Source: a virus
Length of the DNA: 64,000 nt
Reading direction: 5' to 3' (one strand)
Virus genome (UHGV): UHGV-1352853
Shown here: positions 1-64,000 of the stretch, one piece after another
Numbering within the stretch: the first letter of the stretch is position 1
How the letters are laid out: every line of letters begins with the position of its first letter
Program-made: the position numbers and the translations under genes
Notes under the pieces: model-generated
Seen by the model: only the letters and a program-made list of their open reading frames with translations
The model's database searches: none
Told to the model about the DNA's origin: nothing

Positions 1-945
1 GGATGCGACAGGGCAATATAAACAACGTTTAACCTGCCCCTCCACGACCTTGATAGCACCCTTGCCACCTTTTTCAGCCACGAAGATACGAGCAGATGCC
101 ATATCATCAAAGTTTTTGGTACTTCTGGCTCCAGGTACATCTACCTTAGAAGCATCTGAGAAGTATTTGAACTGTGGCTCTGTTCGCCACAACTCCTCGT
201 CAGTACATTCAGGGATTTCCTCCTCAGGAGCATCCCAGTACTTTTCAATGAGGTGAATCTTCTCTTCTACCCAACGTTCAGTCTTCTCGACAGATAGCAA
301 CGGAATGTCCTTATGCATAATACGATTAGCAGGATAATTCGGATTGCTATTAGCCATGTGTTTCATGAAGTCGGTGAAGATGTAGTTAATACGAATTACA
401 TCCTCAGTAATGATGTCGTTGTGAATCCAACGGTACAAGCTGCCTTGCATCTTGTGTTCATCATCACGGGAACCAGCAACCCAGGAATAGGTTGAGGTAG
501 ATTTGAAGTCTTGCAACAGACCTTCTGTTACGATGTCGAACTTACCACCGATAGTCCAACCCTTAACTACCCTGGTTCCACGTTGTTCAATGTAGATTGG
601 GATAAGGTCAGGGTTAGCATCAAAGTCTGCCTTGGTTGGGTTAATGACTACTGCATCAATTACTCGTTGAGGATAACCCAACTTCTTCAATGCAGTCTTA
701 TGACCTAGCTTCCAGGCTTTCTCGATAGAGTCATGTAAGCCAGTACCCATTGATGTGGAGACGAAATCCATAACATCAATAGACTGGTCACTGAAATCTA
801 CACGATGTTTCATGACAATTTGCTTAAGAGGTTTAAGCAATGTAGTAGCAGACAGATACTTAGGATTGTCTACATAATCATACTCGTCATGCAATAGCCA
901 TACAGCCAGAGCCAGTGAGACATCGTGGTTGTTGGTTATCTTCAT
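1..945 (-). CDS. Partial CDS (5' end at 945, runs off the window). Possible PD-(D/E)XK-type nuclease, Cys-rich C-terminus.
   Basis: Open frame on the minus strand from ATG 945-943 to the window edge (MKITNNHDVSLALAVWLLHDEYDY...). Motifs FDIV...DFK match nuclease motifs II/III. C-terminal CLYCP. ATGA overlap with the upstream stop. Confidence 0.45.
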   Translation of the reverse strand, partial: MKITNNHDVSLALAVWLLHDEYDYVDNPKYLSATTLLKPLKQIVMKHRVDFSDQSIDVMDFVSTSMGTGLHDSIEKAWKLGHKTALKKLGYPQRVIDAVVINPTKADFDANPDLIPIYIEQRGTRVVKGWTIGGKFDIVTEGLLQDFKSTSTYSWVAGSRDDEHKMQGSLYRWIHNDIITEDVIRINYIFTDFMKHMANSNPNYPANRIMHKDIPLLSVEKTERWVEEKIHLIEKYWDAPEEEIPECTDEELWRTEPQFKYFSDASKVDVPGARSTKNFDDMASARIFVAEKGGKGAIKVVEGQVKRCLYCPVAS

Positions 946-1421
946 TAGTAGGTAATCCTATAACGATAAATATTTTCCCAATTAATGGACTCGAAAAGGA
1001 ATCCCCCAGGAAAGCATGTATATGTTTTGCAATGGTCCTTATACTCGTACTCAAACTTCACCCATTTACGAGTGAAAAATGGTTTTACATTACTGTAAAC
1101 CCAGTCGGTACAAGTCTCTTCCTCCTTAGCTACTTCACCACTTTCCTTAGAATCAAGGAAAGCTTTAGCAAGTAGGCGATTAGTGTAATGAACCAGCTTC
1201 TCACAATCATATAAAGTAGAATTACCAGGTTTACCATTACCCATACGGGCAGCAGCATTTCGCCATAGAGCTTTAAAGGCACAACCTTCATCGAAGGTCA
1301 TGCCCAGTGCTTGAATAATATCCTCACACTCTGCTTGATATGGCTTTTGCTCTTTCCGTTGAGGGTGCTTAACTGGCACTACATACCAGTTATTCAATCC
1401 ACCGGAGAGCTTAGTCATCAT
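945..1421 (-). CDS. hypothetical protein (158 aa)
   Basis: ORF in an operon-like tandem with its neighbours; stop/start overlap with the flanking genes. Confidence 0.5.
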   Translation of the reverse strand: MMTKLSGGLNNWYVVPVKHPQRKEQKPYQAECEDIIQALGMTFDEGCAFKALWRNAAARMGNGKPGNSTLYDCEKLVHYTNRLLAKAFLDSKESGEVAKEEETCTDWVYSNVKPFFTRKWVKFEYEYKDHCKTYTCFPGGFLFESINWENIYRYRITY

Positions 1422-1723
1422 TCCCCCTTGGGAACCATGTTTGCTTGGAACTCCGGTTCAGACATCAGGCCCAGGTTGTTAATAGACAGATAAACAATGT
1501 CTTTCAAGTCAACCGAGGTGTCGAAACGCTGGTCCAGACTAATCTTCAGAGAGTGATTGGCACGAGCCAAATCTTTATAGGTCACATGAGGTTCGTCAGT
1601 GAGCAACATTGTATTCATAGTAAGCAGGGAACCATCATCCACTTTAGGAAGCTGGAAGATTACCTGTGCTGCTATCATCCAATGATATTTTCTGACGACG
1701 GTTTCTTTAGTACTTTTAGTCAT
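1418..1723 (-). CDS. hypothetical protein (101 aa)
   Basis: ORF whose ends overlap the flanking genes by 4 nt. Confidence 0.45.
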   Translation of the reverse strand: MTKSTKETVVRKYHWMIAAQVIFQLPKVDDGSLLTMNTMLLTDEPHVTYKDLARANHSLKISLDQRFDTSVDLKDIVYLSINNLGLMSEPEFQANMVPKGE

Positions 1724-4299
1724 GCGAATGCCTTTTGAATTGTTTGATGAACTTCTTCTGGGGTAGCGTGATTTGGAATTTCAATCTCGTTAGCCCACGT
1801 TGGGTAGAACAAGGATAGTTCCCCACCCAAACCAACTTCTGGGTGAGCAATATCAGGGTGGTCTTGCCAGTTAACAGCCTCAACCAAGTGCTTGTTCGTG
1901 TACTGCAAGGTATCCATGTTGTCACGAATCATGAAGTATTGGGCATCATGAATGTGAATACAAGGACGTATATCTAACCTGAACTCACTGGTTCTGACTT
2001 TACGCATAAACTCTGAGCCAGCACGGTTATTCAGTAGACACCAGCTTTGGCCCAATGCATTACCAGCAGTCCTGCCTTCTGCTTCTGCTTCATATGGAGT
2101 CTTGCATGTCCCACGTAAAACCTGAGCCAGTAAAGGAGTACGGACTCTCAAACCAAATGCAGCAGTTACATAACCAGTTTTAGCAGCTTCGTCTAGCTTA
2201 GCCTGAACCCAGGCATCACTAACTACATAGAGGTCGTGATAACGTTTCTCTGTGAGTTTTGCTTTCTCTTCAGAGAAGCCACAGTTTTTCATTAAGCCCA
2301 TATACGTACCACCATAGGTAAGCAGGAAGGTTGGAGCCTTCGAGTCACTACGTAGTGATTTGTACTTATGCTGAATGGAGTTAATAGATTCTACCGTGTC
2401 TTCTATGTCTGGCATTTGCTCGCCAAAGTAAGCATACGCACGAAGACTATGACCATCATAACCATCGGTATATACCTTAAGCTTCTGTGGGTCTTTGGTA
2501 GTCAGTGCAGAAATTCTGTCTTCCAGCGAGGCGAAGTCCAAACCGCAAAATGCCCAGCCCGGTGGAGCTTCGAAGCATTTCTTAATCTTCTTGGCATATT
2601 TAGAACCGGATGGAATTGTTTGTAGATTAGGCTCTGAAGCCGATAACCTACCGGAGACTGTGCCACCAAGATTGAGGTTACCGAACAGGTAATGCCAGCC
2701 ATCCGGTCCCGGTTGGGCATTCCTGAAAGCTGGTATAAAGCTAGTGATAATCTTATCCACGAGCTTATAGTCGATAAGTGCATTAAGCAGTTCCTTAACG
2801 TCTTCACTTTGCGTATGCGTACGCAGTGCTTTAATAGTGTCACCGTCAGTAGCAGGTTGCTTGCTCTTAGTAAGCCCAAGAACCGGTAAGCCTATATAAT
2901 CAAATAACAATTTCTGTAGTTGTGGACCAGAGTTAGGATTAAACTCTATGTCACAATCAGCCAGGGTTACCTGCTTCTTTTTAAGCTTAGCATTCTTATC
3001 GTCTACCCATTCCTGACGAAGCATCAGGGTGAAATTCTTCATGAGCTTGGACTCACGAATAGTTTTCAGTGCCTGGTTCCTGTCAGTTTCCATTTCCTCA
3101 GCTACTTGGTTAACGGTATCCATATTCATAGGCATACCGGTTAACTGCATCTGGATGATGTCTTCGCAAGCTGGCTTAAAGATGTTGTTATAAACATCTA
3201 GTTGGTCATCAGCAATGAGAGTATCCCAGTGCTTCTCGTAGGTGTACCAGGTACACAAACCGTCAATGAGGTTATAACGTAATAGCTGCTCATTAGGAAT
3301 AAGACGAATGTCTTTAATATCATCCTGAGCATAGTTACCAGCATACTCCTGAGCCTGGTCTTTCAGACTAAGGTGATTACCAGCACAGCTGTTAGTAGCC
3401 AGATAAGTGATTAACTTAGTACAGTCCCAGTTACGTAGCATGATTTCCATGCCATGCAGTAAGCCTTCTGTATCAATCAGGTTATCCATGAATAACTGAT
3501 AGATAAGCACATAAACGTCATAGCTAATGTTGTGATACATCTGCCGTTGAGTGTACTTAATGAAGAACTCACGCAGAAGATTTCGAACAATATCATTTCT
3601 GTTGATACGCCCGTATGGTGCTTCTGTAGCTCCAGGAATCGGCTCGTAGTCCACATTAAAGGCTATGCCTTGTGTCTTACTCCAACAGAACGTAATTGTT
3701 CCTATACCTGCGTTATAGTGCTTTAAACCAAATGATTCGATGTCTATAGCTAAAGGCTTATTCATCTCAAGCAACTGGTCTAGCCAAGCTTTAATCTTCT
3801 CTGGAGTATCTGGGTAGGCTTCAAACTCAATGATTCCCTGACCTGGTTCAGCATACTGTCCACGTATATGGTTAATTAATGCATCCATACCTTGAGCAAT
3901 CTTGGATTTCACTACAGGTGGGTCATAAAAGACCTGTCTGTAACTAGGCGTATAGATAACCTTCTGTTTACCCCATACTGAATCACAAACGTAGCCTAGA
4001 TTAGCCTCTGCTTTAGCTTCTTTAGTCAGTATTTTGAAGTAGTCAGAATCGGTACAGATAATGTACTGAGTCTCTGCATCATCCAGTACTTGTTGCAGTT
4101 CCTGCTGTATGAACTCCTTAATCTCCCTTGCAGGTGTCTTCTTTTTGCCTGGGGCAGAATGAAGCTCAATGAAGATGAAATCTTCCATGCTTAGGTCATT
4201 AGGCAGCAGGTAGGTTTTAATCATCTCCTCCCTTCGGATTTGATGACCGAGGATAGCAATAGGATACTTACCCGTATCTTGAGAGGTGATGTAACGCAT
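1720..4299 (-). CDS. DNA polymerase, family A (Pol I-like), 859 aa
   Basis: Motif A-like DFASLEDRI, motif B-like RSDSKAPTFLLTYGG (K...F...YG), motif C-like IHIHDAQ. Size and position match the N4-like replicative polymerase. Confidence 0.9.
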   Translation of the reverse strand: MRYITSQDTGKYPIAILGHQIRREEMIKTYLLPNDLSMEDFIFIELHSAPGKKKTPAREIKEFIQQELQQVLDDAETQYIICTDSDYFKILTKEAKAEANLGYVCDSVWGKQKVIYTPSYRQVFYDPPVVKSKIAQGMDALINHIRGQYAEPGQGIIEFEAYPDTPEKIKAWLDQLLEMNKPLAIDIESFGLKHYNAGIGTITFCWSKTQGIAFNVDYEPIPGATEAPYGRINRNDIVRNLLREFFIKYTQRQMYHNISYDVYVLIYQLFMDNLIDTEGLLHGMEIMLRNWDCTKLITYLATNSCAGNHLSLKDQAQEYAGNYAQDDIKDIRLIPNEQLLRYNLIDGLCTWYTYEKHWDTLIADDQLDVYNNIFKPACEDIIQMQLTGMPMNMDTVNQVAEEMETDRNQALKTIRESKLMKNFTLMLRQEWVDDKNAKLKKKQVTLADCDIEFNPNSGPQLQKLLFDYIGLPVLGLTKSKQPATDGDTIKALRTHTQSEDVKELLNALIDYKLVDKIITSFIPAFRNAQPGPDGWHYLFGNLNLGGTVSGRLSASEPNLQTIPSGSKYAKKIKKCFEAPPGWAFCGLDFASLEDRISALTTKDPQKLKVYTDGYDGHSLRAYAYFGEQMPDIEDTVESINSIQHKYKSLRSDSKAPTFLLTYGGTYMGLMKNCGFSEEKAKLTEKRYHDLYVVSDAWVQAKLDEAAKTGYVTAAFGLRVRTPLLAQVLRGTCKTPYEAEAEGRTAGNALGQSWCLLNNRAGSEFMRKVRTSEFRLDIRPCIHIHDAQYFMIRDNMDTLQYTNKHLVEAVNWQDHPDIAHPEVGLGGELSLFYPTWANEIEIPNHATPEEVHQTIQKAFA

Positions 4300-4308
4300 A
4301 GCTTTACC

Positions 4309-4839
4309 TTAGAAAATCAGATGGGAAGCTGCATAGTACTCAATAGAGGGAAGAATCTTCTCATACTGTTTTATTGCCATAGGATCACCAGCAAGTGTCC
4401 AGGCTGCTTCACGAGTACGTGGTAGTTCCTTGTACTTACCAGTCTGGTCCTGGGCTACCAGACATTCAGGTAAAGCATCACGTACATCCTGATAGGACAT
4501 ACAACCTCGAACCAGGCGATATACAGTCTGGTTCACAAGGTGTACTTCCATAATCAGACGACTGGAGGCTTTCAGATACTTGTCCATTGCAGGCCATAGT
4601 TCTGGATTAAGTGTTAATCGTTCACCGTAGGTTGGAGGTCTGGAAGCATTAGAACGCTGATAGAACTCTCCCTGATAAAGGAATCCAGCCGATACATCAA
4701 TACCATTGATACGGTCGTTCTTATCAATGATACCGTTTAACACATTATCAAGACGAACCAGTTCTGCTAAGAACAGGTGTTTGACTATCTCACTGCTATT
4801 GGCAACTTGACCAATAGTCGCTGAACCAATCTGAGGCAT
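4309..4839 (-). CDS. hypothetical protein (176 aa)
   Basis: ORF between the helicase and the polymerase, tightly packed. Confidence 0.5.
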   Translation of the reverse strand: MPQIGSATIGQVANSSEIVKHLFLAELVRLDNVLNGIIDKNDRINGIDVSAGFLYQGEFYQRSNASRPPTYGERLTLNPELWPAMDKYLKASSRLIMEVHLVNQTVYRLVRGCMSYQDVRDALPECLVAQDQTGKYKELPRTREAAWTLAGDPMAIKQYEKILPSIEYYAASHLIF

Positions 4840-4849
4840 ATATCCTCCC

Positions 4850-6160
4850 TTAGAAAGTTAGACCACCATACTTACTGGCAAGATTGCCATAGAACACTAC
4901 ACGCTTACGGGCACGAGATACAGCGACGTAAAGCAGACGGGCAACCATATCAGGTTGGCGACAGCTTGAGAGGTCATCTGCATCAATGAAGATTGTGTCG
5001 TAAGTAGAGCCTTGTGATTTATGGACAGTACATGCATGAGTAGCACGCAGGTCTGGAATGGTTTCTTTAAGACGGAAGTAAGGTTCCCAGTTCTTCTCTT
5101 TACCAAGCCACTTAACCAAACGGTTGAAGTATTCCGGGTCAGTAGGTACTGGAACTTCACTCACGATACCACCATAACCAAGGTCAAGAGTACTATCACG
5201 AACTTCCAGTTCCAGGTCACCTGTAACCTTAATCATGCGAGTACTACTATCCTGGTCAATGAGTTTTACGTCCTGCTCAATAGACAGACGATCTTCCACA
5301 CCTAAGCGAACAGCAGAGTTAGAGACTAGCTGTTCACCGATGGAGTATTCGCCCACATAGCCATTGGCTTCACGAATGTAGTTATTGTAATTAATAACCT
5401 GGTCATTTGTATAAGCAACAATACGGCTGTTGGTAGGTTGAGTGAAGTGACTGAGAACCAGTTTCTCCATCTCTTCTCCCTGTACCCAGTCAATGATGCC
5501 CGGAATACATTTAATAGGCAGGAAGCCTGTCTTACCCTCCACCGTATCACGCAATTGCTGGTGCAATGCTTTGAGTTCTGGTGCATCGGTACGCATCTGT
5601 TCAGTCAGATAGTGTGTTGGGATATTACCTGCATACACTGGAGACTTATTCTCTTTAACAGGCAGAAGCTGAGAAGCATCACCTACGAATACCAGTTTGC
5701 ACTGGTGAGTACCTTCACGAGCATACTTAAGTAACTGACGGTCAATCATGGATGCTTCATCTACGAAGATGATTTTGTTCTTCTTAATATTGAATGATTT
5801 AGACGGTACTACATTAGCCTCACCAGTCTTAAAGTCATTCTTAACAATCAATCCCTGGAAGGAATGATAGGTAGATGTTGGGCGTCCAGTAGCCTGAGCC
5901 AGAACTTCAGCAGCTTTGTTCGTGGTCGCAGTCATAACAACTTCATTATATAGAGGCTTGGTTCCCATGAGAGAACAAGTTTCCATATATGCAGGCATAG
6001 TGTCATCAATGAGGTGCGACATCAGGAATGTCTTGCCAGTTCCCCCAGGTCCACTAATATTGAATTCTGAGGCATTAGGGTCGAGCAGGAAGTCGAAGAA
6101 CTCCTTCGCAACCGCTTCTTGCCCCTTGTTCAGTGGGGCTTTGGTAGGTTTGGAAAACAT
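4850..6160 (-). CDS. SF1 DNA helicase (Dda/RecD-like), 436 aa
   Basis: Walker A GPGGTGKTF, Walker B FVDEASMI. Conserved C-terminal helicase motifs (TVHKSQGST...VAVSRAR). Confidence 0.85.
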   Translation of the reverse strand: MFSKPTKAPLNKGQEAVAKEFFDFLLDPNASEFNISGPGGTGKTFLMSHLIDDTMPAYMETCSLMGTKPLYNEVVMTATTNKAAEVLAQATGRPTSTYHSFQGLIVKNDFKTGEANVVPSKSFNIKKNKIIFVDEASMIDRQLLKYAREGTHQCKLVFVGDASQLLPVKENKSPVYAGNIPTHYLTEQMRTDAPELKALHQQLRDTVEGKTGFLPIKCIPGIIDWVQGEEMEKLVLSHFTQPTNSRIVAYTNDQVINYNNYIREANGYVGEYSIGEQLVSNSAVRLGVEDRLSIEQDVKLIDQDSSTRMIKVTGDLELEVRDSTLDLGYGGIVSEVPVPTDPEYFNRLVKWLGKEKNWEPYFRLKETIPDLRATHACTVHKSQGSTYDTIFIDADDLSSCRQPDMVARLLYVAVSRARKRVVFYGNLASKYGGLTF

Positions 6161-6173
6161 TAAAATCTCCAGT

Positions 6174-6196
6174 AAAAAACCCTCCGTAGAGGGTTA
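6174..6196 (-). terminator. rho-independent terminator (minus strand)
   Basis: Stem aaccctc/gagggtt with loop cgta, followed on the minus strand by a U-run (plus-strand A-run 6174-6179). Sits directly after the stop of 6194..6661. Confidence 0.5.
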
Positions 6197-6661
6197 GATG
6201 TAAGGGGTTAAATCCGGGGGAGTGTAGTCTTTCCCCTTCATGACTTTCTTGTTCTCATTGAAGACTGGTTCCCCATCTTCAAACTTAGAATAGTTAGAGC
6301 GATTAACCTCAGCTAATGCCCCAGGGACATTCATCCCAAGGAAAGTACCAACGCCAGTTGCTGTAACAATCTGGTCTGCCAGTGAATCTAGCAAAGCTAA
6401 GCGATTGCCCTTCGCTGGGAAGATAGCCATGTGGTTTGCTTTCATCAGCAGTGATAATTTACCTAAAGCAGCTTGTGCATCGGCTAACACTTGCATACTA
6501 TCCTCACAGGATGGGGTCAATTCATCTAACATTTCACATACTTCTTCCAGATGACAACCAATCTGGGTACTAATGTTCTTACTTGTCGGATTCGGTACGG
6601 CTTTTAGAAACCATTGCCGTGTGTTTTCCAGCGTACAAACGGATGAACTTTTCATGTTCAC
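6194..6661 (-). CDS. MazG/HisE-like nucleotide pyrophosphohydrolase (putative)
   Basis: The acidic helix HLEEVCEMLDEL resembles the EExxE/D metal-binding motif of the MazG family. The true start may be internal, because the ORF overlaps the upstream ORF by 83 nt. Confidence 0.35.
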   Translation of the reverse strand: MNMKSSSVCTLENTRQWFLKAVPNPTSKNISTQIGCHLEEVCEMLDELTPSCEDSMQVLADAQAALGKLSLLMKANHMAIFPAKGNRLALLDSLADQIVTATGVGTFLGMNVPGALAEVNRSNYSKFEDGEPVFNENKKVMKGKDYTPPDLTPYI

Positions 6662-6974
6662 TCTCTTGGTTAAGGTGGCGATTATTATATGCCTCCAGAA
6701 TCAAGTCCCTTACGTATGAGCGAATCTCATAAGCAGGACCAACTTGCTCTGACAGCCAATCTGCCACATGGGTTGGTAATGGACGGAGTACATTCTCCAT
6801 GAACGTCCGACGTGTGTCGGCTGGTTCAATATTTAAAGAACGCAATCGCAAAGTAACTGTAGTGGGGTGAACCCCCAACGTCTTAGCGATAGTTGCGAGT
6901 GACAGACCAACAGCATTCATACGAATGATGTCTTCATCGGTTGCTTTGCGATTACTTCTGAATACTTTAGACAT
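6579..6974 (-). CDS. helix-turn-helix DNA-binding protein (131 aa)
   Basis: N-terminal HTH-like segment GLSLATIAKTLGVHPTTV. Confidence 0.5.
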   Translation of the reverse strand: MSKVFRSNRKATDEDIIRMNAVGLSLATIAKTLGVHPTTVTLRLRSLNIEPADTRRTFMENVLRPLPTHVADWLSEQVGPAYEIRSYVRDLILEAYNNRHLNQESEHEKFIRLYAGKHTAMVSKSRTESDK

Positions 6975-6994
6975 AGCTTATTTCCTCTTCAAAG

Positions 6995-7024
6995 ATAGCC
7001 TCACTTTATTATAAGTGAGGCTAT
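6995..7024. terminator. perfect 12 bp inverted repeat (atagcctcactt / aagtgaggctat, loop tattat); candidate terminator or regulatory hairpin
   Basis: Seen directly in the sequence, between the rIIB-like stop (7037) and the HTH gene start (6974). The minus-strand downstream flank is moderately U-rich. Confidence 0.45.
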
Positions 7025-7036
7025 TTGAACAGGCTA

Positions 7037-9085
7037 TTACTTAACTGCTTTAACTAGCTTGGTAGCCAATTTAGCTTCTTCTTCAGTCAGACCCATTGCA
7101 GTGAATGACTTCTTAGCATGACGCTTATAGTCTTGCAGAGCATGGCCCTTCTGATAGTCAGAATATGACATATCATTCAGAATGCTACGCAAGTTATCAG
7201 CATGTTTGCTGGATGGAGCTACTTTAGTGGCAGCAGCAGAACGGGTAGGTTTAACTGTCTTATCCTGCTTAACAGCTTTAGGTGCAGGAATACGAGTACT
7301 ACGAATAGTAGCAATTGCATCCACTACATCAGAACTAACTCCTAAAGCAGCCCATGGCTTACGCGCCTTGCCTCGCATTTCCACAAGCAAATCAGCAGCA
7401 GCTAATTTATCTTCTGGGGTTGTTGCATTAAGTAACTCTTTAACCAGTTCCTGGATTTGTTCTTTCACAGTAGGAGCCTTCTTAATAACGGGTTTAAGGT
7501 CAGTAGCTTTCACTGGTTCAGCAGCTACAGCTTCATTCAGCGACTCTTCCATATTCAATGCTTCTTTACTAGCAACTGTACGGAATTGTTCTACAGAACC
7601 AGATGTGAGAAGGGTGTATTTGAGGTTAGTACCACGATGTCCACCAACCATAATAAGTGTGGTAGGTGAACTATGGTTCCCAACGATGGCATCATTAAGC
7701 AGTTTCTTACCTACTTCTGTCTTAGACAGGTAGATACCATTGTTAACATTATTACGTTCCTCTTCCGGTAGCTCAGCAATAATATGATATGCAGATACAC
7801 GCATCTTATTAGTGCTGTACTGAGGAACAGCAAATACATCTTCTGGTGCTACTTTACCAAGGATAGTTACGTTACCACCGAAGCTACGAATGTAACTCAT
7901 GGATGCTACATGCAGACCATTAGAACAGTCCTGACGACGGTCAGGGTCTACCAGGTCTTCACGTACCTGCACTTTACAACCTACCCACTGACGAATGTTG
8001 CCTGAGTGACAGTCAACGAATACACGTTTACCATCTTCTTTATCTTTATACTGAAGACGTTTCAGGAACAGGATTGAACCATCATCAGCAATAGGCAGTT
8101 CAGCAGTTTCCATGAACTTCATCAGGTCTTCTACTGAGTGCAGACGGTCTTTAATTACTGGAGCCAGACGCTCAAGGAACTTAGTAAAACCCTTGTAATC
8201 TTTCAGCTGAGCAGACTGACGCAAGTGACGTTGCAGGTTTTCAACCCCAGGGATAACCCCATCGTTGGTAACAGCAACAACCACTTCATCTTCCCTCACA
8301 TCAGTGTGAAAGTTAGCATCATCAGTACTAATAGCACCCAATGCAGCTAACTTCTCGGAAGCAGCAGCCAGCTTATCCTGGTTCGTAGTTTTAGCTACTT
8401 CAATATAAGGCAGTGGTGTCTGTTCACGACTGGTAAATACAATGTGTACTCCTTTGATGTGCTTAGCTTGTTTAGCAAACTCACCCATCTCATCATCAGA
8501 TACTGCACGAATTGCAATAGGCCATTCTCGTGCAAGGGTACGATTGGTATGGTCATAACCGCAACGCAGTACGTCGTTAATAAAACGAACCAGTGCAGGA
8601 TGGTTATGATCTTTGTCCCAGCCAGTAACCCACATCAGGTTGTCACGTCTGTCGTAGAAACCGTCAGATACTGTTACTTCTGGTTCATTAGCTTGTACAG
8701 CCAGGAAGGTATCCATAGCTTTCGATACTAATGTATTAGTGGGGTTGCCCAGCTTAATATCAGAAATGATACGAGCAGGTGGAACACCTGTACCATCCTG
8801 GAAGAACTCTTTGAGTTTAGCTTTAGCTACCTTGAAGAAACGGACGAATCCATTAGTGTTCTTCTCTGCTTCCAGATACTCAGTACGTAGTGATACTTCT
8901 GGTGCAATGTTTACTTCTATCAGGTCTTTGGTAATTCCCAGACCTTTGGCTTGTGCTTCAGATACGATACGAGCAACCCGTGGGTCGCTCTGAGGATACA
9001 CAATTGTGGAGCCATCAGGCTTCCACAACGTTAGGTTTCGACTGTCAACTGCCAGTGCGATGATAGAAATCAGTTCGATTTTCAT
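7037..9085 (-). CDS. rIIB: rIIB-like protein (682 aa), assigned by position after the rIIA-like gene
   Basis: Large ORF immediately downstream (4 nt gap) of the rIIA-like gene. No diagnostic motif recognised. Confidence 0.35.
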   Translation of the reverse strand: MKIELISIIALAVDSRNLTLWKPDGSTIVYPQSDPRVARIVSEAQAKGLGITKDLIEVNIAPEVSLRTEYLEAEKNTNGFVRFFKVAKAKLKEFFQDGTGVPPARIISDIKLGNPTNTLVSKAMDTFLAVQANEPEVTVSDGFYDRRDNLMWVTGWDKDHNHPALVRFINDVLRCGYDHTNRTLAREWPIAIRAVSDDEMGEFAKQAKHIKGVHIVFTSREQTPLPYIEVAKTTNQDKLAAASEKLAALGAISTDDANFHTDVREDEVVVAVTNDGVIPGVENLQRHLRQSAQLKDYKGFTKFLERLAPVIKDRLHSVEDLMKFMETAELPIADDGSILFLKRLQYKDKEDGKRVFVDCHSGNIRQWVGCKVQVREDLVDPDRRQDCSNGLHVASMSYIRSFGGNVTILGKVAPEDVFAVPQYSTNKMRVSAYHIIAELPEEERNNVNNGIYLSKTEVGKKLLNDAIVGNHSSPTTLIMVGGHRGTNLKYTLLTSGSVEQFRTVASKEALNMEESLNEAVAAEPVKATDLKPVIKKAPTVKEQIQELVKELLNATTPEDKLAAADLLVEMRGKARKPWAALGVSSDVVDAIATIRSTRIPAPKAVKQDKTVKPTRSAAATKVAPSSKHADNLRSILNDMSYSDYQKGHALQDYKRHAKKSFTAMGLTEEEAKLATKLVKAVK

Positions 9086-9089
9086 CAGA

Positions 9090-11657
9090 TTAGTTACCTT
9101 TCAGTTTATTTAGACGATTACGGTAGAGGGACTTAAACCCAGGAATATCCTCTGGATTCTTCTTGAGATGTTTAACTAAACTACCTAAGTCTAGGGTCTG
9201 TAGGATGTCGTCATGGTTCCAGCCATAATTGAACAATTCTTTGTATTCATTAAGTACTCCGAAATACTTATGATTACGCGGATTAACCATCATTGTATAC
9301 GGCTCTAAGTCATCAACTGATTTAATGCAACCCATTTCAACAAGTTTTTCTTTGTTGTTATGCGGTCGATTTCTTAAGAAATCATACGCCCATTCATACT
9401 CTGGTTTAAAAATCAGATTCTGTAATGGTTTGAATGTTAGACCGAGAATATCAAGGATTTCCCAATACTCTCTGTCATCCAGTCCTACGTACTCAAGAAT
9501 GCCAATACGGTATTCAGTAACATACTTCTTGAATCCCTTACTGGTAATGACAGGCATCAATTCATTAAAGCGAACATCGTCAATGTGGATAGCACCACGT
9601 CGTTTGGCTTTGTTAGCTTCGATTTGATTACGACATACAACAGTCTCTGCTTTCATCTCATCGGATAGCTCATACCATTTCCACATGGTGCCAATACTGG
9701 CAGTTACTGGACTACCAGAACCAACTTGATTGGCTAACACGTAGTACTTAGGTTGTTCCACTTCAACGAAACCGTACTTCTCATGACGACTTGGGTCAGC
9801 AAATTCCTTCTGAATATATGGTTTAGATAGCCAATCTCCACTTTTATCTCGTACAGGAGTAGTACCAAGAACTGCATTCAATGAAATTAGAGCATTAGTT
9901 TTACCTACTGCTTTGGTTTTATTGGCAGCTATTGTCTTAGCACGTCTCTCGGCAGCTATCTTAGCTTGCTCTCTGCGGAAGTTAGTTGGTTTGTCCCACT
10001 CATTATATTGAGTAAGGTCAATTACCCGATAACCCATAGCAGTGAACTTAGCTACAGCTTCTTCTGCTGCACCCTTCTTAGGTCCAACAACGTGAACAAA
10101 AGCTGTACGCTCCAGGTCACCTCGGTTGTACTCAGGGAAATATGAGAAGGAATCTGCACAGTCAGATAAACGTCGTGTAACTACAACGTTCTTGGTGGTG
10201 AATATGCCAATACTCTGGTGGGAGTTATGGTAAATTCTAAAGTAGTCAGTAAGTTTACCTTTTACCAGGTCTACAGAGTTACCTTGGTTCATTATGTAAC
10301 CAGACCACTTAATACCAGTAGCTTTTAAAGTAGCAAGCTGAGGTAAGTGCAGATGGCGATATACTAATTCCTGGAATGGGGAATATGTATTTTCCTCCCG
10401 GGTATCCTTAAGAGCACGCATAGCCTTACCATAGAGTTTCTTAAGACCTGCATATTCAGGACGAGCTAATAATGCTTTATTGGATAAGTTCCGCCAGTGC
10501 TTGATGTAATGCTTACGTTGTTTGGCCCACAAACTAGAAGACATATAGCGTTGAACAATAGGGTCTGTAACAGCAAGCAAGAAAGATGGATAGGTCCAGA
10601 AGCGAACAGATGCTTGAGAGGCGTATTCCTCAACCTGTTTAATAGCTTCAGGAATCTTAGCCTTAATCTCTTTCTCCATACGGTCTACTAAATCTACACA
10701 TAGAGTAGTAATACCATCGTCAGTTAACTTCTGGTTAGACAGCGTTTCTCGACTAGGAGCAATAGCTAGAGTATCTGGTGCAGCTTGAACTACTAGATTG
10801 TCAGCACCAATAATGTTCATAAAGTTGAGGATAAGACCTACAGCCTCTTCACTAGCTGGACTGGATACTATTGGGTATATTACGTTACCGTAACGAACAA
10901 AGATGTTACTGTTACCCATGTAGCCCTGATACCAGCTATCAGACATATCATAAGAACCAGGCTCAAATGACATACCTAGTGTATCCAGCAGAATATAATC
11001 ACCTTGTTTAATACTATTACCATCGTCTGTTCTAACGAGTTTAGGAATGCTAAGTTCAGCTTTAATCTCACCATTAAACACAATAGACTTGATGTAATGT
11101 ACAAAGGTATTCACATCATGTTTGCCTAACTGGAATTTAACTTCCAAACCAGATTCCTCAGTAGGAATATTAGTAACAATAGGAACAATTCCGGGCTTAC
11201 CATCATTCTCAATCGCAGCCTTAGCTACGTTATATACAGACATCTTTCCTTGGTTCCATGAAGTAACCTGGAAGCTATCTGTATAAGCGAATGGGGATTT
11301 ACATCCCAGACCAAAACCACCAGTAACACTACTGTTGGACTTCTTAGTAGATGCACCATAGACACCATAGATGGAACCAATGAGTTCATCGGGGATGCCG
11401 TTGCCGAAGTCACGGAAGGTAATAAAGTTGTCTGTATCAATAGTGATACGAATAGGAGTATCAGTCTTACCTGCTTCAATATGAGCATCCCAACTATTAC
11501 AGATAGTCTCACGGACTACTGCTAGAGTGGGATTGTTATATAAAGATGTACTTAATACATGGAAGAATGCCGGGTCATCAGAGATGCCAAAGGCAATTGT
11601 TTCTTTGCCACCCAGTGTCGCTGAGGTAGCTACTTCATTAGTATCTGCAACTAACAT
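9090..11657 (-). CDS. rIIA: rIIA-like protein with N-terminal GHKL-type ATPase fold (855 aa)
   Basis: N-box ETICNSWDAH, G1 box FRDFGNGIP, G2 box GGFGLGCKS near the N-terminus. Size and position match the N4-like rIIA homologue. Confidence 0.6.
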   Translation of the reverse strand: MLVADTNEVATSATLGGKETIAFGISDDPAFFHVLSTSLYNNPTLAVVRETICNSWDAHIEAGKTDTPIRITIDTDNFITFRDFGNGIPDELIGSIYGVYGASTKKSNSSVTGGFGLGCKSPFAYTDSFQVTSWNQGKMSVYNVAKAAIENDGKPGIVPIVTNIPTEESGLEVKFQLGKHDVNTFVHYIKSIVFNGEIKAELSIPKLVRTDDGNSIKQGDYILLDTLGMSFEPGSYDMSDSWYQGYMGNSNIFVRYGNVIYPIVSSPASEEAVGLILNFMNIIGADNLVVQAAPDTLAIAPSRETLSNQKLTDDGITTLCVDLVDRMEKEIKAKIPEAIKQVEEYASQASVRFWTYPSFLLAVTDPIVQRYMSSSLWAKQRKHYIKHWRNLSNKALLARPEYAGLKKLYGKAMRALKDTREENTYSPFQELVYRHLHLPQLATLKATGIKWSGYIMNQGNSVDLVKGKLTDYFRIYHNSHQSIGIFTTKNVVVTRRLSDCADSFSYFPEYNRGDLERTAFVHVVGPKKGAAEEAVAKFTAMGYRVIDLTQYNEWDKPTNFRREQAKIAAERRAKTIAANKTKAVGKTNALISLNAVLGTTPVRDKSGDWLSKPYIQKEFADPSRHEKYGFVEVEQPKYYVLANQVGSGSPVTASIGTMWKWYELSDEMKAETVVCRNQIEANKAKRRGAIHIDDVRFNELMPVITSKGFKKYVTEYRIGILEYVGLDDREYWEILDILGLTFKPLQNLIFKPEYEWAYDFLRNRPHNNKEKLVEMGCIKSVDDLEPYTMMVNPRNHKYFGVLNEYKELFNYGWNHDDILQTLDLGSLVKHLKKNPEDIPGFKSLYRNRLNKLKGN

Positions 11658-11700
11658 TTATTTACTCTCCAGATTAAATGTTGCTTCTTGGTTATGACTA

Positions 11701-11895
11701 TTAAGAATTTAATGCTGATTTACATGCTTCAAATATTACTTTACGCAATTCACGTTCTTTTTCTGGTTCCTCATGAGGACTGTAACCAAAAGGACTGTTT
11801 TGCATAAAACTAGCCAGAATTAGTAAATCTTCTTCAGATAGACCATCAATAGTGATGGAGTATTGGTTTTTGCTTTTTACTGTAGCGTTAGCCAT
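11701..11895 (-). CDS. hypothetical small protein
   Basis: ORF; start chosen at MANATV..., which gives an 8 nt overlap with the upstream stop. Confidence 0.35.
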   Translation of the reverse strand: MANATVKSKNQYSITIDGLSEEDLLILASFMQNSPFGYSPHEEPEKERELRKVIFEACKSALNS

Positions 11896-12192
11896 TTCGT
11901 TTCTCCGCCATTGCTTGTAGTACAAATACTACAGCGTTTGAAATTTGGTCATCAGTTGGTTCAACTAATTGACCATTCTCATCATACATTTCTTTCAGAA
12001 GTGCATTCAGTTCAGACATGCCAGCAAGTACCATTTCCTTGCTTGGTTCCAGCCATAACTTACGTTCTTCTGCTAGTGCAGCAATGCACATACATAAAGA
12101 AGCGATGTTAGCTGGACAAGCAAGAATATCACCTGTAACTGCAATCTCGCTAAGTGGAATAGCCTTGCCGGTTTTACTATGAATAACTTCAG
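11888..12192 (-). CDS. hypothetical protein (101 aa)
   Basis: ORF; start at MINPEV... with an ATGA overlap with the upstream stop. Confidence 0.4.
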
Positions 12193-12407
12193 GATTGATC
12201 ATGGATTTGCTCCAGGTTATGGGCAGGAATAGGGAAGCATGGATAGTCACCAGTAGGGTCTAGTGTTACTGATACATGCAGTGTATTGGTCATTTGGGTT
12301 AACATAAGAGCAGCATTGAAATCATCCTGAATACAGGCATATACAATGTCACCCTTCTCACCCTCGCACATTACGGGTGTGTCTTTGATGCGGTATTTAG
12401 CAGGCAT
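12189..12407 (-). CDS. hypothetical small protein (72 aa)
   Basis: ORF directly downstream of the terminator-separated unit. Confidence 0.4.
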   Translation of the reverse strand: MPAKYRIKDTPVMCEGEKGDIVYACIQDDFNAALMLTQMTNTLHVSVTLDPTGDYPCFPIPAHNLEQIHDQS

Positions 12408-12430
12408 ATGCCCTCCTGAAAGAGTTAATT

Positions 12431-12462
12431 AAAACCAAAAAAAGACCTCCCGGAGGAGGTCT
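12431..12462 (-). terminator. rho-independent terminator (minus strand)
   Basis: Stem agacctcc/ggaggtct (8 bp), loop cgga. The minus-strand RNA is followed by UUUUUUUGGUUUU. Confidence 0.7.
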
Positions 12463-12467
12463 TATGT

Positions 12468-12707
12468 TTACTTACTATTTTCTTCAATGAAGCGTCTCAT
12501 ACGTTCCTTTGCTTCATCATGTTCACGAATTGCTTCGTAGTCGCGAGCAATATAATAAAGACACCACAAACCAATCTCACTTACGAAGAACAGAATACTG
12601 GCTCGAATGAACTGCATATCTGTTTCTAATACAAAGGCGACTTTGTATGCGAAGATTAATGTGAGTAAGCCACTAGTTAGCATTGCATATAGAGCTAGTT
12701 TTTTCAT
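12468..12707 (-). CDS. small membrane protein (79 aa)
   Basis: Two hydrophobic helices (LLTLIFAYKVAFVL; ILFFVSEIGLWCLYYI). Confidence 0.5.
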   Translation of the reverse strand: MKKLALYAMLTSGLLTLIFAYKVAFVLETDMQFIRASILFFVSEIGLWCLYYIARDYEAIREHDEAKERMRRFIEENSK

Positions 12708-13648
12708 TCAGTAATAGTCTCACCAGGAATTAACTTACGGAATTGGATAAAGTGAAGCAGGTTACCTGAGTACAGATTCCCTTCTTTATCCATGAATGTA
12801 ACACCTTGCTCCCATGTAGCTGGGTTCATGTTATTCACACACTTCTCTCCAAGATTCATAGGTGTAGCCTGATGTTCCGTTGGAGAAGCATGAATAGGTT
12901 GATTCTCAACTAACTTAGCAAACAATCCTAAGTCTTCTTCAATAGTAGATGGTCGTCCTTCAAAATTGTTATAGGAAGCACGAGCACAGCGTGCAGCACT
13001 TACCTTGAGAAGTAGTCCAAACATTTCTGCAATACTTGGTTCATCGCGTGTAACTCGATTACGTTTGCAGAAATTATAAGCCCCAACACGGTCACTATGA
13101 GTAATATATGGCAGATGCCAATGTCCATGCGATAGTGTTTTTGGTGAACTCTCTTCTTGTGCCTTACGCATTGCTTGAGCCAGTTCACGAATCTCTGGTT
13201 GAGCATCTTTGTGGTCGCGCAGTCCATAGAAATTAGCCCAGCTTGTTGAAGTTACCACTACACGAATATGTGTGAATGGTTCCAGAATACGGTTAACAAT
13301 CTGCTTATGTACTTGCCCACGTCGCAGCATTTCTGCATATGTAGCAGCACTTGACGCAGCCTGTTCCCAGATAAAGATTGCATCGCTTCGTTGGTCTTCA
13401 GACAATTCCTCAAATGCCTGCATCCCTTTCTGGTTCTTGCCCCAGTGACTTGGCATAACTGGTTCATTACGAACCTGTTCAATAAAACGGTCGGTAGGGA
13501 TTGCACGACTACTTGAAGCATTACGGTTGAAGATACGGTGAGTCATAAACTCGCTGTGAATGAATCGGGGATAGACCAATTCAAAGGTTGTGATACGAGT
13601 TCCTGTTTCTGGGTGAACGGAATCTGCAATAACAGTTGCCTTAATCAT
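12704..13648 (-). CDS. thyX: FAD-dependent thymidylate synthase ThyX
   Basis: ThyX signature MTHRIFNRNASSSRAIP (the RHR-x7-S motif). Length of 314 aa fits. Confidence 0.8.
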   Translation of the reverse strand: MIKATVIADSVHPETGTRITTFELVYPRFIHSEFMTHRIFNRNASSSRAIPTDRFIEQVRNEPVMPSHWGKNQKGMQAFEELSEDQRSDAIFIWEQAASSAATYAEMLRRGQVHKQIVNRILEPFTHIRVVVTSTSWANFYGLRDHKDAQPEIRELAQAMRKAQEESSPKTLSHGHWHLPYITHSDRVGAYNFCKRNRVTRDEPSIAEMFGLLLKVSAARCARASYNNFEGRPSTIEEDLGLFAKLVENQPIHASPTEHQATPMNLGEKCVNNMNPATWEQGVTFMDKEGNLYSGNLLHFIQFRKLIPGETITE

Positions 13649-14091
13649 TAGAATGACCTTAGATAGTTGGTAATACCACTGCGGTTTTCTGTAATCTTCT
13701 TAACCTGAACGTATACCAGCTTAAACTCACTACGTGGTAGTTCTTGCAATACTGCTATACCTTCAGTAAGGGCCACAGAACACGCTACAGCGGTTTCTTT
13801 TTTAAAGGAGTACAAGTCTTCATACATGAGGGCTTCATACTCTTTACGGAGCATACAGAGAGCATCTCTTGCCTTATTACTTACTTCTTGCGAACCAGCA
13901 GACATAGCTAAGCTGTATATGATAAAGACTTGTTCAAAAACAAAGTCCAGTAATCTATCAGGATTGTTAGTCCCCATGAATAATTTTGTTGTGTAGGAAC
14001 GAGCTTTACGGTTGAGTTCGTATTCATCCTCTATACCTTTATTATAAAGAACAGGATTTCGTTCCCTTTTCCGTAGGAATGGGATACGCAT
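13648..14091 (-). CDS. hypothetical protein (147 aa)
   Basis: ORF whose ends abut the flanking genes. Confidence 0.5.
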   Translation of the reverse strand: MRIPFLRKRERNPVLYNKGIEDEYELNRKARSYTTKLFMGTNNPDRLLDFVFEQVFIIYSLAMSAGSQEVSNKARDALCMLRKEYEALMYEDLYSFKKETAVACSVALTEGIAVLQELPRSEFKLVYVQVKKITENRSGITNYLRSF

Positions 14092-14579
14092 TAGTATTTA
14101 CTACCTCTTCTATACCAGGGGTAATGATGAGTAGTGCTCTTACCTTTAAACACATCCTTGGTATAAGGATTTTTTTGAATTTGAGCCAAGTAAAGATGTA
14201 TTTCGTCATAACACGGACTAAGCCAGAATTTATCTATAATTCTGTCTACCTTAGATTTCAGATGAGGTTCTGGTGGAGTGTATGAAGTAGCATAAAAAGG
14301 TCTGCTAGTAACCCATCCTTTCTGAACAAGAGCCTGCATTGTTGTGTAAAGATCTAATTCAATTTCATTCTCTACTTGATCATGGATAGTTTTACCTAAA
14401 GTAAGCATTGCAGTTTGTTCCAGCTTACTTAAGTCCAATCCTTGCAGGATAGACTTACCATTTCGTCTGCTTGACATAAGAGTACCTGTAATTAAAAAAG
14501 CCCACTGGTTAGGTGGGCTTTGGTTAGGAGATGGATAAGCAATGAGCTGGAAGTAACTTCCACAAGCACCACTATGCAA
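14091..14579 (-). CDS. hypothetical protein (162 aa)
   Basis: ORF, tightly packed. Confidence 0.5.
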   Translation of the reverse strand: MHSGACGSYFQLIAYPSPNQSPPNQWAFLITGTLMSSRRNGKSILQGLDLSKLEQTAMLTLGKTIHDQVENEIELDLYTTMQALVQKGWVTSRPFYATSYTPPEPHLKSKVDRIIDKFWLSPCYDEIHLYLAQIQKNPYTKDVFKGKSTTHHYPWYRRGSKY

Positions 14580-14594
14580 TGATGCTTAGGTTAG

Positions 14595-14873
14595 TTACTC
14601 TGCTTTACTGCCACCATTGGTTTGAACAACAGTTACGTTTGTAACCTGGTTCTGCCCTTTATTAGACAGTGACCAAATCAGTGCTACTACCCAGAAGACT
14701 AAAGACCAGCCTAATACGATATTGAGCACACCAATGCCCCACTTAGAGGCATGGCCTCGTGCAAAAGCAATGATAGTAGGGATAAGGTATACAGCTAATA
14801 TAAACAACATAACAAGGATTGCTGCTAAAGATTCCATGAAGGTTCCTATGTGGGGTTGAGTTAGTTTCTTCAC
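14595..14873 (-). CDS. superinfection-immunity (Imm)-like membrane protein
   Basis: YLIPTIIAFARGH...VLNIVLGWSLVFWVVALIWSL matches the Imm_superinfect-family motif (the PTIIA...LLGWT..GWI.ALIWA pattern). Two transmembrane helices. Confidence 0.6.
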   Translation of the reverse strand: MKKLTQPHIGTFMESLAAILVMLFILAVYLIPTIIAFARGHASKWGIGVLNIVLGWSLVFWVVALIWSLSNKGQNQVTNVTVVQTNGGSKAE

Positions 14874-14910
14874 AAATAGCCCAACAATGCTGGGCTATTT
14901 AGGCAGCTAC

Positions 14911-15120
14911 TTACTCAGCATCTTTGCTTGCAGGAGCAAGAGCTTTCTTCAAGTAATTACGTACTGAACGATAGGTTTCTTTGGTTTCCATAGCACCATC
15001 ATTTACGAATGTGATACGTGCACAATCAGATAGTGGAACAGATTCCACTGCAACTACGTTTGCAGCATTAATGGTTACACGTACATTTGAGGTTGCATTA
15101 GTTACTTGAAATACTGACAT
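14911..15120 (-). CDS. hypothetical small protein (69 aa)
   Basis: ORF. Confidence 0.4.
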   Translation of the reverse strand: MSVFQVTNATSNVRVTINAANVVAVESVPLSDCARITFVNDGAMETKETYRSVRNYLKKALAPASKDAE

Positions 15121-15129
15121 GTTGTTTCC

Positions 15130-15636
15130 TTATTTACTGCTTCTTGCAGCTACGGGTTTGTTTTCCTGGTTCATATACTTGCCATTGTAATTAGCAGGTT
15201 CTTGAACCAGATGAAATAATACTTGAGCTATCCCAGCACCAGCCGGGATATGCAGTTTCTTACGACCATGATAGACCAGTTCAAGGGTAAGATACCCTTT
15301 CCATCCTGGTTCTATTACGGTATTGAACACTGATAATGCACGCCTTGCCCAGGTAGACTTATCGTGAACGATAGCTACACAAGATGGGGACATGTTGAAC
15401 TTCTCAATTGCTGAGGCCAATGTGAACTTACCAAAATGTCGTGATACTTGCTTTCCATCAACGACCTTCACCATTGGAATCAACCCAAATAAGCGATAGA
15501 AGGTAATATCCTGTTTGATGCGAATATCATAACCAGCTTCACCTAATCCATAGCTTACACCATGCTCGGATACCTTACGGTCAGGAACATCCAGCAACTG
15601 AGATGAGCGATATAGAGAATTACCATTAACAACCAT
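15130..15636 (-). CDS. dcd: dCTP deaminase / dUTPase-superfamily enzyme
   Basis: IEPGWKGYLTLELVYHG...IPAGAGIAQVLFH resembles the dCTP-deaminase core (DPGFRG.ITLE... pattern). Confidence 0.75.
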   Translation of the reverse strand: MVVNGNSLYRSSQLLDVPDRKVSEHGVSYGLGEAGYDIRIKQDITFYRLFGLIPMVKVVDGKQVSRHFGKFTLASAIEKFNMSPSCVAIVHDKSTWARRALSVFNTVIEPGWKGYLTLELVYHGRKKLHIPAGAGIAQVLFHLVQEPANYNGKYMNQENKPVAARSSK

Positions 15637-16811
15637 TATTTCATTCCTTTAGGGATATGAACTACCTCCCCAAAAGGTACGGTAGCATTGGGATTATTCA
15701 GAACACACCAGATGATAGGAATATCAAATGGCAATTCCTCCATTGGACGAACATACATATCGGAGAATATGATTGCAGCGGTTGGCTTATTCTTAATAAT
15801 CCATTCGCGTACTGGTTCCAGATTTGTACCACCACGACCAGTAATCTTAATCTCTTCAAAAGTATCTTCTTCAGTGATGTCTATTTCTTCTTGGATAATA
15901 TCGTCGAAGGTAATTAGGGACATCTTCTTAGGATTGAATTGGCTCTTGACGTAGGCAACCTCTGAGTTAAAACGCAGAGAGTCTGCACTACTAATAGAAC
16001 CAGATACATCCTCAAAGTAGGCCAAGTGACGTAAACGTCCTTCATCATCTTCTAGAGAAGGTAGATAGATGTCAGTGTAACGACGGTTAGGTCTGGCCCA
16101 CGTATAATGAGTATCATCAATGTCGGTAAAGAAGTTCATAAGGACTTCTTGCCATGGAACTACTGGTTTAAGGAATTGGGTAATAACCTCTTCTATACGA
16201 CCAGCACCTTTACCTGGCATTGTTCCACCAGCCATCTTCTGGCTTTGCATTGCACGTACTACGTTGTTGACGACAGCACCCTGGGACTGCCCCGGAGTGG
16301 GGGATTTCATGTCGCCAGCAAGACCTGCTCCAGCACCCCCTGACGGCTTCTGCCTTTTCTGAGGATTCTTCATCAGGTCATCGTAGATGTCTTCTTCGAC
16401 CCATCCTTTATATTGTGGGTCTTTGCAAATACCTTTGTCGATACCAGTGAACTTGTAACCATCTTCTTCTAACTGAAGGTTAATGAAATGGTCACATGCC
16501 TGGTTCCAGACTTCCAGGTCACGGCTTCCACGACGGATGTCATGCAAATATGCTACATGCCAGAGTTCGTGCATTAACACTGTTTCTCTTGCATCTGGAC
16601 ACATCCATATAAAGAAATCTGGATTGAAATGAAGTTCTATCCCATCAGTACATGCAGTGGGACAATCCTCACGTTTCCATGAGAATTTAAGACTACACAG
16701 TAATGAACCAAAGAACGCTGCACTGCGTCCTAGGAAAGCCTTAGCTTGAATACGATCATATTCGCGCATTAGTTGTTCATCACTAAGGGAGTGCTGAGGA
16801 AATTGGTTCAT
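15636..16811 (-). CDS. vWA-domain protein with N-terminal HExxH metallopeptidase-like domain (DUF2201-type). Predicted partner of the adjacent MoxR-like ATPase.
   Basis: HELWHVAYLH (HExxH) in the N-terminal half and a MIDAS-like DVSGSIS in the C-terminal half. Start placed at MNQFPQ (16811), which gives an 8 nt overlap with the ATPase stop. The ORF track's longer start would overlap by 77 nt. Confidence 0.6.
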   Translation of the reverse strand: MNQFPQHSLSDEQLMREYDRIQAKAFLGRSAAFFGSLLCSLKFSWKREDCPTACTDGIELHFNPDFFIWMCPDARETVLMHELWHVAYLHDIRRGSRDLEVWNQACDHFINLQLEEDGYKFTGIDKGICKDPQYKGWVEEDIYDDLMKNPQKRQKPSGGAGAGLAGDMKSPTPGQSQGAVVNNVVRAMQSQKMAGGTMPGKGAGRIEEVITQFLKPVVPWQEVLMNFFTDIDDTHYTWARPNRRYTDIYLPSLEDDEGRLRHLAYFEDVSGSISSADSLRFNSEVAYVKSQFNPKKMSLITFDDIIQEEIDITEEDTFEEIKITGRGGTNLEPVREWIIKNKPTAAIIFSDMYVRPMEELPFDIPIIWCVLNNPNATVPFGEVVHIPKGMK

Positions 16812-16815
16812 TGTT

Positions 16816-17554
16816 TTATCCGTGAATGTAACGAGAGATGTTAGCAGCAGCCTTACGCCATTCAGGGGTAGCCTGAAGATCTGGTAATGCATTGCCTACT
16901 GTACGGAAGTACAGAATCTTATGGGTGAACGTTTTAAATCGTTCAATGTACTGAAGAACATCAGTGAAGTTTTCTTCAGTAGTTTTGTTAGCCAGATGGT
17001 TAACGGTAGCCCAACACAGGTTGTTATCTTCAGGTAGTGCACAGCCCAAAGGGTCTTTTACTACCTTCTCAATCGTAATCATACGATTGTATACCTGAGT
17101 AAACTGAACAAATTCTGTAGCCTTACCAGCAGTAACGTGGCCTGCATAGTAGATAGAATCTTCATCAGGCAGAGCACCTTCAGGACGGTTCTTGAGGTCT
17201 TTGTTAACAAAGTCCCAAGTACGAGGGCAGCAGAACGTTTTGTTCTTATGGGCTGGGTCAAAGTCATGCAGATAACCAGGGTTAGCATGTAGGAATGCAA
17301 CCAGACGTTCATCCCATTCTTGCGGAATCATTACATCTTCAACAAAGATGTCGAAGTTAAGTTCCATTTCGAAGTGGACAACACGAGACTGCATTGCAGT
17401 ACCCAGTGGGTTAACAATTGCACGGTCAGTAGCTTTGTTACCTGCACAGATAATCATCACATTAGGATGAAGTTTTTTCTGACCAGTCATACGGTCTAGA
17501 ATCAGTTTGTATGCAGCAGCTACTACTTCTTTTCTGGCTGAGTTGAACTCATCG
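16816..17554 (-). CDS. MoxR-like AAA+ ATPase, exon 2 (C-terminal 245 aa)
   Basis: The frame is open upstream of the first Met back to a stop at 17561-17559. It reads DEFNSARKEVVAAAYKLILDRMTGQ... Walker B is completed only after joining to exon 1. Confidence 0.75.
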
Positions 17555-18436
17555 CATTATCTTCACATTAGTTCGCAACTACTAATGCCGTCAGTACACT
17601 CAGTGAATACTGACTGCTGCATGTCACCATGCAGAGGAGACTATATCAAAGCCCTATTACTAGGGCTGTTACCGTTTCGAGTGCCATTAGCTTGCACCCT
17701 ACTCTACTCACTTCCACATTTCTGTGTGTTTTCGATAGTCGTTTGGCATTTAAATGAAATTGGTACTGTACCCAATCTGTGTAAGATTGTTGTTAGTTAC
17801 GTAGGAGTCATAGGCTTTGGCAGCCTCTTCCTCTGTTTTGTAACGTCCCAAACCAATAGATTTCTTGTTAACCCTTATATGGGCACACCATCTTTGTCTT
17901 TGCTCACTCCAGGATACACCTACGTATTTGGAGGAGCCTCCACGATTTTTGTTACTAGCGTTGGCATGTCTGTTCGACAACAATCCAGTATCCCAAGCAT
18001 GTTTAATATTTTGGGACTGGGTACACCATTCCAGGTTACTCTCGTGATTATTAAGAGGGTTTCCATCTATATGATTAATAACAGGATAGTTATTAGGGTT
18101 TGGTACAAAGGCTATCCCTACTAAACGGTGAACTTGGTATTTGTACACTTTACTATTCATGTACAGGTTCACGCAGTAGTACCCTTTGTTATTAAGATAC
18201 GGTTTTATATGTGTCCTATTTTTGTATTTATACTTTCCTTCTTTTCGGCGTACTACACCAAAGTTGGAAACTTCATACGGTAAGTCAGGCACATCTTTCC
18301 AAACTTCATTATTTAGCACAGGATTGTCTCCAATTGATTAAAACTCAAGTATACACCTGAGCCAACCATATTAGAAGAGGTTCCCTGTTTAGGTAACTTT
18401 CGACATGAGATTGCTCTCATGAAGCCCCGTTAGTTA
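17555..18436 (-). mobile_element. Intervening sequence (probable group I intron, ~882 nt) in the AAA ATPase gene, carrying an HNH homing endonuclease ORF
   Basis: Exon 1 ends ...GWLLFL (last exon base U). The intron ends with G (plus-strand position 17555). Excision joins ct|c to give LLFL-DEFNSA with an intact Walker B and a 350-aa, 1053-nt ORF. There are ~312 nt of non-ORF sequence for a ribozyme core. Confidence 0.6.
17750..18319 (-). CDS. HNH homing endonuclease (NUMOD4-like N-terminus + HNH_3 + AP2 DNA-binding domain), intron-encoded
   Basis: EVWKDVPDLPYEVSNFG (NUMOD4-like). H...NHIDGNPLNNHESNLEW (HNH). KYVGVSWSEQRQRWCAHIRVNKKSIGLGRYKTEEEAAKAYD (AP2). Confidence 0.85.
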   Translation of the reverse strand: MLNNEVWKDVPDLPYEVSNFGVVRRKEGKYKYKNRTHIKPYLNNKGYYCVNLYMNSKVYKYQVHRLVGIAFVPNPNNYPVINHIDGNPLNNHESNLEWCTQSQNIKHAWDTGLLSNRHANASNKNRGGSSKYVGVSWSEQRQRWCAHIRVNKKSIGLGRYKTEEEAAKAYDSYVTNNNLTQIGYSTNFI

Positions 18437-18750
18437 AGGAATAGGAGCCATCCATTATATCCTTCCGGTATTTCATCCCCCTCAATAGGGAATAAGTCAG
18501 CGAATGGGATAAACTCTGCACGGTCACCATTACGGAATGGTAAACCAGATAAGTCTTCCGGGGCAGAAGTAGACAGACGATGGTCTATCAGCTTCATACC
18601 AAATTCTTTTGCAACAGAACGAATAATTGCAGATTTACCCATCCCCGGTGATGAAGTCAGGAACGGTACGTTACCTGCTTGCAAGGCACGGATAATAAAG
18701 TTACGGGCCTGACGTGTATTACATACGGTCAGTGAGTCAATGCTCGCCAT
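18437..18750 (-). CDS. MoxR-like AAA+ ATPase, exon 1 (N-terminal 104 aa, Walker A)
   Basis: Walker A SSPGMGKSAI. The ORF terminates at TAA just inside the intron (18430-18432). Confidence 0.75.
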
Positions 18751-18784
18751 TTACTTACTCTCCTAAAGTTAATGTAATTATTAA

Positions 18785-19111
18785 TTAAGATTTAATACAT
18801 GGGTATGCTGTATCAATTGCCAACAGAACCATGTCTGATGGTACTTTTACTGCATTAACCTTTCGGTCGTACAGAATAATAGAGGCTACTTTGTCAAAGA
18901 CATTTCCTAACTTTAAACTATCTGGTACGCAGTTTTTACCTGCTTCTACACCCATAGTAACCATGCCCATGAAGTAACCCTGGTTCACAAAGTTTCCATT
19001 ATTGGCTTTGTAATCAGCAGCAGCTTCCAACAAAGTTGCACGACTGGATGCTTGAGCACCGAATGACAAAACTGATAAAGCTACTAGAACAACAGCAATT
19101 AAAGTTTTCAT
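18785..19111 (-). CDS. secreted/periplasmic protein with signal peptide (108 aa)
   Basis: N-terminal MKTLIAVVLVALSVLSFGAQASS is a typical Sec signal peptide. Confidence 0.5.
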   Translation of the reverse strand: MKTLIAVVLVALSVLSFGAQASSRATLLEAAADYKANNGNFVNQGYFMGMVTMGVEAGKNCVPDSLKLGNVFDKVASIILYDRKVNAVKVPSDMVLLAIDTAYPCIKS

Positions 19112-19297
19112 TTAGTTACCTTTCATTTCATTGAGTTGAAGTACTCCGGTAGGGGTTAATGACCACCCAAGACCAGTATTGAATTGCACTAAGCCCATTT
19201 TCTTAAGAGACTGTGCGGTTTTGTTATTACGGTTGCTGGTGGCAGAACCACCTTGAACCATGCGAAGGAATATTGCTTGGGACTGGGTAAGTTTCAT
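19112..19297 (-). CDS. hypothetical small protein (61 aa)
   Basis: ORF abutting its neighbours. Confidence 0.35.
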   Translation of the reverse strand: MKLTQSQAIFLRMVQGGSATSNRNNKTAQSLKKMGLVQFNTGLGWSLTPTGVLQLNEMKGN

Positions 19298-19503
19298 AGG
19301 TAATATGCTTCTAGGTTTATTGGTTTTACAAATGTACTTGCTGATAGACAGAATGCTTTTCCTGTCTCTACAGCAACAGCAGCAGGTTTACCATCTGGTA
19401 AGTAAATCTTTAAACACACAGACTGGTTATAAATAAAACCGTTAGCAGGTAGCACATCACCAAATGTTACTTCAGTGTTTTCAGAACGATTTGTTACTCT
19501 CAT
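19294..19503 (-). CDS. hypothetical small protein (69 aa)
   Basis: ORF with 4 nt overlaps on both sides. Confidence 0.35.
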   Translation of the reverse strand: MRVTNRSENTEVTFGDVLPANGFIYNQSVCLKIYLPDGKPAAVAVETGKAFCLSASTFVKPINLEAYYL

Positions 19504-19688
19504 TTCTTCTCCGGTACGAACTGCATTACGCAGCTTTGGTTACGAGGGATATTCAATTCACATTCATGCTTAAGGGTTTGCGTTACAGAGTTTGGAGTAG
19601 AACCAAAGTAACTATTAGAAATAGCTACAATTCCTGCACCAATTAACCCACCTAACAAGAACGAGAATAATGCAATCTCTTTATACAT
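19500..19688 (-). CDS. small membrane protein (62 aa)
   Basis: Hydrophobic helix FSFLLGGLIGAGIVAI. Confidence 0.4.
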   Translation of the reverse strand: MYKEIALFSFLLGGLIGAGIVAISNSYFGSTPNSVTQTLKHECELNIPRNQSCVMQFVPEKK

Positions 19689-19713
19689 TTCCTGGCTCCA
19701 GAATGTTTAAGTC

Positions 19714-19743
19714 AAAAAAAGACCTCCCTTCAATAGGGAGGCC
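19714..19743 (-). terminator. rho-independent terminator (minus strand)
   Basis: Stem cctccc/gggagg, loop ttcaata. The minus-strand RNA is followed by UCUUUUUUUGAC. Sits after the stop of 19794..20627. Confidence 0.6.
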
Positions 19744-19793
19744 AAATAACGGAGTTTTACTTCAGGGTTTATAACCCCAAATAAAGGATGCCC

Positions 19794-20627
19794 TTATTCT
19801 GTAACAGTAACAGCAATAGTTACATCAACAGTACCATCAGTAACTACTACAGAAGTATCTTCCCCAGCAGCCACAGGTTTAACTGTCAGAACGTTACCTT
19901 CAATGGAAGCTGTAGCTTGCGCAGAGTTTGGAGCGGTTTTGATAGTCAACGTACCAACAGACGAACCAACTGGCATAGGAGTAATGGTTACTGATTTACC
20001 TTCAGCAGTATCAGTGGCAACAGACAGAGTTAGTGAAGCAGGGTTAGCTACCAGTGAGCTTGCTTTGTAATAACCAACAGCCAGCAAAGAGGTATCTTCT
20101 GCCGTGGTTCCATTAGCGTCAGTAACAATCACTTTATAAGTACCAGCAGAAGCGGCCTTTACATTCTTAAGGGTTAATGTCGCAGTTGTAGCAGATTCGT
20201 TACTATCAGAGCTAATATCAGCAAATGCTGCACCGGCAGTGTTAGCCTTGTATTGCCATTTGTAAGTAAACGGTGCTTTACCACCTGCTACATCAACATG
20301 CCAGCTAACATCTTTTCCTTCAATGGAAGAAACTACACGAGGCAGTTTAGTAGCAATAGTCAGTCGTGGAGTAGCTTTCATATCAATAGAGATAGACTGC
20401 ATATCTACGATGTTATTAGGCCAGAAGCCTGCTTTAGAAGGGTCTTTAGCAGAGCGTTTGTACAACAGATCACGAACACCATGAAAGATAACTAAACTAT
20501 CTGGGTAAGTGGCATCTGGGTGTACAAAAGTTCCTACTTCTACTGAACCACCTGGAATAGAACCACCTGCATCCAGTACAGTTGCAACATTGGTGGTTTT
20601 GTTAAAACCTACTTTTAAAGTTGGCAT
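19794..20627 (-). CDS. Ig-like (Big_2-type) domain protein, candidate capsid decoration protein (N4 gp17-like)
   Basis: Thr/Ala/Val-rich beta-strand repeats (TLTLKNVKAASAGTYKVIVTDANGT; TVKPVAAGEDTSVVVTDGTVDVT). From memory, N4 gp17 is an early-region Ig-like decoration protein of similar size. Confidence 0.45.
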   Translation of the reverse strand: MPTLKVGFNKTTNVATVLDAGGSIPGGSVEVGTFVHPDATYPDSLVIFHGVRDLLYKRSAKDPSKAGFWPNNIVDMQSISIDMKATPRLTIATKLPRVVSSIEGKDVSWHVDVAGGKAPFTYKWQYKANTAGAAFADISSDSNESATTATLTLKNVKAASAGTYKVIVTDANGTTAEDTSLLAVGYYKASSLVANPASLTLSVATDTAEGKSVTITPMPVGSSVGTLTIKTAPNSAQATASIEGNVLTVKPVAAGEDTSVVVTDGTVDVTIAVTVTE

Positions 20628-20675
20628 ATGAATTTCCTCTTAAGTAAATAGCAGGGTTAGTATACACGATGGGTA

Positions 20676-20703
20676 AAAATAAAAACCCTCCATTAGGAGG
20701 GTT
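20676..20703 (-). terminator. rho-independent terminator (minus strand)
   Basis: Stem aaccctcc/ggagggtt (8 bp), loop atta. Minus-strand RNA followed by UUUUUAUUUUUACC. Confidence 0.65.
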
Positions 20704-20884
20704 AGATAATTACATAGTAGATAGCAAAAGCTATCCATCCTGCCATTACAAAGCAGCCAAGTGAGTATGCTCCATAGTAACAGTAAGCAAACTTAGACTT
20801 GTGGGCACGAACTATCGTAGCCAGAACCAGTACAGATAAAACTATCAGTATTATCTGAGAGATTACTTCAAAAGGGATTAGCAT
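20702..20884 (-). CDS. small two-TM membrane protein (60 aa)
   Basis: Start at MLIPFEV... preceded by GGAGG. Two hydrophobic helices. Confidence 0.4.
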   Translation of the reverse strand: MLIPFEVISQIILIVLSVLVLATIVRAHKSKFAYCYYGAYSLGCFVMAGWIAFAIYYVII

Positions 20885-20889
20885 AGTTA

Positions 20890-20925
20890 TTACCTCCAAG
20901 CAAAAAATAAAGCCCCACTCCCGAA
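20890..20925 (-). terminator. candidate terminator (minus strand, UUCG loop, G-U containing stem)
   Basis: Minus RNA cucauucc-uucg-ggaguggg followed by GCUUUAUUUUUUGCUUGG. Confidence 0.4.
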
Positions 20926-20942
20926 GGAATGAGGCTAGTTTA

Positions 20943-21083
20943 TTAATACACTTGCACAGTCCAGCCATTGTAAGAATCTACAAAGACAATCCAGTCATCT
21001 TCTGCCCATAGTCTAGAACAAACTCCTGGGGCTTTGAATCTGTATAAACCTTGTCTATAAGCTTCTTTTTTAGCTAAGGGCAT
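20943..21083 (-). CDS. hypothetical small protein (~46 aa from internal Met)
   Basis: The 106-aa frame overlaps the RNAP II gene by 194 nt. The internal start MPLAKKEAY leaves a 14 nt overlap. Confidence 0.25.
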   Translation of the reverse strand: MPLAKKEAYRQGLYRFKAPGVCSRLWAEDDWIVFVDSYNGWTVQVY

Positions 21084-22287
21084 AATCGGCCTCCAGAATG
21101 TCTTGCCAGAGGCTGTCATCCAGCTTACCAGCAGAAAACTCTTGCCCCAGTACCTGAGACAGAATGAAGCCCAGTAGATCACTCTTAGCAATGTCAGACA
21201 GAATCTGATTGTACTGACGACGCAGGTCATTACCGTAGTTAGGATGGCAACGGAAGCAGTCATGCACAGTCATTACAGGGAATGGTTTCTTAGGCAGAGT
21301 GTCAATCATATCTGCTACTACCTGACGGTCTACATAAGCAATAGTACATGGGTCAAGATAATCAATGATTGATAATGATAAGAAGCCAGATTTCTCATAG
21401 TGGCTCCATAGCTCTTGTACCTTCTCTAGGTTACCTGCAATTTCCCCATATTCTGAAGGACCTTCATCACAGAGTTCTCTCACAGCTTCCACTAAGTCAC
21501 GGTCGAAGTTACAACGACGTAGCATCTCACGTACTACCATCCCATCAATAGAGTGAGTGATGTTAGCAGAGAGCATACGAGTCTTCTCTTCAGTACCCTG
21601 AACCATACGAGTGATGTCAAATGGCTTACCTAAGAAGTTAACAGTCTGTACCTCTGGTACCATGACCTTAATGACAGCATGGAAGTTGTCAGGTAATACC
21701 CATACGTAACGATTAGCATCCGGGTTACCACATTGCAATAAGAACTTGTTCAATGCCCAAGGACCACTTGCAACTGTTTCCATTACATTCTCAAAAGTCT
21801 TGAGACGAATACCTTCACCGAATACTTCTTTAGGTTTGGCTTCTGAGCCGTAGAATGCAGTCATAACTGCCTGCTTAGTGTCACTACGTTTAATACGGGA
21901 TGCTTCACCAAGAATGTCCAGCATCTTGTGGTAGATAACTGTATAAGCATCACGACGTAACGGCTTACCATTTTCTCCAATGTAGTTAACTACGTTACAC
22001 AGTTCAGCAGCAGAACGGTCACCTGTCAGGCAAGCCAGTAACTGCAATCCTGACGATGTAGCATCCAGGGCTACGGCATACCCAATAGGCTTACCTGCTT
22101 TCATGTCTTTCCATGCGTTTATACCAGCATAGAACAGTGCAGATTCTTCAGCTTCATCTACCAGATTAAGTAGGTTAGCTTCGTTCTCATCGAACCAGGC
22201 AATACGTTCATCCCAGGTCTTTTTATCCAGACCATAGTTATTAGCAATATCTACTTTCAGGTATTCTTTAGCGGTTAACAGTTGCAT
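21070..22287 (-). CDS. phage RNA polymerase II large subunit (N4 gp16-like; T7-like RNAP palm/fingers)
   Basis: DATSSGLQ (cf. T7 DGSCSGIQ), motif B RSDTKQAVMTAFYGS, motif C VHDCF (cf. T7 HDSF). Confidence 0.8.
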   Translation of the reverse strand: MQLLTAKEYLKVDIANNYGLDKKTWDERIAWFDENEANLLNLVDEAEESALFYAGINAWKDMKAGKPIGYAVALDATSSGLQLLACLTGDRSAAELCNVVNYIGENGKPLRRDAYTVIYHKMLDILGEASRIKRSDTKQAVMTAFYGSEAKPKEVFGEGIRLKTFENVMETVASGPWALNKFLLQCGNPDANRYVWVLPDNFHAVIKVMVPEVQTVNFLGKPFDITRMVQGTEEKTRMLSANITHSIDGMVVREMLRRCNFDRDLVEAVRELCDEGPSEYGEIAGNLEKVQELWSHYEKSGFLSLSIIDYLDPCTIAYVDRQVVADMIDTLPKKPFPVMTVHDCFRCHPNYGNDLRRQYNQILSDIAKSDLLGFILSQVLGQEFSAGKLDDSLWQDILEADYALS

Positions 22288-22344
22288 TTTATGTTCCTTT
22301 TGCTTCTTGGCTCCCCACTATGGAGAGCCTGCTTATTAGATGGA

Positions 22345-22584
22345 TTAGCCAGCATTAAATGATGACAATACTATTCCTGGTTCCACACCTTCGGTGGCAA
22401 TACCCAGGTACTCAACGTGCACTTTATCAGGAGAGGAGCACCAGGCGGAAGACAGATTCCATTCTCCGTCTGGATTAATAAGGCGAGCTTCTTCTTTAGT
22501 CTTAGCAGCTACTACTGCGGAATCGTATGTATCCCATCCTGTATTTTCTTCCTGGCTAATAAGCCATAGTTTTAATCTACTCAT
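22345..22584 (-). CDS. hypothetical protein (79 aa) between the two RNAP II subunit genes
   Basis: ORF overlapping the upstream gene end by 8 nt. Confidence 0.4.
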   Translation of the reverse strand: MSRLKLWLISQEENTGWDTYDSAVVAAKTKEEARLINPDGEWNLSSAWCSSPDKVHVEYLGIATEGVEPGIVLSSFNAG

Positions 22585-23395
22585 CGTTTACTAACTCCTT
22601 ATCAGCGAACTCCAGTACAGCTTTGTTGTAACTGGTTCCCTGATAGTTGATGTGGTAGCCACAGGCATATGTACGCCCACGTTTGTCATATTTGTGAGCC
22701 AGGGAGAAGTTATTTCCTTCTTTGGTCACTAACTCCATTACTTCCTTAGCAGTACGGCTGTACTTCTCAAAGGCTTTAACACGTTTCTCATAGTCCTGAC
22801 GAGTTTCACCCTCTTTGGGTTTATCCATGTTAGGGCGAGAGTCCTTTACATAGTTAGCAACGTCCCAGTTAATACAGAGACGTTGGTTATTCATACGGTT
22901 GATATGGTCAAGACAGACATCCATCTCATGATGGTTCTTCTTGAGGATGATGCTGCCTCTGCTTTCGTAGTAACCGGTGTCACGGTTACTCATAACAGGC
23001 TTAGGAGCACTTACGATAGGCAATGGGTACTGGAATGCTTCCAGTTCCATCTGTACATCTTCACTAATCTCATAAATAACACCGAACCTGTCGATGGTAG
23101 GGTCATAGTTGAAGCAGTCATTCTCTGCCATCTTATATAGACAGTCAGCGATGTACTGAGCATCATCTGAGTGACTCATGAGAGAGCCAATCATAGTTTG
23201 AATGTCAGCTCGTTTATGTAGGGCAATCTGCACCATTGCATCAATGAGCAGCTTATAATCAATTTCTAAATAGGCAGCAAAAGCCTTAAAGTCAATTTCT
23301 TCGGAGTCCTCGAATTCCTTCCTCATGCGAGGGAGTAATTGATTTTTGTTGAAAAGGATTTCAAGTTGCTTCTGATGTTCAATAGATGAGTACAT
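22577..23395 (-). CDS. phage RNA polymerase II small subunit (N4 gp15-like; T7-like RNAP N-terminal part)
   Basis: DKRGRTY matches the T7-RNAP DxRGRxY (T/DxxGR) motif. Adjacent to the gp16-like gene. Confidence 0.7.
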   Translation of the reverse strand: MYSSIEHQKQLEILFNKNQLLPRMRKEFEDSEEIDFKAFAAYLEIDYKLLIDAMVQIALHKRADIQTMIGSLMSHSDDAQYIADCLYKMAENDCFNYDPTIDRFGVIYEISEDVQMELEAFQYPLPIVSAPKPVMSNRDTGYYESRGSIILKKNHHEMDVCLDHINRMNNQRLCINWDVANYVKDSRPNMDKPKEGETRQDYEKRVKAFEKYSRTAKEVMELVTKEGNNFSLAHKYDKRGRTYACGYHINYQGTSYNKAVLEFADKELVNDE

Positions 23396-23429
23396 CGCAT
23401 ATTCTCCTAAATGTGATTAATAACCAAAA

Positions 23430-23442
23430 GCTGCTGAGCAGC
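23430..23442. promoter_or_regulatory. hairpin gctgc-TGA-gcagc (5-6 bp stem, 3 nt loop) with the same 5' flank (ccaaaaG) as the GGA hairpin promoters; candidate vRNAP-type promoter (or weak terminator) directly upstream of RNAP II
   Basis: Plus strand taaCCAAAAGctgcTGAgcagct. Spacing and flank match the three early hairpins (ccataaG-nnGC-GGA-GCnn-C). The centre-G and stem-G positions are conserved. The minus-strand RNA also shows UUUUGGUU after the stem. Confidence 0.4.
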
Positions 23443-23448
23443 TATTAC

Positions 23449-23709
23449 CTAACGCTTAGTCCAAAAAGTAATACGAATACTATTTTCATTACCAATGTAG
23501 TCGATACGTACATGCAAGCCATTACCATTAAACTCATTACTTTTTTTCTGATAAGGCCAGACTAGGCTAGTCATAGGTATTTTAATGAAACCTGATATGT
23601 GTCCTAGTTTAGTACGGCTCTTTAATTCGTTCTGTAATGCACAATAGATATCGTGTCGTGTAAGTGCTCTGGCTCTGACTTGAGCAGACCATAATTCTTC
23701 ATAAGTCAT
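23449..23709 (-). CDS. hypothetical protein (86 aa)
   Basis: ORF. Confidence 0.4.
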   Translation of the reverse strand: MTYEELWSAQVRARALTRHDIYCALQNELKSRTKLGHISGFIKIPMTSLVWPYQKKSNEFNGNGLHVRIDYIGNENSIRITFWTKR

Positions 23710-23711
23710 TA

Positions 23712-24062
23712 TTAACTCCAGTAGTTGTAAGCATCGCCTAAGTGTTTACGCCATGCTTCTGGTAACAGTACATTTCCAGTTACGTTAATGAATTGGTATG
23801 GGTCCAGATAGTCATTACTCATAACTTTGAAATCCCATTGTGGATTAGAAGATGCATAGGCAATGAAACCTTCAATGAAGCCATAGATAGCACCCTCTTT
23901 AATCCGGTTACCATAACCATCCTTTACTGGAATGGCAAAGCTATTACCATAATGACCATAGGCCATACCCCAGCGAGCACCATGCTTCTTATATGCTAAT
24001 TTGGCAGCAGCATTATTATGCTGCCCAAGTAAATTGGTAGTGAATACTAAGATTTCTTTCAT
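23712..24062 (-). CDS. hypothetical protein (116 aa)
   Basis: ORF. Confidence 0.45.
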   Translation of the reverse strand: MKEILVFTTNLLGQHNNAAAKLAYKKHGARWGMAYGHYGNSFAIPVKDGYGNRIKEGAIYGFIEGFIAYASSNPQWDFKVMSNDYLDPYQFINVTGNVLLPEAWRKHLGDAYNYWS

Positions 24063-24259
24063 TTACAAGCCTCTCTATTATAAATATAAGCATCGTGTGT
24101 GGTCATATTGTTGTATTGACGGGTTACTTCTAAATAAGTAAGAGCATATTCATGGTCACGTTGTTCTTTCTTGGTTCGGCAATGACCACATTTACCATCC
24201 CATTGGGATACATAACCTTTGCCACATTTGCATTGCTTATCCATTAGGATTCTCCACAA
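24059..24259 (-). CDS. small Cys-rich zinc-ribbon protein (66 aa)
   Basis: CKCGKGY...CGHC four-Cys pattern. Confidence 0.4.
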   Translation of the reverse strand: MWRILMDKQCKCGKGYVSQWDGKCGHCRTKKEQRDHEYALTYLEVTRQYNNMTTHDAYIYNREACK

Positions 24260-24617
24260 AATATTTGTACATAGCTTTCACTAGCTTTTCTTTAATAACC
24301 TCACCATGACATGGCTTCGGATAACAGAAGCACTGTAAGGCTAATCCTTTCTCGTCAATGGCTTTATTACCCAGACGATTAAGTTCATCCAGTACAACTG
24401 GATTTCCTTTATCAATCTGCTCTTGCAGCCATACTTCATACTTAGCAATTACTTGCTCTCTGGTTCCATGTTTACCAATGACAAATGGATTGCCTAATGG
24501 TGATCCACGTCCAATATACTCACCGGATTTACCGTGATGTTTATTAACAATAGTAATAGGACGTGCAGATACACCCAGCAAAGCATTAGTGTCATCACCT
24601 AATGTAATAGTCTTCAT
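24237..24617 (-). CDS. hypothetical protein (126 aa)
   Basis: ORF. Confidence 0.45.
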   Translation of the reverse strand: MKTITLGDDTNALLGVSARPITIVNKHHGKSGEYIGRGSPLGNPFVIGKHGTREQVIAKYEVWLQEQIDKGNPVVLDELNRLGNKAIDEKGLALQCFCYPKPCHGEVIKEKLVKAMYKYFVENPNG

Positions 24618-24928
24618 GGTTTTAATACCTGAAATGCGAATACAGGACGTTTACTACGCCACTGGTTCATAGCTAATTCACTGGTTTCAGAACCATCATG
24701 TAAGTCATAGATAAATGAGATTACATAGTCTGGTTCTTCCGGGAAGTTCTCTGTAGAGAATGGTAGACCAGATTCCTTAAGGATAGGAACCAGTGGAGAT
24801 TCAGCATTACAGTACAGAGTAAACTCTTCATTAAATGCCTGGCTTGTCTGAGATACATAATCAATATTACGCATCATTTTATCTACATCAGTAAATGTAG
24901 CGTCATGTACTACTAGAATAGTTTTCAT
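24614..24928 (-). CDS. hypothetical protein (104 aa)
   Basis: ORF. Confidence 0.45.
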   Translation of the reverse strand: MKTILVVHDATFTDVDKMMRNIDYVSQTSQAFNEEFTLYCNAESPLVPILKESGLPFSTENFPEEPDYVISFIYDLHDGSETSELAMNQWRSKRPVFAFQVLKP

Positions 24929-25179
24929 ACCTTTCTCAATGTCCCATAAATGTTATTATCGACAATACTCAAATCACAGAAACCAATCTCTTCTTGTCTC
25001 CCAGAGGATACCCAGATATTGTTTTCTGTTAGCTTAGGTTTCTTAGAGAATCCTATTAATGAGGTATTAGCACTCTTATATTGTCGAGTATATAGAGCTA
25101 TATACTTAACCCAGTGAGGCACTTGGATAGTATGCCTCATATATTCTACGTTCTTGCCTGTAGGATATGTAATAATCAT
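24925..25179 (-). CDS. hypothetical protein (84 aa)
   Basis: ORF. Confidence 0.4.
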   Translation of the reverse strand: MIITYPTGKNVEYMRHTIQVPHWVKYIALYTRQYKSANTSLIGFSKKPKLTENNIWVSSGRQEEIGFCDLSIVDNNIYGTLRKV

Positions 25180-25536
25180 TTAGTACCTCACAACATATAC
25201 AGGTTTATTTAGTCTCTGCATGATATCAATCATGTGCTTGGTTCCTTTAGATTTACCATCCCAGAAACATACAGCAGCATCTGCAAATTCACCCATTTCC
25301 TGGTTACGTCTATAACCAGCAGATTTTCCATATTTATCCCAGTTTGCTGGAAAATTATGAATAGGCATTTTGTTATTAGCCCATAGACTATATGCAAGCA
25401 TATCTGCTCCACGAGCCATACCACATACCAATTCTGGGCATTCTGGTATATTCCCTGAATTTACTAACTTCTGTAGTTCAGCAATCATAAGATTAGCGTC
25501 AGTAAAATCACGTCCACCGGCTACAATTAGTTTCAT
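25180..25536 (-). CDS. SLOG-superfamily (DUF2493/YAcAr-like) nucleotide-binding protein
   Basis: LIVAGGRDF...CGMARGADMLAYSLW...FWDGKSKGTKHMI resembles the DUF2493/Smf-DprA-like Rossmannoid signature. Confidence 0.45.
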   Translation of the reverse strand: MKLIVAGGRDFTDANLMIAELQKLVNSGNIPECPELVCGMARGADMLAYSLWANNKMPIHNFPANWDKYGKSAGYRRNQEMGEFADAAVCFWDGKSKGTKHMIDIMQRLNKPVYVVRY

Positions 25537-25754
25537 TTCTGATACCCCTGTATATAGTTAATACGACGAATACGTTGAGTAGATGCCTTAACAGCCATCT
25601 GTTGATTTTCTTCTTTATACTGATTAGTCAGTATCTTATCCCATTCTTTCTGGTTCCTTTGCTTCTGTAATATACGACTACAACGTTTATGATTGGCAAC
25701 TCCACGTCCTTTTTTACAGACTGGGCAAATACCATAATCGTTTGAGTACATCAT
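25533..25754 (-). CDS. small zinc-finger protein (73 aa)
   Basis: CPVCKKGRGVANHKRC. Confidence 0.35.
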   Translation of the reverse strand: MMYSNDYGICPVCKKGRGVANHKRCSRILQKQRNQKEWDKILTNQYKEENQQMAVKASTQRIRRINYIQGYQK

Positions 25755-26059
25755 TGGCTTAATGCCTCCATTAATATTTTACGAATAACGTTAACATCAG
25801 ATTCAGTACCAATTAAACCAACAGGCTTACCTGTACTATCTGTTATAAAGCCAGCAATCCTTTCCATCTCTGCTGTAATTAACTTGTCACCATTAATAAG
25901 ACGGTTACGAAGGTAAGCTTCATAGGCTACCTCTATATCTTCTACTGTGGTTCTTTCATTACGAGAAAATGGATTACTTAATGGGAAGGGTAAATGTACC
26001 CGTATATTCCTGTCAGCTACTTTAGCTTGGTGAGGAAGTATACATACTATTTCATTCAA
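25751..26059 (-). CDS. hypothetical protein (102 aa)
   Basis: ORF. Confidence 0.45.
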   Translation of the reverse strand: MNEIVCILPHQAKVADRNIRVHLPFPLSNPFSRNERTTVEDIEVAYEAYLRNRLINGDKLITAEMERIAGFITDSTGKPVGLIGTESDVNVIRKILMEALSQ

Positions 26060-26094
26060 GATTATTTCTCCTATTTAAATACATATCTAACTAC

Positions 26095-26135
26095 TCAAAA
26101 ATAAAAAAATAGGAGCCTCCTAATGGAGGACTCCC
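26095..26135 (-). terminator. rho-independent terminator (minus strand)
   Basis: Stem of ~9 bp with a 1-nt bulge, ggag-cctcc taat ggagg-a-ctcc. Minus RNA followed by UAUUUUUUUAUUUUUG. Confidence 0.6.
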
Positions 26136-26137
26136 TA

Positions 26138-26593
26138 CTATTTTCCGTGGTTTGGATGAAATCCATATAAATTCTCTGCGTCTAGACGAGCAGCCACAGC
26201 ATCAGTTAACTCCTTAAAGTAACCTAGATGCTTTCTCTTACCCTTTACGGAAATGAACACTTGCCATTTATTGGAAGTTTTATTCCAACGTACACCAGTA
26301 TGCCCTGACTTATTGTTAGCATACTTAGTAGAGTTCATTAGATTGGTTTGTCTGTCTACTAATCTAAGATTCTCAATTCTGTTATCAAGGCGGTTATGCC
26401 ATATGTGGTCTATTTGCATATCTTTGGGGATTGTTCCATAGTGCATTTCCCAAATTACCCTATGCTCACAATATTTAACCCCTTTAACATGAACAAAACG
26501 ATAACCACTTGGGTGTACAGTTCCAGCTCTCTTACCATTTTTAATATGGTATAGTTTTCCGGATTCATATCTGAATATACTATTCCAATCCAT
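26138..26593 (-). CDS. free-standing HNH homing endonuclease (HNH_3 + AP2 domain), 151 aa
   Basis: HRVIWEMHYGTIPKDMQIDHIWHNRLDNRIENLRLV (HNH). GHTGVRWNKTSNKWQVFISVKGKRKHLGYFKELTDAVAAR (AP2). Confidence 0.8.
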   Translation of the reverse strand: MDWNSIFRYESGKLYHIKNGKRAGTVHPSGYRFVHVKGVKYCEHRVIWEMHYGTIPKDMQIDHIWHNRLDNRIENLRLVDRQTNLMNSTKYANNKSGHTGVRWNKTSNKWQVFISVKGKRKHLGYFKELTDAVAARLDAENLYGFHPNHGK

Positions 26594-26765
26594 CTAACAC
26601 CCACCTATGATTGAAGGTAACAATTTTACGTACTGGTTCAGATGTTTGTTGCTTAGCAGCCATACGTTTCTTCATCTTCTGTACGTCAGCTTTAGTTCCC
26701 ATGATTAATGACTTACGCATGTTTAGTACTCCACATAAAGTTAAAAGGTTTATTGTTACGTACAA
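26580..26765 (-). CDS. hypothetical small basic protein (61 aa)
   Basis: ORF overlapping the HNH start by 14 nt. Confidence 0.3.
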   Translation of the reverse strand: MYVTINLLTLCGVLNMRKSLIMGTKADVQKMKKRMAAKQQTSEPVRKIVTFNHRWVLDGLE

Positions 26766-26930
26766 TTCTTACAACCATTTGATAGCCATTGAGCTGTACA
26801 ACACCATAGTGTCGTTTCTGTACACCAGTGTGATATCTACGAAAGATACATTCTTCAATGGCATCCTCAATGTTAGTGAATATCACTGGTTCCTCCGTAA
26901 TATTGGCAGTTAAGCACAGGTGAATAACAT

Positions 26931-27083
26931 TTACACATCCCCACCTGGTTCATCTCTACCACGAGCATCACTCGCTACGGACGTGAACATACCAATAATT
27001 ATGCCTACGGCTAATAACCACGGGAATGCAGCTACCAGCAGTATCATTAATAAAGTACACAGAATCTCTACCAGTAGCTTCAT
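26931..27083 (-). CDS. small hydrophobic membrane peptide (50 aa; below the ORF-track cut-off)
   Basis: ATG at 27083, 2 nt after the upstream stop. Encodes MKLLVEILCTLLMILLVAAFPWLLAVGIIIGMFTSVASDARGRDEPGGDV. Confidence 0.3.
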   Translation of the reverse strand: MKLLVEILCTLLMILLVAAFPWLLAVGIIIGMFTSVASDARGRDEPGGDV

Positions 27084-27087
27084 AGCA

Positions 27088-27492
27088 TTATCCCTCCAGT
27101 TGTTTAGGCAACATTGCCATTAGTTGTTTAGCCATAGATTCACATTCATCGGTGCAATATTGCTCATCTCGCCATACACCCTCTGAGTACATGTGCAATC
27201 CTTCCAGCGGAGTACCTTTGTACTTCTCTGGGCATTTCATCAAGTCACCATAGTGAGCACAATCAAAGCCAATAGCGATTTTATCCTCTAATTGAGGAAG
27301 TGCATCCTGATAGGTAACACCTCCATGAACAGAAATACATTTTTCTGGGTCATAATTAGTAAAGTCATTGTCTACTAAGTCAGCAGGCAATGCTACGTAA
27401 CCACAATGATGAGAACCATCATTTACTAACAGGATTACAGCAGGTAAACCAGCTTCAGTAGTCCAGCTTTTTACAATTTTATGGGTAGTCAT
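27088..27492 (-). CDS. hypothetical protein (134 aa)
   Basis: ORF. Confidence 0.5.
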   Translation of the reverse strand: MTTHKIVKSWTTEAGLPAVILLVNDGSHHCGYVALPADLVDNDFTNYDPEKCISVHGGVTYQDALPQLEDKIAIGFDCAHYGDLMKCPEKYKGTPLEGLHMYSEGVWRDEQYCTDECESMAKQLMAMLPKQLEG

Positions 27493-27493
27493 C

Positions 27494-27685
27494 TTATTTG
27501 TTTCCTTTATGAAGTTTACGGATTTGTTTACGAGTAGGTTTAGCTACAAAGAAGTGGTCATAATGCTGACCATTCTTATCTTCTACAGATACCTGCCAAC
27601 GGGCATTCAGTGACATCTTACTGCCCCAAGGTTGCAACGTAACAATCAACTTCTGTGAGTTATAACGGTTACATACTGTACGCAT
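27494..27685 (-). CDS. small basic protein, paralogue of 28346..28630 (shared ..QHY...F.AKPT+KQIRKL motif)
   Basis: Seen directly: FVAKPTRKQIRKLHKG in this ORF against FPAKPTKKQIRKLRRQ in 28346..28630. Confidence 0.5.
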   Translation of the reverse strand: MRTVCNRYNSQKLIVTLQPWGSKMSLNARWQVSVEDKNGQHYDHFFVAKPTRKQIRKLHKGNK

Positions 27686-27790
27686 AATGGTTACTCCTTC
27701 ATCTAATATAAATCTATATCTACCTGGTTACTGTTTCAGTACCCTTCGTCTAAAGATACTCAAAAAGTAGAAATAGCTTATCGTCTAGTT

Positions 27791-27820
27791 AAAAATAAAA
27801 GACTCCCCGAAGGGAGTCTT
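27791..27820 (-). terminator. rho-independent terminator (minus strand, UUCG tetraloop)
   Basis: Stem gactccc/gggagtc with loop cgaa (UUCG on the minus strand). Minus RNA followed by UUUUAUUUUU. Sits after the stop at 27829. Confidence 0.7.
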
Positions 27821-27828
27821 ATGGTTGA

Positions 27829-28212
27829 TTAGAAAGTCAGTTTACGAGCATATTTATTCTCGTCTGCTGGGATGTCAGCAGCCTCTGCTTTCACACGACG
27901 AAGCTGAACTTGCAGGTTAATGATACCTTCTTCACCTGGTTCCAGGTTCTGAGCATATTCGATTAACTGTTCCAGCAAGTCATTCTGTGCACAACGCATA
28001 GCACGGAAGTCAGCATTGCTGCTATTAGTAGGCAGCGGTTCCTGAGTATCCAGTGGAATACCAGTAGGCAATGAGATGAATTTCTCATCATCAGAGCCTT
28101 CATTAGCTACATAACCAATGTTCAGCCAGAACTGAGCTTTAGGCTTATCAGTTTTAGCAGTAGAAGTAGCAGCAGCGTTAGATTGACCGAAAGTGAATTT
28201 TTGAATAGACAT
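27829..28212 (-). CDS. early protein, hypothetical (127 aa from MSIQKF...)
   Basis: Start at 28212, preceded by GGAGAG 7 nt upstream. The longer 160-aa frame is less likely. Confidence 0.45.
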
Positions 28213-28326
28213 TTTGTACTCTCCAGATAAATGATTGTTTGATTTATGGGTTTGTCCGTCGGTGACTAAACCCAAGAAAAGACTTAAGATTTCAATGATT
28301 AGTGGATGCATTTACATCATCCATAA

Positions 28327-28339
28327 GACGCGGAGCGTC
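28327..28339. promoter_or_regulatory. vRNAP-type hairpin promoter (5 bp stem gacgc/gcgtc, loop GGA) on the template (plus) strand; leftward transcription
   Basis: atccataaGACGC-GGA-GCGTCtgattttt. Same architecture as the N4 early promoters (5-7 bp stem, 3-nt loop, central purine). The flank matches the N4 P2 sequence CATCCAAAAGAAGCGGAGCTTC as recalled from memory. Confidence 0.6.
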
Positions 28340-28345
28340 TGATTT

Positions 28346-28630
28346 TTAAGACAAACGTTTAAGTTGTAATTCATTTGCTTCATACATACAAAATGGGTCA
28401 ATAACCCATTCACTCTCGGTCCACATCTTGGCTTCCTTACGGAACTGGCGACGTAGCTTACGGATTTGTTTCTTTGTAGGTTTAGCAGGGAATAAGTGGC
28501 AAGCAACATAGTGCTGTCTCTCTGTTACGTTAGTAATCTCTGAGAACCAAAGATTCCACTGAGAATCCATCTTACCTAACAATCCACCATTGTTACTCTT
28601 ATTTGCAAACAGGGAAGTTTGAATACGCAT
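28346..28630 (-). CDS. small basic protein (94 aa), paralogue of 27494..27685; C-terminus ...ELQLKRLS
   Basis: ORF immediately downstream of hairpin promoter (b). Confidence 0.5.
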   Translation of the reverse strand: MRIQTSLFANKSNNGGLLGKMDSQWNLWFSEITNVTERQHYVACHLFPAKPTKKQIRKLRRQFRKEAKMWTESEWVIDPFCMYEANELQLKRLS

Positions 28631-28664
28631 GGTTTTATCTCCAATAGTTAAATGATATCCAATA

Positions 28665-28677
28665 GAAGCGGAGCTTC
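28665..28677. promoter_or_regulatory. vRNAP-type hairpin promoter (gaagc-GGA-gcttc), template strand; leftward transcription
   Basis: atccaataGAAGC-GGA-GCTTCttggttttt. Near-identical to the N4 P2 sequence as recalled. Confidence 0.6.
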
Positions 28678-28684
28678 TTGGTTT

Positions 28685-29026
28685 TTAAGACAAACGCTTA
28701 AGCAATTCTGCCTTAGCAGCTTTATACTCTTCCTCAATTCCAGGCCAATCTTCCCGGTCTTGAGAACCAAGCATTTCATGGGCACGGACAGCTTTCTCAT
28801 ACCGTTCCAGTAGTTTTTCCTTATCTGGCTCTCCTTCACAGGATTCCCATTGCCATACATGACCAGTTAGTGGAACCAGTTCTCCTTTCGTAAAGTAAGG
28901 ATTATTGTCCATATTCTTGACAGTAGAATCTTCGGTAAGACAGATACGTTCTCCTTCCAATTCTCCTTCAATAATTGTTCCAACAGGAACAGCAGCAGAA
29001 CCTTTGATACAACGGAATTTAGTCAT
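28685..29026 (-). CDS. hypothetical early protein (113 aa); C-terminus ...AELLKRLS
   Basis: ORF. The 3' end and downstream flank are duplicated at the 3' end of 28346..28630. Confidence 0.5.
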   Translation of the reverse strand: MTKFRCIKGSAAVPVGTIIEGELEGERICLTEDSTVKNMDNNPYFTKGELVPLTGHVWQWESCEGEPDKEKLLERYEKAVRAHEMLGSQDREDWPGIEEEYKAAKAELLKRLS

Positions 29027-29116
29027 GATTTTCTATCCTTAAAGTAGAATAACTATCTATTTAGTTGAACTATCTAATGTTCAAAACAGGAGACTCCGAA
29101 GAGCCTCCTAGATGAC

Positions 29117-29440
29117 TTAGTCTTTAGTCAGGATGTCAATTACTTTTGAATATTCTGCGTTATAGATACGAGCGTTCTCAGAATCCTTACAGAAATCTTC
29201 AATACTTTTCTTACGCAGAGTCTCAGTCATAGCTGTTTCTTCAGCTAATTTATTAACGAATGTATGCATTTCTAATTTAGTACGAATGGCTTGTTTCTCT
29301 GCCATAGTACTTACATATGAATTAAGCATACCTACTGCTTTAGTTGCTGTACCAAATGTATCTGCAACAGTAGTAGCAGCAGAGTTAACAGTACCCAGTA
29401 AAGTTCCTGCGGTCATACGTACAGTAGCGGTAGTAGTCAT
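29117..29440 (-). CDS. hypothetical early protein (107 aa); first gene downstream of hairpin promoter (c)
   Basis: ORF. Confidence 0.5.
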   Translation of the reverse strand: MTTTATVRMTAGTLLGTVNSAATTVADTFGTATKAVGMLNSYVSTMAEKQAIRTKLEMHTFVNKLAEETAMTETLRKKSIEDFCKDSENARIYNAEYSKVIDILTKD

Positions 29441-29483
29441 GATGATAGCTCCAATAGTTGATGATAGGACGACATGTCCATAA

Positions 29484-29496
29484 GTTGCGGAGCAAC
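29484..29496. promoter_or_regulatory. vRNAP-type hairpin promoter (gttgc-GGA-gcaac), template strand; leftward transcription
   Basis: gtccataaGTTGC-GGA-GCAACgtgtaacg. Same flank consensus as promoters (a) and (b). Confidence 0.55.
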
Positions 29497-29600
29497 GTGT
29501 AACGTGTAAGGTGGGGTAGGGTAGTGGCTACACCGTCAACATACCGGGGGGGCTAGTTGAGTGTAAGGGTGTAGCCCCAGCCACAACACTGCTACTGTAC
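29497..29600. repeat. repeat-rich non-coding block (gtgtaa x3, ggtagggtag, 9 bp inverted repeat ggctacacc/ggtgtagcc) inside a 415 bp ORF-free region
   Basis: Seen directly. Lies immediately upstream of the first early promoter. Confidence 0.4.
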
Positions 29601-29855
29601 ATAGCTATCACAATTTTGACATGCAAAAATATTATAGGCACTATCTCTATAAGCAGATAACTTTGAGGTATTAACATGAAAGATGGATGGGGTAACTATC
29701 TCCTATTCATCATAGCGTTTAATACTTAAAACCTCATATAGCTTACTATTTACAAGCAATGGTCCACCTACTCCTACAAAAACTAGGCTGTGTACTATCA
29801 CTGGTTCAGGTAAGCCCTTTACTGTTACATACCACATATTAATCCTTATAAGCAG

Positions 29856-30194
29856 TTAAATAGGAAGGAGCTTTCTGGTGATGATGCGTGCTATACCAGA
29901 GTAATAGTCTGGATGGTTTGGATTACCACTACTATTTCTTACGGTAGCTTCTTTAATAAACACATGAGCATAATCACCTAATGGTATGAAGACTGACCCA
30001 CCTTTTTGCAGGATAACTATCTCTGCATTGCTGTTGGTAAGTAGCTTATGTCCTTGGGCAAAGTCTGCTAACTCTCCTGGTTCCATTATTAGTGTGGAGG
30101 TTCCATAGGTCATAATGTGGATGATTGCTTTTTCTGGTTCAGAGGAATAATGCAGTAAGTCCGTACCTTTCATCCCTAGGAGTTTAACGTTCAT
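29856..30194 (-). CDS. small protein, possible divergent member of the tandem paralogue family
   Basis: ORF of similar size, tightly packed with the family. Confidence 0.35.
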   Translation of the reverse strand: MNVKLLGMKGTDLLHYSSEPEKAIIHIMTYGTSTLIMEPGELADFAQGHKLLTNSNAEIVILQKGGSVFIPLGDYAHVFIKEATVRNSSGNPNHPDYYSGIARIITRKLLPI

Positions 30195-30197
30195 ACT

Positions 30198-30482
30198 TCA
30201 GTACCTTTCCTTATAGATGGGGGTGTTATCCTCGAATGATAGGATGTACTTGTCTGTATTAAGATGCCAAGGACTAAAGCTACCCTGCCAGGACATAGGT
30301 GTTCCTGGCTCAAGTAGATATACTTCTGCCTTCTTATTGTATAGGAAGAGTAATCCTTGTAGCTCATGCAAGGACTGTTCATCTGGAACCAGGATAAGTA
30401 CATCAGCACCTAGGTTAGCTACTTCTATATGGTGGGTGTATTCATCCCCTGGTAGCTCTGAATAAATTTTACTGATAACCAT
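30198..30482 (-). CDS. tandem paralogue family member (motif LVPDEQSLHELQGLLFL ... LLEP)
   Basis: Shares the VPxxExxxHE[LIV]xGxh[FL]L motif with 30800.., 31083.. and 31682... Confidence 0.5.
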   Translation of the reverse strand: MVISKIYSELPGDEYTHHIEVANLGADVLILVPDEQSLHELQGLLFLYNKKAEVYLLEPGTPMSWQGSFSPWHLNTDKYILSFEDNTPIYKERY

Positions 30483-30796
30483 TAATAGCTCTCGTCGCTA
30501 GATAAATATGAGGAAGGATAGAGGGTAATGAGTCTACCTGTAAGAGTAGTAGCTACCATAGGTTCACAGGAGGAGAAGATGTATACAGCGACACCCTCCG
30601 GAACTTCAATGGAAGTATCTATCCTAATAAAGGTAATAGGTGCACCTAACATTAAACAGGTTCCGATGAACTCATCTGCTTTTTCACATTGTTCATAGTA
30701 CATGGTCATGGGTTTACTTATTCCCAACCATGGAGATTTACCTACCCCCAGATTAAGGGGACAGGTACTACGACTACTTAAACCGTAGAAGTGCAT
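30482..30796 (-). CDS. tandem paralogue family member (degenerate motif YYEQCEKADEFIGTCLML)
   Basis: Motif alignment by eye. Confidence 0.4.
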   Translation of the reverse strand: MHFYGLSSRSTCPLNLGVGKSPWLGISKPMTMYYEQCEKADEFIGTCLMLGAPITFIRIDTSIEVPEGVAVYIFSSCEPMVATTLTGRLITLYPSSYLSSDESY

Positions 30797-30799
30797 GGC

Positions 30800-31180
30800 T
30801 TACTTCCTTACGTAATAGTAACGGTATTCGTCATTCTCATGGCGACTATCCCATTGGTATTCATCGGATACCATCATGAAAGGTAGAGCGTCATATGCAT
30901 CGCTAAAGGAGTAGACGGAAGGTGGGACAATACATACAACCTTACGGTCATTACCCGCTAAGAATAATTGGCCCCTTACTTCATGGTAGTCCTCTAAGGT
31001 AGGAACTAGGATTACTTGCTGGGGGTTGCTGTTCATGACTTCTTCTAGAGTGAAGTCAGTTGTATATATAGACCCCTCTTCTTCAGCAAAACTGGGGATG
31101 GTCATTATAAATTTCATGATTGATTTTCCTTCCTTTAGGGGTAGGTCTGAAGTAAATGGAAAGGGTTTTATTAAAGACAT
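30800..31180 (-). CDS. tandem paralogue family member (LVPTLEDYHEVRGQLFL); start uncertain
   Basis: The N-terminal block GSIYTTDFTLEEV aligns with MSIYAFDIDITGV of 31083..31481. The ORF-track start overlaps the upstream gene by 98 nt, so the true start is probably internal or non-ATG. Confidence 0.45.
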   Translation of the reverse strand: MSLIKPFPFTSDLPLKEGKSIMKFIMTIPSFAEEEGSIYTTDFTLEEVMNSNPQQVILVPTLEDYHEVRGQLFLAGNDRKVVCIVPPSVYSFSDAYDALPFMMVSDEYQWDSRHENDEYRYYYVRK

Positions 31181-31481
31181 TATGGGCAGCTATCAATTCC
31201 CAACCGGGTACTTTATAGAAACGTATACCAGGGAAGAACTCATTGAATCCGTCATAACGAGTGAGATCATACACCTTTGGTTCGGTAAGTATCTCGGTAT
31301 TGAGTTGTAGGTTTGATAAGAACAAAGAGCCAACAATCTCATGGGACTCTTCGCAGTTAGGTAAGAACACAGATTGCCATGGAGCAATGAACTTACTTAC
31401 TGCTTCTGGTTCCCCTAGTAGATAGGGTTCCTGCTTACGAAGTACTCCAGTAATATCAATATCAAAAGCGTAGATGCTCAT
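31083..31481 (-). CDS. tandem paralogue family member (LPNCEESHEIVGSLFL ... ILTEP)
   Basis: Motif alignment by eye. Confidence 0.5.
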   Translation of the reverse strand: MSIYAFDIDITGVLRKQEPYLLGEPEAVSKFIAPWQSVFLPNCEESHEIVGSLFLSNLQLNTEILTEPKVYDLTRYDGFNEFFPGIRFYKVPGWELIAAHNVFNKTLSIYFRPTPKGRKINHEIYNDHPQFC

Positions 31482-31489
31482 AATTGTAT

Positions 31490-31533
31490 ACCTCCAGAAA
31501 AAGAAATGGGGTAGAGCCTCTCGACCCTACCCC
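31490..31533 (-). terminator. candidate terminator (minus strand): GC-rich stem ggggtag/ctacccc followed by a U-rich tract
   Basis: Minus RNA ggggtagggucgagaggcucuaccccAUUUCUUUUUCUGG. Confidence 0.45.
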
Positions 31534-31681
31534 TTACCGTTTTCTATCACGGGTCAGTTCATCACCCTAGATACATATGTATCGTTAGCCTACTAGGTAG
31601 GAAAGGAGCCGGGTAACCCTGACTGTAGAAGTTATTAACTCTTTACGAGTACCGCCACTGTCTACTAGGCGGCATGACTAA

Positions 31682-31972
31682 TCACATCGTCACCATCATC
31701 CGAACGCTGTCTTTGTCTCGTCTGACAGAAACACTATGAGGTAATTTTGTGAATAACACAAGAGCAGATGCCTTCTTTTCTAAAGAGTAAGTTTCTCTTG
31801 GTTCTAAGATCTTAATGCCTGGACGATTCTCTAACAACATCATCCCAGCTAATTCATGGTAGGTATCTTCATTGTGTGTAATGATAATATCATCAGGGAG
31901 AATACCAGCTTTGGTATGGTCTACCTCTGCGTATTCATCCTTAGAGTCGTGGACTCTCATATAGATTCTCAA
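31682..31972 (-). CDS. tandem paralogue family member (ITHNEDTYHELAGMMLLEN ... ILEP)
   Basis: Motif alignment by eye. Confidence 0.5.
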   Translation of the reverse strand: MRIYMRVHDSKDEYAEVDHTKAGILPDDIIITHNEDTYHELAGMMLLENRPGIKILEPRETYSLEKKASALVLFTKLPHSVSVRRDKDSVRMMVTM

Positions 31973-32143
31973 AGGTTACTCCTTTTGGGAATAGGGTCAT
32001 CGGAACATTACATACTATTTAGTATCATGAACTTTTTCTATATCATGACTAAAGTGTAACTGTATGGTATCGTTTCTTCAAGGGGTATCTCACCCCAAGA
32101 AAAGAATCTTCTTTAATAGACATAACTTTGTAGCGAGATAAGT

Positions 32144-32833
32144 ATGAGTGAACTAACTAAGCAGCAGATTGTTAATGCCCTACCTGCTAATTTCAAGAAC
32201 AGTGTAACCCAGGAGTTGGTAGACACGATTAACAACATTACCCAAGACCAATTGGTTGCTGAAGCATTCCGTGAAAACTTTATCTCTTACTCCGGTGTTA
32301 TGAAGGAAGGTAAGTTTAAAACACAGGACTATATGAATGCAGTTCAGTATGTGACTTACAAACACATGGGCTACTCAAATAAAGAAGCCTACTTCAAAAC
32401 ATTCCCTAACCGACAAGCAGAACTTGTAGCACGAGGAACAAGTGAGAAAGATATTAGTGCTTATGTATCTGCTTACCACAGAGGTAAGTTAGTTAACCTC
32501 ATCATGGAACAAAGTTTGGTTCCAGTGTGGATTGTGAACCAGGATAACTATCAGAAGGCAATCAACGTTCAGGTTGAACTAATGACCACAGCAGCAAGTG
32601 AAAAGGTAAGATGTGATGCAGCTAACTCTATCCTTACTCACTTGGCTAAACCAAAAGACCAGGTAACGAATATCAATCTGGACTTGAGAGAGAACTCTGG
32701 GTTGACCGACCTCAAGGCAACACTTGCTGCATTGGCTGAACAGCAAATCAATGCAATCAATAGTGGAGTACCTACCAAAGAGATTGCTGGTTCTAAACTA
32801 GTACGTGCAGATGAGGACATTACAGATGTCTGA
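32144..32833 (+). CDS. putative terminase small subunit (229 aa), first gene of the rightward late operon
   Basis: Position immediately upstream of the large terminase. No diagnostic motif. Confidence 0.4.
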   Translation: MSELTKQQIVNALPANFKNSVTQELVDTINNITQDQLVAEAFRENFISYSGVMKEGKFKTQDYMNAVQYVTYKHMGYSNKEAYFKTFPNRQAELVARGTSEKDISAYVSAYHRGKLVNLIMEQSLVPVWIVNQDNYQKAINVQVELMTTAASEKVRCDAANSILTHLAKPKDQVTNINLDLRENSGLTDLKATLAALAEQQINAINSGVPTKEIAGSKLVRADEDITDV

Positions 32834-34415
32834 GTTAATTAAGCAGGAACTTGATGAATGGCTGGACCAGGTAGACTATTCCTACCTTAATTCATCTAAC
32901 TATGTTCCTAGTCAGTTTGCTCTTACCTTTGCCAACTTTATTAAGTTGGTTAATGGCAAGGAAGGTGAGTCTAACAAAACACCTCCAGTTCACTTGAAGA
33001 TGCTGGATAAGATGATTAGTCCGAACCAGTATGTAGTTAATCTGTGTTTCCGTGGTGCAGGTAAGACTGCTGTGTTCATGGAATACTTTACTTTATTCCT
33101 GGCAGTGTTTGGTCACTTGCCTAGTCTGGGTAAAGTAGAAGGAATGATTTACGTATCCGACTCAATGGATAACGGTGCTAAGTCTGCACGTAAGAATATT
33201 GAGTTCCGTTACAAGAATAGTGAGTTCCTTCAACAGTGGATACCCGAAGCTACCTTTACGGATAACCTATTAGAGTTCCGTAATGCAGAAGGTCATCGAC
33301 TGGGTGTTAAGTTGTTTGGTGCTAAGACTGGTCTTCGTGGTACGAAGATATATGGTAAACGTCCAACACTCTGTGTACTGGATGACCTGATTAGTGACGG
33401 TGATGCTAACTCCAAGACAAGCATGGAAGCTATTAAGGATACTGTTTATAAAGGAGTGAACCATGCTCTTGACCCAACCCGTCGGAAAGTAATTTTTAAT
33501 GGTACTCCTTTTAATAAGGAAGATATTATTATTGAAGCAGTTGAGTCTGGTGCATGGGATGTCAACGTATGGCCTGTATGTGAGAAGTTCCCTTGCAGTA
33601 GAGAAGAATTTCAGGGTGCATGGGATGACCGTTTCTCTTACGACTACATCAAAGCCCAATACGACATGGCAGTTAAGACTGGTAAGCTGGCTGGCTTCTA
33701 CCAGGAACTTATGCTTCGTATTAGTTCTGAAGATGAACGTCTTGTTCAGGACAGTGAGATTAAATGGTATAGCAGGCAGCAATTGTTAAGGATGAAGTCC
33801 TGCTACAACTATTACATTACAACTGACTTTGCTACTTCGGAGAAACAGACCAGTGACTACAGTGTCATATCAGTTTGGGCTTATAGTTCTAATGGAGATT
33901 GGTTCTGGGTTGATGGTGTGGCTAATCGTCAGCTTATGGATAAAAACTTTGATGACTTGTTCCGTCTGGTTCAGGAATACCAACCACAAAACGTTGGTGT
34001 CGAAATCACAGGGCAGCAGAATGGATTCATATCTCTTCTTCAGAAAGAAATGATTAATCGTAATGTCTTCTTTAACTTTGCAACCTCTGAGGGTGGTAAG
34101 CCGGGCATCCGTCCTGTAACCTCTAAGCTGTCACGCTTTAACCTGGTAGTTCCTTGGTTCAAGGCTGGTAAGATGTACTTCCCGGAAGAGTTGAGAGATA
34201 CAACTATTATGGGTCTGTTCATGGGCCAGATTAAACTAGCTACCATTAATGGAATCAAAGGTAAAGATGACTGTATTGATACCATCTCTATGCTGGGTTA
34301 TCTCAATCCTTGGAAACCACAAGCAGGTATGACCCTGGTGGATAACAAGGGTGACCCAATGTGGGATGATGAGGAAGAAGATAGTGTTAATCCACTACGT
34401 TCATACATCGTGTGA
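32826..34415 (+). CDS. terminase large subunit
   Basis: ATPase Walker A-like CFRGAGKTAV, Walker B CVLDDLISD, C-terminal nuclease-type acidic residues. Start at MSELIKQ with GAGGA upstream. Confidence 0.85.
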   Translation: MSELIKQELDEWLDQVDYSYLNSSNYVPSQFALTFANFIKLVNGKEGESNKTPPVHLKMLDKMISPNQYVVNLCFRGAGKTAVFMEYFTLFLAVFGHLPSLGKVEGMIYVSDSMDNGAKSARKNIEFRYKNSEFLQQWIPEATFTDNLLEFRNAEGHRLGVKLFGAKTGLRGTKIYGKRPTLCVLDDLISDGDANSKTSMEAIKDTVYKGVNHALDPTRRKVIFNGTPFNKEDIIIEAVESGAWDVNVWPVCEKFPCSREEFQGAWDDRFSYDYIKAQYDMAVKTGKLAGFYQELMLRISSEDERLVQDSEIKWYSRQQLLRMKSCYNYYITTDFATSEKQTSDYSVISVWAYSSNGDWFWVDGVANRQLMDKNFDDLFRLVQEYQPQNVGVEITGQQNGFISLLQKEMINRNVFFNFATSEGGKPGIRPVTSKLSRFNLVVPWFKAGKMYFPEELRDTTIMGLFMGQIKLATINGIKGKDDCIDTISMLGYLNPWKPQAGMTLVDNKGDPMWDDEEEDSVNPLRSYIV

Positions 34416-34421
34416 GGAAAC

Positions 34422-35129
34422 ATGATTAAGTTAACAGAGTTATATAAGAGTCTGGCTCTGACTGTCTTGAATAACACCAGTGTGATAACTGATGACAAGA
34501 AAGACATTGAACCAGATAAAAAGGAATACATCCTTGAATTTATTAATGAGGGATTAACTCGTTTACATGGACGGTTCCCATTAAAGACACGCAATGTATT
34601 TGTTGAAATGCGTGAGGGCAGAACTGAATACCCTTTACTGGCTCGATATTCCTTTACAGGGTTTGACCCTACACTAGCACAGTACCCATACATTATGGAT
34701 TCTGTTAGTAACCCTTTTAAGGAAGACGTTATTAAAATCCTGGTAGTGTATGATTCAAAAGGACACAGACGTGGGTTGAATGATAATCACAATCCGCATG
34801 GATTGTTTACTCCACGTCCTGATACATTACAGTGTATTCGTCCTCGTCATTGCGAAGTACTTACGGTAACCTATCAAGCGAAACACCCAACTATTACTGT
34901 AGATGGTGAGAATCAGGAGATTGATTTACCTGATACCTTACTGCCTGCTTTAAAGTACTGGGTAGCATATAGTTACTACACTGGACTCAATACTGCCGAG
35001 AGTACTAGTAAAGCAGCAGAGTATCTACAAATGTACGAATCAATTTGTGGGGAAGTTAAAGACTACGATCTCGGTAGTAGCAGCGAGTCAAGTACCAATA
35101 CACTATTTGAAATAAGAGGATGGATATGA
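34422..35129 (+). CDS. virion-associated protein (235 aa)
   Basis: ORF between the terminase and the tail fibre genes. Confidence 0.4.
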   Translation: MIKLTELYKSLALTVLNNTSVITDDKKDIEPDKKEYILEFINEGLTRLHGRFPLKTRNVFVEMREGRTEYPLLARYSFTGFDPTLAQYPYIMDSVSNPFKEDVIKILVVYDSKGHRRGLNDNHNPHGLFTPRPDTLQCIRPRHCEVLTVTYQAKHPTITVDGENQEIDLPDTLLPALKYWVAYSYYTGLNTAESTSKAAEYLQMYESICGEVKDYDLGSSSESSTNTLFEIRGWI

Positions 35130-37402
35130 ACTCTCATAACCCATTTAACACGGGCAGTAACGGTTGCTCCAATGACTTTTGCTCTGCTGACCCATTGGTA
35201 GATCGAATCATTGGGGATGCCTACCACGTAGTTAAGGAAGTTTATCTAGCACTGGATAACCTTACTTACATCTATAACTACCTACAGAAATATGGATTGA
35301 TTATTACTGTAGATAGTGAAGAAGCAATCAAGGATATTCCCTTATCCATTGGGAAGTTTGCCCGTGTCTACAATAAGTCTGAGTCAGTTGGTTACTACTT
35401 TACTGACTATCTTTATGTAGATGATGATACCAGTGGCATTAGACCAAATGAACCAGGTGCTACTGGTTCTTGGGTTAGTACCAAAGCTACTGGTTCCAAT
35501 GCCTCGTTTGTTCGCATTTGGAAATATCGGGCCGAGACTGATGGTGTTACGTCTATAAAGCTACCCACGGATGTTCCAATTGTTGGGGTGCAGACTATTT
35601 ACGTGGAGGGGGTAAGACAGGATATCAATGAAGGTTTTTCCTACAATGAGGGTACTGCTACAATCACACTGGCTGACTCCTTAGAAGTTGGTAATCTGGT
35701 TACAGTTATTATAGGTGTAAATGACCCAGATATGGATGTGGATGTTTTCGCTATACTTAAGAATAGTGATGGTGCATCTAATATCGGTACTCAGTCTGGG
35801 GAAACTGTACAACAAGTTATCGACAGAAATTATGCGAATTTACGTGAGCATTGGCGTCGTCAACTTGCAGAAGCTGGCCTTAACCTTGTCGATGGTAGTT
35901 TTGAATATGGGGCTGAAGTGAGTACCCCCACGGATGCTGTTTGGCATATTGCTGAGGGTCAGTGCTATACGTGGGGGGGTTCACTGCCTAAATCTGTACC
36001 TGTAAATTCTAATCCAGAGAACTCTGGTGGAATTTCAGAAGACGGATGGAATAGTGTGACCTCTCAGTCAACACTGACGGTACTGGCTAAGTCTACTGGT
36101 GCACAGAAATCTGGGTATCGTTATAGTGATGTTTACTCCGTACTCTCCCGGTTTATGGCATACCAGGATCATAATATAGCTCAACCGGCACTAGGCCGTG
36201 ATGAATCAACAAACCAAACCATTTGGGATGCACAATCACAACTTGACTTAAAGCATCGTGGGGGTATTTTCGCAGGCAAGGAAACATATGGTATCCGTGA
36301 AAATTCTACCGTAGCATCATTCAGGGCTAACACAGGTACTGGTAGTGCATTTGTCCCTCAAGTAGCTGGAAGCGACGACCTTGCTGTGCTTGCACAAGCA
36401 GGTGCTCTTGATAGCGTAGCTGTTTTCGCTGACACATGGTTAGGCGAATATAACTCATGGGAAGATATTGCTACAGCAAACTATACCGCAACTAGTTTTA
36501 CCGTTAGCGATGCTTCATTGCTTGAAAAGGTGAAAGTTGGTCAGTTTCTGATGACCAAACATTCGCCAAAATATGTTGGTCTGGTGACTGGTATTTCAGG
36601 TGCTACTGTAACTGTCCAGAAATGGGTTATTTATGGAACTTCAACAGTAGGAACGCCAGCTGATGGGGTCGGGTTGTATGTAAACCCTGTTACAAAAGGC
36701 TGGGCATTTAATGGAAATGTTCTGATTGGTCCAAATTCACGTGCAGAAAAATGTGCACTTATGGAACTGGGATTACAGAATAATGGACGAGCTGACTTGG
36801 CATTACTTACAGGTGCTGATGTTGTCCTGCTTGACGGCACTTACGGTGGTGGCGATGCTTACCGAGGACGTGGTACTAGTGAGATAGCAAGATGGGATAA
36901 TAACTTCCATGCCTATGCTGGTACTAAAACCAACTTTCGATCTTCTAATGGATCTGCTTCTTCAGTTTGTTCTATTGCTGCCTTTTATGAGGAAAGTGCA
37001 TCAGCAATAGGTTTCCTTTTTGCTGGTAAGAACACCAATCGTTCCATGTCATTTAATAATGCCAATGGTGTAGAACAGACGGCATTAGCTCCTCATGGAT
37101 TTGAGGTTAAAGGTGGGAAGGGACTGAGTACCGCAGTATCTGGAAGTGTAGTTACTGCTGGTGGTAAAGTTGTAATACAAAACTCATCAGCATTCGCTCT
37201 AGTGCTGCCGGACGCCAGTAATTTTACAGCTGGCCGAGAAATCCACTTTATCGTTACTGGTGTTAGCCCTATCACTATTACAAGTGCACAGTCTGGTGGC
37301 ACTGTTAATGGTAATACCAGCATAATTATCACACCTACTTATGGCTACTCAGAGATGACTGCCACGTATGCAGGTGGTGGATTATGGTATGTGACAAGGT
37401 GA
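35126..37402 (+). CDS. tail fibre / receptor-binding protein 1 (~758 aa)
   Basis: G/S/T/N-rich beta-strand-rich C-terminal two-thirds typical of fibres. Sits in the variable slot between terminase and portal. Confidence 0.5.
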   Translation: MNSHNPFNTGSNGCSNDFCSADPLVDRIIGDAYHVVKEVYLALDNLTYIYNYLQKYGLIITVDSEEAIKDIPLSIGKFARVYNKSESVGYYFTDYLYVDDDTSGIRPNEPGATGSWVSTKATGSNASFVRIWKYRAETDGVTSIKLPTDVPIVGVQTIYVEGVRQDINEGFSYNEGTATITLADSLEVGNLVTVIIGVNDPDMDVDVFAILKNSDGASNIGTQSGETVQQVIDRNYANLREHWRRQLAEAGLNLVDGSFEYGAEVSTPTDAVWHIAEGQCYTWGGSLPKSVPVNSNPENSGGISEDGWNSVTSQSTLTVLAKSTGAQKSGYRYSDVYSVLSRFMAYQDHNIAQPALGRDESTNQTIWDAQSQLDLKHRGGIFAGKETYGIRENSTVASFRANTGTGSAFVPQVAGSDDLAVLAQAGALDSVAVFADTWLGEYNSWEDIATANYTATSFTVSDASLLEKVKVGQFLMTKHSPKYVGLVTGISGATVTVQKWVIYGTSTVGTPADGVGLYVNPVTKGWAFNGNVLIGPNSRAEKCALMELGLQNNGRADLALLTGADVVLLDGTYGGGDAYRGRGTSEIARWDNNFHAYAGTKTNFRSSNGSASSVCSIAAFYEESASAIGFLFAGKNTNRSMSFNNANGVEQTALAPHGFEVKGGKGLSTAVSGSVVTAGGKVVIQNSSAFALVLPDASNFTAGREIHFIVTGVSPITITSAQSGGTVNGNTSIIITPTYGYSEMTATYAGGGLWYVTR

Positions 37403-37435
37403 TACAAGCCCATAACTAATTGAATAGTTATGAGC

Positions 37436-37462
37436 AAAACCCCGCTTCGGCGGGGTATTTTA
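37436..37462 (+). terminator. rho-independent terminator (plus strand)
   Basis: Stem ccccgc/gcgggg, loop ttcg, followed by TATTTT. Lies inside the ORF-track N-terminus of the next gene, which argues for the downstream start at 37487. Confidence 0.65.
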
Positions 37463-37486
37463 AAACTACAACATGAGGATTATCCC

Positions 37487-38992
37487 ATGAATAAGATGTT
37501 TACCCAGCCTACTGGCCCAGTGACTAAACAGACCAACAAGCAAGCCATAGCTCGGTACTGTGGCATTAAGCAGTCAGAGGTGGGTTACCTTGGTAAAACA
37601 ACCCCAGTTGGCTTATATAAAGTATTGTATGATGCAGATACCCAAACTATATGGTTTAAGGGGGAAGCTTCTGGTACCCCTATTAGTTGGGTTGTATCAA
37701 ATAACTCACTGGCTTTAGTTACTTCAGATGGGGAATTTAATCTAAAGTCAGCAGATCTTCGCCAAAACCTTGGCTCGGATAAAGGAACCTCTTTGGTAGC
37801 AAAACTAGGCGATAAACCTCTTGTCGCTGTTAGTTACTACAAAAATCAAGGGCTGTCTGACCAGGATGCTGTACAGACTGCATTTAATGAATCAAGTAAT
37901 GTCCTTATAGATATTGATGTTACTTTAACTGATTACATAACATTAGACCGTTCTCAGGAATGTTATGTAACTCGCTCCCCTGGCGTTGTTATTACAGGGC
38001 ATGGTTACTTACCAAAGTTAAGAACCAACCCTGCTCATGTAGTAGAAACAGCAATACGTCATAATAAAACATCAGACCCAAATGCAACATCATATGACCG
38101 CGTTTACTCGCATCAAGCGTTTGCTGCGGAAATGGCTGTTACTGATGTTTTGTCTACCGCGTCATCTTCTGAAAACTTTGTCGCATTGTACTCAGGCATT
38201 GAGACATTTAATTGTGGTAAGCAGAGAATATGGGCTTTTAACTCTGTAACTAATGCGCATAACCTTTTAACTGGTGATGAAGTTTACGGTTATGAGTTGG
38301 ATATGAATGTTGATGGAACCCTTGATGGGGGTGGTCAATATGTAGGTTTGTACATCGCTGGTATTGGTGACCTCAGAACCTGTGCTAACGCTGATGGTAT
38401 CCGTGTTCAGAGACTGCGAAATGGTGTTGATAAATGGCAATATGGGTTAAGAATTTTTGACTCTATGACTGGCATCAGCATCACGGACGCCTCAACATAT
38501 TCTATTTTTGCAGGTGGTTCTGCTCCCATTGTCAGACGTAAGACAACTCAAGATGGTGGTTGGTCTTATATTCATTCCTTATCAACATCGTCGATAAAAT
38601 GGGGTGTTGATGATTATGGTGACACATATTCCAGACGGCTGTACTTAGGTACTGGAGACGGTAAGTCTAAAAACAGGGTAAACCTGGATGGCGGGGTTAA
38701 GTATTATACAACTAACGCCGCAGTTGCATGGGGTGCTATTGCTGCAAATGCTTATGTAGATAAAGACATCACATCTCTCGTTGGCGTTTCCATCGCGGAT
38801 TGGACAAACTACACAATAGATGTCTCCCCTATTGGGTATGGTGGTGCTATGCCGATTGTAGCGGTTCAGGCTTATATCAACAGCACTAAAACCCAGGCAT
38901 ATGTGAGGGTTATTAACATCAGTGGAGCCGGGTTATCTTCATGCAACATTGGTTTAAACATTAAAGTTAGTGGACATTCGGCCACAAATTAA
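37487..38992 (+). CDS. tail fibre / tailspike protein 2 (~502 aa)
   Basis: Start at MNKMFTQP with GAGGA 8 nt upstream. Beta-rich, Gly-rich C-terminus. Confidence 0.5.
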   Translation: MNKMFTQPTGPVTKQTNKQAIARYCGIKQSEVGYLGKTTPVGLYKVLYDADTQTIWFKGEASGTPISWVVSNNSLALVTSDGEFNLKSADLRQNLGSDKGTSLVAKLGDKPLVAVSYYKNQGLSDQDAVQTAFNESSNVLIDIDVTLTDYITLDRSQECYVTRSPGVVITGHGYLPKLRTNPAHVVETAIRHNKTSDPNATSYDRVYSHQAFAAEMAVTDVLSTASSSENFVALYSGIETFNCGKQRIWAFNSVTNAHNLLTGDEVYGYELDMNVDGTLDGGGQYVGLYIAGIGDLRTCANADGIRVQRLRNGVDKWQYGLRIFDSMTGISITDASTYSIFAGGSAPIVRRKTTQDGGWSYIHSLSTSSIKWGVDDYGDTYSRRLYLGTGDGKSKNRVNLDGGVKYYTTNAAVAWGAIAANAYVDKDITSLVGVSIADWTNYTIDVSPIGYGGAMPIVAVQAYINSTKTQAYVRVINISGAGLSSCNIGLNIKVSGHSATN

Positions 38993-39071
38993 GTGAGGAG
39001 TATATGTCAGGTGAATGACGTAACTAACGTAGACAATTGGTAAAGCCACTGCTGTAAAAGTGCTACGTTAG

Positions 39072-39099
39072 TCTTTAAGCTAAAGCCCTCTAGGGGGCT
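39072..39099 (+). terminator. rho-independent terminator (plus strand)
   Basis: Stem aagccc/gggctt, loop tctagg, followed by TTCTTCCTT. Confidence 0.6.
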
Positions 39100-39200
39100 T
39101 TTCTTCCTTCCTAATCCAAACTTAAATAAGTATTATCTGTTGGTCAGACTCTTCTGATACGTCCCGTATGGGTGTCACTACAAACAATAAGGACTTTCTC

Positions 39201-39533
39201 ATGAGCGATGAATCGACTTCGGTTCTTCTTGCCCGATTGGAGGAAAGACTGGAAACATTATTTAAGAACCAAGAAAAGGAGGAGCGTTCCAAAGATAAAC
39301 TGGAACAAACTCTATCTGGTTTAAGGGAGTCTGTTCAGCAAATGGAAGGTAGACTTAAAAACGTAGAGGATAGCCTTGCTAAGTCTGAACCCACTATCGA
39401 AGAGTTTATTACCATAAAGCATAAAGTTGCTGGTGCTGGAATTTTTGGTAAGTGGGTATGGGCTATAGCAGGTGCAATCATTGGTGTATTGGCTGCTGCA
39501 AGACGGGAGATATTCGCATGGTTCGCAGGTTAA
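39201..39533 (+). CDS. coiled-coil protein with C-terminal transmembrane anchor (lysis-associated?)
   Basis: MSDESTSVLLARLEERLETL... coiled-coil, then WVWAIAGAIIGVLAAA TM segment. Start chosen at the second Met, which has an AAGGAC SD. Confidence 0.4.
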   Translation: MSDESTSVLLARLEERLETLFKNQEKEERSKDKLEQTLSGLRESVQQMEGRLKNVEDSLAKSEPTIEEFITIKHKVAGAGIFGKWVWAIAGAIIGVLAAARREIFAWFAG

Positions 39534-39778
39534 AAAGAAAGATAGAGCTAGTACCTAATTGGAAGAAGTCCTGGAAATGGGCATCTGTTCAGATTAGTAC
39601 GTTTGGTTTAATTCTGTTTTCTGCTGTAGATATCATCCAACCAATGGTGACGGGACTACCTCGTCACATCCTAGAAGACATTCCTCATGGTTCAAGTATT
39701 ACAATCGCACTGTTTGCCTTAAACATCATAGGCAGACTAATACGATTTAAACCAAAGGTAGATTCTCATGAAAGCTAA
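39518..39778 (+). CDS. holin (class II-like, two TM helices)
   Basis: MVRRLKRK... followed by ISTFGLILFSAVDII and ITIALFALNIIGRLI. Immediately precedes the endolysin. Confidence 0.5.
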   Translation: MVRRLKRKIELVPNWKKSWKWASVQISTFGLILFSAVDIIQPMVTGLPRHILEDIPHGSSITIALFALNIIGRLIRFKPKVDSHES

Positions 39779-40403
39779 ACAGAAACTTGCTGCAAAAGGT
39801 GGTGCTGTGGGAGGAGTTGTCGCTGCTATCCTGGGGGCAGTGTTTTATATGGAGGGGGGATATGTAGATAATCCCCGTGACCCAGGTGGAGAAACTAATC
39901 ATGGTATTACTCATGCAGTGGCTAAGACTCACAAAGAAGTTTTGGCTACTGAGTATGGTTGGGATGGTTCCATGAAAGGTTTATCTAAAGAGATGGCTGC
40001 TGAGATATACATTGATGACTACGTACTTAAGCCTAACTTCGTAGCCTTCGCTGATATATCTCCTGCTGTAACACACAAACTGGTTGATGCTGGTGTTAAC
40101 ACAGGTGTAACCAGACCAGCTAAGTGGTTGCAGCAATCCCTCAATGAAATGTCCCGTAATGGCAAAGACTACCCTAAAATACAGGTTGATGGTAAAGTCG
40201 GTGCAAGTACTGTTAATGCATATAAAGCATTACAGAAAAAGCGAGGCAAAGTTGCAGCATGTCAGGTAATGATTAAGTTACTTGATGCTAAACAACTGAA
40301 CCATTACACCTCATTAAACATGCCGGATTTTACGTATGGTTGGGTAGCTAACCGAATTGGTAATGTACCGCTGGAGGCATGTAATGAAGATGCTAATCTC
40401 TAA
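39768..40403 (+). CDS. endolysin: GH108 N-acetylmuramidase with C-terminal peptidoglycan-binding domain
   Basis: EGGYVDNPRDPGGETNHGIT is the GH108 signature. C-terminal PG_binding_3-like region. Confidence 0.8.
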   Translation: MKAKQKLAAKGGAVGGVVAAILGAVFYMEGGYVDNPRDPGGETNHGITHAVAKTHKEVLATEYGWDGSMKGLSKEMAAEIYIDDYVLKPNFVAFADISPAVTHKLVDAGVNTGVTRPAKWLQQSLNEMSRNGKDYPKIQVDGKVGASTVNAYKALQKKRGKVAACQVMIKLLDAKQLNHYTSLNMPDFTYGWVANRIGNVPLEACNEDANL

Positions 40404-40890
40404 AGGTTGGCCTTATCTTCTGGTGGTGGTCCTTGGGGCCACCATGTACTTTTGGGGCAATTCCAACGGACAGTCTACTGTTCAAAAGAGGTGGGATGAC
40501 CAAAAGGCTGAAGACCTAAAGACAACGCAAAAATTGCAGGATAAATACAATGCTCTCCAAAGAAACCATAGTTATGAAGTCGGGATACTCACTTCCCGGT
40601 TGCAGACGGCTGAGAGTAATTACGCAAGCGAGCTTGCTCGCGTTAGCAGTGATTATGACAGCCGGATGCAACAGTCTGAAAGACGAGCATCGGTATATAA
40701 ACGTCAAGCCGAAGCCGGAACCCTTGAGTGCAGAAGTCTTGCAAGCCATGCAGCCAGACTCGACAACAGTCTTGAAGAAGGCAGACGTTTGGTTGAAGAA
40801 CTCCGGGCAACTGTTAGACTCCGTGACAACCAACTAATTGAGTTGGGTAAACAAATTCAGGCTGACCGTAAACTTTTTGAACAGGAATAA
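40384..40890 (+). CDS. i-spanin (Rz-like)
   Basis: N-terminal TM ([16 protein letters not shown]), long coiled-coil periplasmic region. GGAGG SD 6 nt upstream of ATG 40384. Confidence 0.65.
40550..40837 (+). CDS. o-spanin (Rz1-like lipoprotein) embedded in the +1 frame of the i-spanin gene
   Basis: Signal and lipobox [12 protein letters not shown], Pro-rich mature part (KPKPEPLS). Wholly nested inside the Rz gene. Confidence 0.6.
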   Translation: MLSKETIVMKSGYSLPGCRRLRVITQASLLALAVIMTAGCNSLKDEHRYINVKPKPEPLSAEVLQAMQPDSTTVLKKADVWLKNSGQLLDSVTTN

Positions 40891-40892
40891 CT

Positions 40893-43163
40893 ATGGAACA
40901 CCAAGACACTTTTAAGCCTTTACCAGACCCGGCTCAATCAGAGAAGTTAACGGACTGGAAGAAGGAACCAAGTATCCAATTACTGAAAGGTGATCTGGAA
41001 TCTGCTAAACCTGCTCACGATGCAATCATGGCACAGATTCGTGAGTGGAATGATCTTATGGAAGTTAAAGGTAAAGCTAAACCTCCAAAGGTTAAAGGAC
41101 GTTCACAAGTCCAACCTAGACTGGTTCGCCGTCAGGCAGAATGGCGATATGCTCCATTGTCCGAACCATTCCTCTCTTCTAATAAACTCTTTAAGGTAAC
41201 TCCGGTTACTTTTGAAGATGAATTAGCTGCACGTCAAAATGAACTGGTTCTTAACTACCAATTCCGTACCCAGCTTAATAGAGTAAAGCTGGTAGATGAT
41301 TACGTGCACAGTGTTGTGGATGATGGTACTGGTATTGCTCGTATTGGCTGGGAACGTAAGACTGTTAAGATTAAAACAGAAACTCCAGTATTCCAGTTGT
41401 ATCCAATTGAGAACCAGGAACAAGCAGATGTTCTTCAACAGGCTCTACAGCTTCAGGCAGAAAATCCCCGTGAGTATGACGAGACAATGCCAGAGGATAT
41501 TAAGGAAGCTGTTAACTACTTTAATGAAACTGGTGAAGCTACTTATGCAATCCAGACTGGGGTTACTGAAGTAGAAGTAGAGAAAGCACTGGTTAACAGA
41601 CCTACCGTTGAAATGCTTAATCCTAATAACGTAGTTATTGACCCAAGCTGTAATGGTGATTTGGATAAGGCTCTGTATGCAGTTATCTCCTTTGAGACAT
41701 GCAAAGCAGACCTTATGAAAAACAAAGACCGTTATCACAACCTAGATAAAATTGACTGGGAAAGTTCTAGTCCTATTACTGACCCAGACCATGAAAGTAA
41801 AACCCCTAGCGACTTCCAGTTTAAGGATGCACTACGTAAGAAAGTAGTTGCTTATGAGTACTGGGGATTCTATGACATTAATGATGACGGTTCACTGGAA
41901 CCAATTGTTGCTACCTGGATTAGTTCTACTCTTATTCGTATGGAGAAAAACCCATTCCCTGATGGTAAGTTACCTTTGGTAGTTGTTCCCTACATGCCCC
42001 GTAAACGTGAACTCTTCGGTGAAGCTGATGCTGAATTGTTAGGAGATAACCAAGCAATTCTCGGTGCAACTATTCGTGGAATGATTGACCTGCTGGGTCG
42101 TAGTGCAAATGGTCAACGTGGTTATCCCAAGGGAATGTTGGATACCTTGAACCGTCGTCGATATGACGATGGACAAGACTATGAATATAACCCAATGCAG
42201 GGTAATCCTAGTCAGGCCATTATGGAACATAAGTTCCCTGAGTTACCCCAGTCGGCAATAGTAATGACTCAGATGCAGAACCAGGAAGCTGAATCACTAA
42301 CTGGTGTTAAAGCATTCTCTGGCGGTGTAACTGGTTCAGCTTACGGTGATGTGGCTGCTGGTATTCGAGGTGCACTTGATGCAGCATCCAAACGGGAAAT
42401 GGCAATCCTACGTCGATTAGCTAAGGGTATGGCAGACATTGGTACTAAGATTTGTGCAATGAATGCTGTGTTCTTATCTGAGAAAGAAGTAGTACGTATT
42501 ACTAATGAGCAGTATGTAGAAATTAACCGGGAAGACCTTAAAGGTAATTTCGATATTGAGGTTGATATTAATACTGCTGAAATTGATAACCAGAAATCCC
42601 AGGATTTGAGCTTCATGGTTCAAACATTAGGTAATACGGTGGACCAAACCATTACATTATCTCTTGTAGCAAAGATTGCAGAGCTTAAACGTATGCCAGA
42701 CCTTGCTCATGAGTTACGTAATTGGAAACCACAACCAGATCCTATGGAAGAACAGCTTAAGCAGTTAGCAATTCAGAAAGCACAACTAGAGAATGAAGAG
42801 TTGAAAAGTAAGATTGCACTTAATAATGCTAAGGCTAAAGAAGCTGCTTCCAGTGGTGACCTTAAAGATTTGGATTATCTGGAACAGGAATCTGGTACTA
42901 AACATGCCCGAGATATGGAAAAACAAAAAGCACAATCTCAAGGAAACCAAAACCTTCAGATAACTAAGGCATTGACAACACCCGTTAAAGAAGGGGAAAC
43001 TACCCCCAACATATCTGCTGCTGTTGGATATAATACTTTGACTAACGGGAACTCTATACCAGAACGTGATTTAGCTGCTCAACAAGACCCGGCTTACTCA
43101 CTTAGTTCCCAATACTATGACCCTAGCCAAGACCCAGCATCGGCTCTTGGTATGAACCTATAA
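40893..43163 (+). CDS. portal protein (756 aa)
   Basis: Size and position (after the lysis cassette, before scaffold and MCP) as in N4-like gp59. Confidence 0.75.
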
Positions 43164-43176
43164 GGCAGACCTTCAC

Positions 43177-43521
43177 ATGAGTAAAGAATCAACAATCGCT
43201 GGACTGGAACATCGACTAGAAGCTGCTAAAGGTGCAGTTGCACATGCAGAAGATGTACGTAAACTTCTGGAGAATCCACTGTTCCGTAAAGTAATTCTTC
43301 GCCAGTTCTGCGTGGAAGATTGTGCACGTTACGTGCAAGAGTCTGGTGACCCACTGCTTGAACCTAATAACCGTGCAGATGCATTGAACATGGCTCAAGC
43401 TGCTGGTCACTTACGTCGTTGGCTCGACCTCGCCATTCGTATGGGCGAAAACGAAGCTGACGTTATTCTACAGGTAGAAGAAGAACTCGATGCAGTTCGT
43501 GCTGAACCTGAAGACGAATAA
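43177..43521 (+). CDS. hypothetical virion/assembly protein (114 aa)
   Basis: ORF between portal and scaffold. Confidence 0.45.
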   Translation: MSKESTIAGLEHRLEAAKGAVAHAEDVRKLLENPLFRKVILRQFCVEDCARYVQESGDPLLEPNNRADALNMAQAAGHLRRWLDLAIRMGENEADVILQVEEELDAVRAEPEDE

Positions 43522-43540
43522 TTAACCGGAGATATTTCCT

Positions 43541-44761
43541 ATGACTACGGAAGCTGCAACCACAGCTTCCGACATTCTCGCAATGTCGGATGATGAGATT
43601 CTGAATATGGAAGCCCCAGCAGTTATCGCTGAGGAAGACACTTCCACTCAGAACAACCCTGAAACCAACGGCGTACAGACTCCTGATGAAGAAGTTGACC
43701 CACCTGCTGTTGAAGACCAACCAACCGAAGAAACCTCCCCAGAAGCCGAACCAGGCGAAGAAGATTCAGCAAATACTTTAACTTCTGATAAAGTTGATGA
43801 TAAAGTTATTGACACAGAAGTTGATAGTAACGGCGAGCCGATTACTAAAGCTGAACCTTCTACTACTGAACCAGGCCAGGAACAGAAAGAAGAAGGCAAA
43901 CAGTCTGAAGGTCTGCCTGCTGACTTCAACTATAAGGAAGGTTATGAGAAGTTGATGGCTCCTTTTAAAGCTAACGGCAAAATGATTACTCCCCGTTCAC
44001 CGGAGGAGGCCATTAGCCTGATGCAGATGGGTGCTAACTATACTCGTAAGATGCAAGAACTTCAGCCATACCGTAAGGTAATGCTGATGTTACAGAACAA
44101 CGGCTTAATGGATGAGGACAAACTTTCTTTCCTGATTGATCTGGATAAAAAGAATCCGGAAGCCATTAAGAAGTTGCTCAAAGACTCTGGTACAGACCCT
44201 CTGGACTTTAACCCAGATGAGGAAATTAACTACCAGGGTGGCAATCACCGTGTTACCGACACCGAAGCAGATTTTGCAACCGAAATTGACGACTTAAAGT
44301 CTACTCAAGAAGGACAAGCTACATTAGGTGTTATTAGCTCAACATGGGATGCTGTCAGTAAAGATGCTCTTTACCAGAACCGTGGCCTACTTCAGACTAT
44401 TCACGAACAGCGTGAGAATGGTATTTATGACACCATTGCAAACGAAGTGAATCGTCTCCAGATGTTAGGTCAGATTCCGGTTGGTACTCCGTTTATTCAG
44501 GCTTACAACCACGTCGGTAACCTTCTTGCACAGCAAGGAGCATTTAACCGAGTGGCTAAGCCTGAACCGGTACAAACAGTTAAACCAGTGGTTCAGCCGG
44601 TAGTGCGTGTAGCACAGCCTAAGCAGACTCTGGCTAACAGTGAGCAAGCTAAGGCAGCTTCCCTTAATCGAGCTGCTACACGTAAAGCAACACCTATTGT
44701 AAACCCACTCGCTATGAGTGATGAAGATTTCGCTAAACTCCCAGTACCGGGTAGTCTTTAA
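43541..44761 (+). CDS. scaffolding protein (putative)
   Basis: Highly acidic, Pro/Glu-rich N-terminal third and helical remainder. Immediately upstream of the MCP. Confidence 0.5.
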   Translation: MTTEAATTASDILAMSDDEILNMEAPAVIAEEDTSTQNNPETNGVQTPDEEVDPPAVEDQPTEETSPEAEPGEEDSANTLTSDKVDDKVIDTEVDSNGEPITKAEPSTTEPGQEQKEEGKQSEGLPADFNYKEGYEKLMAPFKANGKMITPRSPEEAISLMQMGANYTRKMQELQPYRKVMLMLQNNGLMDEDKLSFLIDLDKKNPEAIKKLLKDSGTDPLDFNPDEEINYQGGNHRVTDTEADFATEIDDLKSTQEGQATLGVISSTWDAVSKDALYQNRGLLQTIHEQRENGIYDTIANEVNRLQMLGQIPVGTPFIQAYNHVGNLLAQQGAFNRVAKPEPVQTVKPVVQPVVRVAQPKQTLANSEQAKAASLNRAATRKATPIVNPLAMSDEDFAKLPVPGSL

Positions 44762-44777
44762 ACAGGAATAAGATGAT

Positions 44778-45980
44778 ATGTTAAACTATAACGCTCCAGT
44801 TGACGGTCAGAAATCTAGCATTGATGGTGCTGGTTCCGACCAGATGAATACCTTTTATTGGCTGAAGAAAGCTATTATTCAGTCCCGTAAAGACCAGTAC
44901 TTCATGCCACTGGCTAACACTATTAACATGCCTAAGAACTACGGTAAGACTGTTAAGGTGTATGAGTACGTTCCACTGCTTGATGATAAGAACATTAACG
45001 ACCAGGGTATCGATGCTAATGGTGCTACCATCGTTAATGGTAACCTGTATGGTTCTTCTAAAGACGTCGGTAACATCACTTCTAAACTGCCTCTGCTGAC
45101 AGAGAATGGTGGTCGTGTTAACCGTGTAGGTTTTACTCGTCTGTCTCGTGAAGGTTCCATCCATAAGTTCGGTTTCTTCTACGAATTTACACAAGAGTCT
45201 CTGGACTTTGATTCTGATGACCAACTGAAAGAACATCTGTCACGCGAACTGATGAATGGTGCTGTGCAGTTGACTGAAGCCGTTCTCCAGAAAGACCTGC
45301 TGGCTGCTGCTGGTACTGTACTGTATGCAGGTGCTGCTACCTCCGATGCCACCATCACTGGTGAAACTTCTACCCCGTCTGTAGTTTCTTATAAGAACCT
45401 GATGCGTCTTGACCAGATTCTCACTGAGAACCGTACCCCGACTCAGACTACTATCATCACTGGTTCTAAACTGACTGATACTAAAGTACTTGGTGGTACT
45501 CGTGTAATGTATGTTGGTTCTGAATTGGTTCCAGAATTGAAAGCGATGAAAGACCTGTTCGGTAACAAAGCATTCATTGAAATTCAGCACTATGCTGATG
45601 CTGGTACTCTGATGAATGGTGAAGTTGGTTGTATCGATAAGTTCCGTATTATCCAGGTTCCAGAGATGCTGCATTGGGCAGGTGCAGGTGCTCAAGCTAC
45701 TTCTAACCCGGGCTACCGTTCCTCTATGGTTAATGGTCAGGAACACTACGACGTATTCCCGATGCTGGTAGTTGGTGATGATTCCTTCTCTACCATTGGC
45801 TTCCAGACTGACGGTAAGTCCGTTAAGTTCTCTATTATGACTAAGATGCCTGGTCGAGAAACTGCTGACCGTAATGACCCGTATGGTGAAACTGGCTTCA
45901 GTTCTATCAAGTGGTACTACGGTATCCTGGTTAAACGCCCAGAACGTCTGGCTATGATTAAGACTGTTGCTCCTCTGTAA
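44778..45980 (+). CDS. major capsid protein (400 aa)
   Basis: Size as N4-like gp56 (~400 aa). Followed by a strong hairpin. Position is canonical. Confidence 0.75.
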
Positions 45981-45996
45981 TAGTCCGAAATAAAAC

Positions 45997-46020
45997 AAGG
46001 GGGACATTAGTCCCCCTCTT
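45997..46020 (+). terminator. hairpin (agggggac/gtccccct, loop atta) after the MCP gene; terminator/attenuator
   Basis: Seen in sequence; the U-tract is weak. Confidence 0.45.
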
Positions 46021-46053
46021 AACAAAATTAGTTGAACCACAGGAAATATTAAC

Positions 46054-46689
46054 ATGAGCATTAACGATAAACCGACCGCTGGCGTAGATGTAAACGTGCA
46101 GGGCAACGAAGATACCGTTAACGATATTGCAATGCCTAGTGAACTTGAAGTTCTTAAGCAACGTGCAACATTGATGAATATTAAGTTCTCTAACAACATC
46201 TCCGTTGAGAAACTCCGTGAGAAGATTGAAGCTGCACAAGTAAAAGATGAACCAGTAGTAGAAGAAGCTGCTGTTAACCCATTGGGTGAAAAACAAGAAG
46301 CAGGTGTTAAGAAGATGACTCTGGGTCAGAAGATTCGTGCAGAACAGACTCGACTGATTCGTGTACGCATCCAGAACCTTGACCCTAAGAAGAAAGACCT
46401 GCCGGGTGAGATTATCACCGTAGCTAACGAATATATGGGTACTGTACGTAAGTTTGTACCGTTCGGTGAAGTCACTGACAACGGTTATCATATTCCGTAC
46501 TGTATCTATGAGTTCCTTAAAGAGCGTAAGTTCATCAACATTACGACTCGCAAAGGTAAGAATGGCTTACCGGATATCCGTGCAACAGAAGCACGAGAGT
46601 TCTCCATTGAAGTACTGCCACCGCTGACTGAAGCAGAACTGGCTCAACTGGCTCAAGCACAGATTGCTGCTGGTAGCCTGAACGATTAA
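46054..46689 (+). CDS. virion structural protein (211 aa)
   Basis: Position in the structural module. Confidence 0.45.
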   Translation: MSINDKPTAGVDVNVQGNEDTVNDIAMPSELEVLKQRATLMNIKFSNNISVEKLREKIEAAQVKDEPVVEEAAVNPLGEKQEAGVKKMTLGQKIRAEQTRLIRVRIQNLDPKKKDLPGEIITVANEYMGTVRKFVPFGEVTDNGYHIPYCIYEFLKERKFINITTRKGKNGLPDIRATEAREFSIEVLPPLTEAELAQLAQAQIAAGSLND

Positions 46690-46710
46690 CGTATAAGCTA
46701 CAGTTCAACA

Positions 46711-46748
46711 CGGCTCACTGGGGTAACTCCGTGGGCCGTTTCTTTTTG
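46711..46748 (+). terminator. rho-independent terminator (plus strand)
   Basis: Stem cggctcac/gtgggccg (8 bp including one G-U) followed by TTTCTTTTTG. Confidence 0.55.
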
Positions 46749-46759
46749 AACCAAGAGGA

Positions 46760-47602
46760 ATGATTATGTCTTGTTCTGCTGAGGTAGAAGCTAACCGACT
46801 CCTAGTAGAGTTAACTAAGGGTGATGACTTTACTCTGCCCAATGTTGATATGTCCGGTCCTGCATGGGATATCCCAGGTGGAGATACTTCCCCAATCTTT
46901 GGTGCTATTGATAAAGTAACCAATGAGTCACTCACTACTCGTGAAGTAGGTGGTAGTGGTACGTTTGATGCATTAATGGAATCTGCACACAATCATCTCA
47001 AAGCCGAGTTTAAAGCTAACCGTATTACTGGTGGTGAATATACCAAAGCGTACATTGCTATGATGGAAGCCTGTATGAGTAATGCTGTTCAGTTCTTACT
47101 TGGGCGTGACCAAGCATACTGGGCTGCTGCTATGGCACAGATTCAGGCAGTTACTGCACGTGTTGGTTTAGCAACTGCTAAGGCTCAGTTTGTACTTGCT
47201 AAGGTACAGGCACTGTCTACTAAGTCTGAGTATGCCTTAACTAAGCTGAAGCTCTCTAATGAGGGTCAAAATTACTGTGCTGCAAAATTCAATGTGGATG
47301 AGATTCTTCCAGCTCAGGAACGTTTACTTAAAGAACAGTATGAAGTACAGCGTGCACAGACCATGGAAACACGTTCAGACTCATTGCCTATTGCTGGTTC
47401 TATTGGTAAACAGAAAGAATTGTACTCTCAACAGATTACTTCTTATCAACGGGATGCAGAAGTGAAGGCATCCAAGCTGTTTACTGATGCATGGATTACT
47501 CAGAAGACTATTGATGAAGGTTTGAATCCACCTAATGGTTTTACTAACGCAAGTATTGATACCATCTTGGACAAGCTGAAATCTAACAACGGGCTGAACT
47601 AA
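46760..47602 (+). CDS. virion structural protein (280 aa)
   Basis: Position in the structural module. Confidence 0.45.
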
Positions 47603-47603
47603 T

Positions 47604-50258
47604 ATGGGCTTATTCAGTGGGAAGACTAAAGTATACGTAGCATCCTCTGTCTACAATATGGCAGGGGATATACATAAGCGTCCAAACTATATGAAGACTG
47701 TAGTTATCGGTAAGATTGTTGCTGATACTGGATTTACTATGGCAGATACTATCTCTGATAGTTACCTGAACGGACCGGGTACTCGTATGCGATTGTTCTC
47801 TAGCTGGAGTAAGAATCACTATGACTCTATCGTTGGTATGGCTGGTTCCTCATTGGGTGTATTAGCCAAGATTGACCCTGCTGTTATAGAGGGTCAAATT
47901 ACCCCTCCTGCCGGGGAATCTGTCTATGTTCAGGCAGCAAATATTGGCTTTGCTGATTTTGAGCAGTGGTGTGACCAGTATCTTTATGAGAATGCCCCAA
48001 GTCGAATCATGGAACGATTCGACATAGACATTAACGAGGACACTAATGAAATTACTATGACCTCCTTAGATGGAGGCTCTACTATTACATTTACACCTAC
48101 CAACTTTGAACCAGGTGCTCTGTATCTCTATGCTGATTACACATTCTATAAGTCACCTACTACCTACCCACCCGTAGAAGGTCCGACTACTGTCTATGAT
48201 AATGAAGATGATTTACCGTCTACCTTGTTGTGGACTACTGTCACCAGTGATACGACAGCTAATACAACTAACCTTACTAAGACTATACAGACTCATTCGG
48301 TTTATTCTGACGGTAGACCGGATGAGGACAGTACTGTTACTGAACCAAGTGTGGATAACTGGAACTCTTACGTTAAGGTTTATCGTAGGGGATTCACTGA
48401 GAAACCAGATGATGTAACTGTAGTTGTATCTGACAGGGTAATGACTCATAAAAAGTTTGGTGAGATTCAATCCAGTACTTCTGTAACTACTAATGTAGTT
48501 GATATAGGTAATGGTGTTACTCGTACAGATACGATCACCACTACTACTGAGACACTGGTTCGTAAGTATTCCTCCCAGACTACTCATACTGACACTGAAA
48601 TGACTGCTGTTAGTACTCCCAAGATGCTCATCTATAAGCATAACTCTGGCAATACTGTACTAGACTCATTATTTGAGACTGAAGCTACTGATAACCGATT
48701 CTATCCATTTATTCCAATCAGGAATGATAAACAATGGGTAGAGAATGACCCAATTTACCCACACTGTAAAAAGGCTCTTTATAAAGCCACTGGGGGTAAA
48801 CTTAATAAAGTAACAGCAGAGCTTAAGAAAAATAATGATATAGGGGATATACAGTACATCTACGGTACATTTGGTGTATCTCTTAATACTCCAGAGGATA
48901 CTGCTAAGGAATACATCTATCGTTTTTTTCAGATGGCTACCGAAGCGTTTCCACCTGACCCAACATACCCAACTCTGGAATCAGTAATTGCAGGATACCA
49001 GGCAGCCAATGATGCAGTTGATGCATATGTAGAATGGTGGAACAGGCAGGAAGGTCATATTGTTGGAACACCTCCCCCCTTGCCAGAATACCCTGTCATA
49101 CCTAAGCGAGAGTTTAGGGTACATAGTAATAAGCAGTACAAATACGACATGACTATTAGCTGGAATTATGTATTTGAAACTACTCACTCAGGTAAAGCAT
49201 GGTCTGGTGCTAAACAAGGGCAACTTCGAGCCAGGTATGCAGGGGATATAACTCTTACACGCAAGAACATACGTACAGCTAGTAACTCTGGTTCAGCTAA
49301 AAGATTAGAAGTTACTCCTACGTTTTACTCTATGCAGGAATATGAGTTGCTTTGGCAAGATGGTAATAACACCTATCGTAAACTTAGGGTGCTGGGCTTA
49401 CACCATAGCAACAGGGTTTATAAAAACAAGTCAGTGAATATTGATGTTGCTGAAGCTATGGGTGATGCAGAGGAGAGTGGATTCATAATCCCCCTACATA
49501 CTAATATCTATCGTTCTATGTCACTGGTTCGTGGTACTCAGTTATCTACTGCTTGCTCCTACTTAGTGATGAACTCATACAAAAAGGTTAAGAAGAAGTG
49601 GTATCAAACTTCTGCCTTTAAGATTGTGGTGGTTGTGGTTGCTGTAGTTGCATCCGTATTTACTATGGGTGCAGGTGGTGCTGGTATTCTTGGAGCTTAC
49701 GGTGCAGTCGGTGCATCACTCGGTTTTGTTGGATTGGCTGCCGTAATAGTAGGTGCTGTAGCAAACACCATTGCTGCAATGATTCTGATATCCATCACTA
49801 CTAAAGTAGCTACTTCACTGTTTGGCGATAAGCTAGGTTTTATCATTGCTGCTATTGCCTCGATGGTAGCCATGAATGTTGGTACTGCTTTATCTACTGG
49901 TACGTCCTTATCTTCTCTAGCCGGTGAAATGATGAATGCCCAAAACATCATGCAGCTTACTAGTTCGGTTGGTAATGGTATTAGTCAGTATATTAATGCA
50001 TCCACGGCTGCTACTATTCAGAAAGCAGAGAAAGTAATGCAGCAGTACAATACTGATATGATGGCAATCAATAAGCAGTATGAAGAGATGTTTGGTACTG
50101 CTGGGCAGGGTGTAATTGACCCTATGCAATTCGTGTCAATGGAGTCGTTGGATTCATTCCTTTCACGTACTCTTATGACTGGTTCGGATATAGCTGACAT
50201 GTCCTTAAGCATGATAGGTAACTACTCCGATATGACTCTCAATACTGACCTTGTTTAA
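47604..50258 (+). CDS. large internal virion protein (884 aa) with C-terminal Gly/Ala-rich multi-helix hydrophobic region
   Basis: Residues ~650-760 (VVVVAVVASVFTMGAGGAGILGAYGAVGASLGFVGLAAVIVGAVANTIAAMILISI...) are glycine-zipper-like and membrane-active. Confidence 0.45.
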   Translation: MGLFSGKTKVYVASSVYNMAGDIHKRPNYMKTVVIGKIVADTGFTMADTISDSYLNGPGTRMRLFSSWSKNHYDSIVGMAGSSLGVLAKIDPAVIEGQITPPAGESVYVQAANIGFADFEQWCDQYLYENAPSRIMERFDIDINEDTNEITMTSLDGGSTITFTPTNFEPGALYLYADYTFYKSPTTYPPVEGPTTVYDNEDDLPSTLLWTTVTSDTTANTTNLTKTIQTHSVYSDGRPDEDSTVTEPSVDNWNSYVKVYRRGFTEKPDDVTVVVSDRVMTHKKFGEIQSSTSVTTNVVDIGNGVTRTDTITTTTETLVRKYSSQTTHTDTEMTAVSTPKMLIYKHNSGNTVLDSLFETEATDNRFYPFIPIRNDKQWVENDPIYPHCKKALYKATGGKLNKVTAELKKNNDIGDIQYIYGTFGVSLNTPEDTAKEYIYRFFQMATEAFPPDPTYPTLESVIAGYQAANDAVDAYVEWWNRQEGHIVGTPPPLPEYPVIPKREFRVHSNKQYKYDMTISWNYVFETTHSGKAWSGAKQGQLRARYAGDITLTRKNIRTASNSGSAKRLEVTPTFYSMQEYELLWQDGNNTYRKLRVLGLHHSNRVYKNKSVNIDVAEAMGDAEESGFIIPLHTNIYRSMSLVRGTQLSTACSYLVMNSYKKVKKKWYQTSAFKIVVVVVAVVASVFTMGAGGAGILGAYGAVGASLGFVGLAAVIVGAVANTIAAMILISITTKVATSLFGDKLGFIIAAIASMVAMNVGTALSTGTSLSSLAGEMMNAQNIMQLTSSVGNGISQYINASTAATIQKAEKVMQQYNTDMMAINKQYEEMFGTAGQGVIDPMQFVSMESLDSFLSRTLMTGSDIADMSLSMIGNYSDMTLNTDLV

Positions 50259-50271
50259 CAGGAGAATCCTC

Positions 50272-50715
50272 ATGGATTTGTCATTCTTTACGGGCAACCC
50301 AACTCCACAGCCAGCGGCTATGTCTTGGATGCCCAATAATAATCAGAACTTTAATACCCCTGCTATGAATTACATCCCAGGTGCATCCATTGGTATGGGT
50401 ACAAATGCAGGAGTATCTTCTCCTACTTCTTTCTTGTCTGGTTCAGCTAATCAGTTGGGAATGAACGTACCTACCTTCCAGTTAGGGCTTGGTGCACTTG
50501 GTTCATTAGCTAATATCTACAGTGGTTTTCAGGCTAATAAGTTAGCCAAAGACCAGTTGAACTTTACCAAGAGTGTTACTAACACTAACCTGAATAGCCA
50601 GATTAAGTCTTATAACACTGCACTGGAAGACCGTGCTCGTAGCCGTGCTACAGCAGAGAATCGTGACCAGTCTACTGCTGATGCTTATATTGCAGCTAAT
50701 AAATTAACCCGTTAA
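50272..50715 (+). CDS. virion protein (147 aa)
   Basis: Start at MDLSFF with AGGAGA SD. The ORF-track TTG start is less likely. Confidence 0.4.
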   Translation: MDLSFFTGNPTPQPAAMSWMPNNNQNFNTPAMNYIPGASIGMGTNAGVSSPTSFLSGSANQLGMNVPTFQLGLGALGSLANIYSGFQANKLAKDQLNFTKSVTNTNLNSQIKSYNTALEDRARSRATAENRDQSTADAYIAANKLTR

Positions 50716-50788
50716 TAGGAAACCATCATGGCTCATTGAGTTTTGGGTATTGTTTAGTTAGTATGTGCCATAAAAAAGGGGAACAGCT

Positions 50789-51325
50789 ATGAAACAATAC
50801 CCAAACTCAAATATTAATGTTCAGTGGAAACCTGCTCATATGGTTAACTCTGGTTGTAAGTTTTCTACTAAAACAGAAGATGGCAGTAAAACATGCTCTG
50901 CATACGTAAGATGGTGGGGGATGTTTATGCGGTGCTACAATCCGACTAATCCTGGGTATCCTCAATACGGTGCGAGGGGGGTTGTTGTTAGTAAAGAGTG
51001 GGGTAATTACCAAGACTTTGCTCAGTGGTACTATGATACCTGTTTCCTTTTAGGTATTGACCCAGAAAACAATAACTTTCAACTGGATAAAGATAATGGG
51101 CCAGTCCCTGAGTATAGTCCAAAAGTTTGTAAACTAATCCCAGTGTCAGACAACGTAGCTAAGGCTAATAGTAAGTCCCACTGGTACATAGACCCCAATG
51201 GTGATGTTGTGGAAATTATTAATTTAAACAAATTCTGCCGAGAGCATGGGTTAAGTCGTAAGCAAATGTATCGTTTGCGGGATGGTACTTGTGAATCTCA
51301 TCGTGGATGGAGGTTTTACGTATGA
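50789..51325 (+). CDS. homing-endonuclease-like / DNA-binding ORF inserted in the structural module (178 aa); family uncertain
   Basis: Own SD (AAGGGGA), flanked by intergenic spacers. The motif W..M..RCYNP....Y..YGARGV.V...W..F..F..W resembles the DNA-binding module of free-standing phage endonucleases. This family call is uncertain. Confidence 0.3.
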   Translation: MKQYPNSNINVQWKPAHMVNSGCKFSTKTEDGSKTCSAYVRWWGMFMRCYNPTNPGYPQYGARGVVVSKEWGNYQDFAQWYYDTCFLLGIDPENNNFQLDKDNGPVPEYSPKVCKLIPVSDNVAKANSKSHWYIDPNGDVVEIINLNKFCREHGLSRKQMYRLRDGTCESHRGWRFYV

Positions 51326-53286
51326 GTCAGATAACCTGGCGTAATGTTGACGCACCTAACTTCTCCGGAGTAGGTGACAGCATTCGCACATTTGGCAGCA
51401 TGATTGGTAACGCCACCTCCGGCTTAAGTGATGCACTGGGTAACTTCCAGAACGCTGCCAAGCAGGAGGCAGGCAATGCCGTCATGATGAATGCTATGCA
51501 GTACCAAGATCCTACTGAGTACCGTAATGCTTTGGCATCAGGTGCACTGTTTCAGGGGGTTGACCCTTCTCTGGTAAGCCAACGTACTCTCCAGAATCTG
51601 GATGAGCGAGCAGGTACATTGTTGAATCAACAAGGGCAGCAAGGAACCAACGACTATAATGCTTATAATTTTGGTCGCTTAAAGGACATTAACTCTGCAT
51701 TGGATAATGCTTCCCCAGCTATTCGTTTACTGTCCGAGGCTTACCAGTCTGGTGACCAGAATCGTATTAATACTGCATTAGGTCAGACCCGTGAGGCATT
51801 ATCTACACTTCCTGCTGACAAGCAGTTAGAAATGTTAGATCGTTTACAAGGACAGGGTGGTGCTGCTATTAATCAGGCGAGCAATCGTTTTGATTTGGGT
51901 GTTGCTCAACGTAATGATGCCGATAGTCAGGCAGCTATGGGTGTAATGGCACAGATTACCCGTGGTGCTGAGAACCCTAATGATGCCCGTCTGTTGGCAG
52001 AAGCATACAGTAAGAACCTGTCTCCAGTTGCACAGGCACGCTTGCAGGGATTACTGGCTAATGCTTACCCGGGTGTTTACGGTAATGGTGTAGGTGCTAC
52101 GTCTGCTCCTGGTACTGCTGGTACTCGTCAGGGTTCACCTTACGATGTTACTTATCAGTTTGCTGGTACATCTACTCCTATTACTCAAATGAGTATTGGT
52201 GATGTAATTAAACACCAGGATGGTATGAAATCGAACCAGGGTGCTTCACCTGTTGGTGCATTCCAGATTAACCAAGCTACTCTGAAAGACTTCGCTCCCA
52301 AAGTTCTTGGTTCAGATTGGCAAAGTCAGCCTCTTTCTGCTGAGAACCAGGATAAGATTGGTAAGGCTATCTTCGAGTCTCGTAAGAATGGCAACCTTAA
52401 AGATACCTGGGCTGCTCTTCCTAACTCTACCCCGGGTGCTTATAAGGACATGACTTGGGAAGAGATTAAACCTGTTATTGCCCAAGCTGAAGTAGGGGCT
52501 GACCCACTCGCTATGGTTCAGAATAATCAAGGCAATCAGGCAGTATCTACCTTGGCTCAGGGTATGATTGGTACACGTTCTATGCAGGATAATACCGGTA
52601 GTCTTAATACTGACTTCCTTGGTACTGTCACTGATAATACCCCAGTAGGTGAGATTGCTAACCGTCTGTTGGAAGGTGATTTTAAAGGTGCTGACCGTAA
52701 CTGGGTACTGAACCGACTGAACGATATTTCTCAACGTGGAAATATGTCACCAGCTATGGCTGCTGCTGTTATGCAACGTGCACAGACTGGTGTACCAGAA
52801 GGTTATATTAGTCGTGCTATTGATGCAGTTAACCCATTCATTACCAACGAAGCCGGTAATGGTATGCGTCTTAATGACCGTCAGGTAGAACAGTTAATTG
52901 AGGGTGTGAAACGGGGAGAACCACTGGAAGGTAGTGTTCGTAACCTTGGTCGTGCTCAGGCTATGCAGAATATTCAGGCAGCACAGACTGCATATGATGC
53001 TGCTGTAGCTGCACTGACAAATACCCAGAACAAGATTAACACCGGACAAACAGGACTTACTGCATTGTTACCTGCACGTCAGGAAGCTGTTACTAAAGCT
53101 GCTGCAATGCTACAAGCTGCACAAGCCCAAGTACAAGCAGACCCAGCTAACCTGGCTCCAAGGGGTTTTCAGTCACAGGCTAGTGTAGACAGGGCACGAG
53201 CCAAGGAAGATGAAGAACGTGCTGCACGTTACCTACGTCAGGCACAAGGTTTGCCTGAGTATATGCAACCAAGACAAAATCGGTAA
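51322..53286 (+). CDS. internal virion protein (655 aa), Gln/Ala-rich
   Basis: Start at MSQITW with GGAGG SD and an ATGA overlap. Sits between the small virion proteins and vRNAP, as in N4-like genomes. Confidence 0.45.
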   Translation: MSQITWRNVDAPNFSGVGDSIRTFGSMIGNATSGLSDALGNFQNAAKQEAGNAVMMNAMQYQDPTEYRNALASGALFQGVDPSLVSQRTLQNLDERAGTLLNQQGQQGTNDYNAYNFGRLKDINSALDNASPAIRLLSEAYQSGDQNRINTALGQTREALSTLPADKQLEMLDRLQGQGGAAINQASNRFDLGVAQRNDADSQAAMGVMAQITRGAENPNDARLLAEAYSKNLSPVAQARLQGLLANAYPGVYGNGVGATSAPGTAGTRQGSPYDVTYQFAGTSTPITQMSIGDVIKHQDGMKSNQGASPVGAFQINQATLKDFAPKVLGSDWQSQPLSAENQDKIGKAIFESRKNGNLKDTWAALPNSTPGAYKDMTWEEIKPVIAQAEVGADPLAMVQNNQGNQAVSTLAQGMIGTRSMQDNTGSLNTDFLGTVTDNTPVGEIANRLLEGDFKGADRNWVLNRLNDISQRGNMSPAMAAAVMQRAQTGVPEGYISRAIDAVNPFITNEAGNGMRLNDRQVEQLIEGVKRGEPLEGSVRNLGRAQAMQNIQAAQTAYDAAVAALTNTQNKINTGQTGLTALLPARQEAVTKAAAMLQAAQAQVQADPANLAPRGFQSQASVDRARAKEDEERAARYLRQAQGLPEYMQPRQNR

Positions 53287-53293
53287 TACTAAT

Positions 53294-53316
53294 AAAAGCC
53301 CTTCGGGGCTTTTTTC
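53294..53316 (+). terminator. rho-independent terminator (plus strand)
   Basis: aaagccc-ttcg-gggcttttttc. Confidence 0.7.
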
Positions 53317-53324
53317 TTACACAG

Positions 53325-53342
53325 GCTTACTGTAGAGTAAGC
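53325..53342. promoter_or_regulatory. perfect 7 bp inverted repeat gcttact-gtag-agtaagc immediately upstream of the vRNAP gene
   Basis: Seen directly, between the terminator and the vRNAP start. Confidence 0.3.
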
Positions 53343-53380
53343 TTCCTATATACGATATAAGTTTGAACAGGAAACATGCT

Positions 53381-56300
53381 ATGTCAACATTTGACCGTCT
53401 GGCAGGTTTCGCAGACAGCATCACTAATGCTAAGCAAGTCGATGTCTCTACTGCAACCTCTCAGAAGCAAGCTGCACAAGGGCAAAGCCCTTTCCAATTA
53501 ACCCCGGAGAATGCTTACAATCTCCAAACCGGACGAGTAGGTAATTTAGGAATCGGTGCGTTCGAACCAGGTTCTCTTCAGGCAGATTTCACTCAAGCCT
53601 CCCCATTAGAAATTCTTAATAAATACGGTAATGAGCAAGGTCTACAGATTATTAATAGCCGAGCTAATGCTGCTGATGCTGTACGTCAAGACTTATCTAA
53701 ACAACGTACTAACGCAGAAGCATTTGGCGATACTCTTTCTGGTGTTGGTCTTGGTGTTGCTAATACCCTTGGGGGCATTGCTGCTCTTGGCACAGGTCTG
53801 GTCAATGATAATGCCGGGGCATCCATTGCTTCTGGGATGGATTGGCTGAATGAAGGTGTACATAATCTACAGTCTGATGCATTGAATGCTACCCGTAAGG
53901 TTGTTCAGAATCAGAACCAGATTTCTGCACAAAAGAACCAGAAACTATACGAACAAGACATCAAAAATGGGGAGAGCAGTTTGGTTGCCTCCTTGTCTCG
54001 CATTGGTCGTGATGCTTTTGATTCTGTTGCTAATACACTTGATAACGGTATGGCTGCTACTGATGGGCTAAGTGAAGGTGTTGGTTCCCTCTTTACTGGT
54101 GGTCCACTTATCCGTGGTGTATCTGCACTCGGCAAAGTAATGGTAGGTGGTGATAAAGCCGTTAAGGGTATTACCTTAGCTGCTGAGTTAGGTTCTCGTC
54201 CTGCACAGGTTGCATTGTCTGCTGGTCGTGTTGCTGCACCTGCTATTGCAATTGGTGGTATGGAAGCTGGTGGTGCATACCAACAGACTGCTTCTGAAAT
54301 CATGAAGATGTCACATCAAGAATTAGCAAGTAAGTCTCCTGTTTATCAACAACATATTGCTGATGGTTTATCTCCTGATGAAGCTCGTCGTCAGACTGCA
54401 TCTGAAACAGGTATCATTGCTGCTGGCTTAACTGCTCCGGTTGCTGCTGCTACTGGTCCACTGGTATCTAAATTCGAACTTAATCCACTTAAGGTAGGCT
54501 CACTGGCTGGTGCAGGTTCTAACATGCTACGTGAGACTGTAGAAGAAGGTATCCAGTCTGGTACTAGTCAGTTTGCACAGAACAAGGCAATTCAGGGTAA
54601 TGTAGATACTAAGCGTGATTTGCTTAAAGGTGTTGGTGAACAAGCAGGTCTTGGTGCACTCTATGGCTTCGGTAGTGCTGGTGTTGCTCAGGCTCCAGGT
54701 GCAACTGTTAAAGCTGTTGATGCTGCTGCTGGGCCTGCTTTACGTACTACTCTGGCTGGTGCTTCCCTGGTTGGTAGTGCATTAGCAAAAGCTGCTTCCC
54801 CTATTACTAACATCCTGGTTCAACGTGGTGAAGAAGTAGCTAAGCGTAATGAACAAGCATCCCCTGTATCAGATGCTACGGTTAATGCTGCTGCGCAAGA
54901 AGCTACTGCTCAAGCAGAACAAGCACAAGCAACCGTACAGGAAGCAGTAGATGCAATGGACATTTCCCCTGAAGAGAAAGCTGCTGCTACTCAGTATGCT
55001 GCTGATTTAACTCAAGCAATGAAGTTTGACCCAGTAGAGCTAGAACAAGCTAATCCTGCAATCCGTGAAGCTGTTTCTGGTTCCACTAACCGTGTTGAAG
55101 CTATTCAGAAGATGGCTGACCTGGTTAATACTGCTGAAGACCCTAACGTTCAAATGGAAGCTGCAATTCAGATGTATGACAACATCATGTCTATGGATAG
55201 CTTCATTAACCGTGACCCGGGTGCTCTGGCTAATCTGGAACAAGGTTCCCCTGCTGCTAATATTGTTGACCAGTTCTCTGGTCTAATGGCTAACGTACAG
55301 AATACTCCAAAGGTACTTCGTGCATTCCGTGCCATTCATTCCATGATTCAGGAACAGGCTGAAGCAGGTAAACTGAAAGCTACTGAAGAAGCCAACCAAG
55401 CCCAAGCAAACAATATTGCTATGGCTGCTGATATGTCTCCAGAAGTACTGGATGCAGACTCAGTGAACATGGTTCTGAAGCACGCAAGTGAAGGTAAGAT
55501 TACGTTAGGGAATCGTCAGCGTGCTGCCCTGCAATCTGCTGCTGCTCTATTGCAAGGAGCACGAGAATTTGACGCTAAAGCAGAAGAACTGGGCTTACGT
55601 CCTCAGGACATTGTTAGTAAACAGATTAAAACCGACGAGTCTCGTTCTAATGAAGGTCAGTACTCTGCGTTGCAACATGCTAAACGCATTCGTTCTGCGT
55701 ACAACTCTGGTAACTTCGATTTGGCTTCCGCTTATCTCGACGACTTTATGAAGTTCGCCCAGCACATGCAGAATAAGGTCGGAGCGTTGAATGAGCATCT
55801 GATTTCGGGGAATGCGGATAAGAATAAGTCTGTTCATTATCAGGCTCTTACTCCCTCCCGTGAATGGGTACGTAGTCGTACTGGCCTCGGTGTCAATCCG
55901 TATGATACCAAGTCGGTTAAGTTTGCCCAGCAAGTAGGACTGGAGGCCAAAACCGTAGCTGATATTGCTAACGCACTTGCTACGGCTTACCCGGAGCTTA
56001 ATGTTTCTCATGTGAAAGTTACCCCATTGGATTCACGTCTGGACAAACCTGCTGCCCAGGTAGTTAAAGAGTTCCGTCAAGGTGGTCTTGATGCCACTCA
56101 ATCTCAACAGACTAATGAACCAGTGAATCAGGTTGATGAAACTCCTGTTACAAAACAGGAACCAGTTACCCCTACTGTACAGACTAAACCCTCTGTTAGT
56201 GAAGCTGTTAAAACAGAACCTGCTATTAAAGAGTCTAAACCACAGGTTGTAAAAGAACCTGAGAATCAGTCTGAAAAACAGGATGCTACCCTCACTAATG

Positions 56301-59300
56301 AGGATACCACTCAGGGAGTAGCTGAAACTAAAACGGAAATGGAAACAGTGTTCCCTGTCTATAACAACGACAAGACACCGAACCAGTTCCTGAAATCTTT
56401 TACTCTACCGGAAGAACCTAAGTCTCGTACCATTGGTTCAGAGTCCCCTTTGACTGATGTTAAGAAAGCACTGTCTTCTGTTGCTCGCTTTGAAGCATTT
56501 ACTCAAAAAGAAAATAACGCTCTCACAAGTGATGTGATTAAGCGTTATCAGGACTTATTCGATTTTGGTGAAACTCTGAAGACTACCCTGTCTGACCGTC
56601 TAGCTAAGTTCCTTGCTAACAAGAATGTTGGTAAACGCTTTGCAGAAGGTACTGAGGCTAACCGTTGGGTAGGTGGTAAGTTACTTAATATTGTAGAGAA
56701 AGATGGTGACACCTTTAAGTTCAATGACCAGTTATTAGAGACTGCTGTACTTGCTGGTCTGCAATGGCGACTGACTGCTACACAGAATGCTGCCATTAAA
56801 GACATGAAAGACGTAGCTGCTATTACTGGTGTAGAAGCATCCTTGTTACCTGATGGTATTCTGGCTGACTTTGAGAATGCTCAGACCCTGGTTGAAGCTA
56901 CTAACTCACTGGCCCAAAAGATTGAATCTTACTGGGGTTTGAATCGTAATCCAAATGCACCACTGGGTTATACCAAAGGTATCCCAATGGCAATGGCTAC
57001 AGAGATTCTGTCTTCTCTTATTGAGATGGGTGAAGTTAAAGAGTCTATGCTTGATGTGTCTGAGATTGACCCAGCCTCCAACAAGACTATTGGTCTATAT
57101 ACCATTGAGAAGCTGGATGATAACGACGCCATTAATAATTTCCCTACTGCTATTGAGGAAGCTGTCCTCGTAGAACCAGAAGAGAAAATGTACTTTGGTG
57201 ATGACATTCCTTCCGTGGCTCAAACTCAGTTACGTAACCCTGCTGTTAAGAATACCCCAGAGCAGAGGGCTGCATTGAAAGCTGAACAAGCTACCGAGTT
57301 CCGTGTACATATGCCGATGGTTAACTTCTATGAAGCATTGGGTCGTGACAACATTCTGGAACTGATGGGTGCTGGTACTCTTAATCCTGAACTACTGAAC
57401 GTGAATACCGCTAAATCACTGGAAGGTAAGAACCTGTCCGTATCTATGGCATATGATTCCCTGTTTGGTGTAATCAATCAAATTAAGGAACAAGAGAACG
57501 GTCTGGATACCCCTATTCATTACGGTTACAACATGACCCGTGTAGGTCGTATGCAGATGCTTGGTAAGAACAACCCACAATCCAGCAAGCTGGTTCGTGA
57601 GGCTATTCTGCCAACCTTCTCTACTATCGACTTGAGTAATGAAAACAGCCAAACGTTCTCTGACTTCCAGTTAGGTCTGGCTCAGGCATTAGGTATCAAG
57701 GTACATAACATGTCCCGTGAAGCTATGTCTGAAAAGTTGACCAAAGCTCTGGAAGGTAATCTGAAACCTGCTGTTGATATGATGGTTGAGTTTGATAAGT
57801 CTGGGCACTTACCTGCTGATGCAGTAGATATTCTGAAGACGTCTCTTGGTGGCGATAAATCCTTCGTAGCTCTTATGGCTCTTATGGAATATGCCCGTTA
57901 CCTGAACAGTGATGACCGTGCCAACTTTAATACCCCACTGTACGTTGAAGCCGATGGTGTAACTAACGGACCAATCAACGCAATGGTATTAATGACGGGT
58001 GGTAAGTTCACTTCAGACTGGATTAAGAATACTGCTAAAGGTGGTCTATTCTTTGGTAAAGCTGGTAAGACTATGAACGAACATCGTTCACAGGATGACA
58101 GCGTGGATTTGTATGAAGCATCTACCAACGGTCTGCAACAAGCTCTGAATGAGTTACGTACTACTTACCGTAACAACGTTCCGGTTATGAACCAGATGAA
58201 TCATCTCCAAAAGTTAATGGACCTGTTCATTAAAGACTTTAACCTGAACGAAGACGGTACTCTGGACCTGAAACGTGGTATTGCTAAAAATCCTCTGACC
58301 ATTACCATCTATGGTTCCGGTGCTCGCGGTATTGCTGGCAAGATGGTTAGTGCAATTACTGATACCATCTATGAACGCTTCAGTGACGTTCTGAAAGCAC
58401 GAGCTGCTGACCCTAGCATTTCCCCAGCTATGGCAATGTTTGGTAAGGAGGCTGCGTCTGAGGCTGATGCTCAGGCCATGCTGGATACTTTCCTTACATC
58501 TATGGAAGCACTGACTGGTAATGTTCCAGTTATGCGTAAAGGTGAGTTGTCTATTCAACAGGTAGAAGGTGCTCTGACTGGTAAGTTAGACCCTCAGAAG
58601 TTTACTGTATCTGGTAATGCTTTGAAGAACTTACAAGAGAACATGCTTCACTTGTTCGTTGAACCAATGCGTACCGGTATCCGCAATACTGTTGGAGAAG
58701 GTCTGATGCATTCTACTGAGAACTTGCAGAAGGCTACCCAGATTCAGTCTCTGGTATTGCAGGATATGTTCCAACAAGCAGTACAGACTAAGCTGGCAGA
58801 AAAAGAAAAAGACCCAACATGGAAGAAGGGGGATTTCTTAACACAGAAAGAACTGAATGAAATCCAGGAATCATTATCTCCACTGGCTCCAATGATTGAG
58901 ACTGGTTCACAGACTTTCTACATTGCCGGTAGTGAAAACACTGATGTTGCTAACCAAGTACTGGCTACCAACTTGGATGACCGTATGCGTGTGCCAATGA
59001 GCATCTATGCTCCTTCACAGGCAGGTGTTGCAGGTATTCCATTTATGACCATTGGTACTGGCGATGGCATGATGATGCAGACCCTTTCTACTATGAAAGG
59101 TGCTCCGAAGAATACCCTGAAAATCTTTGATGGTATGAACATTGGTATCAATGACATCACTGATGCAAGTCGTAAAGCTAACGAGGCTGTATATACTTCC
59201 TGGCAGGGGAATCCTATCAAGAATGTTTATGACTCCTTCTCTAAGTTCATGAAGAATGTAGACTTCAGCAAACTGTCTGATGAAACTAAACAGGCTATCG

Positions 59301-62300
59301 CTAAGTCTGCTCTGGAATATGACCAGCGTGAAGGTGCTACTGATGCCTTATTACGTGCAGGTGCTGAACAGATTGAGCGTAACTTGCGTAACATTGCTCT
59401 TGGTGTAGATATTCGCCATAAAGTAATGAACCAGGTACAGACCACTGTTGACCAGATGGCTGCTGTGGGTGCTCCTTACATTAATAACGGTAAGATTTCT
59501 TTGGAAGGTCTGACTGTAGACCAGCAAGTAGCTAAGCTGAACGAATTGTTTGATGCTGAATTAAACAAACGTCGTGATGCAGTACGTGCTGCTAAAGCAG
59601 AACCAGTGAAAGAAGTACCAGCAATGGAGCAGGTTGGTCGTGTACTGAAGTCTGGTGTACGTCTGCTGTCTAATACTGCTATCTCTAAGCTGGCTAAAGA
59701 GATGTCTCAGGAACAACAAGCAGTACTGAAAGAAGTACAGAAATCCCTTGCTGCTAAAGACTACAAGGTTGTTTACGGTACACCTTCTCAGTTGGATGCT
59801 TATGCTATTGAGAAGAATATTACTCGCCCAGCACCTGAAGATATTGAAGCTGCTGAAGCAGGTAATGCATATGGCTGGACTAACTTTGAAGATAAGACTA
59901 TCTACTTAGTTACTCCTTCCTTAGAGACTCTGGTTCATGAATTGGTACATGCTTCTACTTTTGAATCTGTACTGGCTCACTATGAGGGTACTCCTAATGA
60001 AGCAGTCCAGAATATTGAAGACCTGATGAACCAATTCCGTACTCTTGATGTTAAGGATGAAACTTCGGCAGTACGTGAAGCATACGCTGATGCTCTTAAT
60101 ACTATTAATGGTCACTTGTCTAATGGCTTCATTGAACCAGCAATGGCTAAAGCTGCTGCACTTAACGAGTACATGGCTTGGGGCTTAACCAACCGTGAAC
60201 TGATTAGTAAGCAGAAGAAAACCACTGCACTTAAGACTATGGTTCAGGCTGTGTATGAAGCAATCAAGCGTCTGATATTTGGGCGTAAGAAAGCACCAGC
60301 TAATGCAGATGATATGTTCTCCGGCTTACTGTTTAACTCATCCGTAGTTATGCGTGGTCAGGCTCCTACTGCTGCTGTAGCTAAAGATACTACCCTGTTC
60401 CATAACAAAGCATACGGTGACAATACTCGTCTGGAAGAATTAGGAAAAACCTTCGATAAGTTAATTACTGACTACATTGGTTCAGAACCAGTACAACAAG
60501 TAATTCGTAAAGGTAAGTTCTCTGATGCAGTAGTGAATGCAACTAAAGTAACTCGTGATGTTCAGGCTCATGGCTTCACTATGAATATGCAGGAACAACG
60601 TCTCTTTACTAACATCGCTGCTGCTCTGGCTACTGAAGCTGCTATTAATCCTGCTGCTTTGGCTCGTGCACAGGAATACTATACGCATGTTACCAAGAAC
60701 CTGACCGTTGAAGCATTCATGACTGACCCAGATAGTACTAACCCTGCTGACCGTTATTACGCTCAACAGAAGTTCGATACCATCATGGGTGCTAACAATA
60801 TTGAGTTTGATGCACAAGGCCGTTCTTCCTTACTACCTACCTTTGTCGGTCTGGCAATGGTAAGCGAAGAAGTACGTAAAGTACTGGCAGACATTCCTGT
60901 TATGAAAGCAGATAAGCAATCTGGTAATACTGTTGATGCAATGCTTACTAACATCGGTACTGCTGCAATGGCTAGTCTGAATGCTCGTGTAGCTGGTGAT
61001 ACCAAGGCTACCAATGTGCAAGAAGGTATGGATGCACTGGCTCAGACAATCATGCAGACTAGTTTAAATGCACAGTCCTTCTATGATTCCGTTGCTACTC
61101 CTAGTGGTAATGCTATTGACCGTGCTAACCAGTATCTGGTGGACTCTATTGATGTATTGTCTACCCGTGCTTTAGAAGGTGCTCGTGAAGTTGCAGCTAA
61201 TACCAAGAACCCGTTGGTTAAAGGTGCTGCTCATGCTGCACAACTGATTGCTGCCATTGCTACGGAGAAGAATGGAGCAATCGTAGCTGAAGGTGTTATG
61301 GCTGCAATGAACCAGGGTAAAGTATGGCAACCTTTCCATGACCTGGTTAATGACTTAACTGGTCGTACTAAGAGCAATGCTTCTGTATACGATTTGATTA
61401 AGGCAGTACGTGCACAGGTACAGGCTGACCGTCAACAATTCCGTGAACATTTGCCTACCACTATCGCCTCTAAGTTCAGCCGTAAACTGACTAATGAAGA
61501 GTGGAAAGCAATGCATACCGGTATGGGTAAAACTGACTTAGCTGCCCTGCGTGACACTATGTCTTTGGCTGAAATACGTGACCTGCTGACCGACCAGAAG
61601 ATTGTTGACCGTGAGGTGAATAAGCTGGAAGCAGATTTGCAGAAACAAGCTGGACGTAACTGGCCTCTAATTAGTCGTAAATCTAAGCAACTGGCTCAGT
61701 ACATGATTAATGGCACAGTTGGTAATAACCTGCTGCGTAATGCTACTGCAATTTCTCGTTTGCTGGGAGAACGTCAGGCTGCACGTTCTACTGTAGATGT
61801 AGCTCAACTGGACAAATTGATTACCCTGTATGCACTGGAAGCAATGAGTAAGTCTGACCGCGAAACATTATCTTCACTGGCTCAGACAGAAGTTGATGGA
61901 ATGGACTTTGCTACATCTTATCTGGTTGGGCAGCGTAAAGATGAAATGGCTAAAGCCAAATCCGATACTCGTGCAATCCTGAACCAGTACAAAGGTTACA
62001 TTCCTGATGAGACTAAACAAGGTGTTAACCTGATTGTTGCTGAAGATAGTCAATTTGCTGATTTAATTGAGAAGTCTTATGTGCGACTGGGTACTTATCA
62101 GGGTAGCTCTGCTAATCGTGGTCCAGCACGCAGCTACTACTTTGCACCAGTACAGGCACAGGCTCCTTTCTCACAGGGTATTCTACAGAACGTTCGTAAT
62201 ACTGCTGGTGGTGTAGACCTTGGTACAGGCTTTACGATGGGTACAATGGTAGCTGGTCGTATCACTGACAAGCCTTCCGTAGACCGTATCACTAAAGCAC

Positions 62301-63739
62301 TGGCTCGTGGTGAACGTGGTAATGAACCACTGCTGCCTGTGTATGATGACAAAGGTAATGTAGTTGCCTATGAGCAATCTATTGACCCTAACATGCTGAA
62401 GCACATTGAGGGTGAGAACCATCTTGCTCGTGCAATTGGTGTATGGCGTGGTCGTCAGGTAGAGGAAGCTAAGGCCCAGCGTTTCAACGATATGCTGATT
62501 GAAAATCTGCATAGCATGTACGAGAACGACATTAAAATGTCTGCCTCTAATAAGTCCCAGTACGTTAACCTTCTTGGTTCTAAACTGGACCCTGTAACTG
62601 CTGATGCCCTTAAACTGATGAACACCGAAACACGTCAGAAAGCAGAAAGTCTGTTTGGCGAAGGTGAATTGTGGGTTCGTCGTGACATGCTTAATGATGC
62701 GCTGGGTTATCGTGCAGCTTCTGTAGGTGATGCCTGGTCTGGTAATTCTCGTTGGTCACCGGAAACATTGGATACCTTCAAGAAAGCTATGTTGGGTGTC
62801 TTTGGTAACCGTGCTTATAAGTACGTAATGGGTGGTGAGAACCTGGTTCAGAACTTAGTTAAAGAAGCCAAGACACTGATTGTAGTTAAGTCAGTAGTTG
62901 TACCTGCTGTTAACTTCTTGGCTAACCTTTACCAGATGGTTGGTCGTGGTGTACCTGTTAAGAACATTGCTAAGAGCATTCCACAGAAGACTGCTGAGAT
63001 TAACCAGTACCTGAAATCTCGTCTGCGTCAGGTAGATGCAGAAGCAGAATTACGTGCAGCTACTAACCCGAACCAGATTCGTAAGCTTAAGGCTGAGATT
63101 CAGTCCATAACTGATAGCCATAAGCGTATGAGTATCTGGCCTTTGTTAGAAGCTGGTGAGTTCTCTTCAATTGCAGACGCAGGTATTGGACGTGATGACA
63201 TCCTTATTACTGAAGGTAAACTTCACGAATACATGGATAAGCTGGCTGATAAGTTACCTAAGTCTGTTCGTAATGCAGGTCGTTATGCACTTATCACCAA
63301 GGATACTGCTCTATTCCAGGGTATCCAGAAGACGGTTGAGTACTCTGACTTTATTGCTAAAGCAATCATTTATGATGACTTAACTCAGCGTAAAGGTAAG
63401 ACTCGTGAAGAAGCACTTGGACGTGTAACAGAAGAGTTCATTAACTATGACCGTTTGCCTGGTCGTTTCCGTGGATATATGGAAAGTGTCGGTTTAATGT
63501 GGTTCTATAACTTTAAGATACGTTCTGCAAAAATCGCAGTGTCCATGATTCGCAACAACCCTGTACATGCAGCTATGGCTATGTTGGCTCCAACTCCTAC
63601 CATGTTTGGTAATGTTGGTTTACCTATTCAGGACAACATCTTCAGTATTGCTGCACAAGGCAATCTCGGTTACTCCTGGGGCTTTGGTCAGGGGCTTCGT
63701 GCTCACAACCTAAACCCTTGGATAAATCTGGTAAACTAA
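53381..63739 (+). CDS. virion-encapsidated RNA polymerase (N4 gp50-like vRNAP), ~3452 aa
   Basis: Giant ORF of N4-vRNAP size. Central region carries T7-like RNAP motifs (DGVTNGPIN; KNPLTITIYGSG motif B-like). Start at ATG 53381 with AGGAAA SD. Confidence 0.9.
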   Translation: MSTFDRLAGFADSITNAKQVDVSTATSQKQAAQGQSPFQLTPENAYNLQTGRVGNLGIGAFEPGSLQADFTQASPLEILNKYGNEQGLQIINSRANAADAVRQDLSKQRTNAEAFGDTLSGVGLGVANTLGGIAALGTGLVNDNAGASIASGMDWLNEGVHNLQSDALNATRKVVQNQNQISAQKNQKLYEQDIKNGESSLVASLSRIGRDAFDSVANTLDNGMAATDGLSEGVGSLFTGGPLIRGVSALGKVMVGGDKAVKGITLAAELGSRPAQVALSAGRVAAPAIAIGGMEAGGAYQQTASEIMKMSHQELASKSPVYQQHIADGLSPDEARRQTASETGIIAAGLTAPVAAATGPLVSKFELNPLKVGSLAGAGSNMLRETVEEGIQSGTSQFAQNKAIQGNVDTKRDLLKGVGEQAGLGALYGFGSAGVAQAPGATVKAVDAAAGPALRTTLAGASLVGSALAKAASPITNILVQRGEEVAKRNEQASPVSDATVNAAAQEATAQAEQAQATVQEAVDAMDISPEEKAAATQYAADLTQAMKFDPVELEQANPAIREAVSGSTNRVEAIQKMADLVNTAEDPNVQMEAAIQMYDNIMSMDSFINRDPGALANLEQGSPAANIVDQFSGLMANVQNTPKVLRAFRAIHSMIQEQAEAGKLKATEEANQAQANNIAMAADMSPEVLDADSVNMVLKHASEGKITLGNRQRAALQSAAALLQGAREFDAKAEELGLRPQDIVSKQIKTDESRSNEGQYSALQHAKRIRSAYNSGNFDLASAYLDDFMKFAQHMQNKVGALNEHLISGNADKNKSVHYQALTPSREWVRSRTGLGVNPYDTKSVKFAQQVGLEAKTVADIANALATAYPELNVSHVKVTPLDSRLDKPAAQVVKEFRQGGLDATQSQQTNEPVNQVDETPVTKQEPVTPTVQTKPSVSEAVKTEPAIKESKPQVVKEPENQSEKQDATLTNEDTTQGVAETKTEMETVFPVYNNDKTPNQFLKSFTLPEEPKSRTIGSESPLTDVKKALSSVARFEAFTQKENNALTSDVIKRYQDLFDFGETLKTTLSDRLAKFLANKNVGKRFAEGTEANRWVGGKLLNIVEKDGDTFKFNDQLLETAVLAGLQWRLTATQNAAIKDMKDVAAITGVEASLLPDGILADFENAQTLVEATNSLAQKIESYWGLNRNPNAPLGYTKGIPMAMATEILSSLIEMGEVKESMLDVSEIDPASNKTIGLYTIEKLDDNDAINNFPTAIEEAVLVEPEEKMYFGDDIPSVAQTQLRNPAVKNTPEQRAALKAEQATEFRVHMPMVNFYEALGRDNILELMGAGTLNPELLNVNTAKSLEGKNLSVSMAYDSLFGVINQIKEQENGLDTPIHYGYNMTRVGRMQMLGKNNPQSSKLVREAILPTFSTIDLSNENSQTFSDFQLGLAQALGIKVHNMSREAMSEKLTKALEGNLKPAVDMMVEFDKSGHLPADAVDILKTSLGGDKSFVALMALMEYARYLNSDDRANFNTPLYVEADGVTNGPINAMVLMTGGKFTSDWIKNTAKGGLFFGKAGKTMNEHRSQDDSVDLYEASTNGLQQALNELRTTYRNNVPVMNQMNHLQKLMDLFIKDFNLNEDGTLDLKRGIAKNPLTITIYGSGARGIAGKMVSAITDTIYERFSDVLKARAADPSISPAMAMFGKEAASEADAQAMLDTFLTSMEALTGNVPVMRKGELSIQQVEGALTGKLDPQKFTVSGNALKNLQENMLHLFVEPMRTGIRNTVGEGLMHSTENLQKATQIQSLVLQDMFQQAVQTKLAEKEKDPTWKKGDFLTQKELNEIQESLSPLAPMIETGSQTFYIAGSENTDVANQVLATNLDDRMRVPMSIYAPSQAGVAGIPFMTIGTGDGMMMQTLSTMKGAPKNTLKIFDGMNIGINDITDASRKANEAVYTSWQGNPIKNVYDSFSKFMKNVDFSKLSDETKQAIAKSALEYDQREGATDALLRAGAEQIERNLRNIALGVDIRHKVMNQVQTTVDQMAAVGAPYINNGKISLEGLTVDQQVAKLNELFDAELNKRRDAVRAAKAEPVKEVPAMEQVGRVLKSGVRLLSNTAISKLAKEMSQEQQAVLKEVQKSLAAKDYKVVYGTPSQLDAYAIEKNITRPAPEDIEAAEAGNAYGWTNFEDKTIYLVTPSLETLVHELVHASTFESVLAHYEGTPNEAVQNIEDLMNQFRTLDVKDETSAVREAYADALNTINGHLSNGFIEPAMAKAAALNEYMAWGLTNRELISKQKKTTALKTMVQAVYEAIKRLIFGRKKAPANADDMFSGLLFNSSVVMRGQAPTAAVAKDTTLFHNKAYGDNTRLEELGKTFDKLITDYIGSEPVQQVIRKGKFSDAVVNATKVTRDVQAHGFTMNMQEQRLFTNIAAALATEAAINPAALARAQEYYTHVTKNLTVEAFMTDPDSTNPADRYYAQQKFDTIMGANNIEFDAQGRSSLLPTFVGLAMVSEEVRKVLADIPVMKADKQSGNTVDAMLTNIGTAAMASLNARVAGDTKATNVQEGMDALAQTIMQTSLNAQSFYDSVATPSGNAIDRANQYLVDSIDVLSTRALEGAREVAANTKNPLVKGAAHAAQLIAAIATEKNGAIVAEGVMAAMNQGKVWQPFHDLVNDLTGRTKSNASVYDLIKAVRAQVQADRQQFREHLPTTIASKFSRKLTNEEWKAMHTGMGKTDLAALRDTMSLAEIRDLLTDQKIVDREVNKLEADLQKQAGRNWPLISRKSKQLAQYMINGTVGNNLLRNATAISRLLGERQAARSTVDVAQLDKLITLYALEAMSKSDRETLSSLAQTEVDGMDFATSYLVGQRKDEMAKAKSDTRAILNQYKGYIPDETKQGVNLIVAEDSQFADLIEKSYVRLGTYQGSSANRGPARSYYFAPVQAQAPFSQGILQNVRNTAGGVDLGTGFTMGTMVAGRITDKPSVDRITKALARGERGNEPLLPVYDDKGNVVAYEQSIDPNMLKHIEGENHLARAIGVWRGRQVEEAKAQRFNDMLIENLHSMYENDIKMSASNKSQYVNLLGSKLDPVTADALKLMNTETRQKAESLFGEGELWVRRDMLNDALGYRAASVGDAWSGNSRWSPETLDTFKKAMLGVFGNRAYKYVMGGENLVQNLVKEAKTLIVVKSVVVPAVNFLANLYQMVGRGVPVKNIAKSIPQKTAEINQYLKSRLRQVDAEAELRAATNPNQIRKLKAEIQSITDSHKRMSIWPLLEAGEFSSIADAGIGRDDILITEGKLHEYMDKLADKLPKSVRNAGRYALITKDTALFQGIQKTVEYSDFIAKAIIYDDLTQRKGKTREEALGRVTEEFINYDRLPGRFRGYMESVGLMWFYNFKIRSAKIAVSMIRNNPVHAAMAMLAPTPTMFGNVGLPIQDNIFSIAAQGNLGYSWGFGQGLRAHNLNPWINLVN

Positions 63740-63742
63740 AAT

Positions 63743-63777
63743 AAAAAAGCCCCTCATTAGAGGGGCTTTACTTTTAG
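63743..63777. terminator. bidirectional rho-independent terminator
   Basis: 9 bp stem aagcccctc/gaggggctt with loop atta, flanked by an A-run upstream and a T-run downstream. Lies between convergent genes. Confidence 0.75.
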
Positions 63778-63989
63778 AATCTTTCAATCCGTTTATTGAG
63801 TACATATAGATATGAACCCATGGCTTGATGCTGTAACCCAAGCAGATACTTATCCTCTGGTTCAATTTCACGAGATTTGGGGCTTAGTAAGAAATTACCT
63901 AAAGCTTCATACTTCTCTTTTAGATTATCTCTTTCTGTTAATACTTGTACTTGCTCTGCTGTAAAAGATTTAGTCATGTTTACCCACAT
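63774..63989 (-). CDS. hypothetical small protein (71 aa), convergent to vRNAP
   Basis: ORF on the minus strand, ending at the bidirectional terminator. Confidence 0.4.
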   Translation of the reverse strand: MWVNMTKSFTAEQVQVLTERDNLKEKYEALGNFLLSPKSREIEPEDKYLLGLQHQAMGSYLYVLNKRIERF

Positions 63990-64000
63990 TTTAGGTTTAC

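What the first reader, a model, noticed from the sequence alone, without database searches (positions are those of the whole stretch)
16816..18750. MoxR-like AAA+ ATPase gene split by an ~882 nt intervening sequence carrying an HNH-AP2 homing endonuclease (probable group I intron)
Two minus-strand ORFs (18750->18430 and 17490->16816) encode the N- and C-terminal parts of one AAA+ ATPase, and the N-terminal part carries the Walker A motif SSPGMGKS. Upstream of the first Met of the C-terminal ORF the frame stays open back to a TAA and reads DEFNSARKEVVAAAYKLILDR. Removing 17555-18436 (minus strand) joins ...GWLLFL to DEFNSA, which gives a canonical Walker B (hhhhDE) and a 350-aa, 1053-nt ORF. 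The upstream exon ends in U and the intron ends in G, as expected for group I self-splicing. The intervening sequence contains a 189-aa NUMOD4/HNH/AP2 endonuclease ORF plus ~312 nt of non-coding RNA, enough for a ribozyme core. I am not aware of an intron in this gene of N4-like phages.
Basis: partly seen in the sequence, partly recalled or inferred. Interest (0 to 1): 0.85.

Follow-up and report, generated by a model that had tools for sequence, protein, structure and literature searches.

The report
Self-splicing intron splits phage ATPase gene
An 882-base T4 td-type group I intron carrying its own HNH homing-endonuclease gene interrupts the AAA+ ATPase gene of this N4-like coliphage just before the Walker B motif; it is a well-supported but ordinary example of a mobile phage intron, and similar splits of this gene have been noted before.

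Summary

**The split.** The window is a Gamaleyavirus (G7C-like, N4-like) genome. Its gp24-type AAA+ ATPase gene on the minus strand is split by exactly 882 nt. Of 60 related phage records, 57 lack an insert at this position. The two intact alleles read in full are one 1053-nt, 350-aa ORF, and the junction is GWLLFL|DEFNSA.

**The insert is a subgroup IA2 group I intron, homologous to the T4 td intron.**
- P1 to P9.2, including P7.1 and P7.2, can all be drawn.
- P7 (GACUAU/AUAGUC) is identical to the td P7.
- Ten ORF-deleted homologues keep 88.9% of pair cells paired, against 34-43% in slid controls. Compensatory changes occur in 42 of 85 pairs.
- The guide sequence pairs with the exon through a U•G at the splice site, and the intron ends in G.

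**Rfam.** The gathering threshold is missed (21.7 bits), but T4 td itself also misses it (40.3 bits), because the ORF sits in the P6 loop.

**The ORF.** It is a NUMOD4-HNH-AP2 endonuclease related to I-HmuI. Its SD and GTG start are embedded in P5/P4/P6.

**Mobility.** The exons are about 98% identical to an intron-less phage, while the ribozyme is 98-99% identical to that of more distant intron carriers. This points to homing.

**Novelty.** Low. An HNH-split gp24 was reported in Vibrio N4-like phages in 2013, and related introns occupy at least four sites in this gene.

The parts
18437..18750 (-). Exon 1 of the gp24-like AAA+ ATPase gene. It runs from ATG 18750 to the U at 18437, covers codons 1-104 plus the first two bases of Leu105, and contains Walker A (SSPGMGKS).
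   Evidence: The ORF appears. It is 98.7% identical to the intron-less CU10EC allele. The alignment to the intron-less alleles breaks here.
17555..18436 (-). Group I intron of subgroup IA2 (td type), 882 nt. It starts UAACUAAC... and ends ...GAUAAUG, the terminal G (omega-G) lying at 17555.
   Evidence: 57 of 60 related records lack an insert at this position. It is homologous to the T4 td intron. Covariation over 85 pairs supports the fold. The fold of the ORF-deleted RNA recovers the helices. There is a weak Rfam RF00028 hit of 21.7 bits.
18320..18436 (-). 5' ribozyme segment. P1 guide sequence GGGG lies at 18428-18425 and pairs with exon UCCU at 18440-18437. P2 is 18421-18415 / 18410-18404 with a GCAA loop. 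The P3 5' strand is 18397-18392. The P4 5' strand is 18388-18383. The P5 5' strand is 18379-18376. P5b is 18361-18355 / 18350-18344. The P5 3' strand is GGAG at 18331-18328. The P4 3' strand is 18323-18318.
   Evidence: The helix map comes, the pair counts and the P1 table. P2 covaries in 7 of 7 pairs, P3 in 5 of 6 with 100% of cells paired, and P4 has 95% of cells paired.
17750..18319 (-). Intron-encoded homing endonuclease ORF of 189 aa (NUMOD4 + HNH_3 + AP2). It fills the P6 loop. The GTG start spans the P4'/P6 junction, and the SD GGAG is the P5 3' strand. Codons 4-5 (AAUGAA, 18310-18305) pair with the last codons (UUCAUU, 17758-17753) to form P6a. The TAA stop lies in the P6 internal loop.
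   Evidence: Pfam gives the three domains. The protein resembles PDB 1U3E, I-HmuI, at E=1.8e-12 over residues 7-120. It matches PHROG HNH families. The pSb-1 homologue starts with ATG at the same position.
17555..17749 (-). 3' ribozyme segment. The P6 3' strand is 17747-17746. The P7 5' strand GACUAU is 17740-17735. P7.1 is 17728-17725 / 17718-17715 with a GAAA loop. P7.2 is 17699-17694 / 17684-17679. The P3 3' strand is 17673-17668. P8 is 17666-17661 / 17656-17651 with a GUAA loop. J8/7 is followed by the P7 3' strand AUAGUC at 17644-17639. P9 is 17634-17628 / 17623-17617 with a GUGA loop. P9.1 is 17614-17608 / 17596-17590. P9.2 is 17587-17581 / 17572-17566. The omega-G is at 17555.
   Evidence: blastn finds this segment in 730 phage records, including phages whose thymidylate-synthase and terminase genes are annotated as split or joined. 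It is 74.5% identical to the KIL1 intron, which scores 94.7 bits on RF00028. U1G carries a compensatory A-U to G-C change in P7.1.
16816..17554 (-). Exon 2 of the ATPase gene. It starts with the C that completes Leu105, then GAU GAG (the Walker B residues D106 and E107), and runs to the stop codon at 16818-16816.
   Evidence: It is 98.2% identical to intron-less CU10EC.
15636..16811 (-). Context only: the downstream partner gene (DUF2201_N metallopeptidase-like domain plus DUF2201 VWA-like domain; N4 gp25 homologue). It starts 4 nt after the ATPase stop codon.
   Evidence: Pfam gives the domains. The homologous gene is annotated in PhAPEC7.

Best explanation
The 882-nt insert (minus strand 18436..17555) is a mobile group I intron of subgroup IA2, a close structural relative of the phage T4 td intron.

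**Splicing.** The pre-mRNA of the gp24-like AAA+ ATPase gene folds into the ribozyme.
- P1 forms between exon UCCU and the guide sequence GGGG, with a U•G at the splice site.
- The core consists of P3-P4-P5-P6 and P7-P7.1-P7.2-P8-P9.
- An exogenous guanosine bound in P7 attacks after U18437.
- The freed exon then attacks after the terminal G17555.
- The ligated message reads ...UUC CU|C GAU GAG... and encodes the 350-aa ATPase, with its Walker B motif (LLFLDE) restored.

**Mobility.** The P6 loop carries a NUMOD4-HNH-AP2 endonuclease related to I-HmuI. In mixed infections it would nick or cut intron-less alleles near TTCCTT|GATGAG, and repair from the intron-bearing genome would then copy the intron in (homing).

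**Control of the endonuclease.** The endonuclease's Shine-Dalgarno sequence (the P5 3' strand) and its GTG start (the P4'/P6 junction) lie inside core helices. Ribozyme folding and endonuclease translation are therefore probably mutually exclusive.

**What is shown and what is inferred.** Shown: the exact insertion, the ribozyme architecture with covariation, the homology to td, the protein domains, and the intron/exon phylogenetic incongruence. Inferred: actual splicing, endonuclease activity and its cleavage site, and the translational coupling.
For: **1. Precise insertion.**
- Of 60 related records, only 3 carry this insert. The two intact alleles read in full are uninterrupted 1053-nt ORFs.
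- Removing the insert gives a 350-aa protein that is 99.1% identical to the CU10EC homologue. It covers PHROG 1297 end to end.

**2. Ribozyme.**
- The 3' half matches 730 phage records by blastn. One is the ORF-less KIL1 terminase intron, which scores 94.7 bits on Rfam Intron_gpI.
- The T4 td intron, read directly, shares these motifs:
  - CUAAAC(G/A)GGGAACCUCU
  - GACAAUCC(C/U)GUGCUAAAU
  - UAAAUGCC(U/A)AACGACUAUC
  - GAUAUAGUCU..CUGCAUGGUGACAUGCAG
  - the terminal AUAAUG|C
- The ORF-deleted RNA folds at -106 kcal/mol (z = -3.5). On its own it recovers P2, P3, P4, P5, P6/6a, P7.1, P7.2, P8, P9, P9.1 and P9.2.
- On 10 ORF-deleted homologues, 88.9% of pair cells are paired, against 34-43% when the partners are slid. 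42 of 85 pairs show double changes, and 0 of 500 shuffles reach the observed values. P3 is 100% paired with 5 of 6 pairs covarying, and P7 is invariant.
- In 11 introns occupying 8 different insertion sites, P1 pairs the exon with intron nt 7-10 onward through a U•G. The guide sequence changes with the exon.
- The closely related U1G copy has a compensatory A-U to G-C change in P7.1, and its loop stays GNRA.

**3. Endonuclease.**
- Pfam finds NUMOD4, HNH_3 and AP2.
- The protein resembles I-HmuI (PDB 1U3E) at E=1.8e-12.

**4. Mobility.**
- The exons are 98.2-98.7% identical to intron-less CU10EC but only 92-94% identical to the intron carriers U1G and NAN33P5.
- The ribozyme segments are 97.9-99.1% identical to those two carriers.

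**5. The Rfam miss is explained.**
- T4 td itself scores 40.3 bits, below the gathering score of 50.
- The ORF-bearing insertions in the JA29 and phiP4-3 thymidylate-synthase genes give no hit at gathering.
Against: - Rfam RF00028 gives only 21.7 bits (E=0.0058 on 1.2 kb, 0.31 on the whole window). The 5' half of that alignment is misplaced inside the ORF.
- P10 is essentially absent: the first exon-2 base, C, faces C8 of the intron.
- P1 has only 4 contiguous pairs, two of them G•U.
- The splice register rests on homology and on the terminal-G rule. Simple subtraction against the intron-less alleles would give an intron ending in C.
- No RNA data exist here, so splicing competence is inferred.
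- The covariation alignment was built from sequences whose ORF-deletion boundaries I chose, and the tested structure was derived from the window sequence.
Confidence: 0.9

Rival explanations
1. The insert is a decayed or splicing-incompetent intron, or a homing-endonuclease cassette that merely retains ribozyme-like sequence. The ATPase would then be inactivated, or made as two polypeptides (106 aa carrying Walker A, 224 aa starting at Met-17490) that might reassemble.
For: - GenBank and RefSeq annotate U1G and pSb-1 this way, as two ATPase CDSs.
- The Rfam score is below threshold.
- P1 is short and P10 is negligible.
Against: - Every core helix is intact. P7 and J8/7 are identical to those of the T4 td intron.
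- Close copies differ by compensatory changes rather than disruptive ones.
- Unspliced, neither fragment has a Walker B motif: exon 1 ends ...LFLN*, and the D-E residues lie upstream of the first Met of the 3' ORF.
- The exons differ from CU10EC at about 1.5% of nucleotides, yet the spliced protein is 99.1% identical. The changes are therefore mostly synonymous, and the gene is under purifying selection.
Confidence: 0.06
2. Same intron, different register. The element would be 18435..17554, ending in C, with exon 1 ending at the second U of CUU. This is exactly the DNA that is absent from intron-less alleles.
For: - Intron-less alleles read TTCCTT|GATGAG, so this register needs no nucleotide difference.
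- P1 can also form with UCCUU/GGGG.
Against: - Group I introns end in G.
- In alignment A1 the 3' end AUAAUG|C lines up with T4 td AUAAUG|C and JA29 AUAAUG|U, and the 5' end UAACUAAC lines up with td UAAUUGAG.
- All three intron-bearing alleles carry the C at +1.
- Both registers encode the same protein.
Confidence: 0.03
3. The two ATPase ORFs are separate genes, with an unrelated endonuclease gene lying between them.
For: Database annotations list them as separate CDSs.
Against: - Both fully read relatives without an insert at this site have one continuous ORF across the junction, with no extra sequence.
- The spliced product matches the family profile end to end.
Confidence: 0.01

Closest known systems
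Phage T4 td (thymidylate synthase) group I intron, subgroup IA2
   Same: - The core architecture is the same, with long identical stretches: J3/4-P4, P5'-P4'-P6 (GACAAUCCxGUGCUAAAU), J6/7-P7 (AACGACUAUC), J8/7-P7'-P9 (GAUAUAGUCU..CUGCAUGGUGACAUGCAG) and the 3' end AUAAUG|C.
- P7.1/P7.2 are present.
- The ORF sits in the P6 loop, closed by the same UAAAU/UAAAU internal loop.
   Different: - The host gene is an AAA+ ATPase, not td.
- The guide sequence differs (GGGG against GCCUGA).
- There is an extra P5 extension of about 44 nt.
- P9.1 and P9.2 differ.
- The endonuclease is an HNH-AP2 enzyme that starts inside P4'/P6, not the GIY-YIG enzyme I-TevI with its own downstream start.
HNH-split gp24 homologue of Vibrio N4-like phages JA-1 / VchO139-I (Fouts et al. 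2013, PMC3670811)
   Same: - The host gene family is the same (N4 gp24 ATPase) and the virus family is the same (Schitoviridae).
- The JA-1 sequence shows a td-like intron, with UAAUUGUAGGC... at the 5' end and the ACGACUAUC / GAUAUAGUCU core.
- It carries an HNH ORF.
   Different: - The insertion site differs: it lies after ...VQAAA, about 14 codons downstream of the site in this window.
- The HNH protein is shorter (128 aa), has no AP2 domain, and shares only about 40% identity over 53 aa.
- The published paper only suggested an intron and did not analyse the ribozyme.
Related introns in the same gene of other Gamaleyaviruses (pSb-1/PW8 site; second intron of NAN33P5)
   Same: - They have the same ribozyme family. 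The 3' core of pSb-1 is 76% identical and that of NAN33P5 intron 2 is 78% identical.
- The endonuclease has the same NUMOD4-HNH-AP2 architecture.
- In pSb-1 the endonuclease start codon lies at the same P4'/P6 position.
   Different: - The insertion sites differ: after codon ~66 (GAAGACCU|U) in pSb-1, and at CCUCGU|ACUUGG (window 17222/17221) in NAN33P5.
- The guide sequences differ.
- The endonucleases are only 34-37% identical, so these are separate lineages rather than copies.
I-HmuI, the intron-encoded HNH nicking endonuclease of Bacillus phage SPO1 (PDB 1U3E)
   Same: It shares the N-terminal NUMOD4-like region and the HNH catalytic module (E=1.8e-12 over residues 7-120), and it is encoded inside a phage group I intron.
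   Different: The C-terminal DNA-binding part here is an AP2 domain instead of I-HmuI's helix-turn-helix. Strand specificity and cleavage site are unknown.

Membership tests
Group I intron (subgroup IA2, td-like) | P1 forms between the 5' exon and an internal guide sequence, with a U•G wobble at the 5' splice site. | tested here: met
   Exon UCCU pairs with GGGG at intron nt 9-12, with U•G at the splice site. The same geometry, with guide sequences that change with the exon, is seen in 11 introns at 8 insertion sites.
Group I intron (subgroup IA2, td-like) | The conserved catalytic core P3-P4-P5-P6 and P7-P8-P9 is present, including the P3/P7 pseudoknot and the guanosine-binding helix P7. | tested here: met
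   - All helices are mapped.
- 88.9% of cells are paired against 34-43% in slid controls, 42 of 85 pairs covary, and 0 of 500 shuffles reach the observed values.
- P7 (GACUAU/AUAGUC) is identical to T4 td.
- The MFE fold recovers all helices that are not pseudoknotted.
Group I intron (subgroup IA2, td-like) | The last intron nucleotide is a guanosine (omega-G). | tested here: met
   G at 17555 in the register ...GAUAAUG|C. It aligns with the terminal G of T4 td, JA29, pSb-1, KIL1, P43 and NAN33P5 intron 2.
Group I intron (subgroup IA2, td-like) | The IA-specific extra helices P7.1/P7.2 lie between the P7 5' strand and the P3 3' strand. | tested here: met
   - P7.1 is CACA-GAAA-UGUG, and U1G carries a compensatory change in it.
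- P7.2 is GGGUGC/GCACUC, with 100% of cells paired.
Group I intron (subgroup IA2, td-like) | The sequence reaches the Rfam RF00028 gathering score of 50 bits. | tested here: not met
   - The window scores 21.7 bits.
- As a control, the T4 td intron scores 40.3 bits, also below threshold, and the nrdB intron is not found at all.
- The ORF-bearing insertions in the JA29 and phiP4-3 thymidylate-synthase genes give no hit at gathering, while the ORF-less homologue in KIL1 scores 94.7 bits.
- The miss reflects the 570-nt ORF in L6, not the absence of a core.
Group I intron (subgroup IA2, td-like) | The RNA self-splices in a guanosine-dependent reaction that ligates the exons. | not testable with these tools
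   This needs RT-PCR or an in vitro splicing assay.
HNH homing endonuclease (I-HmuI-like, intron-encoded) | The protein has an HNH catalytic module plus DNA-binding modules and is encoded in a peripheral intron loop. | tested here: met
   - Pfam gives NUMOD4 at 38.3 bits, HNH_3 at 33.3 bits and AP2 at 40.1 bits, all above their cut-offs.
- PDB 1U3E matches at E=1.8e-12.
- The ORF occupies L6.
HNH homing endonuclease (I-HmuI-like, intron-encoded) | The enzyme cleaves the intron-less allele and promotes intron inheritance (homing). | tested here: inconclusive
   The evidence is indirect only. Intron and exon similarities are incongruent: the exons are closest to intron-less CU10EC, while the intron is closest to U1G and NAN33P5. 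The presence of the intron among close relatives is patchy, 3 of 60 records.
Membership of the MoxR/AAA_5 clade is the further requirement, and such proteins usually have a VWA partner. | tested here: inconclusive
   - Walker A (SSPGMGKS) is present, and Walker B (LLFLDE) is restored after splicing.
- Pfam AAA scores 29.4 bits against a cut-off of 21.2, but AAA_5 scores 17.4 bits against a cut-off of 22.
- NCBIfam gives no hit.
- The best PDB relative is a midasin AAA module at E=1.3e-5.
- The downstream gene is a VWA-like DUF2201 protein.
- Some distant phage homologues are annotated MoxR.

The most novel reading that the evidence does not exclude
The gp24-like AAA+ ATPase gene of Schitoviridae is a recurrent landing pad for td-type introns, with at least four independent sites seen here. 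The intron in this window would also act as an interference weapon. Its HNH-AP2 enzyme would cut the ATPase gene of co-infecting intron-less Gamaleyaviruses at the Walker B codons. Its synthesis would be gated by the ribozyme fold, because the SD and the start codon lie inside P5/P4/P6. Splicing and endonuclease production would then be alternative fates of each transcript.
Probability: 0.3. Interest if true: 0.5.

Novelty: new member of a known kind. Interest (0 to 1): 0.3.

Why it matters
- **Annotation.** Public records of the same element (U1G, pSb-1, JA-1) list two 'ATPase' CDSs plus an HNH gene. At least one PHROG family (phrog_21479) appears to consist of exon-1 fragments. The correct annotation is a joined CDS encoding a 350-aa protein.
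- **Biology.** The locus adds a clean case of a td-type intron inserted immediately before the Walker B catalytic residues of an AAA+ ATPase. Together with pSb-1, NAN33P5 and JA-1, it shows that this one gene has been invaded at several sites in N4-like phages. That makes the Gamaleyavirus group a convenient natural system for studying intron homing and phage-phage competition, because close relatives with and without the intron exist.
- **Method.** Rfam's group I model at its gathering threshold misses ORF-bearing phage introns, including T4 td itself.

None of this changes current understanding of group I introns.

Tried and rejected
- **Rfam at gathering threshold on the whole window.** No hit. 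At a permissive threshold only a 21.7-bit RF00028 hit appeared, and only its 3' part (J8/7-P7-P9) is aligned sensibly. I did not rely on it.
- **blastn with the 5' ribozyme segment.** It found only the identical element in U1G and NAN33P5, plus one spurious 47-nt hit in an Erwinia phage. Homology of the 5' half therefore had to be shown by structure-guided comparison with T4 td and others.
- **Exact search of IMG/VR viral contigs for the exon-intron junction.** 0 matches.
- **NCBIfam on both proteins.** No family.
- **Literature searches** for Gamaleyavirus, G7C, U1G and Schitoviridae with 'intron'. No description of this intron was found.
- **Intein.** Rejected, because stop codons follow exon 1 after 4 nt and the insert is not in frame.
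- **Group II intron.** Rejected, because there is no reverse-transcriptase ORF and the core matches group I.
- **Free-standing endonuclease insertion.** Rejected, because of the complete ribozyme.
- **P10.** I looked for pairing between exon 2 and the P1 loop and found none worth claiming.
- **Other introns in the window.** A whole-window comparison with CU10EC found no second insert in a conserved gene.
Full report
**What is in the sequence.** On the minus strand of 16816-18750 there are three ORFs.
- 18750..18430: 106 aa, containing SSPGMGKS.
- 18319..17750: 189 aa, GTG start.
- 17490..16816: 224 aa.

The frame of the third ORF stays open upstream of its first Met and reads C-DEFNSARKEVVAAAYKLILDR after a TAA. 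Deleting 17555-18436 gives a 1053-nt ORF of 350 aa with ...GWLLFL-DEFNSA....

**Is it more than chance?**
- Megablast of 16700-18900 against 50,697 phage records finds 60 Gamaleyavirus (G7C-like, N4-like; Schitoviridae) records.
- In 57 of them the match covers only about 55-60% of the query, so they lack an insert at this position. Only U1G (two accessions) and NAN33P5 contain it.
- PhAPEC7 and CU10EC annotate a single 1053-nt CDS, annotated in PhAPEC7 as similar to N4 gp24.
- Pairwise blastn places the break at window 18436/17553, so exactly 882 nt are extra.
- The intron-less junction reads TTCCTT|GATGAG.
- The spliced protein is 99.1% identical to the CU10EC protein.
- It covers PHROG 1297 'ATPase' end to end: residues 4-349 on profile positions 3-354 of 356, E=7e-134.

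This is therefore one gene interrupted by an insertion, not two genes.

**What the insert is: protein part.** The 189-aa ORF has NUMOD4, HNH_3 and AP2 domains, all above the Pfam cut-offs. Its residues 7-120 resemble I-HmuI, the intron-encoded HNH endonuclease of Bacillus phage SPO1 (PDB 1U3E, E=1.8e-12). The C-terminal part matches plant AP2 DNA-binding domains.

**What the insert is: RNA part.** Rfam at gathering threshold finds nothing in the window. A permissive scan gives Intron_gpI at 21.7 bits, and only the J8/7-P7-P9 part of that alignment is convincing. This negative result is uninformative, as these controls show.
- The T4 td intron scores only 40.3 bits, below the gathering score of 50.
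- The T4 nrdB intron is not found at E≤1.
- The ORF-bearing insertions in the thymidylate-synthase genes of Dickeya phage JA29 and Proteus phage phiP4-3 give no hit at gathering.
- The ORF-less intron of Pseudomonas phage KIL1 scores 94.7 bits.

The KIL1 intron and hundreds of others are homologous to the 195-nt 3' non-coding segment of the insert.
- blastn finds 730 phage records.
- Several of the listed hits lie in or next to genes that are annotated as split or joined around an endonuclease: thymidylate synthase (JA29, phiP4-3), terminase (KIL1, FKP3), portal (Vibrio F100) and the AR9 RNA polymerase.

I then read the T4 td intron directly.
- It begins GGGU|UAAUUGAGGCC and ends ACAUAAUG|CUACCG.
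- Translation across that junction gives VFLG-LPFNIASYA. From general knowledge, this matches the conserved thymidylate-synthase motif.
- The window's insert begins UCCU|UAACUAACGGGG and ends AGAUAAUG|CGAUGA.
- It shares with td these blocks:
  - CUAAAC(A/G)GGGAACCUCU
  - GACAAUCC(U/C)GUGCUAAAU
  - UAAAUGCC(A/U)AACGACUAUC
  - GAUAUAGUCU..CUGCAUGGUGACAUGCAG

**Secondary structure.** With the ORF removed, leaving 4 nt on each side of P6a, the 357-nt RNA folds at -106.1 kcal/mol (z = -3.47; none of 100 shuffles folds as well). Unaided, the MFE structure contains P2, P3, P4, P5 with an extension, P6/P6a, P7.1, P7.2, P8, P9, P9.1 and P9.2. P7 (GACUAU 17740-17735 / AUAGUC 17644-17639) forms the expected pseudoknot with P3.

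I aligned ten ORF-deleted introns (alignment A1): this window, U1G, both introns of NAN33P5, pSb-1, T4 td, JA29, phiP4-3, KIL1 and SL2. I then counted the pairs of the window-derived structure.
- 88.9% of 730 cells are standard pairs, against 33.7-43.3% when the 3' partners are slid by ±1-3 columns.
- 42 of 85 pairs show changes on both sides, against 13-22 in the slid controls.
- No shuffle out of 500 reaches any of the observed measures.
- P2 covaries at 7 of 7 pairs.
- P3 covaries at 5 of 6 pairs, with 100% of cells paired.
- P8 covaries at 5 of 6 pairs.
- P7.2 and P9 are 100% paired.
- P7 is invariant.
- Even the near-identical U1G copy differs in P7.1 by a compensatory A-U to G-C change, and its loop stays GNRA (GAAA to GCAA).

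P1 was examined separately because it must differ between insertion sites. In all 11 introns, at 8 different sites, the last exon base U pairs with a G at intron nt 7-10. The following 3-5 guide-sequence bases match the local exon. Here UCCU pairs with GGGG at 18428-18425. P7.1 and P7.2 assign the intron to subgroup IA, and the td-like layout points to IA2. That subgroup assignment rests on established knowledge, not on a subgroup-specific model.

**Splice register.**
- Both give the same protein.
- The first register is supported by the terminal-G rule.
- It is also supported by column-by-column homology of both ends with td.
- It implies that intron-bearing alleles have C rather than T at exon-2 position +1, making the Leu105 codon CUC instead of CUU.
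- All three intron-bearing alleles have this C.
- The three alleles without an insert at this site that I read have T: PhAPEC7, CU10EC and pSb-1.

The intron therefore sits in phase 2 of Leu105, directly before Asp106-Glu107 of the Walker B motif. This fits the known tendency of phage introns to sit in the most conserved, functionally critical codons.

**Relation of the ORF to the ribozyme.**
- The ORF is exactly the P6 loop.
- The GTG start (18319-18317) uses the last two bases of P4' and the first base of P6.
- The GGAG located 8 nt upstream is the P5 3' strand.
- Codons 4-5 (AAUGAA) pair with the last sense codons (UUCAUU) to form P6a.
- The stop codon lies in the UAAAU/UAAAU internal loop that td also has.
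- In pSb-1 the homologous endonuclease starts with ATG at the same position, and its termini form an 11-of-12 bp P6a (by eye from the sequence; protein).
- The NUMOD4 match begins at residue 5, so no downstream start is plausible.

I infer, but have not shown, that folding of the core occludes initiation. Endonuclease synthesis and splicing would then compete on each transcript. This resembles the known repression of I-TevI translation by RNA structure (general knowledge).

**Evidence for mobility.**
- The window's exons are 98.7% and 98.2% identical to intron-less CU10EC, but only 92.4-94.6% identical to the intron carriers U1G and NAN33P5.
- Its ribozyme segments are 97.9-99.1% identical to those of the two carriers, and the ORF is 94.4-97.9% identical.
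- Three of 60 close relatives carry the intron.

This incongruence is what homing, or recent lateral transfer followed by loss, predicts.

**The wider picture.** The same gene carries related but distinct introns elsewhere.

| Phage | Locus | Insertion site | Notes |
|---|---|---|---|
| pSb-1 (a hit of the same strength and length is listed for PW8, whose locus I did not read) | L005 | after GAAGACCU, codon ~66 | |
| this window, U1G, NAN33P5 intron 1 | window, L001, L002 | Leu105/Asp106 | |
| Vibrio phage JA-1 | L016 | after ...VQAAA, ~14 codons downstream of this site | td-like intron with a shorter HNH ORF |
| NAN33P5 intron 2 | L002 3179-4043 | CCUCGU\|ACUUGG, equivalent to window 17222/17221 | |

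The three Gamaleyavirus endonucleases share the NUMOD4-HNH-AP2 architecture but only 34-37% identity. They are old paralogous lineages, not recent transpositions.

**What was already known.**
- Fouts et al. [quoted passage not shown]
- A group I intron was reported in the td gene of the N4-like Vibrio phage pVa5 (PMC5746245).
- The U1G RefSeq record notes 'HNH homing endonuclease # Phage intron' but still lists two ATPase CDSs. The U1G paper does not mention it.
- I found no paper describing this intron in Gamaleyavirus.

**Verdict.** It is a new, well-documented member of a very well known kind of element. The value lies mainly in annotation: a joined CDS, and fragment 'families' such as phrog_21479. 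It also offers a tidy natural system for homing studies. Splicing and endonuclease activity remain inferred, and RT-PCR across the junction would settle the first in a day.

Noticed in passing
window 26138-26593 (minus strand): A 151-aa ORF with an HNH_3 domain (66.9 bits) and a weak AP2 match lies in a 547-bp segment (26143-26690) that is absent from the intron-less relative CU10EC. It is probably a free-standing homing endonuclease inserted between genes.
   Followed up: partly
L002 (Gamaleyavirus NAN33P5) 3179-4043; equivalent to window 17222/17221: NAN33P5 has a second td-like group I intron of 865 nt in the same ATPase gene, with its own 187-aa NUMOD4-HNH-AP2 ORF. It sits between CCTCGT and ACTTGG. 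The window lacks it.
   Followed up: partly
L005 (Shigella phage pSb-1) 1833-2700: pSb-1 has a related intron plus an HNH-AP2 ORF at a third site in the same gene (after GAAGACCT, codon ~66). The record annotates gp62 (68 aa), an HNH gene, a minus-strand 'hypothetical protein' lying over the ribozyme, and a truncated ATPase. A blastn hit of the same strength is listed for phage PW8, whose locus I did not read.
   Followed up: partly
L016 (Vibrio phage JA-1) ~934-1650: The HNH-split gp24 homologue reported in 2013 contains a recognisable td-like ribozyme (UAAUUGUAGGC..., AACGACUAUCC, GAUAUAGUCUGCUCUACAUGGUGACAUGUAG). It is inserted after ...VQAAA, about 14 codons downstream of the site in this window.
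   Followed up: partly
window 1-67 of the spliced ATPase (18750-18550): PHROG phrog_21479 (68 positions, 'unknown function') matches only residues 1-67 of the ATPase. phrog_16335 matches only residues 1-187. Both look like families built from exon fragments of intron-split genes.
   Followed up: no
window 15636-16811 (minus strand) and homologues in RefSeq records: The gene downstream of the ATPase is a DUF2201_N plus VWA-like DUF2201 protein (N4 gp25 homologue). Several RefSeq Gamaleyavirus records (G7C, U1G, PGN829.1, SP5M and others) label it 'HNH endonuclease', and in U1G it is split into two such CDSs. This is probably a naming error. The 418-aa ORF listed from 16892 is an upstream in-frame extension, and the homologues start at 16811.
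   Followed up: partly
L009 (phage T4) 7596-7826 and the nrdB intron: Rfam RF00028 scores the T4 td intron at only 40.3 bits, below its gathering score of 50. It does not report the nrdB intron at E≤1. ORF-bearing phage group I introns are therefore systematically missed by a gathering-threshold scan.
   Followed up: yes
window 35771-39091; also 28351-29047 and 29668-30491: These segments do not align with CU10EC in an otherwise collinear genome that is 92-99% identical. The 3.3-kb one lies where the CU10EC record ends and restarts, so the two records may simply differ there. None of the three segments was examined.
   Followed up: no
window 63737-63824 (minus strand): A weak Rfam match to the sRNA family STnc100 (29.1 bits against a gathering score of 47, E=0.02). 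It is probably chance.
   Followed up: no

Follow-up and report, generated by a model that had tools for sequence, protein, structure and literature searches.

The three GGA-loop hairpins at the early end of this phage genome are very probably promoters for a virion-carried T7-like RNA polymerase (vRNAP) of the coliphage N4 type, a reading that comes from sequence comparison. An initial annotation of the window (the whole stretch of 64,000 nucleotides from virus genome UHGV-1352853) had counted three such sites. Those three stand; a fourth, at 23424-23442 and beyond the region which that annotation covered, had been missed. All four belong to a promoter type that is already known, and the finding is an ordinary one; the hairpins are direct counterparts of the well-studied N4 promoters. 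It fixes the early transcription map of the phage, on which four start sites are predicted and two terminators and the left genome end are placed, and indicates that the N4 promoter rules carry over unchanged to the G7C-like genus. Two leads for specialists come with it: a turnover, as if by cassettes, of single genes lying between conserved promoter modules, and a natural -10T variant of the third N4 promoter. Neither alters the known workings of these promoters.

The hairpins come from a circularly permuted assembly of an N4-like E. coli phage, a G7C-like relative of N4. It belongs to Gamaleyavirus, and its identity with IME11, U1G and SP5M is about 90%. For the leftward early genes, the plus strand serves as template. 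All four sites fall within about 6.2 kb of the left terminus, as placed from the relatives; they sit upstream of the gp1, DUF7279, gp2 and gp15 genes, and all are oriented towards early genes (Table 1).

Table 1. Positions in the window of the predicted promoters, early genes, terminators, repeated modules and polymerase gene
Feature	Coordinates	Strand	Remarks
P1 (hairpin c)	29478..29496	+	hairpin 29484-29496; predicted +1 = C29479; would drive gp1 homologue leftward
Pb, extra promoter (hairpin b)	28659..28677	+	hairpin 28665-28677; predicted +1 = C28660
P2 (hairpin a)	28321..28339	+	hairpin 28327-28339; predicted +1 = C28322; would drive gp2 homologue
P3 counterpart	23424..23442	+	hairpin 23430-23442, GCTGC-TGA-GCAGC; flank ccaaaa; predicted +1 = C23425
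Left physical genome end (approximate)	29576..29593	.	linear records of relatives and N4 start there
gp1 homologue	29117..29440	-	107 aa; first early gene; phrog_5020
Intrinsic terminator after gp1	29087..29110	-	10-bp stem, UUCG loop, then GUUUUG
113-aa early gene	28685..29026	-	phrog_24403; ends ...AELLKRLS-stop; without own hairpin promoter
94-aa DUF7279 gene (mosaic)	28346..28630	-	residues 1-67 95% identical to 68-aa IME11 form
gp2 homologue	27829..28311	-	phrog_4099; 160 aa from ATG 28311, 127 aa from ATG 28212
Intrinsic terminator after gp2	27799..27820	-	9-bp stem, UUCG loop, then U-run; -15 kcal/mol, z = -4.57
RNAPII genes, downstream of P3 counterpart	21070..23395	-	gp15-like 22577-23395, gp16-like 21070-22287
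Module A	28319..28363	+	leader start, P2 hairpin, T-run, stop and last five codons (LKRLS-stop) of 94-aa gene
Module B	28656..28702	+	leader start, Pb hairpin, T-run, stop and last five codons (LKRLS-stop) of 113-aa gene
Virion RNA polymerase	53363..63739	+	3458 aa; 67% identical to N4 gp50, 71% in mini-vRNAP domain

The hairpins and the N4 promoter determinants

The initial annotation gave the three hairpins exactly in sequence, coordinates and strand: GACGC-GGA-GCGTC (a), GAAGC-GGA-GCTTC (b) and GTTGC-GGA-GCAAC (c). The flank consensus that it had drawn for them, CCAWWAGNNGCGGAGCNNC, also stands, with three exact matches and one single-mismatch match where 0.02 are expected with up to one mismatch allowed. 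When both strands of the 64 kb are searched, their core heptamer, GCGGAGC, is found at a, b and c and nowhere else, and the entire window holds only 10 hairpins of the form NNNGC-NNN-GCNNN. The three are clustered within 1.2 kb in one orientation. Stems are perfect over 5 bp at these sites and at the one beginning at 23430; those of a and b can be extended from the 5 bp first assigned to 6 bp. The spacing of 20-45 nt to the gene start that had been claimed holds for b and c (35 and 44 nt from the ATG), but not for a, which lies 16 nt away.

Five-base stems are short, of course, and the hairpins might be palindromes whose likeness to N4 promoters is accidental. DNA folding with standard parameters gives them only modest stability (-4.6 to -5.7 kcal/mol), and the z-score of c, taken alone, is an unremarkable -1.0. 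Standard DNA parameters may, however, miss the special stability reported for GNA mini-hairpins. Chance is nevertheless scarcely credible as an explanation of three consensus matches so far above expectation, so tightly clustered and so uniformly oriented. It is contradicted, and already refuted, by the comparative data given below, where position is conserved and stem changes are compensatory in 19 relatives, and where the template strand is favored 67 to 0.

Mini-hairpin DNA of the form GCGNAGC is exceptionally stable, with a sheared G:A pair, and the N4 promoter has been cited as a natural example (PMC13037366). Hairpins a, b and c share this motif, but the term describes a structure and no genetic element, and the P3 counterpart, with the core GCTGAGC, lies outside it.

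The published determinants of an N4 promoter are C at +1, G at -8 and -10, A or G at -11, a loop with 5' G and 3' A, and a C:G closing pair (PMC4496689). Hairpins a, b and c are template-strand inverted repeats with stems in the 5-7 bp range and 3-nt loops, and each has +1C, -8G, -10G, -11G, -12A and the C:G closing pair. The loop rule, G(-10) R(-11) A(-12) closed by C(-9):G(-13), appears in them as GC-GGA-GC. The -8G is the fourth base of every 5' arm (GACGC, GAAGC, GTTGC and, at the fourth site, GCTGC). Directly 5' of the stems stand CC-ATAA, CC-AATA, CC-ATAA and CC-AAAA, which place +1C 8 nt from -8 across a four-base A/T spacer. The exact start sites that we infer at a, b and c (28322, 28660 and 29479) are all C residues; the distance to the loop centre is 11 nt, which is that of N4 and the one that the initial annotation had predicted. 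The predicted P1 and P2 transcripts carry a covarying stem-loop that starts exactly at +1. Sigma-70-like sites in 27000-29700 number 3, against 7.3 in shuffled sequence; being rarer than in shuffles, host-type promoters therefore offer no alternative.

A comparison with the N4 promoters themselves had been asked for at the outset. Upstream of gp1, the N4 template strand reads CCATAAGTTGCGAAGCAAC; the corresponding sequences are CCAAAAGAAGCGGAGCTTC for gp2 and CCAAAAGCTGCGGAGCAGC for gp15, and those three positions are the experimentally mapped promoters P1-P3 (PMC4496689). They fit the consensus and stand before the same genes as the sites in the window; c, a and the 23430 site are the positional counterparts of N4 P1, P2 and P3. 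The proposal of N4 vRNAP-type promoters is supported. The likeness extends to every element of the type: a hairpin on the template strand, a 5-7 bp stem, a GGA or GAA loop, a GCGRAGC core, -8G, a 4-nt A/T spacer and +1C (PMC4496689). It extends as well to the setting, with gp1, gp2 and gp15 as neighbours, the left genome end, and a homologous vRNAP that shares the contact residues. The window differs from N4 in that it adds promoter b, with a gene of its own, and in that its P3 counterpart has T at -10.

P1, which lies some 100 nt inside the left terminus, differs from N4 P1 solely in its loop, GGA here against GAA there; its position is kept in the relatives, with GTTGC or CATGC as the stem. 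At P2, the stem GAAGC of N4 is replaced by GACGC, a compensatory change, and N4 P2 shares the conserved flank ggatgcatt.ac.tcatCCA on the downstream side. The extra promoter, Pb, has a stem identical to that of N4 P2. Its 30-nt leader, with a Shine-Dalgarno sequence, precedes the 94-aa DUF7279 gene, and promoter and leader together are found also in SP5M, L008 and L045.

The P3 counterpart precedes the ATG of the gp15-like RNAPII gene by 28 nt. Its loop is TGA, where N4 and 18 relatives have GGA; CU10EC is an example of a relative with the GGA form. With T instead of G at -10, it departs from the -10G and loop 5' G of the published rules. Among viral contigs, the exact TGA variant was matched elsewhere once, in contig L039; this match was rejected as a true counterpart and taken as chance, because that contig is unrelated to the window. 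A natural G-to-T change at -10 in the promoter of the RNAPII operon would test in vivo how strict the need for -10G, and for the sheared G:A pair, really is.

Covariation in relatives and the polymerase

Counting covariation among hairpins preselected for perfect pairing is, of course, circular, and such a count was discarded. Instead, the P2 counterparts of 19 relatives were aligned by position, as fixed intervals upstream of gp2 and with no hairpin filter. Every cell pairs (100%), against 18-50% in slid controls. Changes on both sides are seen at four of the five pairs, and one-sided changes at none; what stays invariant is the C:G closing pair (19/19). Only L036, with A-T at that pair, lacks the -8G; the other 18 retain it. 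GACGC, GATGC, GAAGC, GCTGC, GCCGC, GCGGC, CCTGC and GGCAC all occur as natural stems, beside GTTGC or CATGC at P1, and all pair; the stem positions that the polymerase does not contact vary freely while pairing stays.

Strand is equally regular. Over 35 related loci (397 kb), collected through the gp2 protein, all 67 sites are in the strand that serves the early genes as template, which agrees with the view of the plus strand as template that had been put forward for the leftward genes here.

Among other N4-like phages, hairpin early promoters have been predicted or mapped in LUZ7, LIT1 and PEV2 (PMC3715699) and in the Pectobacterium phages CB1, CB3 and CB4 (PMC6027278); in LUZ7, start sites were mapped by ONT-cappable-seq (PMC9163698). 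That phage has nine early starts, and it starts transcripts 13-14 nt from the hairpin centre. These promoters resemble those of the window in their short stem, their 3-nt loop with a central purine, their presence in several copies among the early genes, and a transcript that begins with G. These phages belong to distant genera, however, with another flank consensus and another spacing, and the sites of the window are much closer to N4. None of the GenBank records fetched for relatives annotates these hairpins as promoters, and Rfam families gave no match within 22000-31000.

The enzyme expected to read these promoters is the vRNAP encoded in the window itself. With contact residues taken from a review (PMC4496689), K114, R119, W129, K268, K849, K850, D901 and R904 are found conserved, and all five base-specific contact residues are kept. 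K267 of the N4 enzyme, in the beta-intercalating hairpin, is by contrast N in that of the window.

The proposed course of events follows N4. By analogy, the left genome end and the vRNAP would be first into the cell, where negative supercoiling by host gyrase would extrude each short inverted repeat. The arm on the plus (template) strand would then fold into the unusually stable GCGGAGC mini-hairpin, with its sheared G:A pair, and host SSB would leave it intact; both the extrusion and the SSB dependence are carried over from N4. The vRNAP would bind this hairpin and read -11G (through W129 and R119), -10G (K114 and D901) and -8G (R904). Here, the four A/T bases would serve as a ruler, and transcription would start with GTP opposite the C at +1. 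P1 would in this way serve gp1, Pb the DUF7279 gene, P2 gp2, and the P3 counterpart the RNAPII genes.

Early genes and terminators

The gp1 homologue has a PhAPEC7 copy annotated as similar to N4 gp1 and an L045 copy that matches Pfam Phage_N4_Gp1. The gp2 homologue has a putative N-terminal extension of 32-34 codons that is in frame in 13 relatives. The RNAPII genes match phrog_2166 (E = 1e-116) and phrog_2051 (E = 1e-175).

The hairpins might instead be only terminators, acting on leftward early read-through or, at a and b, on rightward antisense transcription. A consensus scan does find a and b terminator-like on the plus strand, as a hairpin plus T-run, and each lies 6-7 nt past the stop codon of the upstream gene. 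As leftward RNA, however, these two hairpins are weak (-7.2 and -8.2 kcal/mol) and are followed by UUAUGGAUG and UAUUGGAUA, with no U-run. The genuine terminators of gp1 and gp2 look different, with stems of 9-10 bp, UUCG loops, U-runs and energies of -15 to -18.6 kcal/mol; the one after gp1 folds at -18.6 kcal/mol (z = -3.55), and N4 has a similar hairpin sequence distal to its gp1. The T-run is missing at c, at the P3 site and at many P2 counterparts. Nor could P1 be a terminator, because it lies close to where the genome ends and has no gene upstream. On the other strand, no sizeable plus-strand gene exists between about 18.1 kb and 32.1 kb, and therefore no obvious source of rightward transcription into the hairpins. 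Only a and b, read antisense, loosely fit an intrinsic terminator; c and the site at 23430 do not. A purely terminating role is thus very improbable indeed, and the hairpins are discussed below as promoters.

Repeated modules around the DUF7279 gene

Modules A and B are direct repeats of about 45 nt that flank the 94-aa DUF7279 gene, and they are the only repeat pair of this module in the window genome. Within them, the 21-nt block shared by a and b (28343-28363 and 28682-28702), which the initial annotation had described as the same at both, differs at one position of its 21, where 0.00 such repeats are expected. Its order was described the wrong way round: on the plus strand the block lies 3' of the hairpin, and it precedes the hairpin only in the sense of leftward transcription.

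The further claim, that whole units of gene tail and promoter had been duplicated, holds with one correction. The direct repeats are there, but the tail of the 94-aa gene was not simply copied from the 113-aa gene. This 27-aa tail, which ends LKRLS-stop, is of the P0009/P0010 type. It resembles the 3' end of the 113-aa gene only weakly (E = 0.005, with a tiny database), and the idea that it is a decayed copy of that end was dropped because the same tail is native to P0009 and P0010, 93-aa proteins of a subfamily of the 94-aa gene. What the ends of the two genes clearly have in common is the last codons and the spacer only. Relative to SP5M, the DUF7279 gene has an 82-nt insertion at 28349-28430. 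A blastn search of segment 28340-28440 against GenBank phages gave no match; the origin of the tail came from a protein search.

Relatives differ at just this place. PhAPEC7, which matches 28300-28363 at 95%, and L005 have a single hybrid module where the window has A and B, and this hybrid looks like the product of recombination between the two. In L008 the place between the same Pb leader and the P2 hairpin is taken by another ORF, and IME11 has a copy of Pb with a broken closing pair. It is plausible that the repeat of gene tail and promoter is a substrate for gain or loss of the DUF7279 gene.

A wider hypothesis is possible, if not quite probable: that a hairpin promoter, a short leader and the last codons of the upstream gene together form a portable cassette in G7C-like and N4-like phages, and that recombination between such cassettes inserts, deletes or swaps single early ORFs just upstream of gp2. 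If true, this would make the cassette the phage-polymerase-promoter counterpart of the promoter-early stem-loop (PeSL) modules of T4-type phages (PMC2839356, PMC4122927). Those, too, are short repeated modules of promoter and stem-loop. They stand on either side of small non-essential ORFs, in an early region that is hypervariable, and the end-points of insertions, deletions and replacements between relatives lie inside them. There, however, a sigma-70 promoter accompanies a terminator stem-loop, whereas here the stem-loop itself would be the promoter for a phage polymerase. Further, the window genome has two repeat copies only.

One might go further and regard the unit of tail and hairpin as mainly a recombination cassette, with promoter activity at b incidental or lost. 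The hybrid module at exactly the A/B place in PhAPEC7 and L005, the ORF replacement in L008 and the broken closing pair in IME11 would all be in keeping with this. It is highly unlikely, however, given that b has all promoter determinants and a Shine-Dalgarno leader, as do its copies in SP5M, L008 and L045; that these are retained in the window and in relatives speaks for selection on promoter function. Both roles are, of course, compatible, and a functioning promoter at b may at the same time be a site of recombination.

Three hairpins and their N4 counterparts

The three hairpins of the initial annotation lie on the plus strand of the window with exactly the sequences and positions it gave (Table). 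Its shared flank consensus, CCAWWAGNNGCGGAGCNNC, is matched exactly at three places in the 64-kb window, where 0.02 matches would be expected with at most one mismatch, and the heptamer GCGGAGC is confined, over both strands, to hairpins a, b and c. Hairpins that fit NNNGC-NNN-GCNNN number just ten in the window. Chance palindromes are excluded by these match counts and by the comparative data. The stem of 5 bp that had been described holds for c; those of a and b can be extended to 6 bp.

At about 90% identity, the region matches G7C-like coliphages (Gamaleyavirus, Schitoviridae), among them IME11, U1G, SP5M and PhAPEC7. Many linear records start at about 29580 in window coordinates, which implies that the window is a circularly permuted assembly, with the left physical genome end near 29576-29593.

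Comparison with the mapped promoters P1-P3 of N4, proposed earlier as a check, finds matching sites on the N4 template strand before gp1, gp2 and gp15. Hairpin c differs from N4 P1 in the loop alone (GGA against GAA). By position, hairpin a corresponds to N4 P2; the downstream flank ggatgcatt.ac.tcatCCA is kept in both, and the stems differ by one compensatory change, A:T to C:G. The N4 P2 stem is that of hairpin b; b, however, precedes an additional gene, and is called Pb here. All three claimed sites are thus present, but a fourth, the P3 counterpart 28 nt before the gp15-like gene, had been missed.

Table. Hairpins, genes and terminators of the window, with the promoter sites of N4 (N4 coordinates)
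Feature	Sequence or size	Coordinates	Strand or direction	Remark
Hairpin a (P2)	GACGC-GGA-GCGTC	28327-28339	+	exact sequence check
Hairpin b (Pb)	GAAGC-GGA-GCTTC	28665-28677	+	exact sequence check
Hairpin c (P1)	GTTGC-GGA-GCAAC	29484-29496	+	exact sequence check
P3 counterpart	ccaaaaGCTGC-TGA-GCAGC	23424-23442		hairpin 23430-23442
N4 P1 site	CCATAAGTTGCGAAGCAAC	90-108	template strand	upstream of gp1
N4 P2 site	CCAAAAGAAGCGGAGCTTC	559-577	template strand	upstream of gp2
N4 P3 site	CCAAAAGCTGCGGAGCAGC	4548-4566	template strand	upstream of gp15
N4 gp1 homologue		29117-29440	leftward	
Terminator after gp1	9-10 bp stem class	29087-29110		UUCG loop, U-run
113-aa gene	113 aa	28685-29026	leftward	
DUF7279 gene	94 aa	28346-28630	leftward	
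gp2 homologue		27829-28311	leftward	
Terminator after gp2	9-10 bp stem class	27799-27820		UUCG loop, U-run
RNAPII subunit genes (two)		22577-23395 and 21070-22287	leftward	further on
Virion RNA polymerase gene	3458 aa	53363-63739		

Evidence for promoter function

Hairpin promoters are predicted routinely in N4-like phages (PMC3715699, PMC6027278), those of LUZ7 have been mapped experimentally (PMC9163698), and GCGGAGC, the core here, belongs to the recognised mini-hairpin DNAs (PMC13037366). The sites here are additional examples of this well-known kind of promoter. A literature search found no paper describing hairpin promoters in G7C-like phages, and none of the three annotated relatives' records covering the region (SP5M, PhAPEC7, CU10EC) annotates the hairpins as promoters; near them, the SP5M and PhAPEC7 records annotate terminators alone.

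Mutagenesis, cross-linking and crystallography have established that the virion RNA polymerase (vRNAP) of N4 recognises -11A/G, -10G, -8G and +1C, that extrusion and stability need a C:G closing pair with a loop 5'G and 3'A, and that four A residues serve as the ruler (PMC4496689). Hairpins a, b and c hold every one of these determinants. The start positions predicted earlier (28322, 28660 and 29479) fall, on a sequence check, on the C residues that the N4 rule demands.

Orientation was examined in 35 related loci (397 kb) fetched via the gp2 protein. Here the template strand of the early genes carries 67 of 67 sites that combine a hairpin, a GC-GRA-GC core and +1C; when the +1C condition is dropped, the count becomes 70 on the template strand against 2 on the other.

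For covariation, a fixed interval upstream of gp2 was aligned in 20 genomes; to avoid circularity, the sequences were not selected for hairpins. Pairing is found in all cells of this alignment, whereas slid controls pair in only 18-50%. Two-sided changes occur at four of the five P2 pairs and one-sided changes at none; the C:G closing pair is the one that does not vary. SP5M has a further stem variant, GATGC. The window vRNAP, 71% identical to that of N4 in the polymerase domain, retains K114, R119, W129, D901, R904, K849, K850 and K268, and the sole difference among the residues checked is K267 to N.

One might instead take the hairpins for transcription terminators, as a consensus scan flags a and b as terminator-like on the plus strand. 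That direction, however, is antisense to the local genes, and a sizeable plus-strand ORF is absent from about 18.1 kb to 32.1 kb. The T-run belongs to a repeated block rather than to the hairpin, and is missing at hairpin c, at P3 and at many P2 counterparts; hairpin c has no gene upstream. In the leftward RNA the hairpins fold weakly (-7.2 and -8.2 kcal/mol) with no U-run after them, unlike the true terminators after gp1 and gp2. A purely terminator role is thus very improbable. N4 homology, determinants, orientation, covariation and polymerase residues support the earlier interpretation as N4-type promoters, and these sequence comparisons make it very likely that the hairpins act as vRNAP promoters.

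Cores of the form GCGNAGC number 6 on both strands of the window against 10.2 expected, a difference that is not significant; the GGA and GAA forms occur at promoters only. The scarcity may mean that stray vRNAP sites are avoided.

The predicted P2 (28304-28322, minus) and P1 (29467-29479, minus) transcripts open at +1 with stem-loops, GGAUG...CAUCC and GGAC.UGU.GUCC, whose stems covary among relatives (GGAUUC/GAAUCC, GGGUA/UGCCC); those from Pb and P3 have none. The 3' arm of the P2 stem-loop overlaps the upstream gp2 ATG (28311), which lies 11 nt past the predicted +1 and lacks a Shine-Dalgarno sequence; the ATG at 28212 has one before it. Thirteen relatives keep the 32-34 codons between them (28212-28311, minus) as an open stretch in frame, whose length differs only in steps of three nucleotides (96, 99 or 102 nt). 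The gp2 start is given inconsistently in database records (127 aa against about 160 aa).

The P3 counterpart

The P3 counterpart has a TGA loop (loop base 23435), against GGA in N4 and 18 relatives. One of these relatives, CU10EC, is 98.9% identical over the 371-nt query around P3 (window 23250-23620). In the N4 promoter -10G contacts K114 and D901 (PMC4496689) and forms a sheared G:A pair; the window copy may for this reason be weakened, or base 23435 may be a sequencing error. Between this site and P2 there is no other hairpin promoter, so the RNAPII genes may rely on read-through.

The record of CU10EC (PQ435408.1, 12628-12860), the closest relative at this locus, holds two P1 copies separated by an N run, probably an unresolved terminal repeat of that assembly.

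Repeat modules and possible gene turnover

The 21-nt block TTTTTAAGACAAACGYTTAAG occurs twice (28343-28363 and 28682-28702), where no copy is expected. It had been said to precede hairpins a and b on the plus strand; there it lies 3' of each hairpin, and precedes it in the leftward direction of transcription only. The proposed repetition of whole gene-tail and promoter modules is borne out: modules A (28319-28363) and B (28656-28702) resemble each other from CCA to the end of TTAAG, and the likeness goes no further on either side. Their blocks differ at a single position, which exchanges one Lys codon for another.

Compared with SP5M, the window carries an 82-nt insertion (28349-28430) that extends the DUF7279 gene from 68 to 94 aa. 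The extra residues, KMWTESEWVIDPFCMYEANELQLKRLS, form the native tail of two 93-aa family members (P0009 and P0010), and the 94-aa gene is therefore a mosaic of sequences from one family. Gene order is the same in a metagenomic relative (L045): gp1, a 119-aa gene, Pb, a long DUF7279 gene, P2, gp2. The blocks there are more diverged than those of the window. PhAPEC7 and the related locus L005 have one module, whose left part matches A and right part B; 45-47 nt of it align to both window copies. Judged from sequence, this would be the product expected of recombination between two direct repeats, or of the reverse event.

Another relative (L008) has a different ORF, of 67 aa, with the conserved Pb leader on one side and the P2 hairpin on the other. 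Where relatives have an extra hairpin promoter immediately before P2, the ORF behind it comes from one of four unrelated families. This arrangement resembles the promoter-early stem-loop (PeSL) cassettes of T4-type phages (PMC2839356), a likeness drawn from few events, each of which may be a gain or a loss. Cassette-mediated gene turnover at promoters may be at work; P3, in addition, may be a natural -10T variant.

The Pb-module hairpin of IME11 (6626-6638, minus strand), before a 68-aa DUF7279 gene, reads GATGT-GGA-GCATC; since T.G replaces the C:G closing pair, this copy looks decayed or weakened.

On either side of gp2 the window has a DUF7279 (PF23945) paralogue, one of 63 aa (27494-27685, minus) and one of 94 aa (28346-28630, minus); the two share the motif KPT+KQIRKL. 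The 113-aa gene (28685-29086 region, minus) lacks its own hairpin promoter, sits between the gp1 terminator and Pb, and occupies the exact place of the P2 hairpin in N4. Its family is mosaic, with variable N-terminal halves and a conserved tail, EEYESAKAELLKRLS, that is also found in other proteins.

Follow-up and report, generated by a model that had tools for sequence, protein, structure and literature searches.

We found that the six tightly packed ORFs (A to F) on the minus strand at positions 29856-31972 of a 64,000-nucleotide phage genome (UHGV-1352853; the whole stretch is referred to here as the window) form a tandem array of paralogues, with genes A, B, C, E, and F as firm members and the sixth, gene D, as a probable member only. 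Taken as a whole, the array may represent a duplicated N4-like gene family that is remodelled by cassette exchange, controlled by a promoter and leader, and composed of non-enzymatic binding modules; we hold this joint reading with evenly balanced confidence. The window was identified as a Gamaleyavirus genome in circularly permuted form, from a G7C-like phage related to coliphage N4, and its array region was 85-92% identical to Gamaleyavirus genomes. The genes of the region are as follows:

Gene A, 31682-31972, minus strand: 96 aa, TTG start; N4 gp70 orthologue; motif IIITHNEDTYHELAGMMLLEN...KILEP; matches PHROG 7213 at E = 1.7e-42.
Gene B, 31083-31481, minus strand: 132 aa; N4 gp71-like; motif FLPNCEESHEIVGSLFLSN...EILTEP; matches PHROG 9160 at E = 1.9e-63.
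Gene C, 30800-31117, minus strand: 105 aa when read from M22 (31117); motif VILVPTLEDYHEVRGQLFLAGN...VVCIVPPS.
Gene D, 30482-30796, minus strand: 104 aa; PHROG 12099; degenerate motif YYEQCEKADEFIGTCLMLGAPITFIRIDTSIEVPEG.
Gene E, 30198-30482, minus strand: 94 aa; PHROG 16338; central family member; motif LILVPDEQSLHELQGLLFLYNKKAEVYLLEPG.
Gene F, 29856-30194, minus strand: 112 aa; PHROG 12606; divergent member; motif TLIMEPGELADFAQGHKLLTNSNAEIVILQKGG.
Gene G, 29703-29837, minus strand: 44 aa; N4 gp72 orthologue; last gene of the putative operon; not a family member.

All six ORFs reported in a preliminary description of this DNA were confirmed on the minus strand, the motif strings quoted there had been read correctly, and the SIY[TA]xD block noted in two members is indeed common to B and C. 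By reading of the sequence, ribosome-binding sites were found for the array genes, along with stop codons that overlap the next start, as where the start of gene E overlaps the stop of gene D by 1 nt. The longest ORF form of gene C spans 31180-30800; its start is almost certainly M22, at 31117, because a good ribosome-binding site (AAGGAAGGA) lies upstream and the PHROG 11661 profile, which covers residues 22-126 of the longest form, begins there. Gene G matched PHROG 19797 (E = 4.9e-28) and was alignable with N4 gp72, and it gave no score against the family HMM.

In the PHROG database, the six array genes belong to six separate families of unknown function (PHROGs 7213, 9160, 11661, 12099, 16338, and 12606; one per gene from A to F, each at E ≤ 1e-42), at least five of which are joined here into one superfamily. 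Leave-one-family-out HMMs were run against the full six-frame ORF set of the window (357 ORFs), and five of the six left-out genes were recovered (A, 1.3e-7; B, 2.4e-6; C, 1.4e-8; E, 3.1e-10; and F, 4.1e-4, as E-values); the best decoy in these runs had an E-value of at least 0.1, and no further family members were detected elsewhere in the window among these ORFs. The hhalign probabilities were 86-97% along the chain B-C-E-A-F, including 86.5% for B-C, 97.4% for C-E (E = 1e-11), 95% for A-E, and 88.7% for A against F; values of 92.3% and 87% were obtained, respectively, for A against F′ (a tandem paralogue of F in relatives, 35-40% identical) and for A-C. For nine family pairs, the profile-profile score was higher than that of any of 40 column-shuffled controls, and gene C was found to cross-match the PHROG family of E (16338) at E = 7.7e-5. 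These profile comparisons establish the homology of A, B, C, and E, and F is also a member of the family on the basis of its link to A (89-92%) and of a structure-search match list that largely repeats that of E. The paralogy proposed earlier came through the alignment and profile check, with the leave-one-out HMMs recovering A, B, C, E, and F. Although BLAST comparisons between single array sequences gave modest scores (22-35 bits), it is extremely improbable that the motif similarity is due to chance or composition and that the ORFs are non-homologous or not genes; such a reading is refuted by (i) the leave-one-out HMMs and the profile-profile comparisons with their controls; and (ii) the overlapping structure-search match lists, the purifying selection, and the ribosome-binding sites.

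Gene D is a probable remote member of an F-like subgroup, to judge from its profile alignments. When left out, D was missed by the family HMM (E = 6.2); it also lacked PHROG cross-hits and had an hhalign probability of 1% or less against A, B, C, and E, as would be expected if only A, B, C, E, and F were paralogous and D were an unrelated gene with a coincidental degenerate motif. Counter to this, D and F/F′ were reciprocal best non-self HMM matches, albeit weak (E = 0.005-0.19), and were aligned by hhalign over 62-74 columns at 27% identity (probability of 22-26%, E of about 7e-4). The D-F profile score of 24.8 lay 5-6 standard deviations above the shuffled profiles, which averaged 11.6 and peaked at 16, and the aligned segment corresponds to the shared strand-helix-strand core, with its invariant Gly. 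We consider the coincidental resemblance of D possible but doubtful, and retain remote membership as the preferred reading.

Structures were predicted for E and F and searched against the viral structure library BFVD. The AlphaFold2 model of E (pLDDT 90.0, pTM 0.79) confidently predicted a small alpha/beta fold with the element order b-b-b-a-b-b-b, in which an N-terminal beta-hairpin is followed by the motif-bearing strand-helix-strand core and a C-terminal beta-hairpin. The motif is central to this predicted fold, where it forms a buried strand (hhLVP), the helix (xxExxHEhxGxhhL), and a second strand (EVxLLEPG). The model of F had the strand-helix-strand core of E but was used for match-list comparison only, because of its low confidence (pLDDT 61). 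The top 26 BFVD matches of E were all small uncharacterized proteins, with those named by organism all being from N4-like phages of Escherichia, Klebsiella, Achromobacter, or Pseudomonas; the top 19 matches of F were all small N4-like phage proteins, of which at least 15 were shared with E, including E orthologues. The array proteins are predicted to be small, soluble alpha/beta proteins, and no usable match to them was found in Pfam or NCBIfam. An idea that F might be a cupin arose from a weak Cupin_3 match and a G-x5-P-x-G-like string. This assignment was rejected, as the match (PF05899, 14.5 bits, E = 0.029) is under the gathering threshold of 23.5 bits and the models place a helix where the double-stranded beta-helix of a cupin has strands. 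An acidic DNA-mimic was likewise rejected, with isoelectric points of 4.4-7.0 here and up to 8.8 in the phage Axy10 proteins and no consistent charge signature. In the least certain step of the proposed model, the array proteins would act as non-enzymatic binding modules on a common scaffold; alternatively, the helix carries a conserved His-Glu pair that may indicate a catalytic or metal-binding function instead.

The distribution of the family was examined by an exhaustive HMM search, which returned 26 clusters (50% identity) among 1.84 billion representatives. Nineteen new clusters were inspected and 18 of these were 54-132-aa proteins with the motif; P0080 (435 aa) was rejected as a repetitive protein that looks spurious, and cluster P0078 (1450 aa, 11 short matched stretches) lay outside the 19 inspected. 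A mixed-family word-indexed protein search retrieved E-type and Achromobacter proteins only. Every family member that could be placed was from an N4-like phage, including N4 itself, whose gp70 and gp71 were both significant against the family HMMs (E = 1e-5 to 1e-7 for gp71) and are a two-copy version of the family. The N4 locus, with its order of gp70, a 210-nt gap, gp71, gp72, and the genome end, resembles the array in that (i) gp70 and gp71 are the orthologues of A and B in the same order and orientation; and (ii) the two genes are separated by a spacer of about 200 nt and adjoin gp69 and the genome end. It differs in having only the two copies and gp72, whereas four extra copies (C to F) are present here. 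No account of gp70/gp71 paralogy or role was found by literature searches on N4 gp70/71/72 function and N4 transcriptomes. Comparison of N4-like genomes revealed copy-number variation, with two copies in N4, four in G7C, and six here; Achromobacter phage Axy10, of a different subfamily, had six members at the same locus. Orthologues of gene A were recognisable in N4, L012, and Axy10. A likeness was also noted to the 29 right-end small ORFans (gp87-gp115) of LUZ7, in which one family of small proteins has likewise expanded in tandem. This cluster occupies the equivalent locus, running divergently from the gp69-like gene and lying immediately before the right terminal repeat (PMC3715699). However, the LUZ7 proteins are of an unrelated family of about 65 aa, predicted by eye to be helical and with the motif LLxxKYxKE, and all 29 ORFs were rejected as family members, having given no score against the family HMM; the resemblance is therefore one of genome architecture and not of ancestry.

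In the N4-like phage studied here, the array was found to have the divergently transcribed gp69-like/terminase genes on one side and the right direct terminal repeat on the other. The same array is followed by a 403-bp terminal repeat in Mimir124 and by the end of the record in PhAPEC5, in which the A and B orthologues are annotated as N4 gp70-like and gp71-like. The terminal-repeat segment of the window was mapped to about 29183-29585 from the repeat annotated in Mimir124. Features in and near this segment are as follows:

Hairpin GTTGC-TCC-GCAAC, 29481-29498, minus strand: previously proposed as the putative first early promoter; inside the terminal-repeat segment, at the left genome end.
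Boundary DNA motif CCTTCCT(CCT)ATTTAACTGCTTATAAGG, 29844-29870, minus strand: at the 3′ end of the last family gene.
Second, degenerate copy of the boundary motif, TTATCTGCTTATAGAG, 29645-29660, minus strand: repeat D2; 4 matches compared with 1.0 expected.

The earlier placement of the array upstream of the first hairpin promoter holds in assembly order only, because the assembly is circularly permuted; in the real genome the array is at the right end and the hairpin at the left. As had been suggested, the expansion was found to be lineage-specific and at a phage genome end, with copy number and cassette content differing among close relatives. Genes A-B-C-D were stable among Gamaleyaviruses while the distal genes (E, E′, F, F′, G, and a Moo19 gp4-like type) were variably present, which suggests that the array, having presumably grown by duplication, is now remodelled by gain and loss of cassettes at the conserved DNA junction where the last gene ends. 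The array of G7C, for example, ends at D. In each relative the boundary motif was found to close the final gene of the array, be it F, E′, D, a 129-aa member, or an unrelated HExxH ORF, and the frame in which it is read differs. With the second copy of the motif, direct repeats spaced by 199 nt flank gene G; in phages that lack gene G, the motif is in single copy. Residual DNA repeats from a recent duplication were looked for, and short boundary motifs only were detected. Phage accessory small-gene islands are exchanged at short conserved boundary sequences. The array is similar to such islands in its small genes, its presence/absence variation in close relatives, and its conserved junction at the cassette ends, but differs in its position at the last-injected end, which is atypical for early-acting factors, and in its lack of a match to defence models.

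Gene-wide dN/dS ratios of 0.09-0.47 were determined across the genes (A, 0.14-0.34; B, 0.09-0.23; D, 0.15-0.47; and G, 0.18-0.36), with 0.1-0.35 as the general gene-wide level. These ratios are about ten-fold more relaxed than that of the neighbouring gp69-like gene, yet well below 1; the array genes are under purifying selection gene-wide, and the diversifying selection proposed in the preliminary description is therefore not borne out at this level. Small, variable, multi-copy genes at a genome end are typical of takeover or anti-defence arsenals, and the array had been read as an immediate-early arsenal of this type under diversifying selection. The small size, variability, multiple copies, and genome-end location of the genes fit such a role, as do the differences in cassette content between close relatives and an evolutionary rate about ten times that of the gp69-like gene. 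Counter to an immediate-early arsenal are the dN/dS ratios and the order of DNA entry: N4 is injected left end first and right end last (PMC4496689), and thus the array, at the right end, would not be part of the early region of the virion RNA polymerase where takeover genes are expected, but beyond the reach of this injected enzyme. Moreover, none of the seven proteins matched the defence and defence-associated HMMs of PADLOC-DB at E ≤ 1. We regard the immediate-early version as quite improbable; a putative anti-defence role that acts later is a possibility that can be folded into our best explanation.

In three subfamilies that infect different hosts, the array invariably lies between the gp69-like/terminase genes and the right terminal repeat, and this location may instead reflect a genome-end process, for example the initiation or termination of packaging, terminal-repeat protection or processing, or replication that starts at the ends. 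The A orthologues in N4, L012, and Axy10 and the purifying selection on all copies are consistent with such a role. However, copy number varies between 2 and 6 and near-identical phages freely exchange their distal cassettes, which is unusual for core machinery; the 29-copy LUZ7 family suggests that this locus is a permissive slot and not a functional neighbourhood; and a search for a nucleic-acid-binding fold or motif in the array proteins was negative. We therefore find it unlikely that the family as a whole serves the genome ends. Nonetheless, gene A is conserved in phages whose hosts, E. coli and Achromobacter, are unrelated, which speaks for a role intrinsic to the phage, at any rate for this copy. 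According to the preferred reading of the array as a set of binding modules, A and B would perform a conserved job, and the variable distal copies would be accessory factors that are probably host-directed.

While the transcription signal of the array had been described as unidentified, candidates can now be named in the form of a sigma70-like promoter upstream of A and a structured leader:

Candidate gene A promoter, 32053-32096, minus strand: hairpin plus sigma70-like -35/-10 elements, read from the sequence.
A-B spacer, 31482-31681, minus strand: structured non-coding region (putative leader or small RNA), with its core at 31625-31495.

In the candidate promoter, a 5-bp-stem hairpin, GGGGTgagatACCCC (32096-32082), is directly followed by TTGAAG (32081-32076), a 17-nt spacer, and TACACT (32058-32053). 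This block was nearly invariant in 8 Gamaleyavirus-type loci, and its N4 counterpart has the same hairpin and TTGCAG-N17-TAGACT. It was not listed by the promoter scan because its match to 8 of the 12 consensus positions is under the scanner threshold. We infer that the block is the promoter of gene A; it could also serve the divergent gp69-like gene, as well or instead.

The A-B spacer was 93-98.5% identical in 57 phage records, compared with 84-92% for the flanking region, and RNAalifold predicted 49 pairs, 17 with compensatory changes. The terminator scan revealed that the spacer ends in an intrinsic terminator (31533-31508) and U-run, leaving about 12 nt to the Shine-Dalgarno sequence of B. 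The spacer combines a conserved covarying structure with a terminator directly upstream of B, as in a riboswitch or attenuator-type leader. A covariance model of the spacer (R1) detected it in G7C, Moo19, and L012, and gave weaker matches in L014 (26 bits, E = 5e-5) and N4 (15 bits, E = 0.036), the latter at the anticipated position; the spacer of Axy10 did not match the model at E ≤ 10 despite its architectural resemblance by eye. Searches of 31482-31681 against Rfam 15 gave no match at E ≤ 1, and no tRNA or tmRNA was found in the spacer. In the proposed mechanism, gene A would be transcribed from the conserved sigma70-like promoter adjoining the divergent packaging genes, and transcription from A would cross the structured leader and meet the strong terminator just before B, so that B to G, as one translationally coupled operon, would be made only upon terminator read-through. 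Since the array would be the last DNA to enter the cell, its expression is expected to be middle or late rather than immediate-early, by analogy with the order of N4 injection (PMC4496689) and with the middle-phase transcripts that cover the small-gene cluster of LUZ7 (PMC9163698). A more far-reaching proposal, which we regard as a long shot, is that the 200-nt A-B element is a new class of cis-regulatory RNA that senses the state of the infected cell and releases B to G only on demand, with the array being a conditionally deployed counter-defence or host-manipulation module specific to N4-like phages; if true, the putative element would be a riboswitch-like or factor-dependent attenuator, and B to G a variable effector arsenal that shares a scaffold.

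Overall, the array appears to be a solid but fairly ordinary accessory-gene expansion, and our findings are a well-founded lead rather than a discovery. They unite five, and probably six, phage protein families of unknown function with N4 gp70 and gp71 in one superfamily, whose confident predicted fold resembles nothing solved. As Gamaleyaviruses are used in therapeutic phage work, there is some practical value in telling their variable right-end accessory cargo. Furthermore, in N4-like phages the site preceding the right terminal repeat emerges as a remodelling hotspot with repeated lineage-specific tandem expansions, of the gp70/gp71-like family in phages of Escherichia, Shigella, and Achromobacter and of an unrelated 29-copy family in LUZ7, in which the junction motif may explain the exchange of cassettes and the conserved structured leader may control the array genes.

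Six small open reading frames (ORFs A to F) on the minus strand, followed by a seventh (G), form the array. Plausible ribosome-binding sites were found for every array gene, and B to G are tightly packed, with B and C overlapping by 35 nt and the D stop and E start by 1 nt. The start of C should be placed at 31117, which is preceded by a good ribosome-binding site and coincides with the first position of the PHROG profile.

Small genes of the array
Within 29856-31972, minus strand: A, 96 aa
Within 29856-31972, minus strand: B, 132 aa
Start 31117, minus strand: C, 105 aa (proposed start)
Within 29856-31972, minus strand: D, 104 aa
Within 29856-31972, minus strand: E, 94 aa
Within 29856-31972, minus strand: F, 112 aa
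29837-29703, minus strand: G, 44 aa, seventh ORF, after F

The preliminary description had proposed that these genes are paralogues sharing a motif; the motif strings and the SIY[TA]xD block that it quoted were confirmed in the ORFs. Single-sequence BLAST between the ORFs gave modest scores (22-35 bits) and, therefore, orthologue profiles were built, drawn from 12 related loci and three protein searches. PHROG cross-matches linked C (E-value 7.7e-5) and A (3e-3) to the family of gene E, and C to the family of B (0.02). Profile comparison by hhalign scored C-E at 97.4% (E-value 1e-11), A-E at 95.1% (3.1e-8), A-F at 88.7% (2.5e-6), A-C at 87.2% (3.9e-6), B-C at 86.5% (4.6e-6), and B-E at 36.5% (3.7e-4); F', an F-type paralogue of related phages, matched A at 92.3% (5.6e-7), and D matched F and F' at 22-26% (~7e-4 to 9e-4). 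In all nine pairs tested, the real profile-profile score was higher than any of 40 column-shuffled controls, the weakest cases being D-F (24.8; shuffles averaged 11.6, sd 2.3) and B-E (26.7; highest shuffle 21.5). Leave-one-family-out HMMs were run on every one of the 357 six-frame ORFs in the window and picked up the missing gene in five of six cases (E-values: A, 1.3e-7; B, 2.4e-6; C, 1.4e-8; E, 3.1e-10; F, 4.1e-4), with the best decoys at E-values of at least 0.1. These recoveries and the hhalign scores above shuffled controls bear out the paralogy of A, B, C, E, and F; judged by sequence, family membership is certain for A, B, C, and E, and it is well supported for F. D was not recovered among the 357 ORFs (E-value 6.2); D and F/F' were reciprocal best non-self matches (62-74 aligned columns, 27% identity), and D is probably a remote member in an F-like subgroup. 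The HMMs detected no further family member among the ORFs elsewhere in the window, and a DNA repeat comparison of the array found no remaining DNA-level similarity between the paralogues. By HMM comparison, G is the orthologue of N4 gp72 and not a family member; because this orthologue is conserved and under purifying selection (29703-29837; MWYxTVKGLxEPV...KLYEVxSI), G is a real micro-gene and a presence/absence cassette of its own.

The AlphaFold2 model of E, for which a 38-sequence family alignment was the input, had a pLDDT of 90.0 and a pTM of 0.79. Along the chain it has a beta-hairpin (residues 2-20), a strand (29-32), a helix (35-47), and a second strand (53-56), which a long loop connects to another beta-hairpin (79-92). 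The shared motif forms the strand-helix-strand core, with the near-invariant Gly43 in the helix and prolines capping the strands. The model of F was of low confidence (pLDDT 61), yet displayed the same central strand-helix-strand. In a viral structure library, the top 26 matches to E were all small uncharacterized proteins, often several per phage, and those named by organism were all from N4-like phages of Escherichia, Klebsiella, Achromobacter, or Pseudomonas; the top 19 matches to F were almost the same set, E orthologues included. A profile search of PDB sequences gave no match, nor did Pfam, NCBIfam, or PADLOC except for Cupin_3 with F; a cupin fold for F was rejected, as this score was sub-threshold and the models were not supportive.

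Beyond the window, N4 gp70 and gp71 gave significant scores with the family HMMs. At the same locus, Achromobacter phage Axy10 (subfamily Rothmandenesvirinae) carries six members with a 404-bp terminal repeat after them. The 1.8 kb of Moo19 that was examined contains at least three, one of a further, gp4-like subtype. When 1.84 billion representative proteins were searched exhaustively by HMM, 26 clusters scored at an E-value <= 0.001. Eighteen of the 19 new clusters read were 54-132-aa proteins bearing the motif; the other, P0080 (435 aa), is repetitive and appears to be a spurious match. P0078 (1450 aa, 11 short matched stretches) is among the 26 clusters and outside the 19 read. On the basis of this search the family is small, and all members that could be placed are from N4-like phages. 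The further subtype (VHPDIDxHxxQGxxLLxGKxAxLxECPxNYRIK) was seen in P0059, in related locus L011 (3618-4007), and in Moo19 gp4 (L017 1288-1563). P0059 (122 aa) is chimera-like, being E-type over residues 1-60 to the conserved LLEPG and gp4-like thereafter, which suggests recombination between paralogues inside the conserved motif.

The region 29500-32200 was 85-92% identical to ~59 phage genomes, nearly all Gamaleyavirus, the G7C-like relatives of coliphage N4 in the family Schitoviridae. In Mimir124 these genes occupy the right end of the linear genome, followed by a 403-bp direct terminal repeat, which maps to ~29183-29585 of the window; the PhAPEC5 record stops at the stop codon of the last array gene, and the annotation of its first two array genes notes similarity to N4 gp70 and gp71. 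The right end of N4 reads gp69 (divergent), gp70, a 210-nt gap, gp71, gp72, and genome end. Because annotated relatives place these genes at the right end, the window is a circularly permuted assembly, with the array running on the minus strand from a divergent gp69-like gene (32144, plus strand) toward the terminal repeat. As the left end of N4 is injected first (PMC4496689), the array is the part of the genome that enters the cell last. The hairpin at 29498-29481, previously called the first early promoter, belongs to the left genome end. Of the earlier interpretation, a paralogous expansion at a genome end proved real, and the suggested anti-defence role is hypothetical, while the early-region reading does not fit the last-injected end, and diversifying selection found no gene-wide signal: pairwise dN/dS against orthologues was 0.09-0.47 (mostly 0.1-0.35) for array genes versus 0.01-0.07 for the gp69-like neighbour. 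Given these values, the array genes are real, constrained, and relatively fast-evolving. Copy-number variation among N4-like phages was observed, in that array composition differs between close relatives.

Array composition (F' and E', F- and E-type paralogues absent from the window)
N4: A-B-G
G7C: A-B-C-D
This window: A-B-C-D-E-F-G
PhAPEC5: A-B-C-D-E-F
Mimir124, IME11: A-B-C-D-F'-F
pSb-1 type: A-B-C-D-F'-E'-G

In each phage a DNA motif, CCTTCCT(CCT)ATTTAACTGCTTATAAG, closes the last array gene, and the frame in which the motif is read differs from case to case. G is bracketed by a second, degenerate copy 199 nt downstream; phages without G have one copy. This motif is probably a recombination junction for cassette gain and loss.

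Boundary motif
Window 29844-29870, minus strand: main copy
Window 29645-29660, minus strand: degenerate second copy
L009 1222-1237; also L005-L008, L011, and L012: copies in related loci

The 3' end of D (~30500-30520) looks like a decayed third copy. In L012 (4756-5079 and ~5150-5270), which is more distantly related, a 107-aa ORF with HELNH (HExxH, zincin-like) that ends in the boundary motif takes the place of the array after A, and a 39-aa truncated C-like remnant directly follows the leader.

Two noncoding blocks may govern expression. The divergent intergenic block between the gp69-like gene and A (32043-32110) is almost invariant and is also conserved in N4; within it, a short hairpin (GGGGTgagatACCCC) is flanked by a pyrimidine run and a sigma70-like TTGAAG-N17-TACACT (TTGCAG-N17-TAGACT in N4), a candidate promoter that could serve either or both genes. 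Across 57 phage records, the 200-nt A-B spacer (31482-31681, minus strand) showed 93-98.5% identity, above that of the surrounding genes (85-92% for the region). Its multi-hairpin fold has compensatory changes at 17 of 49 pairs, in several stems, and a predicted strong intrinsic terminator at its 3' end, ~12 nt before the B Shine-Dalgarno. With a covariance model built from six sequences, the element was located where expected in G7C, L014 (26 bits), and, at a weak score, N4 (15 bits, E-value 0.036), and was not detected in Axy10; the spacer had no Rfam or tRNA match.

Counterparts of the A-B spacer
L016 (N4) 3365-3574
L017 (Moo19) ~40-263
L012 5275-5543
L014 2851-2968

The spacer may act as a leader of the attenuator or riboswitch type, or may be a stable small RNA, and is the most promising by-product of this analysis. 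In the simplest reading, the sigma70-like promoter would drive A, and transcripts reading through a regulated leader would supply B to G. In Pseudomonas phage LUZ7, middle-phase transcripts cover the gene cluster at this locus (PMC9163698), and by analogy the array may be expressed in the middle phase.

The LUZ7 right-end ORFs were originally described as lacking any recognisable features; by eye, most of the 29 (L018 5699-11346) are one paralogous family of ~65 aa with a recurring hxxhhLxxKYxKE motif. LUZ7 resembles the window in its tandem small-gene expansion at this locus, whereas its family, predicted helical by eye, is unrelated to A-F. We favour the view that the A-F family proteins are binding modules with accessory and possibly host-directed roles, because they are small, soluble, and without catalytic signatures, vary in copy number, and are exchanged as cassettes. 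A phage-intrinsic role is kept in play because A and B are conserved across hosts and the position beside packaging genes and the terminal repeat is fixed; however, in LUZ7 the slot is taken by 29 copies of a different, unrelated family, which suggests that the right-end locus tolerates expansions generally and is not bound to one function. The array, for which binding modules remain our preferred reading, is a lineage-specific expansion of small genes at the end of a phage genome, a well-defined case of a kind already known.
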